Counted from the stretch's first letter, positions 1 through 48,717 are shown. The stretch: 48,717 bases of DNA from Acidaminococcaceae bacterium (GCA_963592385.1 CAVAWX010000002.1:1-48717); one strand, 5' to 3'. Notes: a model not told the origin generated them from the sequence alone. Numbers and translations are program-made.

Positions 1-2
1 GC

Positions 3-79
3 GGGGCATTACCTCAGCTGGATAGAGGGACTGACTACGAATCAGTACGTCACAGGTTCGAATCCTGTATGCCCCACCA
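3..79 (+). tRNA. tRNA-Arg (anticodon ACG)
   Basis: Hand-folded cloverleaf. Acceptor GGGGCAT (3-9) pairs with ATGCCCC (69-75). D stem CCTC/GAGG. Anticodon stem ACTGA/TCAGT with loop CTACGAA and anticodon ACG at 37-39. T arm ACAGG-TTCGAAT-CCTGT. CCA is encoded at 77-79. Confidence 0.9.
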
Positions 80-92
80 CTTGAACTCGCAG

Positions 93-125
93 GCCGAAAG
101 GGCATTTTCGCTCTTTCGGCTTTTT
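93..125 (+). terminator. Rho-independent terminator after the tRNA
   Basis: Stem GCCGAAAG (93-100) pairs with CTTTCGGC (113-120), 12-nt loop, followed by TTTTT (121-125). Confidence 0.5.
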
Positions 126-159
126 GCTTTTCGTCGCGCCGCCTGCCCGCGCGGCTCTC

Positions 160-804
160 TTATAGCTCGCTTTCCTGGGAGACGACGCCGCAGGCGGCGG
201 CGTACATGCGCGCGACCTGCCTGTCCAGGCGCTCGTGCTCGCGCTCGGCGCTGCGCCGCGCCCGCTCCTCGGCAGCCTCGGCGACAGAGAAGCGGCAGCC
301 GCAGTAGTTCTGGCGGTACATCCCCAGCTCGCGCGAGCGGCGCGTGGCTTTCTCGTAGCGGCAGCGGAAATCGCGGAAAACGGCCTCGAGCCCGTGGCGC
401 GCGCAGGCCGCCTCCAGCTCCTCGCGGATGATGTCGGTGAACTGGTAGGGGCTGATGGTCAGCGTCGTGGACATGGCGTCGCAGACCAGCGCCTCGGCCC
501 GCGCGGCCGCCGCCTCGAGGCGCAGCGCATAGCAGGCACGGCAGCGTTTCTCGCGCGCGCCGCCGAAGACGCCCGCCGTGCGTTCCCACGCGTCCACGTC
601 GTAGTCCTCGGCAAACAGGGGCAGCCCGTGCGGTTCGGCCACGAACGCGCGCAGCACCTCGAGGCGCCGCTCGTATTCACCCTGCGGATGGATGTTGGGG
701 TTCGCGTAGTCGACGACAAGCTCTGCGCCCGCCTCGGCAAAGACATCGACCGGCTCGAGCGCGCACGGCCCGCAGCAGGCATGGAGCAGCAGTTTCACGG
801 CCAT
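160..804 (-). CDS. queH: Epoxyqueuosine reductase QueH (DUF208 family)
   Basis: 214-aa ORF. It has the N-terminal HACCGPC cysteine motif plus CRACY and NYCGCRFS motifs typical of QueH. It sits beside queA and tgt. Confidence 0.85.
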   Translation of the reverse strand: MAVKLLLHACCGPCALEPVDVFAEAGAELVVDYANPNIHPQGEYERRLEVLRAFVAEPHGLPLFAEDYDVDAWERTAGVFGGAREKRCRACYALRLEAAAARAEALVCDAMSTTLTISPYQFTDIIREELEAACARHGLEAVFRDFRCRYEKATRRSRELGMYRQNYCGCRFSVAEAAEERARRSAEREHERLDRQVARMYAAACGVVSQESEL

Positions 805-817
805 CGACGCGGATGGC

Positions 818-1240
818 CTACAGGTCGAGGAGCGAGGCGATCTTGGCCTCGGCCTGCGCCTGCGAGATCTGGCCGGACTGCACCTGCGCCAGAATCGACT
901 GCACGTCGTCGGCCTTGTCGAGGTTCTTCGTGACCACCTCGTTCACCTGCTCGGCGTCCGTCACGTCCACGCCGAGGTCTGCGGCGATCTCGGCCACCGC
1001 CTGGACTTCGCTTTCGCTCAGCCCTAGCTGCGTGGTCGCCACCTCGAAGGCGTTGCCGGACTCGGTGCCCGTGGCCGCCGTCACGGCCGACGAGGCGACG
1101 CTTTTGCCCGAGGCGATGCCCTGCACAAACGATAGCGGCATCGTGTTGCCCGTGGCCACGCAGATGCCCAGATAGCCGAAGACGGCGATGAAGAGGACGA
1201 CGACCATGAGGGTGACGGTCTTGAAGACGGTTTTGACCAT
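818..1240 (-). CDS. Hypothetical membrane-anchored protein: one N-terminal TM helix and an acidic helical C-terminal part
   Basis: ATG at 1240 is preceded by GAAGGAG with 8-nt spacing (minus strand). Hydrophobic segment TVTLMVVVLFIAVFGYLGICV. The stop lies 13 nt upstream of the queH start, so co-transcription is likely. I recognise no family. Confidence 0.6.
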   Translation of the reverse strand: MVKTVFKTVTLMVVVLFIAVFGYLGICVATGNTMPLSFVQGIASGKSVASSAVTAATGTESGNAFEVATTQLGLSESEVQAVAEIAADLGVDVTDAEQVNEVVTKNLDKADDVQSILAQVQSGQISQAQAEAKIASLLDL

Positions 1241-1340
1241 GCGACGCGCTCCTTCGCTCGGCTGCACGCGCATGCGCGCACGGCCTTTCCAAGTTGGCGG
1301 GGCCTTTTGCTATCATCATGCATTCAGTTAAGGAGAGCAG

Positions 1341-2516
1341 ATGAAGACCGACGATTTCGACTACGAACTTCCCGAAACCTACATAGCCCAGACGCCTGCC
1401 GTGCCGCGCGACTCGTGCAAGCTCATGGTGCTGGAGCGTGACGGCCGCGTCGCGCACCGCGTCTTCTCCGACATCGTGGACTACGTGCGCCCGGGCGATT
1501 TGTTCGTGGTGAACGAGACGCGCGTGTTGCCCGCGCGCCTGTTCGGGCGCAAGGCGACGGGCGGGCGCGTCGAGTGCCTGCTGCTCGACCGGGTGGCGCA
1601 CGCGACGGCCGACGCGGCCGAGCAGACCTGGAACTGCATGGTGCGGCCGGGCAAGCGCCTGAAGCCGGGCGCGCGCATCGAGTTTCGCGCAGGCGACGGG
1701 GGCGCGGGCGCTGGGGACAACGGTGAAGAGGGCGGTGAAAGGGCTGGTGAAACGTCCGCCGGCGCTGGCACCGCTGCAGCAGACGCCGCCGCCTCCGAGG
1801 GCGCCCCGCTGCTTCTCGGCGAGGTGGTGGGCATAGACCCCGACAACGGCAGCCGCGCCGTCCGCTTCACCCTGCCCGAGGGCGCGGACTTCGCAGACGT
1901 GGCCGCCGCGCTGCACGAGCTGGGGCACACGCCCCTGCCGCCCTACATCAAAGACTACGCCGGCGACGAGGAGCTCTACCAGACGGTCTACGCGAAAGAG
2001 GAGAGGAGCGCCGCCGCGCCGACGGCCGGCCTGCACTTCACCGAGGAGCTGATCGCGCGCATGAAGGATGCGGGCGCGCGCTTCGCGCAGGTGGACCTCG
2101 AGGTGGGGCTGGACACGTTTCGCCTCGTGGAAGAAGACGACCCCGCCGAGCACGCCATGCACACGGAGCGCTACACGGTGCCGCCCGCGACCGCGCGCGC
2201 CGTGGCCGCCACGAAGGCAGCCGGCGGGCGCGTGATCGCCGTGGGCACGACCTCGGTGCGCTCGCTGGAATCCGCCGCCGCGGCAACAGGCGTCGTCGAG
2301 GCGTGCGAGCGCGCGGCCACCGACCTGTTCATCCTGCCGGGATACGAGTTCAAGGTGGTCGACGCCATCGTCACGAACTTCCACGTCCCGCGCTCGACGC
2401 TGATGATGCTCGTGTCGGCGTTTTCGGGGCGCGAGCACATCATGGATGCCTACGAGCAGGCAAAACGCGAGAACTACCGCTTCTTCAGCTTCGGCGACGC
2501 GATGCTGTTGCTGTAA
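1341..2516 (+). CDS. queA: S-adenosylmethionine:tRNA ribosyltransferase-isomerase QueA
   Basis: 391 aa. The N-terminus DFDYELPETYIAQTP and C-terminus NFHVPRSTLMMLVSAF...YRFFSFGDAMLL are typical of QueA. AAGGAG SD at 1330-1335. Confidence 0.92.
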   Translation: MKTDDFDYELPETYIAQTPAVPRDSCKLMVLERDGRVAHRVFSDIVDYVRPGDLFVVNETRVLPARLFGRKATGGRVECLLLDRVAHATADAAEQTWNCMVRPGKRLKPGARIEFRAGDGGAGAGDNGEEGGERAGETSAGAGTAAADAAASEGAPLLLGEVVGIDPDNGSRAVRFTLPEGADFADVAAALHELGHTPLPPYIKDYAGDEELYQTVYAKEERSAAAPTAGLHFTEELIARMKDAGARFAQVDLEVGLDTFRLVEEDDPAEHAMHTERYTVPPATARAVAATKAAGGRVIAVGTTSVRSLESAAAATGVVEACERAATDLFILPGYEFKVVDAIVTNFHVPRSTLMMLVSAFSGREHIMDAYEQAKRENYRFFSFGDAMLLL

Positions 2517-2656
2517 GGGAGGGACGCGGCGGGCACGCATGGCCACGCACAGGCACGGGCGGTCCGCACCCGCGCACCCGCGCCCGCGAGCTGGCCGCTG
2601 CCACGTTCACCACGACACGGACCGGGAGGGCTGCCCCGCGCACCCCCCGCGATTGA

Positions 2657-3784
<1,128 letters not shown>

Positions 3785-3973
3785 GGTAGGGCGCCGTCGC
3801 CCGGCGCCTCGTCTTCACGAGACCGCCACGCCTGCCCGCGCTCTCCAAAAAAACTTCCCACGGCTTCCCCCGCGCCCGCGCGTGCTAGGGGTTGTGCCCT
3901 CTTTTTCACCATGCACAAGATGTTGCGTCGGCCCCCTTCCAGGGATGGGGCGCGCATGCCCTTTACCCAGCGT

Positions 3974-4023
3974 CTTGGGGGACTTCGGGGGAAAAGAGTA
4001 TTGAGAAATGGGAAGAAATGGGA
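3974..4023 (+). promoter_or_regulatory. Candidate MraZ operator: phased G-rich boxes
   Basis: CTTGGGGGA (3974-3982), CTTCGGGGGA (3983-3992), then a perfect tandem AGAAATGGGA at 4004-4013 and 4014-4023. The units have about 10-bp periodicity and carry TGGGA cores. Confidence 0.4.
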
Positions 4024-4029
4024 TATATT
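4001..4029 (+). promoter_or_regulatory. Candidate sigma-70-type promoter of the dcw operon (Pmra)
   Basis: TTGAGA (4001-4006), a 17-nt spacer, then TATATT (4024-4029), about 85 nt upstream of the mraZ ATG. Confidence 0.45.
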
Positions 4030-4036
4030 TCCAAAC

Positions 4037-4078
4037 GCAGCCCCTCAACCGAAGCCTAATCACAGCACGGGGGGCTGC
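4037..4078 (+). promoter_or_regulatory. Stem-loop in the mraZ 5' leader
   Basis: GCAGCCCC (4037-4044) pairs with GGGGCTGC (4071-4078), 26-nt loop. Function unknown. Confidence 0.3.
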
Positions 4079-4111
4079 TCTTAGAAGCTAGCTTGCGCGG
4101 GGAGGTGGCAC

Positions 4112-4537
4112 ATGCGTTTCTTCGGCACGGACGAGCGGTCCGTCGACGACAAGGGGCGTGTGTCGCTTCCCGCCAAGATGCGCAAGGCGCTGCCGGACGA
4201 GGTCGTGATCGTCCCCGGCTTCGACGACGCCCTCTACGTGTTTTCCGAAGAGGCGTTCCTCGACTGGGTGGACTCCTTCTTCCCCGAAGAAGAAGGCGGC
4301 TACGACCCGCGCAAACGCGCGCATATCGAGCTTCGTTCGGCGCTCACGCGCTCGGCTGAAAGCGTGAGCATCGACTCTGTGGGGCGGGTGAAGATCCCGG
4401 CCAAGCAGCGCGTGCGGGCTTCGATCGAAAAGGATGTGACCGTCACCGGCAACGACGACCACATCGAGCTTTGGGACTCGCGGAAGTTTGCAGACCACGA
4501 CGACTCGTTCTGCATCGACGACCTCCTCGAGGACTGA
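4112..4537 (+). CDS. mraZ: Transcriptional regulator MraZ
   Basis: 141 aa. Has the duplicated SpoVT/AbrB-like signature (DDKGRVSLPAKMR ... DSVGRVKIPAKQR). First gene of the dcw cluster. Confidence 0.93.
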   Translation: MRFFGTDERSVDDKGRVSLPAKMRKALPDEVVIVPGFDDALYVFSEEAFLDWVDSFFPEEEGGYDPRKRAHIELRSALTRSAESVSIDSVGRVKIPAKQRVRASIEKDVTVTGNDDHIELWDSRKFADHDDSFCIDDLLED

Positions 4538-4545
4538 GCAGCACG

Positions 4546-5522
4546 TTGAAACGCGAATACCGGCACACTCCCGTCATGCTGGAGGAAGTGCTCGCGGCGC
4601 TCGACGTGCAGCCGGGGGAGGTCTACCTGGACTGCACGCTCGGCGCGGCAGGGCACGCGAAGGCCGCCGCCGCGCGCATCGCGCCGGATGGCCTGCTCCT
4701 CGGCATCGACCAAGACGATGCGGCACTTGCGGCGGCGTCTGAGGCACTGGCCGACTCGGGCCTTTGCGGCAAGCCTGTTCTGATGAAGGGGAATTTCTCC
4801 TGCATGGACGACTTGCTCGTGGAGGCTGCCGTGCCCGGCGTCGATGCGGTCTTGCTCGATTTGGGAGTGAGCTCTCCGCAGTTCGACTTTGCCGAGCGGG
4901 GCTTCTCCTACCGCATGGACGCCCCGCTCGACATGCGCATGGACCCGCAGACGCAGACGATGTCCGCGGCCGATGTGCTCGCAAGCTACTCATGCGATGA
5001 ACTCACGCACGTGCTTTCAGCGACGAACTCACGCACGTGTTTTCAGCGTACGGCGAGGAAAAATGGGCTGCCCGCATCGCTCGATTCGTGTGCGACGAGC
5101 GGCGCGGGCACCCCGTCGAGACCACGTTCCAGCTCGTCGACATAGTGAAGCGCGCGATCCCGGCCGCTGCCCGCCGCGAGGGCGGACACCCGGCCAAGCG
5201 CACGTTCCAGGCGCTGCGCATCGAGGTGAACCACGAGCTCGACGCGTTGCGCGCGGGACTCGACGCGGCGATCCGCTGGCTGAACCCCGGCGGGCGCGTC
5301 GCGGTCATCAGCTACCACTCGCTCGAGGACCGCATCGTGAAGGAGACCTTCCGCAAAGCGGAGAAGCCCTGCGTATGCCCGCCGGATCTGCCGGTGTGCG
5401 TGTGCGGGAGAAAGCCGGTGCTCGAGGTGCTGACGCGCAAGCCGGTGCGTGCGTCGGCGGCCGAAATCGAAGAGAACCCGCGGGCGCACAGCGCGCTTCT
5501 GCGGGCGGCACGGAAGTTGTAG
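4546..5522 (+). pseudogene. rsmH: 16S rRNA (cytosine1402-N4)-methyltransferase RsmH, frame-shifted by a 26-bp tandem duplication
   Basis: The N-terminal part (YRHTPVMLEEV...LDCTLGAAGH...DLGVSSPQFD) is in the frame of TTG 4546. The C-terminal part ([16 protein letters not shown]...[12 protein letters not shown]...NPRAHSA) is in a different frame and ends at 5522. The switch occurs at the duplication (4994-5045). Removing one copy leaves 951 nt, a continuous 316-aa ORF. Confidence 0.85.
4994..5045 (+). repeat. Imperfect 26-bp tandem duplication (2 copies, 2 mismatches)
   Basis: GCGATGAACTCACGCACGTGCTTTCA (4994-5019) is directly followed by GCGACGAACTCACGCACGTGTTTTCA (5020-5045). Confidence 0.95.
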
Positions 5523-5623
5523 CGCGCGCATGAGGTAGGCGCGTGTGAACGAAAGAGAGCTGCGGTGCGCATGAAGGCAGGCGCGCCGGGGCAGGGTGAA
5601 ATGGACGGCGAAGAGGAAAGGAG

Positions 5624-6313
5624 ATGCAGGACATGGCACGCGGCAGCTACCAGACGCGCGGCGCAAGCTCCCGCAGCACGCGCGGCGGCTCTGGGCGCGC
5701 GACGTCTGCGCGCGCTGCTTCGACGCGCACGGGCGCGACGGCCGCGGGCTCCAGGACGCGCTACGCGCAGGGACGCGACGCCGCGTCCACGGGGGCAGCC
5801 GGGCATTCGCGCTATGCGTACGGCTCCGAGGCCGTCGACTTCGAGCGCCTCGAGCGCGAGCAGGCGCAGACCTCCCACGAGCGCGTACGCGAGTTTTCCC
5901 GCAAGCCCCGCCTGCACGCCCACGACGGCGCCGGCCGCAAGCCCGTAGGCATCAGCTACGCGCAGTCGCTGCTCTTCAAGGCCGTCATCGCCTGCGCCGC
6001 CCTCATCGCCGCCGCCGCCTTCGTCAGCGTGTGGATGAACGCCTCGACGCTGCAGACCATGGCCAACACCGAAAGCCTCGCCGGGCAGATCAAGGCCGCG
6101 CAGGCCGCCACGACCAAGCTCGAGCTCGAGCATTCCCAGCTCACGAGCCCCGCACGCCTCGAGTCCGCCGCCGCGGGCCTCGGCATGAGCGTGGACACCA
6201 GCGCCGAGTTCATCGAGGTGGACCCCGTGCCCACGGTCGTCACCTTCTCCAACGGCAGGATATCCATAGCCGACACGATCGAGAGCACCCGTCTGGCCGC
6301 GGCCCGCGACTAG
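5624..6313 (+). CDS. FtsL-like cell division membrane protein (positional call)
   Basis: 229-aa ORF between rsmH and ftsI. About 110-aa Arg/Ser/Gly-rich N-terminus, one TM helix (LLFKAVIACAALIAAAAFVSVWM), then a coiled-coil-like periplasmic part. The start may be ATG 5633 instead. Confidence 0.6.
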   Translation: MQDMARGSYQTRGASSRSTRGGSGRATSARAASTRTGATAAGSRTRYAQGRDAASTGAAGHSRYAYGSEAVDFERLEREQAQTSHERVREFSRKPRLHAHDGAGRKPVGISYAQSLLFKAVIACAALIAAAAFVSVWMNASTLQTMANTESLAGQIKAAQAATTKLELEHSQLTSPARLESAAAGLGMSVDTSAEFIEVDPVPTVVTFSNGRISIADTIESTRLAAARD

Positions 6314-6349
6314 GACGCGCACGGCAGCGCCGGCCGAGACGACAGCCGC

Positions 6350-8158
6350 ATGGCACACGAGAAACGCGACAGCATATTCGAGAGGGCGCCGTCCACGCGC
6401 GACTGGACGATACTGCTGGTGTTCGCCGTCCTGTTCACCGCCATCGTGGCCCGTCTCGTGTGGGTGCAGGTGATCGACGCCGACGAGAACGCGCGCAAGG
6501 CCCGCGAGTCGCACACCACCGAGGTCGTGCAGACCGTGAAGCGCGGCACCATCTACGACCGCAACGGCGAGACGATCGCGGCCAGCATCGACGCGACGAC
6601 CATCTACGCCGACCCGACCGAGGTCCAAGACCCGCAAAGCGTCGCCCGCGTGCTGGCCTCCCATCTCGAGGAGCCCTACAAGCTGGGCTACGAGGACTGC
6701 CTGTCGCTTGTGACGACGCAAAACACCTCCTTCGTCTACATCAAGCGCAAGGCCGACGCCGACGTGGCCAAGGCGCTGAAAGAGGAGCTGAAGTCCAAGA
6801 GTCTCGCCGGCATCCACTACCTCTCCGACAGCAAGCGCGTCTACCCCAACAACGAGACCGGCGCGCAGGTGATAGGCTCCATCGACGTGGACGGCAACGG
6901 CATCGCCGGCCTCGAGATGCAGTACAACGAGCTGCTGTCCGGCTCGAGCGACACCAGCGACGTCACGCAGGGGCTGAAGGGCATCCCGATGGTCGGCGTC
7001 ACGACGGGCACGGACGCCACGGACGCGACGGGCAGCTCCATCACGACCTCCATCGACATCAAGCTGCAGCAGCGCTGCGAGACGAGCCTGCTGTCCACCA
7101 TCGAGGAGTACAAGGCCAAGGGCGGCTCTGCCACGGTGGTGGACGCGGCCACGGGCGAGATATACGCCGCGTGCTCGTTCACGCAAAAGGAGACGACGGA
7201 CGAGAGCGCGGGCGGGGAGAGCTCGGGCGAGGCCGCCGACGGCGAAAGCAGCGGCGAGAAGCTGTCCTGGGGCCAGGACGTGGGCAAGATCTGGAGCCTC
7301 GACGACTCCTACGAGCCGGGCTCGACCTTCAAGGCGCTCACCGCCGCCGCCGTGCTCGAACACACGGACACGACCCCCGATTCCGTGTTCTCCGTGCCCT
7401 CCAAGCTGCAGGTCTACGACTCCACGGTGACGGACTCGCACGAGCACGGCGACATCGAGCTGAGCCTGAGCTCCATCATCGCGCAAAGCTCCAACATCGG
7501 CATGGTGAAGGCCGGCGAGACCCTCTCCAACGAGCAGCTGCGCGAGACCTACAAGGCCTTCGGCATAGGGGTGAAACCCGAGACGGATTTCCCGGGCGTC
7601 GTCTCCGGGCTGCTCGAGCAGACGTCTGACTGGGACGGCGTGCAGGAGGCCAACATCACCTTCGGCCAGGGCCTGAGCACGAGCGCCCTGCAGATGGCGC
7701 GCGCCTACTGCGCCTTGGAGCAGGGCGGGACGCTGCGCACGCCGCACTTCCTCACCGGCGTGGTCCAAGACGAGGAGGCCTCGCTCGAGTACGCGCAGAA
7801 GTTCTCCGCCACCTCGCAGGCCTGCGACGCCGAGGTGTGCGCGCAGGTCACGGGCATGCTGCGCCAGGTGGTCGCAAGCGAGGAGGGCACGGGCAACGAC
7901 GCGGCCATCGAGGGCTTCGACGTGGTGGGAAAGACGGGCACGGCCGAGGTCGCCGACAACTCGGGGAAGTACCGCGCGGGCGCCTACATCGTCTCGTTTG
8001 CCGGCTGGCTGGAAGGCTCCACGAGCGACCTCGTGTGCATCGTGACGGTCGAGGAGCCCCAGACGGAATCGGGCGGCGGTCCTGTGTGCGGGCCTGTTTT
8101 TGCCGATATCATGTCGTTTGCCATCGGGTGCTACCAAATCAGCCCCGATAGAAGTTAA
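6350..8158 (+). CDS. ftsI: Class B penicillin-binding protein (FtsI-type transpeptidase)
   Basis: 602 aa. N-terminal TM helix and the transpeptidase motifs STFK, SSN and KTGTA. dcw position. Confidence 0.9.
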   Translation: MAHEKRDSIFERAPSTRDWTILLVFAVLFTAIVARLVWVQVIDADENARKARESHTTEVVQTVKRGTIYDRNGETIAASIDATTIYADPTEVQDPQSVARVLASHLEEPYKLGYEDCLSLVTTQNTSFVYIKRKADADVAKALKEELKSKSLAGIHYLSDSKRVYPNNETGAQVIGSIDVDGNGIAGLEMQYNELLSGSSDTSDVTQGLKGIPMVGVTTGTDATDATGSSITTSIDIKLQQRCETSLLSTIEEYKAKGGSATVVDAATGEIYAACSFTQKETTDESAGGESSGEAADGESSGEKLSWGQDVGKIWSLDDSYEPGSTFKALTAAAVLEHTDTTPDSVFSVPSKLQVYDSTVTDSHEHGDIELSLSSIIAQSSNIGMVKAGETLSNEQLRETYKAFGIGVKPETDFPGVVSGLLEQTSDWDGVQEANITFGQGLSTSALQMARAYCALEQGGTLRTPHFLTGVVQDEEASLEYAQKFSATSQACDAEVCAQVTGMLRQVVASEEGTGNDAAIEGFDVVGKTGTAEVADNSGKYRAGAYIVSFAGWLEGSTSDLVCIVTVEEPQTESGGGPVCGPVFADIMSFAIGCYQISPDRS

Positions 8159-8210
8159 ATATTCGTTTGGATTTCGGACAGTCGGGCGAGAGGCGGCAGG
8201 GGAAAAGAGC

Positions 8211-9692
8211 ATGCAGCTTGCAATCGAGAAGGTCTTTTCCGGCGTGGAGCATGCCGTCGTGCGCGGGAGCATCGATTCCGTGCTCGTGGGCGACGTCGTC
8301 TACGCCTCCTCGGAGGTGAAGCCCGGGGCGCTCTTTTTCTGCGTCGTGGGCACGCGCGTGGACGGGCACGACTTCGCGCAGGCCGCCGTCGCGGCGGGCG
8401 CGGTCGCCCTCGTGGTCGAGCGCCCGGTCGAAGGCTGCGAGGTGCCCCAGATACAGGTGGCCGACACGCGGCGCGCGCTGGCTTTGTGCGCGGCGAACTT
8501 CTTCGGCCGCCCTGCCGAGAAGCTTTCCCTCGTGGGCGTGACCGGCACGAACGGCAAGACGACGACGACCTTCCTCGTCGAGCACATGGCGGCATGCGCC
8601 GCGAAGGTGAAGACGGGCCTTGTGGGCACGGTCGAGGTGCACGTGGGCGACGAGCGCCGCCGCTCGCTTCGCACCACCCCGGAAAGCCGCGATCTGCAGG
8701 CGCTGCTTGCCGACATGGTGGACGCGGGCGTGGGCGTGGCGGCCCTCGAGGTGTCGAGCCACGCCATCGACTTGAACCGCATCGCGGGCACGCGCTTTGC
8801 CGTCGCGGCCTTCACCAACCTCTCCCAAGACCACCTCGACTACCACAAGACCATGGAGGACTACTTCGCGGCCAAGGCGCGCCTGTTCACCGACCACGAG
8901 GTGGGCGCGCGCGTCGTCTGCATCGACCACGAGCACGGCAGGCGCCTCGTGCAGATCTGCGAGCAGGCCGGCCACGAGGTCTTGACGGTCGGGGCGAACC
9001 GCGAGGCCTTCGTGCATCTGGAACGCGCCGTCTACGCGCCGCACACGACGCTTGTCACGCTGTCGTTCGGCGGCCAGCAGACAGACGAGTTCGCCTTGCC
9101 GCTGGTGGGGCGCTTCAACGTGGAAAACGCCCTCGTGTGCGCGGGCATCGGCGTGGCGCTGGGATATGCCCCGCAGGAGATATGCGACGCCCTCGCCTCG
9201 GCGCCGCAGGTGCCGGGCCGCATGCAGAGCGTGCAGGGCACGGACGGCACGCAGCCGCCCTTCGGCGTGCTCGTGGACTACGCGCACACGCCCGATGCCG
9301 TCGCCAAGGCCATCTCCGCCGTGGCCGACGTCACCCCCGGGCGCGTCATCTGCGTGTTCGGCTGCGGCGGCGACCGCGACCGCGACAAGCGCCCGAAGAT
9401 GGGAGCGGCCGCGTTGTCGGCCGACATCGCCGTCGTCACCTCAGACAACCCGCGCACCGAAGACGCGCGCTCCATCATCGACCAGATCCTGCCCGGCATG
9501 GAGGGCGCCGGCGCGCGCGTGCACGTCGAGCCCGACCGCCGCCGCGCAGTGCGCCTCGCGCTCTCGCTGGCCGAAAGCGGCGACGCCGTGCTGATCTGCG
9601 GCAAGGGCCACGAGGACTACCAGATAGTGGGCACCGAGAAGCTGCCCTTCGACGACCGCGTCGTCGCGGCCGAGGAGATCGATGCCCTGTGA
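8211..9692 (+). CDS. murE: UDP-N-acetylmuramoyl-L-alanyl-D-glutamate--2,6-diaminopimelate ligase MurE
   Basis: ATG at 8211. Mur ligase P-loop GVTGTNGKTTT and the DNPR motif (TSDNPRTED) associated with meso-DAP specificity. Confidence 0.93.
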   Translation: MQLAIEKVFSGVEHAVVRGSIDSVLVGDVVYASSEVKPGALFFCVVGTRVDGHDFAQAAVAAGAVALVVERPVEGCEVPQIQVADTRRALALCAANFFGRPAEKLSLVGVTGTNGKTTTTFLVEHMAACAAKVKTGLVGTVEVHVGDERRRSLRTTPESRDLQALLADMVDAGVGVAALEVSSHAIDLNRIAGTRFAVAAFTNLSQDHLDYHKTMEDYFAAKARLFTDHEVGARVVCIDHEHGRRLVQICEQAGHEVLTVGANREAFVHLERAVYAPHTTLVTLSFGGQQTDEFALPLVGRFNVENALVCAGIGVALGYAPQEICDALASAPQVPGRMQSVQGTDGTQPPFGVLVDYAHTPDAVAKAISAVADVTPGRVICVFGCGGDRDRDKRPKMGAAALSADIAVVTSDNPRTEDARSIIDQILPGMEGAGARVHVEPDRRRAVRLALSLAESGDAVLICGKGHEDYQIVGTEKLPFDDRVVAAEEIDAL

Positions 9693-11122
9693 TAGAGATC
9701 GACGCGAAAAAGATAGCCGAGGTCGCAGGCGGCGAGCTTCTGGCCGACGACCAGAGCGCGGCCCGCGTGGCCAAGGGGCTGGTGTGGGACACGCGCGAGC
9801 TGGCGGCCGGCAACATCTTCCTCGCCATACCCGGCGCGCGCGTGGACGGCAACGACTTCCTTTCGCAGGCCGCGATGGCAGGCGCCGGCTGCGTGGTGTG
9901 CACGCGGACCCCGAGCGATGCCGCCCGCGCGGTGGCAGGCGAGTTCTCCTGCCCCATCGTGGTCGTGGCAGACGCCGTGGCGGCTTTGGCGGCGCTCGCG
10001 GGCTGGTGGCGCGACCAGATCCGCGCCGTCGTCGTGGGCGTCACGGGCTCGACCGGCAAGACCTCGACCAAGGACTTCATCGCGGCCGTCCTGCGCCGCT
10101 CCTTCAACGTGGTCGCCACGCAGGGCAACCACAACAACGAGCTGGGCGTGCCCCAGACCGTGCTGGCGGCGGCCAAGGACACCGAGGTGCTCGTCGTGGA
10201 GATGGGCATGCGCGGCGCCGGCCAGATCGAGCAGCTGTGCCGCTTCGTGAAGCCCTCCATCGGCGTCGTCACCAACGTCGGCGTGGCGCACATGGAGCTT
10301 CTGGGCTCGCAGGAGGCCATCGCGCGGGCCAAGGCCGAGCTGCTGGCCGCCCTGCCCGCCGACGGGCTTGCGGTGGTGAACGCCGACGACGCGCACACGC
10401 CGCTTCTGCGCGAGGCGGGCGGCGTCGACGCGCGCGGCCTTGCCTGCATGAGCTTCGGCCTGTCCGAGGCGGCCGACCTGCGCGCCGGCGAGGTCGAGAT
10501 GCGCACGGACGCTTGCGCCTCGTTTTACCTCGAGGCAGCCGACGGCAAGCCTGCGCGCCAGGTGCACCTGGCGACCCCCGGGCGCCACAACGTGGAAAAC
10601 GCGCTGGCCGCCGCATGCGTCGCCTCCTACCTCGGGATGTCTGCCGAGAAAATCGCCGCCGGCCTGGCAGACGCGCGTCCGAGCGGCATGCGCATGCAGG
10701 TCGTGCGCGGCCCGCGCGGCGCCACCTTCGTCAACGACGCCTACAACGCCAACCCCGACTCCATGGACGCGGCGCTGAGCGCCCTGCACGACATGGACTG
10801 CGAGGGCAAGCGCGTCGCCGTCCTGGGCGACATGGGCGAGCTGGGCGCCGACGAGCGCGAGCTGCACGCGCAGGTGGGCAGGCGCGTGGCGGAGCTTTCC
10901 ATCGACCGCCTCGTGTGCGTGGGCACCCTTTCGGCCGAGACGGCCGCCGCCGCCGTCGAGGCGGGCATGCCCGCCGGGGCCGTGCAGCATTTCGACGACG
11001 CGCACCGCGCCGCGTCCTGGCTTGCCGAGCACCTGCAGCCCGCAGACATAGTGCTCGTGAAGGCCTCGCGTTTCATGGGGCTGGAAAAGATCGTCGAGGA
11101 GACGGAACAGGCAAATGTTTGA
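9689..11122 (+). CDS. murF: UDP-N-acetylmuramoyl-tripeptide--D-alanyl-D-alanine ligase MurF
   Basis: GTG 9689 overlaps the murE TGA (GTGA). Contains GVTGSTGKTSTK, NNELGVP and DAYNANPDSM. Confidence 0.9.
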   Translation: MIEIDAKKIAEVAGGELLADDQSAARVAKGLVWDTRELAAGNIFLAIPGARVDGNDFLSQAAMAGAGCVVCTRTPSDAARAVAGEFSCPIVVVADAVAALAALAGWWRDQIRAVVVGVTGSTGKTSTKDFIAAVLRRSFNVVATQGNHNNELGVPQTVLAAAKDTEVLVVEMGMRGAGQIEQLCRFVKPSIGVVTNVGVAHMELLGSQEAIARAKAELLAALPADGLAVVNADDAHTPLLREAGGVDARGLACMSFGLSEAADLRAGEVEMRTDACASFYLEAADGKPARQVHLATPGRHNVENALAAACVASYLGMSAEKIAAGLADARPSGMRMQVVRGPRGATFVNDAYNANPDSMDAALSALHDMDCEGKRVAVLGDMGELGADERELHAQVGRRVAELSIDRLVCVGTLSAETAAAAVEAGMPAGAVQHFDDAHRAASWLAEHLQPADIVLVKASRFMGLEKIVEETEQANV

Positions 11123-12143
11123 TTTCTTCAGCGAATATCCCACCTACCAGATCTTCCTGGCGTTCATCATCTCCATGGCGCTCACCATGGTCGTGATGCC
11201 GCTGTGGATACGCCTGCTGAAGGTGCGCCAGATCGGCCAGCAGGTCCGCGCGGACGGGCCGCAGGGCCATCTGGTGAAGCAGGGCACGCCCACGATGGGC
11301 GGCATCGTCATCCTGCTGATGATGACGGCCTCCATCTTCCTCGTCGGCATGCCCAACGCGCGCCTTCTGCTCGTCTTGGGCGCGACGCTGCTCACCGGCC
11401 TGCTCGGCTTCGTGGACGACATCTCGAAGGTGGCAAAGGAGCGCTCGCTGGGGCTGCTCCCGCACCAGAAGATGCTCGCCCTGACGGCCATATCCGTCGC
11501 GTTTTGCCTCATCGCGGTGAACTTCCTCGGCATCGAGCCGACGGTGACGGTGCCCGTGGCCGGCTTCTCGATCGACCTCGGGGTGCTCACGACCGACATC
11601 TCGGGTTTCCGCATCCCGTGGCTCTACGTCGTCTTCGTCTTCCTGCTCATGGCCGGCATGTCCAACGCGGTGAACCTCACCGACGGCATCGACGGCCTGG
11701 CGGGCGGCACCATCACCATCGTGATGATCACGATGTGCGGCGTGGCGTATGCAAGCGACCAGCTCGACGTGGCGGTGTTCGCCATCGCGGCCGCCGGCGC
11801 CTGCGTGGGTTTCCTGTGGTTCAACACCTACCCGGCCGACATCTTCATGGGCGACACCGGCTCGCTTGCCTTGGGCGCGGCGTTCGCGGCGCTGGCCGTC
11901 GTCACGGGCACGGAGCTGTTCAGCATCATCATCGGCATGATCTTCATCGTCGAGGCGATGTCGGTCATCATCCAGGTCCTGCACTTCAAGCGCACGCGCC
12001 GCCGCGTCTTCCTCATGGCGCCGCTGCACCACCACTACGAGCAGAAGGGCCTGTCCGAGACGAAGGTCACGATGCGCTTCTGGATCGTCACGGGGCTGTT
12101 TTCCGCGCTGGGCTTCGCCCTCTACTTCATGTCGCGCGTCTAG
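11115..12143 (+). CDS. mraY: Phospho-N-acetylmuramoyl-pentapeptide transferase MraY
   Basis: 342 aa, polytopic membrane protein. Contains KQGTPTMGG, NAVNLTDGIDGLA and HHHYE. Confidence 0.95.
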   Translation: MFDFFSEYPTYQIFLAFIISMALTMVVMPLWIRLLKVRQIGQQVRADGPQGHLVKQGTPTMGGIVILLMMTASIFLVGMPNARLLLVLGATLLTGLLGFVDDISKVAKERSLGLLPHQKMLALTAISVAFCLIAVNFLGIEPTVTVPVAGFSIDLGVLTTDISGFRIPWLYVVFVFLLMAGMSNAVNLTDGIDGLAGGTITIVMITMCGVAYASDQLDVAVFAIAAAGACVGFLWFNTYPADIFMGDTGSLALGAAFAALAVVTGTELFSIIIGMIFIVEAMSVIIQVLHFKRTRRRVFLMAPLHHHYEQKGLSETKVTMRFWIVTGLFSALGFALYFMSRV

Positions 12144-12160
12144 GGAAAGGGGCGGCGCAC

Positions 12161-13594
12161 ATGAAGAAGGGAGCAGCGCATATGGCGGATGAAGGACGGC
12201 AGCCGGCGAACGCGGAGAAGATCTGCGTGCTGGGGGCAGGCGTCACCGGGCGCGCGGTGGCACTCGATGCCGCACGTGCCGGACACGAGGTCGTGCTCTT
12301 CGCGGGGCAGGACACGGAAGGCAACCGCGCCGCCGCGCCCGAGCTGGAGGCGGCAGGCGTCGATGTGCGCTTCACGGACGCCGTCGAGGGCAGCTTCGAT
12401 GTGTGCGTGCCCAGCCCCGGCATCCCCGCCACGAGCGCCTTCTACGCGGCCGGCGCCGCGCATGCCGCGTGCTGCATCGGCGAGCCGGAGTACGCGTGGC
12501 GCATCTCGCCTTCCGAATGGATCGCGGTGACGGGCACCAACGGCAAGACCACCACCGTCGCCTTGGTCGCCCATATACTCGCGTGCTGCGGACACGAGGC
12601 GCGCCCCTGCGGCAACACCCAGGACACGACGACGCTCGAGGCCGTGCGCACACGACCCGCCGGCGCTACCATCGTCGCCGAGCTCTCGTCGTTTCAGCTC
12701 GCCTCGACAGCCCGCTTCGCGCCCGACGTGGCAGTGCTGTTGAACATCACGTCCGACCACCTCTCCTGGCACGGCTCGCAGGAGGCCTACCGCCGCGACA
12801 AGCTGAAGCTGCTCGCCAACCTGGGCGCGGGCAGTTCCGCGGTGCTCGGCGCCGGCGTGTGCACGGGCTCGGAGATAGCCGAGCTGCGCGGCCGCGGCGT
12901 GCGCGTCGTCGTGGTGGGAGGCGACGACGAGGCGGGCAGCGCGTGCCTCGGCGACGACGGCGTCTTGCGCGTGAAGCTTTCGGGGGATGGCGAAGTGGCG
13001 CTGTGCCGGGCCGACGAGCTGCAGATACGGGGCGCGCACAACATCGAAAACGCGCTTGCCGCCGCGACGGCCGCCCTCGAGGCGGGGTGCGCGGCCGCAG
13101 ACGTCGCGGATGCCCTGACATCGTTTTCCGCCCTCGCGCACCGCATCGAGTGTGCCGGCGAGGTGGGCGGCGTCTCGTTCTACGACGACTCGAAGGCCAC
13201 GAACGTGGACGCGACGGTGAAGGCGCTTGCGGCCTTCGCCCCCGGGCACGTCGTCTTGCTCGCGGGCGGCCGCGACAAGCACAGCCCGTTGTCCGAGCTG
13301 GTCGCCGCCGCGAAAAGCGCGTGCGCCTGCGTGGTCTGCTACGGCGAGGCAGAAAAGCGCTTCGCCGAGGCCTTCGACGCGGCCCATGTCCCGACCGCCC
13401 GCGCACCGCGCATGCGCGAGGCCTTCGCGTGCGCGCTCGAGCAGGCGCGTCCGGGCGATACCGTCTTGCTCTCGCCGGCCTGCGCGTCCTTCGACGAGTT
13501 CTCCGGCTTCTCCGAGCGCGGCGACGCTTTCAAGCAGCTCGTCGCCTCGCACGCGGCCGGCGCGGCCGACGCGGCCGACGCGGAAGGCAAGTAG
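12161..13594 (+). CDS. murD: UDP-N-acetylmuramoylalanine--D-glutamate ligase MurD
   Basis: Rossmann-like N-terminus (ICVLGAGVTGRA) and P-loop VTGTNGKTTT. The alternative in-frame ATG at 12182 also has its own SD. Confidence 0.9.
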   Translation: MKKGAAHMADEGRQPANAEKICVLGAGVTGRAVALDAARAGHEVVLFAGQDTEGNRAAAPELEAAGVDVRFTDAVEGSFDVCVPSPGIPATSAFYAAGAAHAACCIGEPEYAWRISPSEWIAVTGTNGKTTTVALVAHILACCGHEARPCGNTQDTTTLEAVRTRPAGATIVAELSSFQLASTARFAPDVAVLLNITSDHLSWHGSQEAYRRDKLKLLANLGAGSSAVLGAGVCTGSEIAELRGRGVRVVVVGGDDEAGSACLGDDGVLRVKLSGDGEVALCRADELQIRGAHNIENALAAATAALEAGCAAADVADALTSFSALAHRIECAGEVGGVSFYDDSKATNVDATVKALAAFAPGHVVLLAGGRDKHSPLSELVAAAKSACACVVCYGEAEKRFAEAFDAAHVPTARAPRMREAFACALEQARPGDTVLLSPACASFDEFSGFSERGDAFKQLVASHAAGAADAADAEGK

Positions 13595-13609
13595 GGGAGA
13601 GCGGCTCCC

Positions 13610-15385
13610 ATGGCCTCGTCGTCATCGTCATCTTCACCGTCGTCTTCGTCTGCCTCCGGGCGCTCGCGCCGCTCGGCTGCACGCGAGGGCGTCGCGCGCC
13701 TCATGCGCACCCCGGCGAAGATCATGGTGCCGCGCCTGCTCTTCATCGTCGCGGTGGTGCTTTTGTGCATCATCGGGCTGGTCGTGGTCTACTCGGCCTC
13801 CTCGGTGCAGGCCTACAGCGACAACGGCGACCCGGCCTACTACGTGCGCCGCCAGGCGATCTTCCTCCTCATCGGCATCGCGTTTTGCGTCCTCTTCGCC
13901 CGCGTGCCCTACACCTTCTGGTCGAATCCGGCCCTCTTCATCAGCTTGTGGGTGCTCACGACGCTGTTGCTCGTGGCCACGCAGATCGGCTTCGGCACCC
14001 AGGTCCTCGGCGCCGAGCGTTCCATCGTCATCGGCGGCATGGCGCTCCAGCCCGCCGAGATCGCGAAGATCACCACGGTGTATGCCGTGTGCTGCCTCGT
14101 GATCATGTACCGCGAGGGCCGCCTCGAGTTCAAGCACTTCATGGTCGCGCTCATCGTGGCCATCGCCGTCCCCGTCCTGCTCATATTCCGCCAGCCCGAC
14201 CTGGGCACCGTCATCATCTTGTTCATCGGCCTGATCGCCGCGGCGGTGCTCGCGGGGCTTTCGTGGAAGGTCGTGGCCATCGGCTTTGCGGCCATCGCCT
14301 TCTACGCCGCCCTCGTCTGCATCGTGCAGCCCTACCACCTCGACCGCCTGAAGACGCTCTTCGACCCGTGGAGCGACCCCGACGACACGGGCTACCAGAC
14401 CATCCAGTCGCTGTACGCCCTCGCGCTCGGCGGCACGAACGGCGCGGGCCTGGGCCTGTCCCAGGAGAAGTACCTCTACCTGCCCTACGCCCACACCGAC
14501 TTCATCTTCGCCGTCATAGGCGAGGAGTTCGGGCTGGTGGGCACCGTCTTCATCGTCCTTCTCTTCGCCTTGTTCACCTACGCGGGCATACGCATATGCC
14601 GCAACGCCCCCGACATGCTGGGCTGCACGATCGCCGGGTCGTTCACGGTGATGATCGCCTTCCAGGCCTGCGTGAACATGGGCTGCGTCATCGGGCTTCT
14701 GCCCGTCACGGGCAAGGCCCTGCCGTTTTTGAGCTACGGCGGCTCGTCGCTCGTGGCGACGCTCAGCATGGTGGGGCTCGTGCTGTCCGTGTCGTTTGCG
14801 AGCCGTGTGAACACGCAAAGCGAGAAGCGGCGGGCGGCGCTGCACGTGGTGGGCTCCGAGGCGCCCGGCGCGGGTGCGGGCGAGGGCGCGCGCAGCGGCC
14901 GGGCAGGTGCGCCGGGCCGGGTAGGTGCGCCGGGCCGCTCGGGCGCGCAGAGCCGCTCGGGCAGCGCCTCGCATGGTGAAGGGGGGCGCCGGGCGAAAGA
15001 GGGACGGCGCGGACGCGATGCGCGAAGCGGTGAAAAGGCGCAGCGCGGACGCGGCGCGCAGGATGGCGAAAGCGCGCGGCGCGCACGCGGGACGCGCAAT
15101 GATGAAAGCCCGCAGCGTGGGCATGGGACGAGGGCGCAAGGCGCTGCCAGCTCGCGCTTTGGCACTGCACGTTCCAGCAGCTCGCGCTCCGCCGGTTCAC
15201 GCTCCGGCCGCACACGTCCCGATGGCGCGCGTTCCGACCGTCCGCGCTCGAACGCCTCACGCTCGAACAACTCGCGCACGGACTCCGCGCGCCACGACAG
15301 CACGCGCCACGACAACGCCCGCGGGACCGGCGCACGCGCAGACGACCTGCGCCCCGCACGCGGCTACTCTCGAAAGGGGAGGTAA
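13610..15385 (+). CDS. ftsW: FtsW (SEDS family) with a ~195-aa Arg/Ser/Gly-rich C-terminal tail
   Basis: SEDS core with multiple TM segments (HTDFIFAVIGEEFG, LPVTGKALPFLSYGGSS). AGGGGAGAG SD lies 8 nt upstream of the ATG. The tail runs from about 14801. Confidence 0.9.
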   Translation: MASSSSSSSPSSSSASGRSRRSAAREGVARLMRTPAKIMVPRLLFIVAVVLLCIIGLVVVYSASSVQAYSDNGDPAYYVRRQAIFLLIGIAFCVLFARVPYTFWSNPALFISLWVLTTLLLVATQIGFGTQVLGAERSIVIGGMALQPAEIAKITTVYAVCCLVIMYREGRLEFKHFMVALIVAIAVPVLLIFRQPDLGTVIILFIGLIAAAVLAGLSWKVVAIGFAAIAFYAALVCIVQPYHLDRLKTLFDPWSDPDDTGYQTIQSLYALALGGTNGAGLGLSQEKYLYLPYAHTDFIFAVIGEEFGLVGTVFIVLLFALFTYAGIRICRNAPDMLGCTIAGSFTVMIAFQACVNMGCVIGLLPVTGKALPFLSYGGSSLVATLSMVGLVLSVSFASRVNTQSEKRRAALHVVGSEAPGAGAGEGARSGRAGAPGRVGAPGRSGAQSRSGSASHGEGGRRAKEGRRGRDARSGEKAQRGRGAQDGESARRARGTRNDESPQRGHGTRAQGAASSRFGTARSSSSRSAGSRSGRTRPDGARSDRPRSNASRSNNSRTDSARHDSTRHDNARGTGARADDLRPARGYSRKGR

Positions 15386-15388
15386 AGC

Positions 15389-16549
15389 ATGTACTTCGTC
15401 GTTTCCGCCGGCGGCACCGCCGGCCACATCAACCCGGCCCTCGCCGTCGCCGACGAGCTGCGCGGACGTGGGCACGAGGTCGCCTTCGTGGGCACGGACG
15501 ACCGCATGGAGGCGCGTCTGGTCGCTTTCGTGGGCACGGACGACCGCATGGAGGCGCGTCTGGTCCCCGAGGCGGGCTTCGAGTTCACCGGGCTTTCCGT
15601 CGCCGGCTTCGACAAAGCCAGGCCCTGGACGCTTGTCAGCTCGGCGGGCAAGCTGCTGGCCGCCACGAAAAAGGTCGAGGGCATGTTTCGCGCCCGCCGC
15701 CCGGACGCCGTGCTGGGGTTCGGCGCCTACGTGTCCATACCCGTCGGCCGCGCCGCGCACGCCCTGCACATCCCGCTCGTCATCCACGAGCAAAACTCCG
15801 TGCCCGGCATGGCAAACGACTACCTCGCCCGCCGCGCCGACCTCACCGCGCTCACCTACGAGGCCTCGCGGGAGTTTCTGAAGCCGGGCGGCGCATGCAT
15901 CGTCTGCGGCAACCCCGTGCGCAAAAGCGTCGAGCAAAGCGATGCGGCGGCCGGACGTGCCGCGCTCGGGATAGACGCCGACGCGACCGTCCTGCTCGTC
16001 ACGGGCGGCAGCCTCGGGGCGCATCGCCTGAACGCGGCGGTGTGCGCCCTGAAGGAGCAGCTGCTCGCCATCGACGGCCTCGTCGTCGTGCACTCGACGG
16101 GCGCGCAGGACTTCGAGTTCGTGAAAGGGCAGCTCGCCCTCGCCCCGCACGAAGAGGCCCGCTGGAAGGTCTTTCCCTACATCGAGCGCATGGGGGAGTG
16201 CATGGCCGCCTCCGATTTCGCCGTCTCGCGCGCGGGCGCTTCCTCGCTGGCAGAGCTCGCGACCCTGCACCTGCCCGCCGTGCTCGTGCCCTACCCCCAC
16301 GCCCGCGGCGACCACCAGACCCTCAACGCGCGCGCCTACGTCGACTCCGGCGCGGCGGTGCTCGTGGCGGACGCGGATGTAGAAGGTGTGCAGTTCTCCT
16401 CGGCGGTGCTCGAGCTTGCCGGCGACGCGCGGCGGCGTGCTACCATGCGCAAAGCCTGCGAGGGGCTTTCGGGCGCAGACGCGCGAAAGACGATCGCCGA
16501 TGCGGCGGTCCGGCTCGCACGACACGACGGATGCGAAGGGGCATCGTGA
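15389..16549 (+). CDS. murG: Undecaprenyldiphospho-muramoylpentapeptide beta-N-acetylglucosaminyltransferase MurG, carrying a 14-aa internal tandem duplication
   Basis: G-loop GGTAGHINPALA. C-terminal domain motifs (VTGGSLGA, SRAGASSLAEL). Confidence 0.92.
   Translation: MYFVVSAGGTAGHINPALAVADELRGRGHEVAFVGTDDRMEARLVAFVGTDDRMEARLVPEAGFEFTGLSVAGFDKARPWTLVSSAGKLLAATKKVEGMFRARRPDAVLGFGAYVSIPVGRAAHALHIPLVIHEQNSVPGMANDYLARRADLTALTYEASREFLKPGGACIVCGNPVRKSVEQSDAAAGRAALGIDADATVLLVTGGSLGAHRLNAAVCALKEQLLAIDGLVVVHSTGAQDFEFVKGQLALAPHEEARWKVFPYIERMGECMAASDFAVSRAGASSLAELATLHLPAVLVPYPHARGDHQTLNARAYVDSGAAVLVADADVEGVQFSSAVLELAGDARRRATMRKACEGLSGADARKTIADAAVRLARHDGCEGAS
15479..15562 (+). repeat. 42-bp in-frame tandem duplication (2 copies, 1 synonymous mismatch)
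   Basis: 15479-15520 and 15521-15562 both encode VAFVGTDDRMEARL. They differ only at 15484 C versus 15526 T. Confidence 0.95.
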
Positions 16550-17928
16550 AGAAACTGCATTTCATAGGCATAGGCGGCGTCGGCATGTCCGGCATCGCGC
16601 TCGTGGCCGCCCAGCGCGGCTACCGCGTTTCGGGCTCGGACATGAAGGAGTCGCGCAGCACCAAGGGCCTGACGGCCGCCGGCGTCGAGGTCTTCATCGG
16701 GCACGACGCGGCAAACCTCGCCGACGACGTCGACATCGTCGTCGTGTCCTCGGCCATCCCCGAGAAAAACCCCGAGCTGGCACGCGCCCGCGAGGCCGGC
16801 TTCGAGATATGGCACCGCTCGCAGATGCTCGCCGAGCTGGGGCGGGGCAAGAAGACCCTTGCCTGCGCGGGCACCCACGGCAAGACCACCTCCTCGTCGA
16901 TGCTGGCCACCACCATCGACCGCATGGGGCTGGACCCGAGCTTTCTCATAGGCGGCACCATCGACGGCTACGGCACGAACGCGAAAAGCGGCGCCGGCGA
17001 CTACTACATAGTGGAGGCCGACGAGTCCGACGGCTCCTTCGTGCATCTTTTCCCGCACGTGGCGCTCGTCACCAACATCGAACCGGACCACCTCGACCAC
17101 TACGGCACGCTCGATGCCATCTACGAGGCCTTCGGCGATTTCCTGGGCCTGCTTCCCGAAGACGGCGCGGCCGTGGTCTGCGCCGAGGACGCGCGCCTCG
17201 TCGATCTTGCCCGCAGCGTCGCGCCCCGCGCCATCGCCTACGGGCCTGCCGGCTGCCCGGCAGCCGACGCCACCTACACCGTCACGGGGCGTGCCGGCAT
17301 AGGCCACAGCTTCACCGTCTCCTTTCCCGACGGCAGTCAGGTCGATGCCGCTGTCACGCGCAACCCCGGCGTCCACAACGTCTCGAACGCGACGGGCGTC
17401 CTGTGCGTCGTCTGGGCGCTCGGCCTCGACGTGGAGGCCGCCGCGCGCGCCCTCGAGACCTTCTCCGGCGTGCGCCGCCGCTTCGATCTGGTGGGCGAGG
17501 AAGGCGGCGTCACCATCGTCGACGACTACGCGCACCACCCCACCGAGATAAAAGCGACGCTTGCCGCCGCCCGCGAGCTGGACTTCTCCCATGTGCACGT
17601 GCTGTTCCAGCCGCATCGCTACACGCGCACCGTCTCGCTCGCGCCGCTGTTCGGCGAGGCCTTCGGGGACGCCGACAGCGTCACCATCATGGACGTGTAC
17701 CCGGCAGGCGAGGCGCCGGTGCCCGGGGTGAACGGCAAGACCGTCGTCGACGCGATGCTTGCCGCCGACCCGCGCCAGCAGGTGGCCTGGATGCCGCACC
17801 GCCGCGAGGTCGTGCCCTACCTGTGCGAGAAGCTTTCCGACGGCGACCTCGTCATCACCATGGGCGCCGGCGATGTCACCTCCATGGGGCCGGACCTGCT
17901 CGCCGCGTTGTCCGGGGGGCGCCGCTAG
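16546..17928 (+). CDS. murC: UDP-N-acetylmuramate--L-alanine ligase MurC
   Basis: GTG 16546 overlaps the murG TGA. Contains HFIGIGGVGMSGIA, GTHGKTTSSSM and DDYAHHPTE. Confidence 0.93.
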   Translation: MKKLHFIGIGGVGMSGIALVAAQRGYRVSGSDMKESRSTKGLTAAGVEVFIGHDAANLADDVDIVVVSSAIPEKNPELARAREAGFEIWHRSQMLAELGRGKKTLACAGTHGKTTSSSMLATTIDRMGLDPSFLIGGTIDGYGTNAKSGAGDYYIVEADESDGSFVHLFPHVALVTNIEPDHLDHYGTLDAIYEAFGDFLGLLPEDGAAVVCAEDARLVDLARSVAPRAIAYGPAGCPAADATYTVTGRAGIGHSFTVSFPDGSQVDAAVTRNPGVHNVSNATGVLCVVWALGLDVEAAARALETFSGVRRRFDLVGEEGGVTIVDDYAHHPTEIKATLAAARELDFSHVHVLFQPHRYTRTVSLAPLFGEAFGDADSVTIMDVYPAGEAPVPGVNGKTVVDAMLAADPRQQVAWMPHRREVVPYLCEKLSDGDLVITMGAGDVTSMGPDLLAALSGGRR

Positions 17929-17937
17929 GGCCGCCGC

Positions 17938-19332
17938 GTGCGCGGCGCGGCGACGAGGCACATGGCGTCCCGAAAGTCCAAAACGAGCGCATCGCGCAAG
18001 GCGTCTGCCGCAGGGCGGGCGCGTGGCGCGGCGCCCGACAGGGCCTCGCGCAAGGCGGCCGGCAAGGCCTCGCGGGGGGCATCCTCTGCGAAGAAGGCGA
18101 CCCGCAAGAGCGTGAACGCGGCGCCTGCCTCCGGGCGCTCGAACCGCTCGGCGCGCAAGGCGCAGGCGCAGGCGGCAGCCGGCCAGCGCGCCCGCACGCG
18201 CGATTTCTCCCGCAAGGACGCATCCGGCGCCGCGCCCGTTTCCGAGGCGCAGCGCGTGCGCAACCGCGCGGCCAAGAAGAAAGGCGACGCTGCAGCGGGC
18301 TCCTCCCGCAGCTCGGCCGGTTCCTCTCGCAGCGCAGCCTCCGCCTCCCGTAGTTCAGCAGCCTCTTCCCGCAGCACGTCCGCCTCTTCCCGCGCCGCGG
18401 CAAACGCCGCCGAGGACAGGGTGCGCCGCCCCAAGACCAAGGCGCAGCTGCGCGCCGAGGAACGCGAACGCCGCACGAAGAGCGCCTACAAGGGGTATGT
18501 CCTGCGCATACTCATCATCATCTTCTGCGTGCTCGCCCTCATATTCGGCGCGATCTTCGTCTACCGCTCGGACCTCTTCCACGTGGAAAACGTCACGGTC
18601 TCCGGCGTCTCGCACCTCACCGACCACGAGATCACGCGCGTCGCCGCCGTGCCCGACGACTCGACGCTTCTGCGCCTCGACGAAGACGGCATCAAGCAGC
18701 GCCTCTCGCAAAACGCCTGGGTGCAAAGCGTCGAGGTGAAGCGCGTCTTCCCCAACACCGTCGAGCTGCACATCGTGGAGCGCGAGCCGGCCGCCGCGGT
18801 GCGCGTGAACGAGAAGAGCACCTGGGTGGTGGCAGACGACGGCGCGTGGCTTTCCGCGGCCACGAACGCCGACTGGGAGAACAACACGCGCATCGTCGAC
18901 GTGAACGCCTCCATATCCGCCCCCGTCTCCGGCGTCGCCTGCGACGACGAGGGCATCATGAACGCCCTGAAGGTGGTCGAGGCGCTGGGCGAGCGTACGA
19001 AAGGCGAGCTCGACAGCATCTCGGCGCCCTCTGCGGCCAAGACCTCGCTGAACCTGAAAAACGGCGTGAGCGTGGCCTTCGGGGACGCGAGCGAGGTCGC
19101 CGCCAAGGAAGCGGCCATCTGGGGCGTGCTCGACAAACTCGCAGGCCAGGTCTCCTACATCAACGTGCGCGTGCCGTCGCGGCCCACCTACCGCGCGCTG
19201 GGCGCCGACGACGTGCAGGCAAACGGGCAGCAGGCCGAGCAGCAGCAAACCGAGCAGCAAAGCCAGGAGCAGCAGGAACAGCAGGCGCAGGCGCAGGCGC
19301 AAAGCCAGGAGCAAACGCAGGAACAGCAGTAG
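17938..19332 (+). CDS. ftsQ: FtsQ/DivIB-type division protein with a long basic N-terminal region and a Gln/Glu-rich C-terminus
   Basis: TM helix (LRILIIIFCVLALIFGAIFVY) followed by a POTRA-like segment (VENVTVSGVSHLTDHEI...VKRVFPNTVELHIVEREP). The start is uncertain (GTG 17938 or ATG 17962). Confidence 0.8.
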   Translation: MRGAATRHMASRKSKTSASRKASAAGRARGAAPDRASRKAAGKASRGASSAKKATRKSVNAAPASGRSNRSARKAQAQAAAGQRARTRDFSRKDASGAAPVSEAQRVRNRAAKKKGDAAAGSSRSSAGSSRSAASASRSSAASSRSTSASSRAAANAAEDRVRRPKTKAQLRAEERERRTKSAYKGYVLRILIIIFCVLALIFGAIFVYRSDLFHVENVTVSGVSHLTDHEITRVAAVPDDSTLLRLDEDGIKQRLSQNAWVQSVEVKRVFPNTVELHIVEREPAAAVRVNEKSTWVVADDGAWLSAATNADWENNTRIVDVNASISAPVSGVACDDEGIMNALKVVEALGERTKGELDSISAPSAAKTSLNLKNGVSVAFGDASEVAAKEAAIWGVLDKLAGQVSYINVRVPSRPTYRALGADDVQANGQQAEQQQTEQQSQEQQEQQAQAQAQSQEQTQEQQ

Positions 19333-19388
19333 GAGCCGCAGTCGCACACCCGCTTCACCACCCGAAAACAGCCCTCCCGCAGGATTAT

Positions 19389-19439
19389 TTGAAGCTTATT
19401 TCGATACTTTTATGAAAAACGCCAGCATTGGAGTACAAT
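19389..19439 (+). promoter_or_regulatory. AT-rich candidate promoter region upstream of ftsZ
   Basis: Locally AT-rich tract with TACAAT at 19434-19439 and ATGAAA 16 nt upstream. TTGAAG at 19389-19394. The assignment is weak. Confidence 0.3.
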
Positions 19440-19530
19440 TTGCAGGGTTTCCATGCTTTCGGGGCTTTGCGCACGCCGTGCGAGGGGCCTGAAAGCTTGT
19501 AGTGAAGATAGAAAAGCTGGAGGATACGAA

Positions 19531-20643
19531 ATGCCCGATATAGCAGGAGCGGACCATCTGGCCGTCATCAAGGTCGTCGGCGTCGGCGGCGGCGGCACGA
19601 ACGCCGTCAACCGCATGGTCGAGGCCGGCGTCAAGGGCGTCGAGTTCATTGCGATCAACACCGACCGCCAGGCATTGCTCATGTGCGACGCAGACCGCAC
19701 GGTCCACATCGGCGAGGAGCTCACGCGCGGCCTGGGCGCGGGCGCGAACCCCGAGATCGGCTGCCAGGCGGCCGAGGAATCGCGCAACGACATCCGCGAC
19801 GCGCTTGCCGGCGCCGACATGGTCTTCGTCACGGCAGGCGAGGGCGGCGGCACGGGCACGGGCGCGGCGCCCGTCGTGGCCGAGATCGCCATGGAGGAGA
19901 TCGGGGCGCTCACGGTGGCCGTCGTCACCAAGCCCTTCGGCTTCGAGGGCCGCAAGCGCATGGTGCGCGCCGAGGAGGGCATCGCGGTGCTCTCCGAAAA
20001 CGTCGACACCCTCATCGTCATCCCCAACGACCGCCTCATGCAGGTCATCGAGAAGCGCACGTCCATGCTCGACGCCTTCCGCATCGCCGACGACATCTTG
20101 CGCCAGGGCACCCAGGGCATCACGGACCTCATCACCATCCCCGGCCTCATCAACCTCGACTTCGCCGACGTCCGCACCATCATGAAGGGCGCGGGCACGG
20201 CCATGATGGGCATCGGCATCGCCTCCGGCGAGAACCGCGCCACCGAGGCCGCCACGCAGGCCGTCAGCTCGAAGCTGCTCGAAAGCTCCGTGCAGGGCGC
20301 CACGCGCATCCTCTTCTCCATCACAGGTCCGTCCGATCTGCCCCTGGAGGAAGTCGACGAGGCGTCGCGCATCATCAACGACGCGGCCGACCCCGAGGCC
20401 GACATCATCTTCGGCACGGCCATCGACGATTCGCTCGACGACCAGCTGCGCATCACCGTCATCGCCACGGGCTTCAGGAACGACCCGCGCCAAGACGAGG
20501 CCGACCCGCGCGACGTGCGCTCCGCGAACCGCCCCGCTTCCACGCGCGTGCGCTCGAACGGCACGCCCGCCGCAGACGACGCCTCCCTCAACGCGCTCTT
20601 CGACGACGACATCCCCGATTTCCTCAAGCGCAGCCGCTACTAG
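19531..20643 (+). CDS. ftsZ: Cell division GTPase FtsZ
   Basis: GGAGG SD precedes ATG 19531. Contains [11 protein letters not shown] and the tubulin signature [11 protein letters not shown]. Acidic C-terminal peptide [10 protein letters not shown]. Confidence 0.97.
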
Positions 20644-20648
20644 CGCGC

Positions 20649-21602
20649 ATGCCCTCGAGCGAATACGAGCACACGGTTCCGCGTCTGCCGATGCCTCGGC
20701 TGGCGCGGATTCCTTTTTCTGGTGAAGGCTGCGGCGATTCCGCGGGCGTGCCATGCGGTGAAGGCGGCGCCGATTCTGCGGGCGTTGCGCATGGTGAATC
20801 TGGGGGCGGCCCTCTCGACCTGCTCGTGGACATGCGCCTTTTCGACGCCTGCGGCGTGCGCATCGCGTTTTCGTCGCGTGCGGGCGGGACGAGCGCGGCG
20901 CCGTTTTCCTCGCTGAACCTCTCGGAGAAAGTGGGCGACGACCTGCGCGCGGTCGCGGCCAACAGGCGCGTGCTGCTGGCGGCGCTCGGAGCCGCGGATC
21001 TGGAGGAGCGCCTCGTCGTGCCCGACCAGGTGCACGGCGCCGACATCGCCGTCGTGCGCGGCGCCGATTCGGCGGAGCTGGCGCGCGCGCAGGCCGAGGC
21101 CCGCAGCGGCCGCGACGCCATCGTCTGCACCTGCGCCGACGTGCCCGTTTTGCTGTGCTTTGCCGACTGCGTGCCCGTCGTGCTCGTCGCGCCCACGGGC
21201 GTCTTCGCCGTGGCGCATGCGGGGTGGCGCGGGGCGCTTGCCGGCATCCCGGGCGCGACGCTTTGCACGCTGGCCCGCGAGTCGGGTTGCGCGCCCGAAG
21301 AGTGCAACGCCTACATCGGCCCGCACATCGGGGCCTGCTGCTACGAGACGTCGCCCGAGATCCTCGCGCGTTTCACCGGGAAATATGGCAGCGCCTGCGA
21401 CGCGGGCGCCCGCCATCTGGACCTCTCCGCCGCCGTCGCGGCCTCGCTGCGGGCCGCCGGCGCCGATGCCGCGCGCATCGTCGACGCGGGCATCTGCACC
21501 TCGTGCAATTCAGACGACTACTATTCCTACCGCGCGCATGGCGGCACGACCGGCCGCCACGGCGCCTACGCATGCAAGGGAGGCACGAACACATGGGACT
21601 GA
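20649..21602 (+). CDS. pgeF: PgeF/YfiH family (laccase-domain, DUF152) protein
   Basis: Core motifs FSSRAGG.S..PF.SLNL, DQVHG, HAGWRG and YSYR. The conserved core begins near ATG 20832. The 61-codon upstream extension from ATG 20649 is optional and contains the 36-bp repeat. Confidence 0.8.
   Translation: MPSSEYEHTVPRLPMPRLARIPFSGEGCGDSAGVPCGEGGADSAGVAHGESGGGPLDLLVDMRLFDACGVRIAFSSRAGGTSAAPFSSLNLSEKVGDDLRAVAANRRVLLAALGAADLEERLVVPDQVHGADIAVVRGADSAELARAQAEARSGRDAIVCTCADVPVLLCFADCVPVVLVAPTGVFAVAHAGWRGALAGIPGATLCTLARESGCAPEECNAYIGPHIGACCYETSPEILARFTGKYGSACDAGARHLDLSAAVAASLRAAGADAARIVDAGICTSCNSDDYYSYRAHGGTTGRHGAYACKGGTNTWD
20721..20803 (+). repeat. Imperfect 36-bp tandem repeat (about 2.3 copies)
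   Basis: Copy 1 is 20721-20756, copy 2 is 20757-20792, and a partial copy starts at 20793. Each begins GGTGAAGG or GGTGAA. In the pgeF frame they read GEGCGDSAGVPC, GEGGADSAGVAH, GESGG. Confidence 0.8.
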
Positions 21603-22291
21603 AGGAACGCTGGGAGGCGACGTGCGCCGAGGTGGCGGCCGCCTGCGAGAAATACGGCCGCGACCCGCGCGAGGTGAAGGTGCTGGCCGTGTCCAAGACC
21701 GTCGAGGCGCCCGTCATCGCCGAGGCGCTCGCATGCGGCATGACGGACTTCGGCGAAAACCGCGTCAAGCCCTTCACCGAGAAACACGGGCTGTATCCGC
21801 AGGCGCGCTGGCACTTCATCGGCTCGCTGCAGTCGAACAAGGCGTCCAAGGTGGCGGGCGTGGCGCACCTGGTCCACTCGCTCGACCACGCCACGCTGCT
21901 CGACGCCCTGGAGCGCGCCGCATCCGCGAAAGGCGTCGTCCAAGACGTGCTGGTGGAGGTCTCCGTGGCAGGCGAGGCGGCCAAGGGCGGCGTGCCGTCT
22001 GCCGAGCTGCCGGCCTTCGTCGAGCGCGTCGCTGCCGCGCCCCATCTGCGCTGCCGTGGCCTTATGACCATGGCGCCCAGGGGCGACGCGCGCGTGGCGC
22101 GTGAAACTTTTGAAGGTTTGCGAAAACTTGCCGAGAATATGGCGCAGCGCTACAGCGGGCATGATACTATCTCGATGGACGAGCTTTCCATGGGCATGTC
22201 CGAGGACTACGAGCAGGCCATAGCGGAAGGTTCCACCATGGTTCGCATCGGCAGGCGCATCTTCAGCGAAGACTTCCAGCCCTTTGTTTGA
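21593..22291 (+). CDS. yggS: YggS/YlmE family PLP-binding protein
   Basis: VKVLAVSKTV (the PLP lysine context), FGENRV and HFIGSLQSNK. ATG overlaps the pgeF 3' end. AAGGGAGG SD. Confidence 0.9.
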   Translation: MGLKERWEATCAEVAAACEKYGRDPREVKVLAVSKTVEAPVIAEALACGMTDFGENRVKPFTEKHGLYPQARWHFIGSLQSNKASKVAGVAHLVHSLDHATLLDALERAASAKGVVQDVLVEVSVAGEAAKGGVPSAELPAFVERVAAAPHLRCRGLMTMAPRGDARVARETFEGLRKLAENMAQRYSGHDTISMDELSMGMSEDYEQAIAEGSTMVRIGRRIFSEDFQPFV

Positions 22292-22330
22292 AGACGGACG
22301 CCACATCGACGTTTTTTGGAGGATACGGAC

Positions 22331-23185
22331 GTGGGTCTTTTTGGCGAGATGAAAGACAAGCTCGGATTTGGCGACAAGCCCGAGTGGCAAGAAGACGAAC
22401 TCGATCCTGCTGCAGACGACTACCCCCCCGAAGGCGACTACGACGATTTCGGCAACCCCGTCGAGGATTCCCCGTCCGGGTCGGCCGACGTCATCGCCTT
22501 CGACGCCTACAACCCCGACAAGTTCGAGAACATCCGCATCGACTCGGGCCGCGAGCCCCGTGTGGCCTCCTTCGACGACGACGCGTCGTCGGGCGGCTAC
22601 TCCTCGAGGAAATCGGGGTACGGCTCCTCGCGCGGCACGGGCTACGGCGCACGTCGCAGCTCTTCGCGCACGGGGGAGGACGCGCCGGCATCCGGCACGG
22701 CGTGGGGCACCCCGAGCGACCCGTCCTTCATCGAGCACACCGGCCCGTCGTACACGCGCGAGGAGGTCTACGACGACCTCAGCTCGGCGTCGCCGTCCGC
22801 CTCGCCGCGCAGCTCGCTCGGCGCCGTGGGCACGCATCCCCCGCGCACGTCCCAGTCGGGCGACCCGTACTCGCAGTTCGACTCCGACGTCAAGCAGATT
22901 CACCGCGACCCGGCGGCCCATCTCTCCATCGTCGCCCCGAAGGCCTACGCGGACGTGGAGAAGGTGGCCAACGCCGCGAAGGCGGGCAAGTCGGTGGTCT
23001 TGGACCTGAAGAACACGAAGCCCGAGCTGGCAAAACGCGTGCTCGACTTCTCCTTCGGCGTGGCCAGCGCTTTAAACGGCACGGTGGACAAGGCGGCCGA
23101 CCGCGTCTTCGTCTTCGCCCAGGGCGCAGGCGACGGCCTCACCCAGACGGAGCGCGACTACCTCTTCAAGCAGGGGGTCCTCTAG
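22331..23185 (+). CDS. sepF: Cell division protein SepF with a long disordered linker
   Basis: GGAGGA SD lies 7 nt before GTG 22331 (N-terminus MGLFGEMKDKLGF). The conserved C-terminal SepF domain reads IVAPKAYADVEKVANAAKAGKSVVLDL...FSFGVASALNGTV. Confidence 0.88.
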   Translation: MGLFGEMKDKLGFGDKPEWQEDELDPAADDYPPEGDYDDFGNPVEDSPSGSADVIAFDAYNPDKFENIRIDSGREPRVASFDDDASSGGYSSRKSGYGSSRGTGYGARRSSSRTGEDAPASGTAWGTPSDPSFIEHTGPSYTREEVYDDLSSASPSASPRSSLGAVGTHPPRTSQSGDPYSQFDSDVKQIHRDPAAHLSIVAPKAYADVEKVANAAKAGKSVVLDLKNTKPELAKRVLDFSFGVASALNGTVDKAADRVFVFAQGAGDGLTQTERDYLFKQGVL

Positions 23186-23302
23186 GAGACGCACGCGGCG
23201 CGCGCGACGCGTGCGGCGGGCACCTCGTTCACCGAAGGTCTTCCGCGCCGCCACGACCTCGCCGCAGCCGCGCGCACGCGCATACGATAGGAAACATGCC
23301 CC

Positions 23303-23563
23303 ATGCTCTACACCGTACAACGCCTCCTTTTGACGCTCGTCGATTTCTACGTCGGCCTCATCATCGTCTACATCCTGATGAGCTGGATCCCCAACCGCAC
23401 GGGCTGGGTCGCCGATGTCTACAATGTGCTCGCCCGCATATGCGAGCCCTATCTCGGCCTGTTTCGTCGTATAATCCCGCCCATAGGCATGATCGACCTC
23501 AGTCCCATCGTCGCCATCGTCGTGTTGCAGGTGGTTGCGCGGGTCGTTTCCATGATTTTGTAG
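23303..23563 (+). CDS. YggT family membrane protein
   Basis: 86 aa with two hydrophobic helices. YggT-like pattern (LMSWIP...EPYLGLFRRIIPPIGMIDLSPIV). Confidence 0.85.
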   Translation: MLYTVQRLLLTLVDFYVGLIIVYILMSWIPNRTGWVADVYNVLARICEPYLGLFRRIIPPIGMIDLSPIVAIVVLQVVARVVSMIL

Positions 23564-23576
23564 AAAGGACGAGTCC

Positions 23577-24467
23577 ATGACCATCACGGCACTTGACATC
23601 CAGCAAGAGGGCTTCGAGCACTCCATGCGCGGCTACGACATCACGCAGGTGGACGAGTTTTTGGAGCGTGTGGCCCAAGAGGTCGATGCCATGAACGCGC
23701 AGATCGCCCAGCTGCAGCAGCGCCTGGCCGAGGCGCCCGCCGCCACGCCCGAGCCCATCGTGGACACGGCGGCCGTGGACGCGGCCACGCGCCGTGCGAC
23801 CGAGGCCGAGCAGCGCCTGGCGGCCGCCGAGGCCCGCTCGCGCCAGGCGGAGTCCAAGCTCGCCCAGCTCCAGGAGAAGTTCGCGCCCCTGCAGCGCCAG
23901 CTCGACGAGAAAAACGAGATGGACTCGGCCATTTCCAACGCCTTCATCTCCGCGCAGCGCAGCGCCGACGCGCTGAAGGAAGACGCCCGCGCGGAAGGCG
24001 AGCGGATCTACCGCGAGTCCGAGGCCAAGGCGCGCGAGTTCATCCGCGAGGCCCTGAGCGAAAAACAGCGCATTTTGAACGAGATAGACGCGCTGGAAAA
24101 CTCCGCGGCGCGTTTTCGCGAGGACTACAAGAAGCTGCTCTCGCGCTTTGCCGGCGAGGCGGAAAACGACTTCGCGAACCTGCGTCCGCCGCAGATCCCC
24201 GACAACATCGTGAACGACGTCCTGCCCAAATACGAGGACTTGAAGGGCGACGTGGACACGTCGGCGCCTGTGCCCGTGCCGGCCGGCTCGGACATGTTCT
24301 CCGCTGCGGGGGCGGCAGGCGCACATTCGGGCGGCTTCACGGCCGGTGGGGCAGGCGGCTTTTCCGGCGGCGCGGCGCCGTATCCGGCTCCGGACAGCGA
24401 GGCCATCTCCACGTCCATGTCGGAGCTGCTCGACGACACCGCCCTCATCGACGAGATCGACGAGTAG
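23577..24467 (+). CDS. divIVA: DivIVA domain protein
   Basis: N-terminus ITALDIQQEGFEHSMRGYDITQVDEFL, followed by coiled-coil sequence. Confidence 0.9.
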   Translation: MTITALDIQQEGFEHSMRGYDITQVDEFLERVAQEVDAMNAQIAQLQQRLAEAPAATPEPIVDTAAVDAATRRATEAEQRLAAAEARSRQAESKLAQLQEKFAPLQRQLDEKNEMDSAISNAFISAQRSADALKEDARAEGERIYRESEAKAREFIREALSEKQRILNEIDALENSAARFREDYKKLLSRFAGEAENDFANLRPPQIPDNIVNDVLPKYEDLKGDVDTSAPVPVPAGSDMFSAAGAAGAHSGGFTAGGAGGFSGGAAPYPAPDSEAISTSMSELLDDTALIDEIDE

Positions 24468-24506
24468 GCGCGCCGGTTCGGGCGCGGGCGCGAGCGCAGG
24501 CACGTC

Positions 24507-24785
24507 GTGCAGCTGGCGGTCTTCGTCACCCCGAAGGCGGGCGCCGACGCGGTGGGCGGCTGGCGCGAGAGCGCAGACGGCGCGCGCGAGCTCGAGGTGC
24601 GCGTGTGCGCGGCTCCCGAAAAAGGCAAGGCGACGAAGGCGGCGGCCAAGGTGCTCGCCGCCTTTTTCAATGTCCCGAAAAGCACCGTCGTGTTGAAGGC
24701 GGGCGCGACGAGCCGCCACAAGAGATTCGAGATTTCCATGTCCGATCAGGCGTGCGCCGCACGTCTGCGCGAGGCGGGGCTATAA
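24507..24785 (+). CDS. DUF167 (YggU-like) protein
   Basis: 92 aa. Pattern V.VTPKAG...L.V.V.A.PEKGKAT......LA..F.V.KS.V....G..SR.K. Confidence 0.75.
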   Translation: MQLAVFVTPKAGADAVGGWRESADGARELEVRVCAAPEKGKATKAAAKVLAAFFNVPKSTVVLKAGATSRHKRFEISMSDQACAARLREAGL

Positions 24786-24786
24786 T
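24781..24786 (+). promoter_or_regulatory. Candidate -10 box for rnpB
   Basis: Perfect TATAAT about 14 nt upstream of the first P1 nucleotide of RNase P RNA. No convincing -35. Confidence 0.35.
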
Positions 24787-24799
24787 CTCTGCCCGTGCA

Positions 24800-25217
24800 G
24801 CGAAACCGGGACGGACGCTCGCGGCGCATGGTGAACGCGGCGTGCCACGTGCATGCCACGTTCGCGGCGGTGAGGAAAGTCCGGGCTCCACAGGGCACCA
24901 TGCCGGCTAACGGCCGGGCGCGGCGACGCGACGGACAGTGTCACAGAAAAGAAAACTCCCGCGCTGCTTTCGCGCGGCTTCTCCCTTCGGGGGAGGCGCG
25001 CAAAACTGCGGGAAAAGCTGAAACGGTGCGGTAAGAGCGCACCAGCGCCGTGGCAACGCGGCGGCTTGACAAACCCCATGGGGAGCAAGGGCAAATAGGG
25101 GTGCGACGGGGTTGCCCGCCCCGCATCCGGGTTGCCCGCTCGAAGGCGGCGGCGACGCCGTCTCTAGATAAATGAGCGTCTTCGACGACAGAACCCGGCT
25201 TACAGTCCCGGTTTCGC
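24800..25217 (+). ncRNA. rnpB: RNase P RNA, bacterial type A
   Basis: P1 pairs CGAAACCGGGAC (24801-24812) with GTCCCGGTTTCG (25205-25216). Universal P4 strand GAGGAAAGTCCGGGCTCCACAGGGCA. Also GGTAAGAGCGCACC and ACAGAACCCGGCTTA near the 3' end. Confidence 0.9.
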
Positions 25218-25237
25218 GCACACGTTTTCTGTGCTTC

Positions 25238-25267
25238 TTGTGGAAACCCCCGAACATGCGCTAATAT
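25238..25267 (+). promoter_or_regulatory. Candidate promoter for infA and the alpha operon
   Basis: TTGTGG (25238-25243), an 18-nt spacer, then TAATAT (25262-25267). Confidence 0.35.
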
Positions 25268-25314
25268 TCATCGTTGCGTCTGTCTGGTCAAACGAGTAGA
25301 AAGCGAACCGGCAC

Positions 25315-25533
25315 GTGAGCAAAGAGGATGCGATAGAGCTGGAGGGCACGGTCGTCGAGCCGCTGCCCAACGCCATGTTCAAGGTCGAGCTGGAAAACGG
25401 GCACCAGGTGCTCGCGCACATCTCCGGCAAGATGCGCATGCACTACATCAAGATACTCCCGGGCGACAAGGTCACCGTCGAGCTTTCACCCTACGATTTG
25501 GACAGGGGTCGCATCACCTACCGCTTCAAGTAG
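25315..25533 (+). CDS. infA: Translation initiation factor IF-1
   Basis: 72 aa, [28 protein letters not shown]...[11 protein letters not shown] start. Confidence 0.97.
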
Positions 25534-25719
25534 GGGGTGCGCGCGCCTTCACCTGCCTCGAGGGGTGCAGGCCCGGCGCATGCACGCAACACGCCGGCCG
25601 TCCCTTTCACCATCCGGAGGAAGGGCAAGGCGGCACACGACGCGAGAAAACCAACGCTTGCGGCTGCAGCGTTTTACATAGATCGAAGTGGCGACACACT
25701 TTGGGAAAGGTTGAGTGAG

Positions 25720-25833
25720 ATGAAGGTACGTCCTTCTGTAAAGAAAATGTGCGACAAGTGCAAGGTCATCAGGCGTCATGGCAAGGTTTACGTCATTTGC
25801 GAGAACCCGCGCCACAAGCAGCGCCAGGGCTAG
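25720..25833 (+). CDS. rpmJ: 50S ribosomal protein L36
   Basis: 37 aa, [37 protein letters not shown]. Confidence 0.95.
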
Positions 25834-25848
25834 GGAAGGCAGGATACA

Positions 25849-26220
25849 TTGGCTCGTATACTCGGTGTCGACCTCCCGCGCGACAAGCGTGTGGAAATCG
25901 GTCTGACCTACATTTTCGGCATCGGCGCGACCTCGGCGAAGAAGATCTGCGCCGAGACGGGCGTCGACCCCAACACGCGTTGCCGCGACCTCACTGAAGA
26001 CGAGGTCGTGAAGCTGCGCGACAACATCGACAAGAACTACACCGTGGAAGGCGACTTGCGCCGCGAGGTGTCGCAAAACATCAAGCGCCTGATGGAGATC
26101 GGCTGCTACCGCGGCCTGCGCCATCGCAAGCACCTGCCCGTCCACGGCCAGCGCACGCACACCAACGCCCGCACCCGCAAAGGTCCTCGCCGCCAGATCG
26201 GCGCGAGGAAGAAAGGCTAG
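25849..26220 (+). CDS. rpsM: 30S ribosomal protein S13
   Basis: [29 protein letters not shown] start. Confidence 0.97.
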
Positions 26221-26233
26221 GTGAGGGGTAGCA

Positions 26234-26632
26234 ATGGCAGCGAAGAAGCAGCAGCGCACCCGCGTGAAGCGCTCCGAGCGCAAGAACATCACGGTGGGCC
26301 AGGCGCACATCAAGAGCACGTTCAACAACACGATCGTCACCATCACCGACACGCGCGGCAACGTCATCTCGTGGCAGTCCGCCGGCACGGTCGGGTTCAA
26401 GGGCTCGCGCAAGTCCACGCCGTTCGCGGCGCAGATGGCAGCCGAGCAGGCGGCGAAGATGGCCATGGAGCACGGCCTGAAGAAGGTCGCCGTGTTCGTG
26501 AAAGGCCCGGGCTCCGGCCGCGAGACGGCGGTGCGTTCCCTGCAGGCGGCAGGCCTCGAGGTCTCCGGCATCCAGGATTGCACGCCCATCCCGCACAACG
26601 GGTGCCGTCAGGTCAAGCGTCGTCGCGTTTAA
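26234..26632 (+). CDS. rpsK: 30S ribosomal protein S11
   Basis: [16 protein letters not shown]...[18 protein letters not shown]. Confidence 0.97.
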
Positions 26633-26651
26633 TCGAAAGGAACTACCTACT

Positions 26652-27245
26652 ATGGCTATCAACAGAACCCCGGTTCTGAAGCGGTGCAGGCAGCTCGGCC
26701 TGGATCCGATTTGCCTTGGCTACACCAAGGAATCCAAGAAGATGCCCAAGCAGCGCCGCCGTCAGGAAAGCGAGTACGGCCGCCAGCTGCGCGAGAAGCA
26801 GAAGGCGAAGTTCGTCTACGGCGTGCTGGAAAAGCAATTCCGCGGCTACTACCAGAAGGCACGCCGCATGCAGGGCGTCACCGGCGAGAACCTCATGCAG
26901 CTGCTGGAGAGCCGCCTGGACAACGTGGTCTTCCGGTTGGGCTTCGCGCGCACGCGCAAGGAGGCCCGCCAGACGGTCACGCACGGGCACATCACGGTCA
27001 ACGGCCGCCGCGTGGACGTGCCGTCGTATCGCGTGGCGCCGGGCGACGTCGTCGCCGTCGCCGAGAAGGCCCGCGAGCTGCTCGTCATCAAGAGCGCGCT
27101 GGTCTCCAACGAGCGCGTGCAGGTGCCGGCGTGGCTTGAGGTGGACATCGAGAAGCTGCAGGGCAGCGTCATCTCGCTTCCCACGCGCGACCAGATCGAC
27201 CTGGACATCAAAGAGCAGCTCATCATCGAGCTGTACTCCAAGTAG
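26652..27245 (+). CDS. rpsD: 30S ribosomal protein S4
   Basis: [25 protein letters not shown] and the S4 RNA-binding domain [15 protein letters not shown]. Confidence 0.97.
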
Positions 27246-27324
27246 TGCGCGGCGCGTCTCGCGCACTCCGCGATTCGCGCACCGCCCGTTTTGTCCGGTT
27301 TCCTCTCTAGGAGGTTTTACATAG

Positions 27325-28266
27325 ATGACTGAATTCATCAGACCAAAGGTCACGGTCGCCCCGATCGACGACAACACCGCGCGCTTCATCGCCGAGCCCC
27401 TGGAGCGCGGCTACGGCTTCACGCTGGGCAACAGCATGCGCCGTGTGCTGCTGGGGTCGCTGGACGGCGCGGCGGTCACCGCCATCAAGATCGAGGGCGT
27501 CCAGCACGAGTTCACGGCCGTCCCCGGCGTGATCGAGGACGTGACCGACATCGTCTTGAACATCAAGGGTCTGGTCTTCTCCGCTCTGGGCGACTACGCC
27601 GAGGCCACGGCCACGCTCTACGCGCAAGGCCCGTGCACGGTCACCGGCGCCGACATCGAGGTGCCCACCGAGTTCACGCTCGTGAACCCCGACCACGTCA
27701 TCGCGACGCTGTCCGAGGGCGCGACGCTCGAGATGGAGCTGCGCATCGGCGTCGGCCGCGGCAACGTCTACGCCGCGCAGAACAAGCGCTCCGAGGATTC
27801 CATCGGCTGGATCCACACCGATTCGCTGTTCTCGCCCATACGTCGTTGCACCATGGACGTCACCGACACGCGTGTCGCCCAGCGCACCGACTACGACAAG
27901 CTCATCTTGGAGGTCGAGACCAACGGGGCCATCACCCCGACGGCGGCGGTGTGCCAGGCGGCCAATATCGTCACCCAGCACATGAAGGCCTTCCTCATGC
28001 TCGACGACAGCGTGCGCGAGGAAGAGGAGGCCAGCATCTTCGCGCCCGAGGGCACGGCGAAGAACACCGAGCTGGAGAAGAACATCGAGGACCTCGACCT
28101 GTCGGTCCGCTCGTACAACTGCCTGAAGCGCGCGGGCATCCATTCCGTGCGCGCGCTGGTCGAGTACTCGGAAAACGACCTGCTGAACATCCGCAATTTC
28201 GGCGCGAAGTCCATCGAGGAAGTCAAAGACAAGCTGCAGTCGATGGACCTGGGGCTGAAGCAGTAA
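27325..28266 (+). CDS. rpoA: DNA-directed RNA polymerase subunit alpha
   Basis: 313 aa. EPLERGYGFTLGNSMRRVLL and the C-terminal domain LDLSVRSYNCLKRAGI. GGAGG SD. Confidence 0.97.
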   Translation: MTEFIRPKVTVAPIDDNTARFIAEPLERGYGFTLGNSMRRVLLGSLDGAAVTAIKIEGVQHEFTAVPGVIEDVTDIVLNIKGLVFSALGDYAEATATLYAQGPCTVTGADIEVPTEFTLVNPDHVIATLSEGATLEMELRIGVGRGNVYAAQNKRSEDSIGWIHTDSLFSPIRRCTMDVTDTRVAQRTDYDKLILEVETNGAITPTAAVCQAANIVTQHMKAFLMLDDSVREEEEASIFAPEGTAKNTELEKNIEDLDLSVRSYNCLKRAGIHSVRALVEYSENDLLNIRNFGAKSIEEVKDKLQSMDLGLKQ

Positions 28267-28313
28267 CGCACGCTCGAAGCGCTGCGGCGCTTGACACGTA
28301 GGAGATAGGGTAA

Positions 28314-28940
28314 ATGAGACATTACAAGAAAGGGCGCAAGCTGGGCACTGACGCCAGCCACACCAAGGCGATCAAGAAGAACCTGGCTGTCGCGCTGTTC
28401 ACCAACGACCGCATCAAGACCATCGATGCGCGCGCCAAGGAAGTGCGCGGCCTGGTGGACAAGATCATCACTTGGGCCAAGAAGGGCGACCTGCATTCGC
28501 GTCGTCTGGCCATCGCCGCTTTGGGCGACGCCGAGCTGGTGCGCGAGGTCTTCGAGAAGGCCGAGCAGGGCATGTGGGCCGACCGCGACGGCGGCTACAC
28601 CCGCATCCTGAAGCTGGGGCCGCGCAAGGGCGACAACGCCCCCATGGTCATCCTCGAGCTGGTGAACGAGGCGGCCACGACGAAGGGCAAGAAGGCCGAG
28701 GCGGCCAAGGCGGGCGCGAAGAAGAAGGGCGCCGCGAAGAAGACGGCGGCCAAGAAGGACGCCAAGGCCGACGAGAAGGCCGAGAAGCCCGAGGAAGCCG
28801 AGGAGAAGAAGGCCGACGAGGCTGCGGAGAACGCGCCCGAGGCTGCCGAGGCGCCGGCGAAGGCCGAAGAGGCCGAGAAGGCCGAGAAGGCCGAGGAGAC
28901 GGCTGAGGCCGAGGCCGACGAGAAGAAGTCCGAGGAGTAG
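28314..28940 (+). CDS. rplQ: 50S ribosomal protein L17 with a ~90-aa Lys/Ala/Glu-rich C-terminal extension
   Basis: MRHYKKGRKLGTDASHTKA...GGYTRILKLGPRKGDNAPMVILELV, followed by a low-complexity tail. Confidence 0.95.
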   Translation: MRHYKKGRKLGTDASHTKAIKKNLAVALFTNDRIKTIDARAKEVRGLVDKIITWAKKGDLHSRRLAIAALGDAELVREVFEKAEQGMWADRDGGYTRILKLGPRKGDNAPMVILELVNEAATTKGKKAEAAKAGAKKKGAAKKTAAKKDAKADEKAEKPEEAEEKKADEAAENAPEAAEAPAKAEEAEKAEKAEETAEAEADEKKSEE

Positions 28941-28950
28941 GGGCGCATCC

Positions 28951-29184
28951 ATGGCCACGCTGGACACGTTGAAGCAGATTCTGCACGACAACCTCGAGGT
29001 CGACCCCGAGACCGTGTCGGAGAGCTCCACGCTCGAATCCCTCGAGCTGGACTCGCTCGACTTGGTGGAGCTGGTCTGCGACCTGGAGGACAAGGAGGGC
29101 ATCGACTTCGGCGAGCCCGAGGGCTTGCAGACCGTGGGCGACATCGTCGCGCACGTCGACGCGCTGAAGGCGCAGCAGGCGTAA
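28951..29184 (+). CDS. Acyl carrier protein-like (phosphopantetheine attachment motif DSLD)
   Basis: 77 aa, very acidic, with LELDSLDLVELVCDLE. Starts 10 nt after the rplQ stop. No fab or pks genes nearby. Confidence 0.8.
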   Translation: MATLDTLKQILHDNLEVDPETVSESSTLESLELDSLDLVELVCDLEDKEGIDFGEPEGLQTVGDIVAHVDALKAQQA

Positions 29185-29228
29185 CGCAAAGCGGGCGGCG
29201 TATTCGCCGCCGCGCATATCTGCCTTGA

Positions 29229-29264
29229 GGGGGCGTGCCGAAAAAAACGGCGCGCCCCTTTTTC
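29229..29264 (+). terminator. Rho-independent terminator closing the alpha operon and ACP unit
   Basis: GGGGCGTGCCG (29230-29240) pairs with CGGCGCGCCCC (29248-29258) with one G-U pair. A7 loop, then TTTTT (29259-29263). Confidence 0.7.
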
Positions 29265-29364
29265 ATCGTCTGGGGCGTCGCGCAGATGCATGCCCGTGCG
29301 CGTACACACGGTAGTGCTATGCTTGCGGGCGGATTTTTCACGACTTTCACTCGAAGGAACGAAC

Positions 29365-30576
29365 ATGTCTGATTTCTTGGAGAACGCGGGCTTTGCGACG
29401 CGCGCGGTGCACGCCGGCGAGATGCGCGGCGACCAGTTCGGGGCGCTCACCACGCCCGTCTACCAGTCGAGCACCTTCCGCTTCGCCGACGTCGACCAGG
29501 GCACCAACCGCTTCAAGGGCACCGAGGACGGCTACATCTACTCGCGCGGCGGCAACCCGACGGTCAACGTGCTGGAGGCAAAGGTCGCGGCCCTCGAGGG
29601 CGGCGCCGGGGCCGTGGCGTGCGCGTCCGGCATGGGCGCCATCGCCTCGGTGGCGTGGACGCTTCTGAAAAGCGGCGACCACATCGTCGTCGGCGACTGC
29701 CTCTACGGATGCTCCGATTTGCTCTTGCGCCAGACCCTGCCGAAGTTCGGCGTGGAGGTCTCGGCGGTGGACACGAGCGACATCGAGGCCGTGAAGGCGG
29801 CGATGCGCCCGAACACGCGCATGGTCTTTTTCGAGACGCCGGACAATCCCCTGATGAAGCTCACCGACATCGCGGCGGTGAAGGAAGTGGCAGGAGACGC
29901 CCTGGTCGTCGTGGACAACACCTTCGCGCCGCCCCCCATCCAGCGCCCCTTCGCGCACGGCGCCGACATCGTCGTCCACTCCGTGACGAAGTACCTGAAC
30001 GGGCATGGCGACGTGATCGGCGGCGTCGTCGTGGCAAACGACGAGGACCATCTGAAAGACCTGCGGGCGCTGGGGATGTCGAAGCTCACGGGCTCGGTGT
30101 GCGCGCCCACCGACGCGTACCTGACCATACGCGGCTTGCAGACCCTCGAGATGCGCCTCGCGCGCCACTGCGCCAACGCGCGCGCGGTGGCCGAGTACCT
30201 CGCGGGCAAAGAGGAAGTCGCCCGCGTGCTCTATCCGGGGCTGCCCGGTTTCCCGCACAACGACATCGTGGAGCGGCAGATGAACGGCATGGGCACCGGC
30301 ATGCTGTCCTTCGAGCTGAAAGAGGACATCGGCGGAACTTCCGGCCTCGAGGCGGCCAAGACGCTTCTGAACAACGTGCGCGTCGTGCAGCTCGCCGTCT
30401 CGCTGGGCGACCCGTTCTCGCTGATCGAGCACCCCTTCGACATGACGCACGCCATCGTGCCCGAAGAGGTCAAGCGCGCAAACGGCATCACGCCCGAGCT
30501 CGTGCGCTTCTCCGCGGGCCTCGAGGACGCCGAGGACCTGATCGCCGACTTCGAGCAGGCCTTCGCGCGGATCTGA
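29365..30576 (+). CDS. megL: Methionine gamma-lyase (Cys/Met-metabolism PLP enzyme family)
   Basis: 403 aa. Close by-eye match to the remembered P. putida MGL sequence, including GFATRAVHAG, the MGL-typical LYGC motif (DCLYGCS) and the PLP lysine context HSVTKYLNGHGD. Confusion with a related family member is possible. Confidence 0.8.
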   Translation: MSDFLENAGFATRAVHAGEMRGDQFGALTTPVYQSSTFRFADVDQGTNRFKGTEDGYIYSRGGNPTVNVLEAKVAALEGGAGAVACASGMGAIASVAWTLLKSGDHIVVGDCLYGCSDLLLRQTLPKFGVEVSAVDTSDIEAVKAAMRPNTRMVFFETPDNPLMKLTDIAAVKEVAGDALVVVDNTFAPPPIQRPFAHGADIVVHSVTKYLNGHGDVIGGVVVANDEDHLKDLRALGMSKLTGSVCAPTDAYLTIRGLQTLEMRLARHCANARAVAEYLAGKEEVARVLYPGLPGFPHNDIVERQMNGMGTGMLSFELKEDIGGTSGLEAAKTLLNNVRVVQLAVSLGDPFSLIEHPFDMTHAIVPEEVKRANGITPELVRFSAGLEDAEDLIADFEQAFARI

Positions 30577-30604
30577 CGCGCCCGCACCTGCCTTCGGTTT
30601 CACG

Positions 30605-31984
30605 ATGAACGAAAAACTGCCGCGCGAGAGCTCGGGGGCGGCGAAAGAGAAAAACGAGCTGCTCGAGACGATGCCCGTGCGCCGCGCATTCATGCGCCTC
30701 GTGGTGCCCGCCATCGTGGCGCAGCTCGTAAACATCGCCTACAACCTCATGGACAAGATGTTCATCGGGCGCATGACCGACGCCGGACCGGAGGCGCTCG
30801 CGGGCATCGGCGTGACGACCCCCATCGTCCTCGCCATCTCGACCTTCGCCGCGCTCGTCAGCATGGGCGGCGCGCCGAAAGCCTCCATCTTCATGGGCAA
30901 GGGCGACACGGACACGGCCGAGCGCGTCATGGGCAGCTGCACCTGGCTGCTCATCGCGCTCTCCATCGTGCTCACCGCCGTGATGCTGGTCTTCGGCGAG
31001 CCGGTGTGCCGGCTGTTCGGCGCAAGCGACGAGACCGTCGGATACGCCGTCTCGTTCATGCACATCTATTGCCTGGGCACGCTGTTTTCCCAGCTCACGC
31101 TCGGGCTCAACGCCTTCATCGCCGCGCAGGGCAAGACCCTTGTGGCCATGACCAGCGTCATCATCGGCGCGGCGCTCAACATCGTGCTCGACCCCATGTT
31201 CATCCTCGTCTTCCACTTCGGCGTGCAGGGCGCGGCGCTCGGCACCGTCGTCGGCCAGGGCATCTCGGCGTGTTTCGTCGTCTGCTATCTCGCCTCGTCG
31301 AAGACCAAGCTGAAGCTGCGCCCGCGCAACATCCGCTTCGACGCCAAGCTCTTAGGGCCGTGCATCCTGCTCGGCACCTCGCCTGCCCTCATGCAGCTGA
31401 CGGAAAACCTCGTCGCCATCAGCTTCAACACCTCGCTGCAGGCGCACGGCGGCGACATCGCGGTGGCTTCCATGACCATACTCACGAGCGTCATGCAGTT
31501 CACCATGCTGCTGCTGCCGGGCCTCGTGCAAGGGGCGCAGGCGCTGCTCAGCTACAACCTCGGCGCCGAGAACATCCCCCGCGTGAAGAGCACGTTTCGG
31601 CTCCTGCTGGTCTCGTGCGTGACGGGCTCGTTTCTGATCTGGCTGTTGTGCATGGTCGCGCCGGGGCTCGTGGCCTCGGTGTTCACGAGCGACGCCAGCT
31701 TGATCGCCTACACCGAGGGCAGCATGCGCATATACCTGGCCACGCTGCTGATCTACGGCGTGCAGGTGGCCTGCCAGTGCAGCTTCGTGGCGCTCGACCA
31801 GGCCAAAAAGGCGATTTTTTTGACCATCTGGCGCAAGATCGTGCTGCTCATCCCCCTCATCTTCATCCTGCCGCATCTCGTGCCCGACGCCGCGACGGGC
31901 GTCTATCTGGCCGAGCCCATCGCCGACACGATCGCGGTGTGCACCACGGCGTCGATGTTCTGGCGCTACTACCGCAGGCTGTAG
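30605..31984 (+). CDS. MATE family efflux transporter
   Basis: 459 aa, about 12 hydrophobic segments. MATE-like N-terminus (PAIVAQLVNIAYNLMDKMFIGR). Confidence 0.85.
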   Translation: MNEKLPRESSGAAKEKNELLETMPVRRAFMRLVVPAIVAQLVNIAYNLMDKMFIGRMTDAGPEALAGIGVTTPIVLAISTFAALVSMGGAPKASIFMGKGDTDTAERVMGSCTWLLIALSIVLTAVMLVFGEPVCRLFGASDETVGYAVSFMHIYCLGTLFSQLTLGLNAFIAAQGKTLVAMTSVIIGAALNIVLDPMFILVFHFGVQGAALGTVVGQGISACFVVCYLASSKTKLKLRPRNIRFDAKLLGPCILLGTSPALMQLTENLVAISFNTSLQAHGGDIAVASMTILTSVMQFTMLLLPGLVQGAQALLSYNLGAENIPRVKSTFRLLLVSCVTGSFLIWLLCMVAPGLVASVFTSDASLIAYTEGSMRIYLATLLIYGVQVACQCSFVALDQAKKAIFLTIWRKIVLLIPLIFILPHLVPDAATGVYLAEPIADTIAVCTTASMFWRYYRRL

Positions 31985-32131
31985 CGAAACGCGGGACGTG
32001 GCGCGACGGCGCGGTCTGCGGCGGTCTGCGGCGGCGTGTGTCGTTTGCGTTGCATGCGCTGCATCCGACTTCTTTTTGAAACACGCTCCCGCTACAATTG
32101 CCCACCGCAGAATCGAATCAGGAGGTTTTTC

Positions 32132-32992
32132 GTGAACAAGGTAAACGGGAAGACGGCGCTGCTTTGGCGCATCGCCTGCACGCTGTGCGCTGCGGGCCTC
32201 GTCGCGGCCGTCTCGGTGGCGGCGCTCGGCTGCGCGGGCGGCTCGGGCAGCTCCAACGACCCGGCCGAGTCCAAGACCATACGCATAGGGATCAAGGGCG
32301 ACTTCGCCGGCATCCTCGACTCGGTCACGCCGAAGATCGAGGCGCTGGGCTACAAGATCGAGCGCGTGATGTTCGACGACTTCGTGCAGCCCGACAACGC
32401 GCTCAAAGAAGGCTCCATCGACATCAACTGGCTGCAGCACGAGCCCTACATGGACGCCTACAACGCCTCGAACGGCACGGATCTCGTCATGGTCGAGCCC
32501 AAGAGCATCTACAACGTCTTCGGCTTCTACTCGTCGAAGTGGTCGAGCATCGACCAGATCCCCAACGGCGCGACCATCTGCCTGTGCAACGACCCGTCCA
32601 ACAAGATGCGCGGGCTGGGGCTGCTCGAGAAGAACGGGCTGATAAAGCTGAAGGAGGGCGTCGCCTCGCCGACCCAGTACGACATCGAGGAAAATCCTAA
32701 GAACCTGCAGTTCATCGAGGCCGAGATCTCGATGGTGCCCAAGTCCATCGACGACTGCGACGGCGTGGCGGTGGCCGGCCTGCAGATGCTGAACGCCAAC
32801 CTCGACCCGGGTTCGTACATGTTCTGCTCCGACGACGCGGACAACAAGGAGTACGCGATCGGTTTCGTCGTCGCGGGCAAGAACAAGGACGCGCAGTGGG
32901 CGAAGGACATCGCCAGCGTGGTGCAATGCGACGAGCTGGTCGAGTTTTTGGCCGCGAACAAGAAGGGCTCCCAGCTTCCCGCGTGGAAGTAG
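32132..32992 (+). CDS. metQ: Methionine ABC transporter substrate-binding lipoprotein MetQ/NlpA family
   Basis: AGGAGG SD lies 6 nt before GTG 32132. Signal peptide with lipobox AALGC. NlpA-family body. Followed by metN and metI. Confidence 0.88.
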   Translation: MNKVNGKTALLWRIACTLCAAGLVAAVSVAALGCAGGSGSSNDPAESKTIRIGIKGDFAGILDSVTPKIEALGYKIERVMFDDFVQPDNALKEGSIDINWLQHEPYMDAYNASNGTDLVMVEPKSIYNVFGFYSSKWSSIDQIPNGATICLCNDPSNKMRGLGLLEKNGLIKLKEGVASPTQYDIEENPKNLQFIEAEISMVPKSIDDCDGVAVAGLQMLNANLDPGSYMFCSDDADNKEYAIGFVVAGKNKDAQWAKDIASVVQCDELVEFLAANKKGSQLPAWK

Positions 32993-33118
32993 GGAAGCAG
33001 CAGGCGCGGCAAGCCGGCGGGCGCGAGAGGCGCAACCGACAGGACAAGGCGCGAGAAGCGCGAAACGATGCGACAAGCGCGGCGCGGGAAAAAGACGCAG
33101 GACAAAGAAGGCACGGGC

Positions 33119-34168
33119 ATGATCGAGATTTGCGGGCTGGGCAAGACCTGGGACGACGGCACCAGGGTGCTCGACGACATCAACCTCTCCATCGACGACG
33201 GGGAGGTCTACGCCATCGTCGGGCGCTCCGGCGCGGGCAAGTCCACGCTGCTGCGCTGCATCAACGGGCTGACCGGCTACCAGGAAGGCTCGCTCAAGGT
33301 GGACGGCCGCGAGGTGGGGGAGCTTTCCGAGGGGCAGCTGCGCGAGCTGCGCCGCGAGATGGGCATGGTCTTCCAGCACTTCTCGCTGCTGGAACGCGCG
33401 ACGGTGTTTCAAAACGTCGCCCTGCCGATGAAGTGCTGGGGCTACAAGAAGCCCGAGATCGAGAAGAAGGTCACGGGGCTGCTGAAGCTCGTCGGGCTCG
33501 AAGACCGCGCCGACGCCCGCCCGCGCAACCTCTCCGGCGGCCAGAAGCAGCGCGTCGCCATTGCGCGCGCGCTCACCATGGACCCCAAGTTCATCCTCTC
33601 CGACGAGGCCACGAGCGCGCTCGACCCCAAGACGACGGGCTCGATACTGGACCTGTTCATGGAGATCAACGAGAAGCTGGGCATCACCGTCGTCTTCGTG
33701 ACGCACCAGATGGAGGTCGTGCGCGCGGTCTGCCAGCGGGCATGCGTGCTCGAAGACGGGCGCATCGCCTCGGCGGGCACGGTGGAAGACATCTTCATCG
33801 AGCGGCCCGAGGCGCTGGGGCGGCTTTTGGGCGAGCACGAGAAGGACTTGCCGACGTCCGGCCACAACATCCAGATCGCCTACCGCATCCGCGACGTCGC
33901 CGACGGGCAGCTTCTGGCCGCCATGTCCAAGGAGCTCGACTACCTGCTGCCCGTGCTCGACGGCCAGATCCTCGAGTACCGCGGCGAGCGCATGGGCATC
34001 TTCGTCGTGAACGTCGACGACGCGCATTTCGAGGCCGCATGCCGCTACCTCGACGGGCGCGGCGTCGATTGGAAGAAGCTGGGGCGCGGCGGCGTGGACG
34101 TGGGCGGCCACAGCGATGCGGACGGACGTGCCGGCGCCCGCAGCGGCAGCGCGGGAAGGGGGGAGTAG
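33119..34168 (+). CDS. metN: Methionine ABC transporter ATP-binding protein MetN
   Basis: Walker A GRSGAGKST, signature LSGGQKQRVAIARAL, Walker B FILSDEATSALD, and a C-terminal NIL-like domain. Confidence 0.92.
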   Translation: MIEICGLGKTWDDGTRVLDDINLSIDDGEVYAIVGRSGAGKSTLLRCINGLTGYQEGSLKVDGREVGELSEGQLRELRREMGMVFQHFSLLERATVFQNVALPMKCWGYKKPEIEKKVTGLLKLVGLEDRADARPRNLSGGQKQRVAIARALTMDPKFILSDEATSALDPKTTGSILDLFMEINEKLGITVVFVTHQMEVVRAVCQRACVLEDGRIASAGTVEDIFIERPEALGRLLGEHEKDLPTSGHNIQIAYRIRDVADGQLLAAMSKELDYLLPVLDGQILEYRGERMGIFVVNVDDAHFEAACRYLDGRGVDWKKLGRGGVDVGGHSDADGRAGARSGSAGRGE

Positions 34169-34170
34169 CG

Positions 34171-34839
34171 ATGGTCTTGGAAAACTACACCCTGCTCGAG
34201 ATCTTCCAGATGCTCATCCTGCCCGCCGTCGGCGTCACGCTGAAGATGGTGTTTCTGTCGGGGCTGTTCGCCACGGTGCTGGGCTTTGCCATCGGCATCG
34301 TGCTCGTCGTCACGGAAAAGGGCGGCCTGTGCGAGAACGCCGTCATCTACAAGGTGCTCAACGTCGTGGTGAACATCGTGCGCTCGTTCCCGTTCATCAT
34401 ATTGATGATCTCGATCATCCCCTTCACCCGCCTGATCGTGGGCACCTCGATCGGCGACACGGCCGCGCTCGTGCCGCTGACCGTGGCCGCCGCGCCCTTC
34501 ATCGGGCGCATCATCCAAAACGCGCTGAAGGAGGTGGACGCGGGGCTGGTCGAGGCGGCGCGCTCGTTTGGGGCGTCGCGCGTGCAGATCGTGTTTCGCG
34601 TCATGTTGAAGGAGGCGGTGCCGGCCATCGTCTCGGGGCTGACGCTGGCCGTGATCAACCTGCTCAGCTGCTCTGCGATGGCGGGCGCCATCGGCGCGGG
34701 CGGCCTGGGCGCGGTGGCGCTGATCTACGGCTACCAGAACTTCAACGAGACCATCATGTACAGCATATGCGCGATTCTCATCGTGCTGGTGGCGCTCCTG
34801 CAGTTCCTCGGCGATTTCCTCTACAAGAAGCTGAAGTAG
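34171..34839 (+). CDS. metI: Methionine ABC transporter permease MetI
   Basis: 222 aa, 5-6 TM segments. EAA-like loop (EAARSFGASRVQIVFRVMLKEAVPAI). Confidence 0.9.
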   Translation: MVLENYTLLEIFQMLILPAVGVTLKMVFLSGLFATVLGFAIGIVLVVTEKGGLCENAVIYKVLNVVVNIVRSFPFIILMISIIPFTRLIVGTSIGDTAALVPLTVAAAPFIGRIIQNALKEVDAGLVEAARSFGASRVQIVFRVMLKEAVPAIVSGLTLAVINLLSCSAMAGAIGAGGLGAVALIYGYQNFNETIMYSICAILIVLVALLQFLGDFLYKKLK

Positions 34840-34992
34840 CGCCCGCCGCCTCGCCGCCTCGCCGCGCGCAGTCCTCGGCGTCCACAGCCGTCCTTTGCGG
34901 CGAGTGGTTCGCGTCGGATGGCGTTGAGTTGTTGCTCAGTCAGGGTCTAGGCAGTGCGAGGCCGAAGGTTTTGCCAGGGATTGAGTTGGCGC

Positions 34993-35856
34993 TCAGGCCG
35001 CGGGTTCGGTCAGGGCCGCTTGGAGCCGGGCGCGTGCGTGCGCGTCGATGCCCAGCTGATGCGCGATGAAGGGATCCATCCCGCCGTAGCGTCTGTCCAC
35101 TTCACCATAGAAGGCGCCGATGTTTTGAGGGGAGGCGCGGTGCGAGTCGCACAGCTCGCGCGCCCGCGTCTCGTCGCCTCCGCACAGGCGCAAGAAGCGC
35201 TCGTAGGTGCCCTGGATGTGCGCGTCGCGCGAGGCGTTCGTGGCCAGGTAGTCGGCCAGCACCGCGTGGCGGTCCGCCCCCAGCACCTCCAGCGCCAGCG
35301 CCGCGAGTATGCCCGCGCGGTCCTTGCCGCCCGTGCAGTGCAGGTAGACGGGGGTGCCCGCCGCCGCGCGGGTGAAGAGCACGTCCAGGCCGCGCGCCAT
35401 CTGGGCGACGGTGGCCGGGTTGGCCGTGGAGCGGTAGAAGTCGGGCTGGTCGCAGGCGAAGTCGTGGCCGATCCGCACGGTGCCCGGCAGCTTCTTCGTG
35501 TACTCGAGCCCCACGATGTCCTTGTCGTAGAAGGGGATGTGCAGGTTTTCGACGCCCGCGATGTCCGGGTCGGGCTTCGCGGCGCGTTCCCAGCCGCAGC
35601 GCAGGTCGACGACGCACTTCACCCCGAGGGTGCCGAAGAGCATGTCGAGGTCTGCCGCGCTCGCGCCGAAAAGCGCCGCGCCCCGAAAGAGCAGGCCGCG
35701 CTTCACGCGCCGGGCGCCGCCTGCAGGCGTGCCGCCCAGTTCACGAAGCTCGCCGTCGCCCGCGCTCTCGCCGCCCGTCCCGCACAGCGCAGCCACAGGC
35801 GTCCCGCCCAAATCGCGCACGTTGCGCACGCACTCGAAGTGTATGGTCTCAGACAC
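34993..35856 (-). CDS. Protein tyrosine/serine phosphatase (Y_phosphatase3-like)
   Basis: CX5R active site HCTGGKDRAG and the N-terminal NVRDLGG motif. GTG start preceded by AAGGGG. Confidence 0.85.
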   Translation of the reverse strand: MSETIHFECVRNVRDLGGTPVAALCGTGGESAGDGELRELGGTPAGGARRVKRGLLFRGAALFGASAADLDMLFGTLGVKCVVDLRCGWERAAKPDPDIAGVENLHIPFYDKDIVGLEYTKKLPGTVRIGHDFACDQPDFYRSTANPATVAQMARGLDVLFTRAAAGTPVYLHCTGGKDRAGILAALALEVLGADRHAVLADYLATNASRDAHIQGTYERFLRLCGGDETRARELCDSHRASPQNIGAFYGEVDRRYGGMDPFIAHQLGIDAHARARLQAALTEPAA

Positions 35857-35868
35857 GAAAGCGCCCCT

Positions 35869-38535
35869 TCACCCTATCCCGAGCTCTTCGGCAAAGCCCA
35901 CGCGGTAGTCGGAAAAGACGACGCTGCCCTCTTCCTGCGTCGCGTCCAGGTCCACGTCGCCGGCGATGCCGAAATCGTCGTCGCCGTCGGCGTCGTGGAC
36001 CATCTGCCGCACGTGCCAGACGTGGGCGCTCTTCTCGTCGGCCTCGTCGATGCTCAGATAGCGCGCCGAGCGGGCATCCCCGTCGAGCAGCACCTCGTCG
36101 TGGGCCTCGTAGAACTCGTCGAGCGCCGCCGTCCACGCCGCCTGCCCGAAGTGCATGTCCTCGTCCATGTCGGCCAGCGCCTTCGCGTCGCCGCGGGCCA
36201 TCTGCACCACGCGCGCGAACAGGGCGTTGCGCACGAGCAGCTGCACGGCCCGCCTGTCGCGCACCACGACGTCGGCCGCCTGCGGCGCGGCCAGCTCGGC
36301 CCCGGCGCCGTCGCCCTCTTCACCGCTCCCAAGCCCTGCCCACTCGTCGAGCAGGCTCGAGTCCGTGGTGCGCACGACCAGCCCCAGCCACTCGACGATC
36401 TCGTCCAAGCGCTCGTCGTAGGCGGCGTCCGGCACGGTCTTGTCGAGCACGCGCCACGCGTCCGACAGGTAGCGCAGCAGCGTGCCCTCCGAGCGGGCGA
36501 TGCCCAGCCGCGCGATGTAGCCCTTGAAGTCGCTCGCGCTTTCCACCATGTCGCGCAGGATGGATTTGCAGCTCAGGGTGAAATCGGCGGCCCAGGGCAC
36601 CTTCTCGCAGTAGGTGGCAAACGCCGGCTCCAGCAGCTCGGCCAGCGGCTGGGGGTGCTCGACCTCCTGCAGGCGCTCGATGCGCTCGTCGTAGTCCAGC
36701 CCCTCGGCCTTCATCTCCGCCATCGCGCGGTCGCGCTCCTGGCGCTGCTGCGCCCGCAGGATCTGCCAGGGGTCCTCGAGCGTGGCCTCCACCATCGAGA
36801 TCAGGTCGAGCGCGTAGTCGTCGTCTTCGCGGTCGAGCAGCTCGATCGCCGCCAGCAGGAAGGGCGACAGCGGCTGGTCGAGGGCCAGGTTGTCCGGCAT
36901 CTCGCAGGTCAGCTGGTAGTACATGCCCTCCTCGTCGCAGCCCTCCTCGACGACGCCGGCGGCCATGAGCGTGGCGAAGACCTCGGCGGCGCGCGTGTGC
37001 AGGCGCTCCTTTTCGCCCGGCTCCTGCGCGGAGTCGTCGATGAGCTTGTCCACGCGCGCGCGGGCGTCGCCGCCTTGGATCACCTCGTTTAACACCATGG
37101 AGTGGCTCACGCGCATGTGGGGGCGCAAGGTCTCGGGCGCGCTGTCCACGAGCTGCTCGAAGTGCTGGCGGTTCCAGGCCACGAATCCCTTCGGCGGCGT
37201 CTTCACCTTTGCCTTGCGCGCCTTCTTCGCGTCGCCGCCGGCCTTCGTCAGCGCCCGCGCCCGCTCGATGTCGTATTCGGTGGCCTCGCACACGACGCGC
37301 CCCGTGGCGTCGAAGCCGCTGCGGCCCGCGCGCCCCGCGATCTGGTGGAACTCGCGCGCGTTCAGGCGGCGCGTGCGGCGCCCGTCGTATTTGGCCAGCG
37401 CCGTCAGGAGCACGGTGTGGATGGGCACGTTGATCCCGACGCCCAAGGTGTCGGTCCCGCATATGACGGGTAAAAGGCCCTGCTGCGCGAGCTTTTCGAC
37501 GAGCAGGCGGTAGCGCGGCAGCATGCCGGCGTGGTGGATGCCGACGCCGCAGACGAGCAGGCGGCGCAGCGCCTTGCCGAAGGCCGTGGAGAAGCGCACG
37601 CCCGCGATCGCCTCCTTCACCCGCTCGCGCTGCTCCTTGCTCGACACGCCGTAGCTCGCAAGCGCCTGGGCGCTCTTGTAGGCCGCGTCCTGGGCGAAGT
37701 GCACGATGTAGATGGGGCTCGCGCCGCTCCGCAGCTCCAGCTCGACCGTGGCCTCGAGGGCCGTCTCGACGAACTCGTACTCGAGGGGGACGGGGCGCTC
37801 GGCTTCGGCCACCGTCTCCACGTGCCGGCCCGTGCGCGCGGCCAGCGACTCGGCGATGGCGCTCGTGTCGCCCAGGGTGGCGCTCATCAGCAGGAACTGC
37901 GCGTGCGGCAAGGCGAGCAGCGGCACCTGCCAGGCCCAGCCGCGCTGCGCGTCGCCGTAGTAGTGGAACTCGTCCATGACGACGCAGCCGATGTCGGCGT
38001 CGGCGCCCAGGCGCAGCGCGTCGTTTGCGAGGATCTCGGCCGTGCAGCAGATGACGGGCGCGTCCGTGTTCACCGCCACGTCGCCGGTGATCATGCCGAC
38101 GTTGTCGCGGCCGAGCACGCGCACCATGTCGAAGAACTTCTCGGAGACGAGCGCCTTGATGGGGGCGGTGTAGTAGGCGCGGCGGCCCGTGCATATGGCG
38201 GTGAAGCACAGGCCCAGCGCGACGAGCGACTTGCCCGAGCCGGTGGGCGTGCCGAGTATGACGTGGTCGCCGGCGGCAAGCGAGAGCAGCGCGTCTTCCT
38301 GGTGGGCCCACAGCTTCGTGCCGCGCGCCTCGACCCAGCCCAAGAAGAGGTCGAGGGCCTCGTCGGCGGGAATGTCCGGCCAGGCGTTCGGGTCGGCCGG
38401 CCAGGGGATGAGCGCGCCCAGGTCGGCCGGGGTGCCCGCGTCTGCCGCGCCCGCGTTGTCGCCGCCTTCTTTGCCCGCGTTTTCTTCGGCAGCGTCCACC
38501 TGCGCCTCTTCCCGCTCTGTCGTCTCGCGTTCCAT
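35869..38535 (-). CDS. Ski2-like DExH-box helicase, probably with a DUF3516-type C-terminal region
   Basis: 888 aa. Motif I GTPTGSGKS, Ia YTAPIKALVSEKF, II DEFH, III SAT, VI QIAGRAGRSG. Confidence 0.88.
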   Translation of the reverse strand: MERETTEREEAQVDAAEENAGKEGGDNAGAADAGTPADLGALIPWPADPNAWPDIPADEALDLFLGWVEARGTKLWAHQEDALLSLAAGDHVILGTPTGSGKSLVALGLCFTAICTGRRAYYTAPIKALVSEKFFDMVRVLGRDNVGMITGDVAVNTDAPVICCTAEILANDALRLGADADIGCVVMDEFHYYGDAQRGWAWQVPLLALPHAQFLLMSATLGDTSAIAESLAARTGRHVETVAEAERPVPLEYEFVETALEATVELELRSGASPIYIVHFAQDAAYKSAQALASYGVSSKEQRERVKEAIAGVRFSTAFGKALRRLLVCGVGIHHAGMLPRYRLLVEKLAQQGLLPVICGTDTLGVGINVPIHTVLLTALAKYDGRRTRRLNAREFHQIAGRAGRSGFDATGRVVCEATEYDIERARALTKAGGDAKKARKAKVKTPPKGFVAWNRQHFEQLVDSAPETLRPHMRVSHSMVLNEVIQGGDARARVDKLIDDSAQEPGEKERLHTRAAEVFATLMAAGVVEEGCDEEGMYYQLTCEMPDNLALDQPLSPFLLAAIELLDREDDDYALDLISMVEATLEDPWQILRAQQRQERDRAMAEMKAEGLDYDERIERLQEVEHPQPLAELLEPAFATYCEKVPWAADFTLSCKSILRDMVESASDFKGYIARLGIARSEGTLLRYLSDAWRVLDKTVPDAAYDERLDEIVEWLGLVVRTTDSSLLDEWAGLGSGEEGDGAGAELAAPQAADVVVRDRRAVQLLVRNALFARVVQMARGDAKALADMDEDMHFGQAAWTAALDEFYEAHDEVLLDGDARSARYLSIDEADEKSAHVWHVRQMVHDADGDDDFGIAGDVDLDATQEEGSVVFSDYRVGFAEELGIG

Positions 38536-38542
38536 GCGGGCG

Positions 38543-38548
38543 ATTCTA
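38543..38548 (-). promoter_or_regulatory. Candidate -10 box giving a leaderless helicase mRNA
   Basis: On the minus strand, TAGAAT is followed by 7 nt (cgcccgc) and then the helicase ATG (38535). No SD is present. Confidence 0.35.
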
Positions 38549-38752
38549 CCAGCCCCCGGCCGCCGCGCTTCCCGCGCGAGCTGCGCTTGAATCTTGCGTT
38601 TGGTGAACGGCGCGCGCGACTGTGCGCGACCACGCGCGCGACCGCCTTTCCGAACGCCGTCAACATGTCCGCTCGTGCGGCGGGGCGGGTGGCGAGCCGC
38701 GCTAGAATACGATGCGTCGGATGCGGGATTTCACCACGAGGAGGGTTTCACC

Positions 38753-39001
38753 ATGGCGCAGGAAAAACCGGTTCTCTACTACTGGGGCCCGTGCCCCACG
38801 TGCGCGTTGGTCGTCGATTTCGCCGAGCAGCACGGCATCGAGCTGGACAAGCGCGACGTCGAGCAGCAAGGGCCTTTCGACGAGCTGTGCGCGCTGGGCG
38901 GCGACGCGAACCAGATCCCCTATCTCTACGCGGACGGCCAGCTCGTCCAAGGCGTCGAGGCGGCAAACGCCTACCTGCAAGAGCACTTCGCCTCCGCGTG
39001 A
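38753..39001 (+). CDS. Glutaredoxin/NrdH-like small thioredoxin-fold protein
   Basis: 82 aa. CPTC redox motif near the N-terminus (VLYYWGPCPTCALV). GAGGAGGG SD. Confidence 0.7.
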   Translation: MAQEKPVLYYWGPCPTCALVVDFAEQHGIELDKRDVEQQGPFDELCALGGDANQIPYLYADGQLVQGVEAANAYLQEHFASA

Positions 39002-39073
39002 ACATGTGAGCGGCAACGCAGGCGCGGCGGCAGTTGTACCGAGGGCGCTGGGGCCTTCGGGATCGAGAAAGGG

Positions 39074-40144
39074 GTGCGCGACGTGGTGGATGAGCTTTCA
39101 AACTCTGAAGGGCGCGAGATCGTTTCCGAGGAGTTCTACAGGCAGGTCTCCTCGATTTTGAGTGCTGCCCGCAGCAAGGCGTATGCGGCCGTCAACTTCG
39201 CCATGGTCGAGGCGTACTGGGAGATCGGACGCAGCATCATCGAGCAGCAGGGCGGTGAAGACCGGGCCGGGTACGGCGATGCGCTCGTGGAAGGGCTTGC
39301 TGCCAAGCTAACAAAAGACTTTGGGAGCGGCTTCGACGTTAGAAACCTGCGTTTCATGCGCCAGTTCTACCTTGCGTTCCCAATTCGGAACGCACTGCGT
39401 ACCGAATTGAGTTGGACCCATTACCGCAGGCTGTCGCGCATAGAGGACGTCGACGCGCGCATGTGGTACATGAACGAGTGCGCCGATTCGCGCTGGAGCA
39501 CGCGCCAGCTCGAGCGCCAAATCAACACGATGTTTCGCGAACGCCTGCTTGCCAGCAGGGACAAGGAGACCGTCGCGGCCGAGATCCAGAAAAGCGCTCC
39601 GCCAAAACGCCCCGAGGACATCATCCGCGACCCCTACGTGCTCGAGTTTCTGGGCTTTTCGGACGATCCCGCGTTTCGCGAGGACGGCCTCGAGCAGGCG
39701 CTCATCACGCACTTGCAGAAATTCCTGCTCGAGCTTGGCCGCGGCTTCACCTTCGAGGCGCGCCAGAAGCGCATTACCTTCGACGGCCGCCACTTCTACA
39801 TCGACCTCGTGTTCTACAACTACCGCATGCGCTGCTTCGTGCTCATAGACCTCAAGACCGGCGACCTCACGCACCAGGACCTGGGCCAGATGCAGATGTA
39901 CGTGAACTACTACACGCGCGAGCTGATGAACGAGGGCGACAATCCACCCATCGGCATCGTGCTGTGCGCCGACAAGAGCGATTCCATCGTGGAGTACACC
40001 CTGCCGCAGGACAACGAGCAGGTCTTCGCGGCCAAGTACCTGCCGTATCTTCCGAGCAAGGAAGAGCTGGCGCGCGAGCTGAGCGCCGAATACCGCGCAC
40101 TCGACGAGTCGGCCGCCGGAAAGGAAGAACATGAGCAGGACTGA
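39074..40144 (+). CDS. YhcG-like PDDEXK nuclease domain protein (DUF1016)
   Basis: N-terminal helical DUF1016 part (YAAVNFAMVEAYWEIGRSI...NLRFMRQFY). C-terminal PD-(D/E)xK core (FLLELGRGFTFEARQKRITFDGRHFYIDLVFYNYRMRCFVLIDLK...GQMQMYVNYY). The true start may be GTG 39083 or 39086. Confidence 0.85.
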   Translation: MRDVVDELSNSEGREIVSEEFYRQVSSILSAARSKAYAAVNFAMVEAYWEIGRSIIEQQGGEDRAGYGDALVEGLAAKLTKDFGSGFDVRNLRFMRQFYLAFPIRNALRTELSWTHYRRLSRIEDVDARMWYMNECADSRWSTRQLERQINTMFRERLLASRDKETVAAEIQKSAPPKRPEDIIRDPYVLEFLGFSDDPAFREDGLEQALITHLQKFLLELGRGFTFEARQKRITFDGRHFYIDLVFYNYRMRCFVLIDLKTGDLTHQDLGQMQMYVNYYTRELMNEGDNPPIGIVLCADKSDSIVEYTLPQDNEQVFAAKYLPYLPSKEELARELSAEYRALDESAAGKEEHEQD

Positions 40145-40282
40145 TACTGGGGTTTTCGGACTCGTCTGGTGCGCTGCCACGCTTGTCTGCGAGCGCAGGC
40201 TCCGTGGCTTCTGTCCCGCCTATTATAAGGAGGCAATTTGTCGAATGCGGTCTGACGAAGTTGCCGCCGGGAGGGGTGAGTG

Positions 40283-41155
40283 ATGAACGGAGTAACGGAG
40301 CATTCCGGTGAGATGGGCGCCAACAAGAAGCCCTGGCAGCTTGAGCTTGGGGAATACATCCGGCAAGGCGAGCCGGGCAGGGTGCAGAAGGCGGAGTCGT
40401 GGCAAACGGCCATCGGCCTGCAGCAGGTCGACGGCCTCGAGGTGTCCGACTACCTGCTCGACACCGCCAAGCTGCACGTTGAAGGCGACATCGACACGCA
40501 GGGCGCGCGCGAGCGCATCGAGAGCTACTACGAGCAGCGCCGCAGCAGGGGCGTCGTGGAGGACGGGACCGAGGAGGCCGACCTCGTCTCCCAGCGCATC
40601 GTCGAGCTGCTCGGCGAGCGGGCTTTCACGCTCTCGCCGCTGGCCTGGATGGGGATCCACCGCCGCCTCTTCGAAGGTATCTTCGACGGTGCGGGAAAGC
40701 CCCGCGACTACAACATCACCAAGGAGGAATGGGTGCTCAACGGCGACACGGTGACGTACGCGCCTTGCTCCGACCTCATGCCGACCCTCGAGTACGACTT
40801 CGACCGCGAGAGGGCGTTCTCGTATGCCGGGCTTTCAATCGAGGAAGCCGTCGAGCATCTCGCGCGCTTCGCCGCCGGCATCTGGCAGATTCACCCCTTC
40901 TGCGAGGGCAACACCCGCTCGACGGCCGTGCTGCTCATCAAGTACCTGCGCAGCATGGGTTTCGAGGCCGGCAACGAGCCCTTCGAGAGCAACTCCTGGT
41001 TTTTCCGAAACGCGCTCGTCCGCGCCAACTACGCGAATTACGAGGCGTCCGTGCATCCCACGTTGAAGCCGTTGACGGATTTTCTAGACAACGTCATGAC
41101 CGGCGCGAGGCACCCGCTGCGCAACAGGGAGCTTCACGTCGACTATTCCCGATGA
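40283..41155 (+). CDS. Fic domain protein with a VbhA-like N-terminal segment and a non-canonical Fic motif
   Basis: Fic motif HPFCEGNTRSTA at 40892-40927. N-terminal segment WQTAIGLQQVDGLEVSDYLLDTAKLHVEGDIDTQGARERIESYY. GGGAGGGG SD lies 6 nt before the ATG. Confidence 0.88.
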   Translation: MNGVTEHSGEMGANKKPWQLELGEYIRQGEPGRVQKAESWQTAIGLQQVDGLEVSDYLLDTAKLHVEGDIDTQGARERIESYYEQRRSRGVVEDGTEEADLVSQRIVELLGERAFTLSPLAWMGIHRRLFEGIFDGAGKPRDYNITKEEWVLNGDTVTYAPCSDLMPTLEYDFDRERAFSYAGLSIEEAVEHLARFAAGIWQIHPFCEGNTRSTAVLLIKYLRSMGFEAGNEPFESNSWFFRNALVRANYANYEASVHPTLKPLTDFLDNVMTGARHPLRNRELHVDYSR

Positions 41156-41225
41156 ACGCCCCTGCATTCAGGCCCCGAAACCAGGCGAGCCCCTTTGTAA
41201 AATATATTCCAGGAGGTGGCAAACG

Positions 41226-41573
41226 ATGAACTGCCCTGAATGCAACGCTGCGACTATTTCTAGGATCGAGGGGTCGAGCCTGGTTATTGAATGCCCGGAC
41301 TGCGGGTGGTCAGTCGTGACCAGCTACATTGACCCGATGTATGAAGACCAGACGGTTTACTCCGTTCGTGTCGGGATCAACGAGACCCCGGGCAAAGAGG
41401 CTCTCAAGGCCGTGTCCCATATTGCGGGAGGGAATTTCATTTCCGCGAAGCATATTCTCGAGACTCCGGGGTCAGAACTTATCGAAGGAAAGGCGCCGGT
41501 TGTCAAGAGCTGCCTCGAAGAGCTTGCGGGCGCCGGTGTCAACTTTGTGGTGACCCCTGAATTTCCCTTCTAG
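41226..41573 (+). CDS. Small protein: N-terminal CxxC...CxxC zinc ribbon plus an L7/L12 C-terminal-domain-like half
   Basis: AGGAGGTGG SD at 41211-41219. CPEC(17)CPDC. Residues from about 45 to 111 align without gaps, by eye, to the L7/L12 CTD. More A/T-ending codons than its neighbours. Confidence 0.6.
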   Translation: MNCPECNAATISRIEGSSLVIECPDCGWSVVTSYIDPMYEDQTVYSVRVGINETPGKEALKAVSHIAGGNFISAKHILETPGSELIEGKAPVVKSCLEELAGAGVNFVVTPEFPF

Positions 41574-41580
41574 CGCAAGC

Positions 41581-41616
41581 GAGTGAGTGATTGATTGAGT
41601 GATTGATTGATTGATG
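41581..41616 (+). repeat. Tetranucleotide tract (GAGT/GATT), 9 units
   Basis: GAGT GAGT GATT GATT GAGT GATT GATT GATT GATG. This places TGA in all three frames just after the stop of the ZnR gene. Confidence 0.85.
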
Positions 41617-41659
41617 TCGAGTCCCTGGTGCGATGTGCGTCGGAGACTCGACTTTCTTT
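41616..41659 (+). terminator. Possible terminator of the accessory three-gene unit
   Basis: GTCGAGTC (41616-41623) pairs with GACTCGAC (41645-41652), then TTTCTTT. The 21-nt loop is long, so confidence is moderate. Confidence 0.4.
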
Positions 41660-41918
41660 AGCCGATTTTGCGCTTCAGGTCGGGCGCCGCGTGTTCTTTG
41701 TGTTGCCTCTGCTGCTTACGGCATTGGTTTGAGTGCCTCTTGGCTTTTGAACTAGGCAAGTCCCTGACCCATTATAATTTCGGGGTGAAAAGGTCTTTGG
41801 AAACAGGGCATTCGATTTGGACTCGCGCAACGCCCGGCTGCTCGTGCATCTGGACGCCGAGGGGGATTTCATGCGCGACGTCATAAGCGTGGTGAAAAGT
41901 TTCTACTGAGTCGGTGCA

Positions 41919-42008
41919 GCAAAGGCCGGCGGGGAAGTTGACGCGGCGCGACATGGCAAAGGCCGCCTGGAAGGCTAGCGGGGCGCGGGGCGGCAAAAGC
42001 CGGCGGGG
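41919..42008 (+). repeat. Three phased direct repeats, GCAAAGGCCG-like, at 37-bp spacing
   Basis: GCAAAGGCCGGCGGGG (41919), GCAAAGGCCGCC (41956), GCAAAAGCCGGCGGGG (41993). They lie in the alaA upstream region. Confidence 0.6.
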
Positions 42009-42152
42009 CTTTTGGTATCCTGCACGGAAAGCGAAACGCGGCGCGCGTGCGAGGCCGCGCGAGTACGAGGCGGCGCGCGTGCAAACGGACACGTCGTGCG
42101 CGGGCAAACGCACACGCCGCGCGCGCAGGCGAGACGGGAAGGCGGGGCGCAT

Positions 42153-43367
42153 ATGCGCAAGTTCAACAAATCATCCAAGCTGCACGGCGTGGGCTACGAC
42201 GTGCGCGGGCCTGTGGTCGAAGAGGCCGCCCGCATGGAGCAGATGGGCACGCACGTCCTGAAGCTCAACATCGGCAACCCCGCGCCCTTCGGTTTCCGCA
42301 CCCCCGACGAGGTCGTCTACGACATGTCGCGCCAGCTGACCGACTGCGAGGGCTACTCGCCGTCCAAGGGCCTGTACTCGGCGCGCAAGGCCATCATGCA
42401 GTACGCGCAGACCCGCCACCTGCCCAACGTCGACATCGAGCACATCTACACGGGCAACGGCGTCTCCGAGCTGATCAACCTGTGCCTGCAGGCCCTGCTC
42501 GACGACGGCGACGAGATCTTGATCCCGGCGCCCGACTACCCGCTGTGGACGGCCTGCGCGACGCTTGCCGGCGGACGCCCCGTCCACTACGTCTGCGACG
42601 AGGAGGCCGACTGGCTGCCCGACATGGACGACCTGCGCGCGAAGGTCTCCGAGCGCACGAAGGCCATCGTCATCATCAACCCGAACAACCCCACGGGCGC
42701 CCTCTACCCCAAGGAGCTGCTGGAGCAGATCGTCGAGCTGGCCCGCGAGAAGGAGCTGATCATCTTCTCCGACGAGATCTACGACCGCCTGGTCATGGAC
42801 GACGCCGAGTTCACCTCCATCGCCTCGCTGGCGCCCGACCTGTTCTGCGTCACCTTTTCCGGTCTGTCCAAATCGCACATGATCGCGGGCTACCGCGTGG
42901 GATGGATGGTGCTGTCCGGCAACCTCGACGCCGGCCGCGGCTACATCGAGGGCCTCGACATGCTCTCGAACATGCGCCTGTGCTCGAACGTGCCGGCGCA
43001 GTCCATCATCCAGACGGCGCTGTGGGGCCACCAGAGCGTGAAGGACTACGTGGTGCCGGGCGGGCGCGTGCTCGAGCAGCGCGATTTCGTCTACAACTCG
43101 CTGAAGGAGATCGACGGCATATCCGTGGTGAAGCCCAAGGCCGCCTTCTACATCTTCCCCAAGCTCGACGTGGGTAAGTTCAACATCACCGACGACGTGC
43201 AGTTCGCGCTGGATCTGCTGAAGGAGAAGAAGGTGCTCGTCGTGCAGGGCACGGGCTTCAACTGGGGCGCGCCCGACCACTTCCGCATCGTCTACCTGCC
43301 GCGCATCGACATCCTGCACGAGGCCGTCTCGAAGATCGCCGACTTCCTCGACGGGTATCGGCAATAG
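42153..43367 (+). CDS. alaA: Glutamate-pyruvate aminotransferase AlaA-type (PLP class I)
   Basis: Near-colinear by-eye match to the remembered E. coli AlaA (KLNIGNPAPFGF, GYSPSKGLYSARKAIMQY, IINPNNPTGALY, SGLSKSHMIAGYRVGW, DHFRIVYLPR). Confidence 0.92.
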   Translation: MRKFNKSSKLHGVGYDVRGPVVEEAARMEQMGTHVLKLNIGNPAPFGFRTPDEVVYDMSRQLTDCEGYSPSKGLYSARKAIMQYAQTRHLPNVDIEHIYTGNGVSELINLCLQALLDDGDEILIPAPDYPLWTACATLAGGRPVHYVCDEEADWLPDMDDLRAKVSERTKAIVIINPNNPTGALYPKELLEQIVELAREKELIIFSDEIYDRLVMDDAEFTSIASLAPDLFCVTFSGLSKSHMIAGYRVGWMVLSGNLDAGRGYIEGLDMLSNMRLCSNVPAQSIIQTALWGHQSVKDYVVPGGRVLEQRDFVYNSLKEIDGISVVKPKAAFYIFPKLDVGKFNITDDVQFALDLLKEKKVLVVQGTGFNWGAPDHFRIVYLPRIDILHEAVSKIADFLDGYRQ

Positions 43368-43399
43368 GAGGAGGGGGCGGCCTTCGCCCCTTCACCCTG

Positions 43400-45607
43400 C
43401 TATTTCTGCTGCAAAAGCGGCGAAAGCGTGCCGCAGGCCAGCACGGACACCTCGCTCGTGGCGCGCGATATGGCCGTGTAGAGCCTGCGCCGCGCAAGGC
43501 CCGTGGCGGGATAGACCCGCGCGTCGGCATCGGCCACCACCACGCGGTCGAACTCGAGGCCCTTTGCGTGGGGCAGGTCGATGACGAAGACCCCGGCCGC
43601 CGGCAGCGGGTCGTCCGCGCTGTCCACGCAGGCCAGCCCTCCCAGCGCCTCGGCCAGCGCCCGCGCTCTCTTCTTGCCGGGCGCGATCACCGCGCACAGC
43701 CCCTCCTTGCCGCGCGCCGCGTCCACGCGCTGCGCCAGCGCCGCAAGGTAGGCCTCCTTGTCTGCCGCCACGACGATGTCCGGCGCCGCGCCCTCGCGCT
43801 GCACCGAGTCGGCGTGCACCTGCGCCCCCTCGTCGAGCAGCGAGGCGAACAGCTCGGTCACCTGCGGGGTGCAGCGGTAGCTCGTGGCCAGGCGCATCTC
43901 GCAGACCCCGCCGTGCGAGGCGGTGAACACGTCTTTCACCTGCGCAAAGCTCGCGCAGCCCTCGCGTATGGCCTGGTTTTCGTCGCCCAGCAGCAGGAAA
44001 TGCGCCCGGGGGAACTGCGCCGCGAGCACCATGAGCTGCGCCTCGCTGTAGTCCTGCACCTCGTCCACCATCACGTAGCGCACCTCGCGCTCGGCCACGT
44101 CGGCCACGAGCAGGCGCAGGTACATCCACGTGGGCGCGTCGAGCGAGCCGGCGCCCAGCAGCCGCATGCCCAGCTTGTCGAAGGCGATCCACGCCCCGGC
44201 GTCCACCAGCTCGTGCGCCGGCTGCCCGTAGACGACCTCGGCATAGCGGCGCAGCAGCCGCGCGGCCGTCTCGTCGTCTTCCTCGTCGAGGTCGACCGTG
44301 CGCCCGAACACCTCCATCATCGCGGGGATGTCGAGCGCCTCCACCTCGCGGCGCAGGCCGTCCTCGTGCGCGAGCTTCTTCACCCGCCCGTCGAGGCGCG
44401 CGTGCAGCTCGTCGCCTGCCAGCGCGGCCAGGCGCGGGCTGGGGGCGATGCGCTTGAACTTGCCCAAGATGCCCTTTATCTGGTTCACCGACACGAGCGT
44501 GCGCCCGCCGACGCGCAGCGGCTTGAGGTCGCCCGTCTCCAGTTGCGCGCCCGCTACCAGCGCCTCCAGCCGCCGCATCTGCTCCGCGCTGTCCTCGCCG
44601 CCGGCCGCGCGTCCGCCCAGCTCGAGCGAGGCGGCCAGCGCGTCCCAGGTCAGGATGCGCGGGTTTCGCTCGCCCATGCCCGGCAGCACGTCGGCGATGT
44701 AGCTCGAGAACAGCGGGGAAGGGGTGAACAGGCGTATCGCGTCGGCGTCGAGGGTCTTGCGGTCCTGGTAGAGCAGCCAGGCGATGCGCTGGAGCATGAC
44801 CGAGGTCTTGCCCGAGCCGGCGACGCCGTTCACCAACATGGCGGGCACGTCCTCGTGGCGCACGATCTCGTTTTGCTCGCGCTGTATGGTCTGGGTGATG
44901 TCGCGCAGCTTGTCGGAGTGCCGCGACGACAGCGCCTTCAGCAGCAGCGGGTCTTGGATGGCCACGGTCGTGTCGAAGCAGGCCTTCAGCTCGGCGCCCT
45001 CGATGTCGAACTGGCGGCGCACCCGCAAATCGCAGGAGATCTCGCGCCCGTTTGCCACATACGAGGTCGCGCCCGTGCTCTGGTTGTAGTAGGTCTCGGC
45101 CACGGGGCTGCGCCAGTCCACGACGATCTGCTCCATCGTGTCCGGGTCGCCCATGCCCGCGCGCCCGATGTAGACGTCGTCTTCCTTGCCCAGGCGGGGG
45201 AAGTACAGCTTCACCTTGGCGAAGTAGGGGCGCTGCAAGAGCAGGTAGGCGCGGCGCAGGTCCTCCACGAGCGTGGCCTGGCGCCGGTTGTAGAGGTCGA
45301 TCACGTCGCTCACGCCCTTCATCTCGGTGAGGGACTCCTGGTCCATCACGTCGTCGGCGAAGTCGAGCGTCAGCTCCTCGTTCATGCTGTGCACGTCGGC
45401 GGCCGCGGCGGCCTCGTTTTCCGCGCGCTTTTTCTCCAGCTCGTCTTTTATCTCGGACAGCCGCGCGTGCGTCGCGCTCAGGTGCGCCTGCTCGGCGGCG
45501 AACACCTCGTCTTGGTCGGTGGTGAAAGCCTCGTCCACTTCATGCTCCTCGTCGGTCGTGTTCGGTGAAAGGGGGCGCGGCGCGTTGAAGCTGCGCCCCT
45601 TCATCAT
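43400..45607 (-). CDS. helD: UvrD-like helicase, HelD type (RNA polymerase recycling ATPase / helicase IV family)
   Basis: 735 aa. Walker A VNGVAGSGKTSV, VMVDEVQDYS, and the C-terminal GLEFDRVVV. Confidence 0.85.
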   Translation of the reverse strand: MMKGRSFNAPRPLSPNTTDEEHEVDEAFTTDQDEVFAAEQAHLSATHARLSEIKDELEKKRAENEAAAAADVHSMNEELTLDFADDVMDQESLTEMKGVSDVIDLYNRRQATLVEDLRRAYLLLQRPYFAKVKLYFPRLGKEDDVYIGRAGMGDPDTMEQIVVDWRSPVAETYYNQSTGATSYVANGREISCDLRVRRQFDIEGAELKACFDTTVAIQDPLLLKALSSRHSDKLRDITQTIQREQNEIVRHEDVPAMLVNGVAGSGKTSVMLQRIAWLLYQDRKTLDADAIRLFTPSPLFSSYIADVLPGMGERNPRILTWDALAASLELGGRAAGGEDSAEQMRRLEALVAGAQLETGDLKPLRVGGRTLVSVNQIKGILGKFKRIAPSPRLAALAGDELHARLDGRVKKLAHEDGLRREVEALDIPAMMEVFGRTVDLDEEDDETAARLLRRYAEVVYGQPAHELVDAGAWIAFDKLGMRLLGAGSLDAPTWMYLRLLVADVAEREVRYVMVDEVQDYSEAQLMVLAAQFPRAHFLLLGDENQAIREGCASFAQVKDVFTASHGGVCEMRLATSYRCTPQVTELFASLLDEGAQVHADSVQREGAAPDIVVAADKEAYLAALAQRVDAARGKEGLCAVIAPGKKRARALAEALGGLACVDSADDPLPAAGVFVIDLPHAKGLEFDRVVVADADARVYPATGLARRRLYTAISRATSEVSVLACGTLSPLLQQK

Positions 45608-45700
45608 GCTCGTCTGGCGCCGCCCGGGTGGGCGCGGGCGCGATGCCGTGCCCCGTCCGGATGCGGCGCGTGTCCGCGCGTGTCCGCGCCTGCCCGCCCT

Positions 45701-46921
45701 TTACGCGCAGCGTTTCGCCAGCTCGTCGGCGATGGCCGCGATGAACTCCTCGGTGCCGAGCTTTTGCGGGTCCGGCAGCGTCGTGATGGCCACGAGGTCG
45801 CCCGTCATCTGCCCGCTTTCCACCGTGGCAAGCGTCGCCGCCTCCAGCTTGTCTGCAAACGCCGCCAGCTCCGGCGTGCCGTCCAGTTCGCCGCGCTTTC
45901 TCAATGCGCCCGTCCACGCGAAGATGGTCGCGATGGGGTTCGTGGAGGTGGGCTGCCCCTTCAGGTGCTTGTAGTAGTGGCGTTGCACCGTGCCGTGCGC
46001 GGCCTCGTACTCCCACCAGCCGTGCGGGCTGACCAGCACGCTCGTCATCATGGCCAGGCTGCCGAAGGCCGTCGAGACCATGTCGCTCATCACGTCGCCG
46101 TCGTAGTTCTTGCAGGCCCAGATGAAGCCGCCCTCGCTGCGCACGACGCGGGCCACGGCGTCGTCGATCAGGGTGTAGAAGTATTCGATGCCCGCCTCGG
46201 CGAAGCGCTGCTCGTATTCGGCGGCGAAGATCTCGGCGAAGACGTCCTTGAAGCGGTGGTCGTAGGTCTTCGAGATGGTGTCCTTGGCGGCAAACCAGAG
46301 GTCTTGGCCGGTCTCGAGCGCATACGAGAAGCAGCTGCGCGCGAAGCCCTCGATGGAGTCGTCGAGGTTGTGCATGCCCTCGGCGATGCCCGGGCCGGCG
46401 AACTCGTGCACGCACAGGCGCTGCTCCAGGCCCGCGTCGCCGCTTTCCGGGGTGAAGACGAGCTCGACTTTGCCCGCGCCCGGCACGCGCATCTCGACGT
46501 CGCGGTAGAGGTCGCCGTAGGCGTGGCGCGCGATGGTGATGGGCTTTTTCCAGGTGCGCACGTACGGCTCGATGCCGCGCACGAGGATGGGGGCGCGGAA
46601 GACCGTGCCGTCGAGCATGGCGCGTATGGTGCCGTTGGGGCTCTTCCACATCTCGTGCAGGTCGTATTCGTCCATGCGCGCGGCGTTGGGGGTGATGGTC
46701 GCGCACTTCACCGCCACGCCGTATTTCTTGGTGGCCTCGGCCGCCGCCACCGTGACGGCGTCGCGCGTCTCGTCGCGGTGCGCCAGCCCCAGGTCGTAGT
46801 ACTCGGTGTTCAGCTCGATGTAGGGCGCGAGCAGCTCGTCTTTGATCATCTGCCAGATGATGCGCGTCATCTCGTCGCCGTCCATCTCGACGAGCGGGGT
46901 CTTCATCTCGATCTTCGCCAT
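45701..46921 (-). CDS. icd: NADP-dependent isocitrate dehydrogenase (about 400-aa IDH1-like type)
   Basis: [60 protein letters not shown]. Confidence 0.93.
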
Positions 46922-47257
46922 GGAAAACGCTCCTTTGTCGCATGCGTGCGCGTCGCTTGTGCCGTTCACGCCGGGCCATGTGGACGTTCTATTGTAGCCG
47001 TTTCGGGCGCCCGTTCCCGTGTGCTGAAACCGCGCTTTTCGGGTGTGCGTAGTGTGGGTGAAAGGGTGCGGCGCACGCGGGCGGGTGAAAGGGGGCAGCG
47101 CGTGTGGCGTGGGTGAGACGGGGGCGGCGAGTGGGTCGTGGGCGTTTTGGGTGCAAAGCGTTGCCGAGCTGCCGTGTGGCGTGCGCGGGCGTTTACCCTA
47201 TCATGGAGCGACGTTTGTTTTGGTGAAGTAGACGCCCGTTTTCGATGAAGGAGACCC

Positions 47258-48145
47258 GTGGCACTGGCGCTTCTCATATCGCTGCTCGCCGGCGCGACCA
47301 TCGTGCTCGGCGGCCTCGTCGTGCGCCTCTCGCGCGGGGCGGCCCGCATCGAGCATTTCTCCATCGCGCTCGCCGCCGGCTCCATGCTCGCGCTGCTCGT
47401 CTTCGACCTGGGGCCGGAGGTCCTCGAGGGTTGCGGCGAAGGGGCCTACGTGCAGGTCGTCGTCGGCCTCGTCGTCGGCTTTCTGGGGCTTGTCGCTCTC
47501 GACGGCGCCATCCCCGACCACGACGCGGGCGGCGCGCACGACGCGCACGGGGAGCACGGCGCCGTAGCCTCTGCTGATGCCGATGCTGCCATCACGAGCA
47601 CCGCCGCTGTCGCCGGCGACGCCGTGCCCGCCGACTCTGCCCACGCCCACGCCCACGCTCACGTCCACGATCACGCGCACGTTCACGACCACACACCTTC
47701 ACCCGCCAACGCCGTGCACATCGGCATCATCTCCGCCGTCGCCATCATCCTGCACAACATCATCGAGGGCATGGCCGTCTACAGCGTCGCGCTTTCCGCG
47801 CCCGCAGACGGCGCGCTCTACGCCTTCGCCATCGCCTTGCACAACATCCCCGTCGGCATGCTCCTCTTCTCCACGCTGGAGAAAAGCCGCCCCACCACGC
47901 GCCGCGTCGCCGTCGCCGCCGTCACCTTCTCCACCTTCGCGGGCGGCGTGGCTATGGCGGCGCTCTCGCACGCGGTGCCCGAGGAGGTCATGGTCTTTTT
48001 CGTCGCGGCCGCCGCGGGCATGATCTGCTACATACTCGTCATGGAGCTGGCGGGCCGCCTCGTGCGCAGCCGCCCGGTCTGGGTGTCTGTCGCGGGCTGC
48101 GTCGCCGGCTTTCTCATCGTGGTCGTGGCGTCGCAGTTTGGGTGA
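47258..48145 (+). CDS. ZIP family metal (Zn/Fe) transporter with a His-rich loop
   Basis: 295 aa. TM segments flank a His/Asp/Ala-rich loop. ZIP signature HNIIEGMAV...HNIPVGM. GTG start after AAGGAG. Confidence 0.85.
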   Translation: MALALLISLLAGATIVLGGLVVRLSRGAARIEHFSIALAAGSMLALLVFDLGPEVLEGCGEGAYVQVVVGLVVGFLGLVALDGAIPDHDAGGAHDAHGEHGAVASADADAAITSTAAVAGDAVPADSAHAHAHAHVHDHAHVHDHTPSPANAVHIGIISAVAIILHNIIEGMAVYSVALSAPADGALYAFAIALHNIPVGMLLFSTLEKSRPTTRRVAVAAVTFSTFAGGVAMAALSHAVPEEVMVFFVAAAAGMICYILVMELAGRLVRSRPVWVSVAGCVAGFLIVVVASQFG

Positions 48146-48160
48146 AGGGGAGGAGCGCGC

Positions 48161-48541
48161 ATGGTGAAGGTGTCAGACGAGCAGTTCGACGAGATGGTGG
48201 GAGATGCCATCGACTCGATCCCCGAGGAGTTTCTAGACGAGCTGGACAACGTGGTCTTCCTCGTGGAAGACGAGCCGAGCGCGCAGCAGGTGGCCGACGA
48301 CATCGCCGACGGCGGCACGGGCGACATGCTGGGGCTGTACTCCGGGGTGAACCTCTACGAGCGCGGCGACTACTACAGCGGCGATCTGCCCGACAGCATC
48401 ACCGTGTTCAAAGGGCCGCACGAGCGCATGTGCGACAGCGCCGCCGAGCTGGCCGAGGAGGTGCGCCGCACCGTCGTGCACGAGGTGGGGCACTATTTCG
48501 GCATGGACGAGGACCAGGTCGACGAGATGGGCTATGCCTAG
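48161..48541 (+). CDS. Zincin-like metallopeptidase family protein (Zincin_1/DUF1025-like)
   Basis: 126 aa, acidic, with HExxH (VVHEVGHYFGMDE). The ATG follows the ZIP stop after a GGGGAGGAG SD. Confidence 0.8.
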   Translation: MVKVSDEQFDEMVGDAIDSIPEEFLDELDNVVFLVEDEPSAQQVADDIADGGTGDMLGLYSGVNLYERGDYYSGDLPDSITVFKGPHERMCDSAAELAEEVRRTVVHEVGHYFGMDEDQVDEMGYA

Positions 48542-48717
48542 AGCAGGGGCCGCGGGAATCTGCTACCATGGGTGCGTTTAAGTGACAGTTGAGCGGGCGC
48601 CGAAAGAAGGCGCTCGGATGATGTGAAAACGGGCGCACGCGTAGGGCGCTTTGGCAAAAGCGGGAGACGAGGCGAAGAGTATGCCGACCGAAAACAATCT
48701 GCTCGGGGGGGGGTCTT

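Follow-up and report, generated by a model that had tools for sequence, protein, structure and literature searches.

The window, a stretch of 48,717 nucleotides from an Acidaminococcaceae bacterium, contains three co-directional open reading frames (ORFs) on the + strand between a glutaredoxin-like gene and alaA (42150-43367). The region has the following features:

38536..42126, no strand: strain-variable slot, from the start of the DUF3516 helicase gene to the alaA ribosome-binding site
38747..39001, + strand: glutaredoxin-like small ORF with a CPTC motif, within the variable slot (Pfam Glutaredoxin)
39074..40144, + strand: full-length YhcG/DUF1016 PD-(D/E)xK nuclease gene, solitary here (Pfam, PDC-S02)
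40283..41155, + strand: Fic-domain gene of the Fic-wHTH family, without the C-terminal winged helix (Pfam Fic, PDC-S72)
41194..41229, + strand: remnant of a His/Cys toxin-like gene, its last 11 codons and stop (tblastn, DNA homology)
41226..41573, + strand: orphan gene of putative antidote type, encoding a zinc ribbon and a bL12-CTD/ClpS-like domain (fold, neighbours)
41581..41616, + strand: short GAGT/GATT tandem-like repeats from the stop codon to the hairpin (repeat family D1)
41616..41659, + strand: intrinsic-terminator-like hairpin and T-tract (folding energy)
41660..42126, no strand: low-GC spacer 5' of alaA (GC 0.51-0.60)

The YhcG protein has 356 residues and the small protein 115; Fic has 291 or 290, depending on a start at 40280 or 40283. 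The ATG at 40283 is preceded by a GGAGG-type ribosome-binding site, gives the 290-aa product on record and makes the two intergenic gaps exactly 138 and 70 nt. The hairpin (41616-41652, followed by TTTCTTT) has a folding energy of -22.3 kcal/mol and a z-score of -3.05; none of 200 shuffled sequences folded equally well. The glutaredoxin-like ORF scores 23.5 bits in Pfam against a cut-off of 22.9. The layout of the three genes, both gaps and the hairpin with its T-tract agree with the original prediction made from the sequence, as does the absence of an integrase, a transposase, a nearby tRNA and meaningful flanking repeats at the slot. The spacer at 41660-42126 showed no similarity to any locus compared and no Rfam match. 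Two features had been missed: the C-terminal domain typical of the family is absent from Fic, and a remnant of another gene, 11 codons long, abuts the third ORF.

GC3 is 0.82 in YhcG, 0.88 in Fic and 0.66 in the small gene, compared with 0.87 in the glutaredoxin-like ORF and 0.94-0.96 in the flanking core genes. Only the small gene stands out clearly when all plausible genes of the window are compared. The reported fall in GC toward the 3' end is not monotonic. The lowest-GC 300-bp stretch of the contig is 41531-41830 (0.51). At this scale the most AT-rich sequence was correctly placed near the last stop, but it begins at the stop codon and not beyond it, and over 100-200 bp the segment 19361-19580 has a slightly lower GC.

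The first gene encodes an intact YhcG/DUF1016 nuclease, as predicted. Pfam matches to DUF1016_N (E=2e-44, 151.5 bits) and YhcG_C (E=1e-56, 191.7 bits) lie well over the gathering cut-offs of 32.8 and 32.5 bits, and the catalytic E...D...(D/E)xK residues are present in the translation (FTFEARQ ... FYIDLVF ... VLIDLKTG). The protein is full-length (relatives have 344-359 aa) and under purifying selection (dN/dS ~0.10). It matches the PADLOC candidate PDC-S02 (E=4e-146). PDC-S02 and PDC-S72, the latter matched by Fic, are among 145 untested defence candidates defined via embedding in restriction-modification (R-M), BREX and DISARM systems (bioRxiv 10.1101/2024.01.29.577857), and DUF1016 and Fic genes have been noted between hsd core genes (PMC9881135). 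Relatives sharing 85-90% identity with the window YhcG sit within hsdM-YhcG-hsdS-hsdR type I R-M operons. The window copy is flanked by no hsd or other defence gene, and neither Fic nor the small gene was found in ten YhcG loci.

The second gene encodes a Fic protein with a non-canonical motif, again as predicted (Pfam PF02661, 45.6 bits, over the cut-off of 24; motif HPFCEGNTRSTA). Its AF2 model has a pTM of 0.80 and a Foldseek probability of 1.00 to Bep1, FICD, SoFic and VbhT; by sequence and by fold, the core comes closest to VbhT, FicT, Fic-1 and the Fic domains of the Bartonella Bep proteins. The family-wide motif HPFxEGNTRxTA differs from the canonical HxFx(D/E)GNGRxxR in the replacement of Gly8 by Thr and Arg12 by Ala, both invariant in 24 aligned family members. 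Because the core carries this degenerate motif, classical AMPylation by the window protein appears doubtful. Residues 44-80 form a VbhA-like segment (Pfam VbhA, E=0.007, sub-threshold at 16.8 bits with a cut-off of 25.9) that in our own reading of the alignment contains LQQVDG, with Asp for the Glu of (S/T)xxxE(G/N). The protein resembles the class I Fic toxin/antitoxin pairs VbhT/VbhA and FicT/FicA in its core matches and in having a VbhA-like segment N-terminal to the core. It is unlike them in that this segment is fused to the core and reads LQxVDG, in the loss of the second Gly and last Arg from the motif, and in its family, whose members normally carry a winged helix at the C-terminus.

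That winged helix is missing here. Fic relatives normally have 360-400 aa with a C-terminal winged helix, and 116 of the 120 best homologues have 353-435 aa with HTH domains. The match to PDC-S72 (E=2e-112) covers profile positions 7-271 of 377, so the window protein falls short of the full VbhA-like/Fic/winged-helix architecture (~360-400 aa). The alignment with the family ends at ...HVDY and the protein at ...HVDYSR; no wHTH remnant was found elsewhere in the window. The gene is accordingly better annotated as a tail-less member of the Fic-wHTH family (PDC-S72) whose motif is degenerate family-wide.

The closest Fic relatives (82-84% identity) are solitary and lie in unrelated neighbourhoods, at three such loci. 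Other relatives stand by themselves, follow immediately after a canonical Fic gene or adjoin restriction genes. Our census counted a second Fic as the upstream neighbour at 24 of 65 loci; genes downstream include N6_Mtase/HsdM, ResIII, Mrr, GmrSD and C5-methylase. Most of the sampled loci come from gut Firmicutes and show 53-61% identity. In 80 additional Fic loci screened by tblastn, YhcG lies near one and the small gene near none. YhcG and Fic thus match both PADLOC models strongly, and their relatives lie between hsdM and hsdS (YhcG) or often beside R-M, Mrr or GmrSD genes (Fic), whereas the window has no restriction genes and its Fic covers only part of PDC-S72. YhcG or Fic may act in defence. 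The two genes could also be the residue of a decayed type I R-M locus from which hsdM, hsdS and hsdR were deleted, both families being typically restriction-linked or embedded. We regard such decay as quite improbable: tblastn detected no hsdM, hsdS or hsdR remnant across the window (best E=0.26), similarity to the R-M-embedded YhcG genes ends at the ORF ends, and YhcG accompanies this Fic family at the single locus in 80.

The third protein contains CxxC...CxxC and a domain whose best fold match is the bL12 C-terminal domain (CTD), in line with the predicted Zn-ribbon/L12-CTD-like protein. Its AF2 model, built on six sequences, is of moderate confidence (pLDDT 78) and superimposes on 1ctf with a Foldseek TM of 0.80 and an rmsd of 1.9 Å; hhalign aligned it with residues 49-119 of E. 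coli bL12 (probability 87%, E=4e-6), and the family profile searched against the PDB gave bL12 CTDs as the best natural matches (E ~0.007). No match above cut-off was obtained with Pfam PF00542 or TIGR00855, and relatives scored only sub-threshold against bL12 models (P0345, E=0.007; P0247, E=0.026). The domain shares with the bL12 CTD and ClpS a beta-alpha-alpha-beta-alpha-beta topology and the pattern (I/L)K.V...L..AK..L. Unlike bL12, the small protein has a four-Cys zinc ribbon instead of an N-terminal dimerisation/stalk-binding domain, ends in a family-specific P(E/D)FP(Y/F), stays under the Pfam Ribosomal_L12 threshold, and is encoded outside the ribosomal operon and in few genomes only. 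The family comprises 502 clusters, and neither it nor the toxin-like domain described below has a Pfam or NCBIfam model. The label 'hypothetical' for the 115-aa gene can accordingly be replaced: the gene belongs to an uncurated family of ~500 clusters that has a bL12-like fold.

Relatives of the small gene occur in four other kinds of context, and no Fic or YhcG gene was present in any small-gene locus examined. Their constant partner is a toxin-like frame, complete or cut down to a 3' piece, that the small gene abuts in all seven other contigs: in L002-L008 and, by gene coordinates, in L187 and L188. This adjacency covers seven contigs (three kinds of context), the window and two plasmid loci. 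The upstream gene is of graded length: 164 aa in L008, L187 and L188, 113 aa in L004-L007, 70 aa in L002/L003 and 11 aa in the window. The window segment, which encodes FVKYIPGGGKR*, includes the ribosome-binding site of the small gene, whose start codon it overlaps (ATGA). A tblastn search with the 164-aa protein of L008 hit 41194-41226 at 82% identity, and DNA homology of the window to every other small-gene context begins at 41194 and was traced only to 41595. A hairpin is likewise placed directly after the small-gene stop in L004. The hairpin, which had been taken to close the three-gene unit, appears to go with the small gene and probably belongs to its cassette.

The toxin-like domain carries a conserved His and Cys and matches Peptidase_C80 only sub-threshold (E=0.046); given this, we infer its toxicity from context. 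A 791-codon Rhs frame of Ralstonia GMI1000 ends in the homologous domain, which comes directly after ...DPDGL (DPxGL motif). The constant partner of the small gene is therefore to be annotated as an uncurated His/Cys toxin-like domain that also serves as an Rhs tip. On Tistrella pTM1, a homologue of the small protein and an 'immunity 22 family protein' are encoded next to each other, downstream of an Rhs gene. In Ralstonia, Streptomyces and Rhodococcus, unrelated small ORFs come after the homologous toxin-like domains, as is usual for toxin/immunity pairs. In L008, L187 and L188 the 164-aa protein is complete, length-conserved and stand-alone, encoded in an operon of the order DUF4417/164-aa/small that follows an XRE/M78 pair; the two proteins could therefore be parts of a single machine instead of poison and antidote. 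One protein, P0330, is a fusion of the toxin-like domain and the small protein.

The 115-aa protein is most likely an antidote, either an immunity protein or an antitoxin, to this toxin domain. It could instead be an accessory subunit of the upstream His/Cys enzyme, a targeting or ribosome/GTPase-binding adaptor within a mobile XRE/M78/DUF4417/164-aa/small module, in which case the window copy would be functionless or re-purposed. Such a role would fit the five-gene arrangement with overlapping stop and start codons in three independent contigs, the natural fusion P0330, and the homology of the domain to bL12, which binds translational GTPases. We nevertheless consider it unlikely: orphans with progressively shortened upstream genes are under strong purifying selection (dN/dS 0.05-0.15), which fits antidotes better, the Ralstonia, Streptomyces and Rhodococcus domains precede unrelated small ORFs, and the Tistrella homologue is part of an immunity-gene array behind an Rhs gene.

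As an antidote gene, the window copy is comparable to orphan toxin-tip/immunity modules (Rhs, CDI) and to antitoxins of decayed toxins. The shared traits are a 3' toxin-gene fragment followed by a translationally coupled small gene, fragments of 164, 113, 70 and 11 codons in different genomes, a toxin domain that occurs as an Rhs tip, a homologue in an immunity-gene array, and an orphan under purifying selection. Unlike in such modules, the window copy occupies a housekeeping slot of an actinobacterial, Eggerthellaceae-like gut genome, at a distance from any toxin locus; the nearest full-length partners are stand-alone 164-aa proteins in the XRE/M78/DUF4417 mobile-element module and not large secreted toxins; and the putative antidote has a bL12-CTD-like fold. 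What is mildly new here is this putative antidote family, uncurated and with a ribosomal-stalk-like fold. There is a slim chance that the small proteins are undescribed target-mimic antidotes, bL12-CTD decoys against a C80-like toxin that attacks bL12 or a translational GTPase docking on bL12, and that the window orphan is a decoy kept for protection. If borne out, this would provide a toxin/immunity pair directed against the ribosomal stalk, with relevance to interbacterial antagonism and translation.

The closest syntenic relative (L014) shares the helicase (93% aa identity), alaA (93%) and a downstream UvrD-like gene (87%). Nucleotide homology between the two stops in the helicase 5' region (38420) and restarts at 42127. 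The L014 slot of ~0.9 kb carries a ParE gene (Pfam E=1e-9) and a Phd-like gene (E=8e-6) and none of the insert genes of the window; the glutaredoxin-like ORF is also absent. In L012 and L013, whose alaA products are 97% and 95% identical, yet other genes lie upstream of alaA. DNA similarity of the window is confined to 39119-40111 for the YhcG loci and to 40319-41145 for the Fic loci. These limits and the GC3 values of the three genes speak for independent origins. The comparison with L014 supports an accessory, horizontally acquired segment, as had been proposed.

The original prediction had further likened the trio to toxin/effector-plus-adaptor or phage-defence-type modules; in a single module of this kind YhcG and Fic would be effectors and the small protein their adaptor or regulator. 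Co-orientation, short gaps, one strong terminator-like hairpin behind the last gene, PADLOC matches for two of the three genes and the absence of the segment from the syntenic relative would all suit such a module. We reject it as very improbable because relatives carry the genes individually elsewhere, the outcome the prediction had itself named as speaking against it: neither co-occurrence nor this gene order was found in unrelated genomes, with YhcG and the small gene near one and none of the 80 Fic loci, no Fic or small gene in the YhcG loci, and no Fic or YhcG in the small-gene loci. Moreover, the three compositions differ, Fic is shortened relative to its family, and the third gene brings its own upstream-gene remnant and probably its own terminator. 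The defence-type flavour of the locus stands for YhcG and Fic as candidates but not for the three as a module.

Since the three genes are unlinked in relatives and the L014 slot holds different cargo, we think it quite probable that 38536-42126 is a variable slot gathering unrelated conflict genes and not an operon-level system. It resembles integration hot spots and small defence islets in that the cargo differs between the same core genes (ParE/Phd in L014; glutaredoxin-like, YhcG, Fic and antidote genes here). It differs from them in having no integrase, tRNA or flanking repeats and in being very small (0.9-3.6 kb). That genes cluster and share an orientation within a low-GC insert is no evidence of a system; here the cluster would be a small collecting point for conflict genes.

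In this reading the unrelated conflict genes reached the slot by separate events. YhcG is an intact nuclease of the kind normally found between hsdM and hsdS, here alone. Fic has kept its VbhA-like segment and core, with a stop exactly at the start of the winged-helix linker. A cassette of ~400-470 bp and much lower GC begins 38 nt past this stop, and consists of 11 toxin-gene codons, the translationally coupled 115-aa gene and probably its own terminator hairpin. Its arrival may have truncated Fic, if the events took place in this order. Once the toxin was lost, the antidote would have been kept as an orphan that could guard against the toxin from neighbours or incoming mobile elements.

The position of the cassette behind a truncated and probably co-transcribed Fic gene also brings up the idea that in this strain the small protein replaced the lost winged helix, forming a new two-gene Fic pair in which the bL12-like domain could steer Fic to a translation factor. 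EF-Tu is modified by some Fic/Doc enzymes (it is the target of Doc), and both EF-Tu and EF-G are bound by the bL12 CTD. Only the window contig has this junction, however, with no small gene at any of the 80 Fic loci; other wHTH-less Fic variants (P0018, P0072) lack the small gene; and the conserved partner of the small gene is a different protein. A Fic pair of this kind is extremely improbable. For the orphan antidote, expression probably occurs via read-through from the Fic gene. Separately, the 70-nt gap between Fic and the small gene permits co-transcription, and a strain-specific functional interaction is conceivable.

The slot between the DUF3516 helicase gene and alaA is probably a mosaic in which four accessory items, a glutaredoxin-like gene, a YhcG gene, a tail-less Fic gene and a low-GC cassette, lie between two core genes. 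All gene functions here are predicted from sequence. In agreement with the original prediction, three plus-strand ORFs lie between the glutaredoxin-like ORF and alaA in the window, a complete 48.7-kb contig of an uncultured Eggerthellaceae-like bacterium with a GC content of 67%:

38747-39001: glutaredoxin-like ORF, upstream flank of the trio
39074-40144, plus strand: YhcG/DUF1016 nuclease gene
40283-41155, plus strand: Fic gene
41226-41573, plus strand: small gene (115 aa, zinc ribbon and bL12-CTD-like domain)
42150-43367: alaA, downstream flank of the trio

The Fic ATG at 40283 has a GGAGG-type ribosome-binding site and yields the recorded 290-aa product; with this start, the intergenic gaps measure 138 and 70 nt, as had been proposed. 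The hairpin expected after the third gene (41616-41652, with TTTCTTT) has a folding energy of -22.3 kcal/mol (z = -3.05). No tRNA gene was found nearby and no meaningful flanking repeats, also as predicted; the search for direct or inverted repeats as insertion marks gave just short matches at chance level. A tRNA-Arg(ACG) gene lies at 3-79, at the very edge of the contig and far from the trio. The search for RNA elements in Rfam gave no match in 38400-42300 even at E up to 1, and a scan for sigma-70-type promoters gave zero sites, a result that is uninformative for an actinobacterium.

The proposed drift toward A/T-ending codons was partly correct. GC3 is 0.82 in YhcG, 0.88 in Fic and 0.66 in the small gene versus 0.94-0.96 in the flanking core genes, and only the third gene is a GC3 outlier against all plausible contig genes. 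The most AT-rich stretch had been placed about 250 bp after the last stop; among 300-bp segments of the contig, the one with the lowest GC is in this region, at 41531-41830, and already begins at the third gene's stop codon. Short low-GC spots (0.43-0.51) comparable to this one occur at 19361-19580 and 25671-25870. From the small-gene stop to the hairpin, GAGT/GATT short tandem-like repeats form three overlapping 16-nt copies (41581-41616), and two small-gene contigs (L002 and L004) carry related GTGAT(T/C)-type sequence at the matching position. The 467 bp upstream of alaA (41660-42126) show no feature that could be assigned and no similarity to any fetched locus; two repeats lie in them, an imperfect direct one of 23 nt (41912/41986) and a perfect one of 13 nt, GCGGCGCGCGTGC (42038/42070).

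An alaA scan of species-representative genomes yielded three close relatives, with alaA identities of 97, 95 and 93%. The closest syntenic relative (L014) has the same core synteny as the window (helicase 93%, alaA 93%, downstream UvrD-like gene 87%). Its helicase-alaA interval is only about 0.9 kb long, lacks the glutaredoxin-like, YhcG, Fic and small genes, and encodes, on the opposite strand, a ParE toxin (Pfam E=1e-9) together with a Phd/YefM-like antitoxin (E=8e-6):

L014 9111-9678, minus strand: ParE toxin and Phd/YefM-like antitoxin gene pair

In the other two relatives (L012 and L013, alaA 97% and 95%; positions 1-10000), the genes that precede alaA have no relation to the window or to one another. 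Because all three relatives differ from the window there, the accessory segment is taken as 38536-42126, including the glutaredoxin-like gene. Its horizontal acquisition, suggested earlier from composition, is supported by the L014 slot, from which all four genes are missing. Since L014 carries a toxin-antitoxin pair at the same site, the slot gathers small conflict modules repeatedly, and the differing upstream genes of L012 and L013 make the 5' side of alaA a recurrent synteny breakpoint in the genus. Small integration hot spots are among the closest known parallels. Relatives are named Eggerthellaceae or Coriobacteriales. Four high-GC contigs whose alaA and flanks match the window (L012, L013, L027, L064) bear names like Ruthenibacterium lactatiformans or Oscillibacter sp., and Holdemanella and Tidjanibacter are among the names given to other bins of the same project; taxon labels in these 'cleanbin' assemblies look unreliable.

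The first gene encodes, as predicted, a full-length YhcG/DUF1016 PD-(D/E)xK nuclease. Its two Pfam domains clear their cut-offs by a wide margin, the catalytic E...D...DxK residues can be read from the translation, and dN/dS is about 0.10. The protein matched the PADLOC candidate PDC-S02 (E=4e-146). YhcG relatives number in thousands, and those 85-90% identical lie within type I restriction-modification operons, with hsdM directly ahead of them and an hsdS-sized gene and hsdR behind (two distinct arrangements over ten contigs). DUF1016 and Fic genes alike have been described in such embedded positions (PMC9881135), and the PDC candidates, among them the closest known likenesses of the first two genes (PDC-S02 and PDC-S72), are putative defence genes defined via 'guilt by embedding' (bioRxiv 10.1101/2024.01.29.577857). 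The slot might accordingly be read as what is left of a decayed restriction locus; however, the window contains neither genes nor remnants of hsdM, hsdS or hsdR, and we hold this origin to be hardly probable. DNA similarity to the embedded relatives ends at the ORF ends. In the mosaic reading, YhcG would be a solitary restriction-linked nuclease parked in the slot.

The Fic fold of the second gene product was confirmed by Pfam (45.6 bits) and by an AF2 model (pTM 0.80) matching Bep1, FICD, SoFic and VbhT. A VbhA-like segment is fused ahead of the Fic core (Pfam VbhA, sub-threshold). The atypical catalytic motif noted earlier is real, but it is a family-wide property and not a peculiarity of this protein: all 24 members aligned carry HPF(C/R)EGNTRxTA without exception. 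Compared with the canonical HxFx(D/E)GNGRxxR, the second Gly and the last Arg are replaced, so the protein departs from canonical AMPylases by its motif; its likeness to class I Fic toxin/antitoxin pairs is confined to the Fic core. The match to PDC-S72 (E=2e-112) covers only positions 7-271 of the 377-position model, and the full PDC-S72 architecture is not reached because the winged helix is missing. Lengths of 353-435 aa and a C-terminal tail, which is a winged-helix domain or occasionally Fic-like_C, characterise 116 of the 120 best homologues, and in the alignment the window protein stops (...HVDYSR) exactly at the start of the linker to this tail. No remnant of the missing domain was found in the window. 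A remnant downstream of the small gene was rejected, as tblastn with five C-termini gave zero matches in 41150-42150; a split-off C-terminal domain in the form of the small protein was also rejected, the family C-terminus being a winged helix and the small protein having another fold and no PADLOC match. A few further tail-less variants exist (P0018, P0072, P0125). Fic cores 82-84% identical to the window's (L009, L011) bear an HTH_24-type winged helix in P0008 and Fic-like_C (PF21247) in P0014/P0015; the tail of the Fic-wHTH family is exchangeable. The dN/dS of the window gene (0.15-0.20) is slightly raised versus 0.12 between two full-length relatives, and the truncated gene shows no clear sign of decay. 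In the mosaic reading it is a tail-less member of the Fic-wHTH family.

The nearest Fic relatives (82-84% identical) lie in unrelated neighbourhoods that contain neither YhcG nor the small gene. We further collected 80 Fic loci from metagenomes, mostly gut Firmicutes at 53-61% identity. hsdM- or hsdR-like genes are near Fic in 21 of them, and downstream genes include R-M, Mrr, GmrSD and C5-methylase. In a Pfam census of immediate neighbours, the YhcG family did not appear in the list of the 25 most frequent families on each side of Fic, and a second Fic gene lies directly upstream of the Fic-wHTH gene in 24/65 loci. Both of the two upstream partners inspected have a canonical motif (HPFQDGNGRVGR and HPFREGNGRSTR). 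Examples of partner genes are:

L104 9114-10001: upstream Fic partner gene
L130 7627-8229: upstream Fic partner gene
L110 9365-10009: upstream Fic partner gene

The degenerate Fic-wHTH protein, which carries the VbhA-like segment, may pair with a canonical Fic enzyme or regulate it; neither the window nor the nearest relatives have such an upstream partner. The linkage of the three genes into one acquired module, as first proposed, was not borne out, since relatives carry all three scattered or singly. That they nonetheless work together as a functional trio is highly improbable given tblastn detection of YhcG near Fic in one of the 80 loci (divergent YhcG being imperfectly detected) and of the small gene in none. 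A new three-gene system does not stand, and accessory genes in a hot spot are of an ordinary kind.

The fold guessed for the third gene product proved right. Its AF2 model (pLDDT 78, built on six sequences) shows a zinc ribbon and, C-terminal to it, a beta-alpha-alpha-beta-alpha-beta domain; in the PDB the closest structure is the bL12 C-terminal domain (1ctf, TM 0.80, rmsd 1.9 Å), with ClpS next. A 42-member family profile aligned to E. coli bL12 residues 49-119 with an hhalign probability of 87%, and its best natural matches in the PDB were bL12 proteins. All Pfam and NCBIfam models scored below cut-off; the bL12 likeness thus fails at the family-model level and holds at the level of fold and remote homology, where the bL12/ClpS fold is among the closest matches. 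Word-indexed search found just five relatives, and a full profile search (E up to 0.001) gave 502 clusters, most of them 115-125 aa long and some of them fusions. The dN/dS is 0.05-0.15, indicating strong purifying selection even between orphan copies, and a hairpin is similarly placed 3' of the gene in L004. A phage origin was rejected: tblastn gave zero matches in 50,697 phage records, and the protein has no PHROG.

DNA similarity of the window to every other small-gene context fetched begins at 41194, 32 nt before the ATG. In the other contexts the equivalent bases belong to the 3' end of a gene that encodes a 164-aa protein and whose stop overlaps the small-gene start (ATGA). This gene is complete in L008, L187 and L188. 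Truncated forms of 113 codons occur in L004-L007 and of 70 codons in L002/L003, and the window retains a remnant of 11 codons (FVKYIPGGGKR*, 41194-41229). The three contigs with the complete gene, which are independent metagenome contigs, share the order XRE-HTH, Peptidase_M78 (ImmA-like), DUF4417, 164-aa His/Cys protein and small gene:

L008 679-3306: five-gene arrangement
L187 253-2880: five-gene arrangement
L188 3-2643: five-gene arrangement

The DUF4417 protein matches a phage 'nuclease' PHROG; the arrangement resembles mobile-element cargo, and the small gene may have its native home in it. In the 164-aa protein, a His (..AHGT..) is conserved and a Cys (..LSCxTG..) is invariant. Only a sub-threshold Peptidase_C80 match was obtained in Pfam, nothing in NCBIfam, nothing credible in PDB sequence and profile searches, and no PHROG. 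In Ralstonia GMI1000 the homologous domain forms the very C-terminal end of an Rhs reading frame of 791 codons, directly after DPxGL, the motif that divides Rhs cores from toxin tips. In a metagenomic protein (P0330) the toxin-like domain is fused to the small protein, and on Tistrella pTM1 a distant small-protein homologue lies downstream of an Rhs gene and adjoins an annotated 'immunity 22 family protein'. Taken together, the preceding remnant, the Rhs tip, the fusion, the Tistrella locus, the selection and the hairpin fit a gene for an antidote, either an immunity protein or an antitoxin, that persists after its toxin gene was lost. The same coupling could instead make the small protein an accessory subunit of the His/Cys enzyme, which we consider unlikely. 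For the antidote reading, the bL12-like fold invites the quite doubtful idea of antidotes that serve as decoys of the ribosomal stalk protein against a toxin aimed at the stalk or at GTPases that partner it.

The low-GC cassette, 38 nt after the Fic stop, would then comprise the stub of a toxin gene, an antidote gene left as an orphan and, probably, the terminator of the latter. Judging from the juxtaposition, its arrival may have removed the 3' end of Fic; no intermediate documenting this loss was found. The closest known counterparts of the cassette are orphan toxin-tip/immunity modules of polymorphic toxin loci. One element is mildly new: zinc-ribbon/bL12-like proteins form a family of about 500 clusters that, like the His/Cys toxin-like domain to which it is coupled, is uncurated.

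On Streptomyces and Rhodococcus plasmids the homologous domain occurs in small ORFs, each followed by an unrelated small ORF:

L183 6462-6830: small ORF of a His/Cys-domain plasmid locus
L184 5433-5837: small ORF of a His/Cys-domain plasmid locus

Because these partners differ from the small-protein family, the toxin-like domain seems to be paired with at least two unrelated downstream partners. The plasmid partners share a DG..W.WP ... YYV..Y-type motif.
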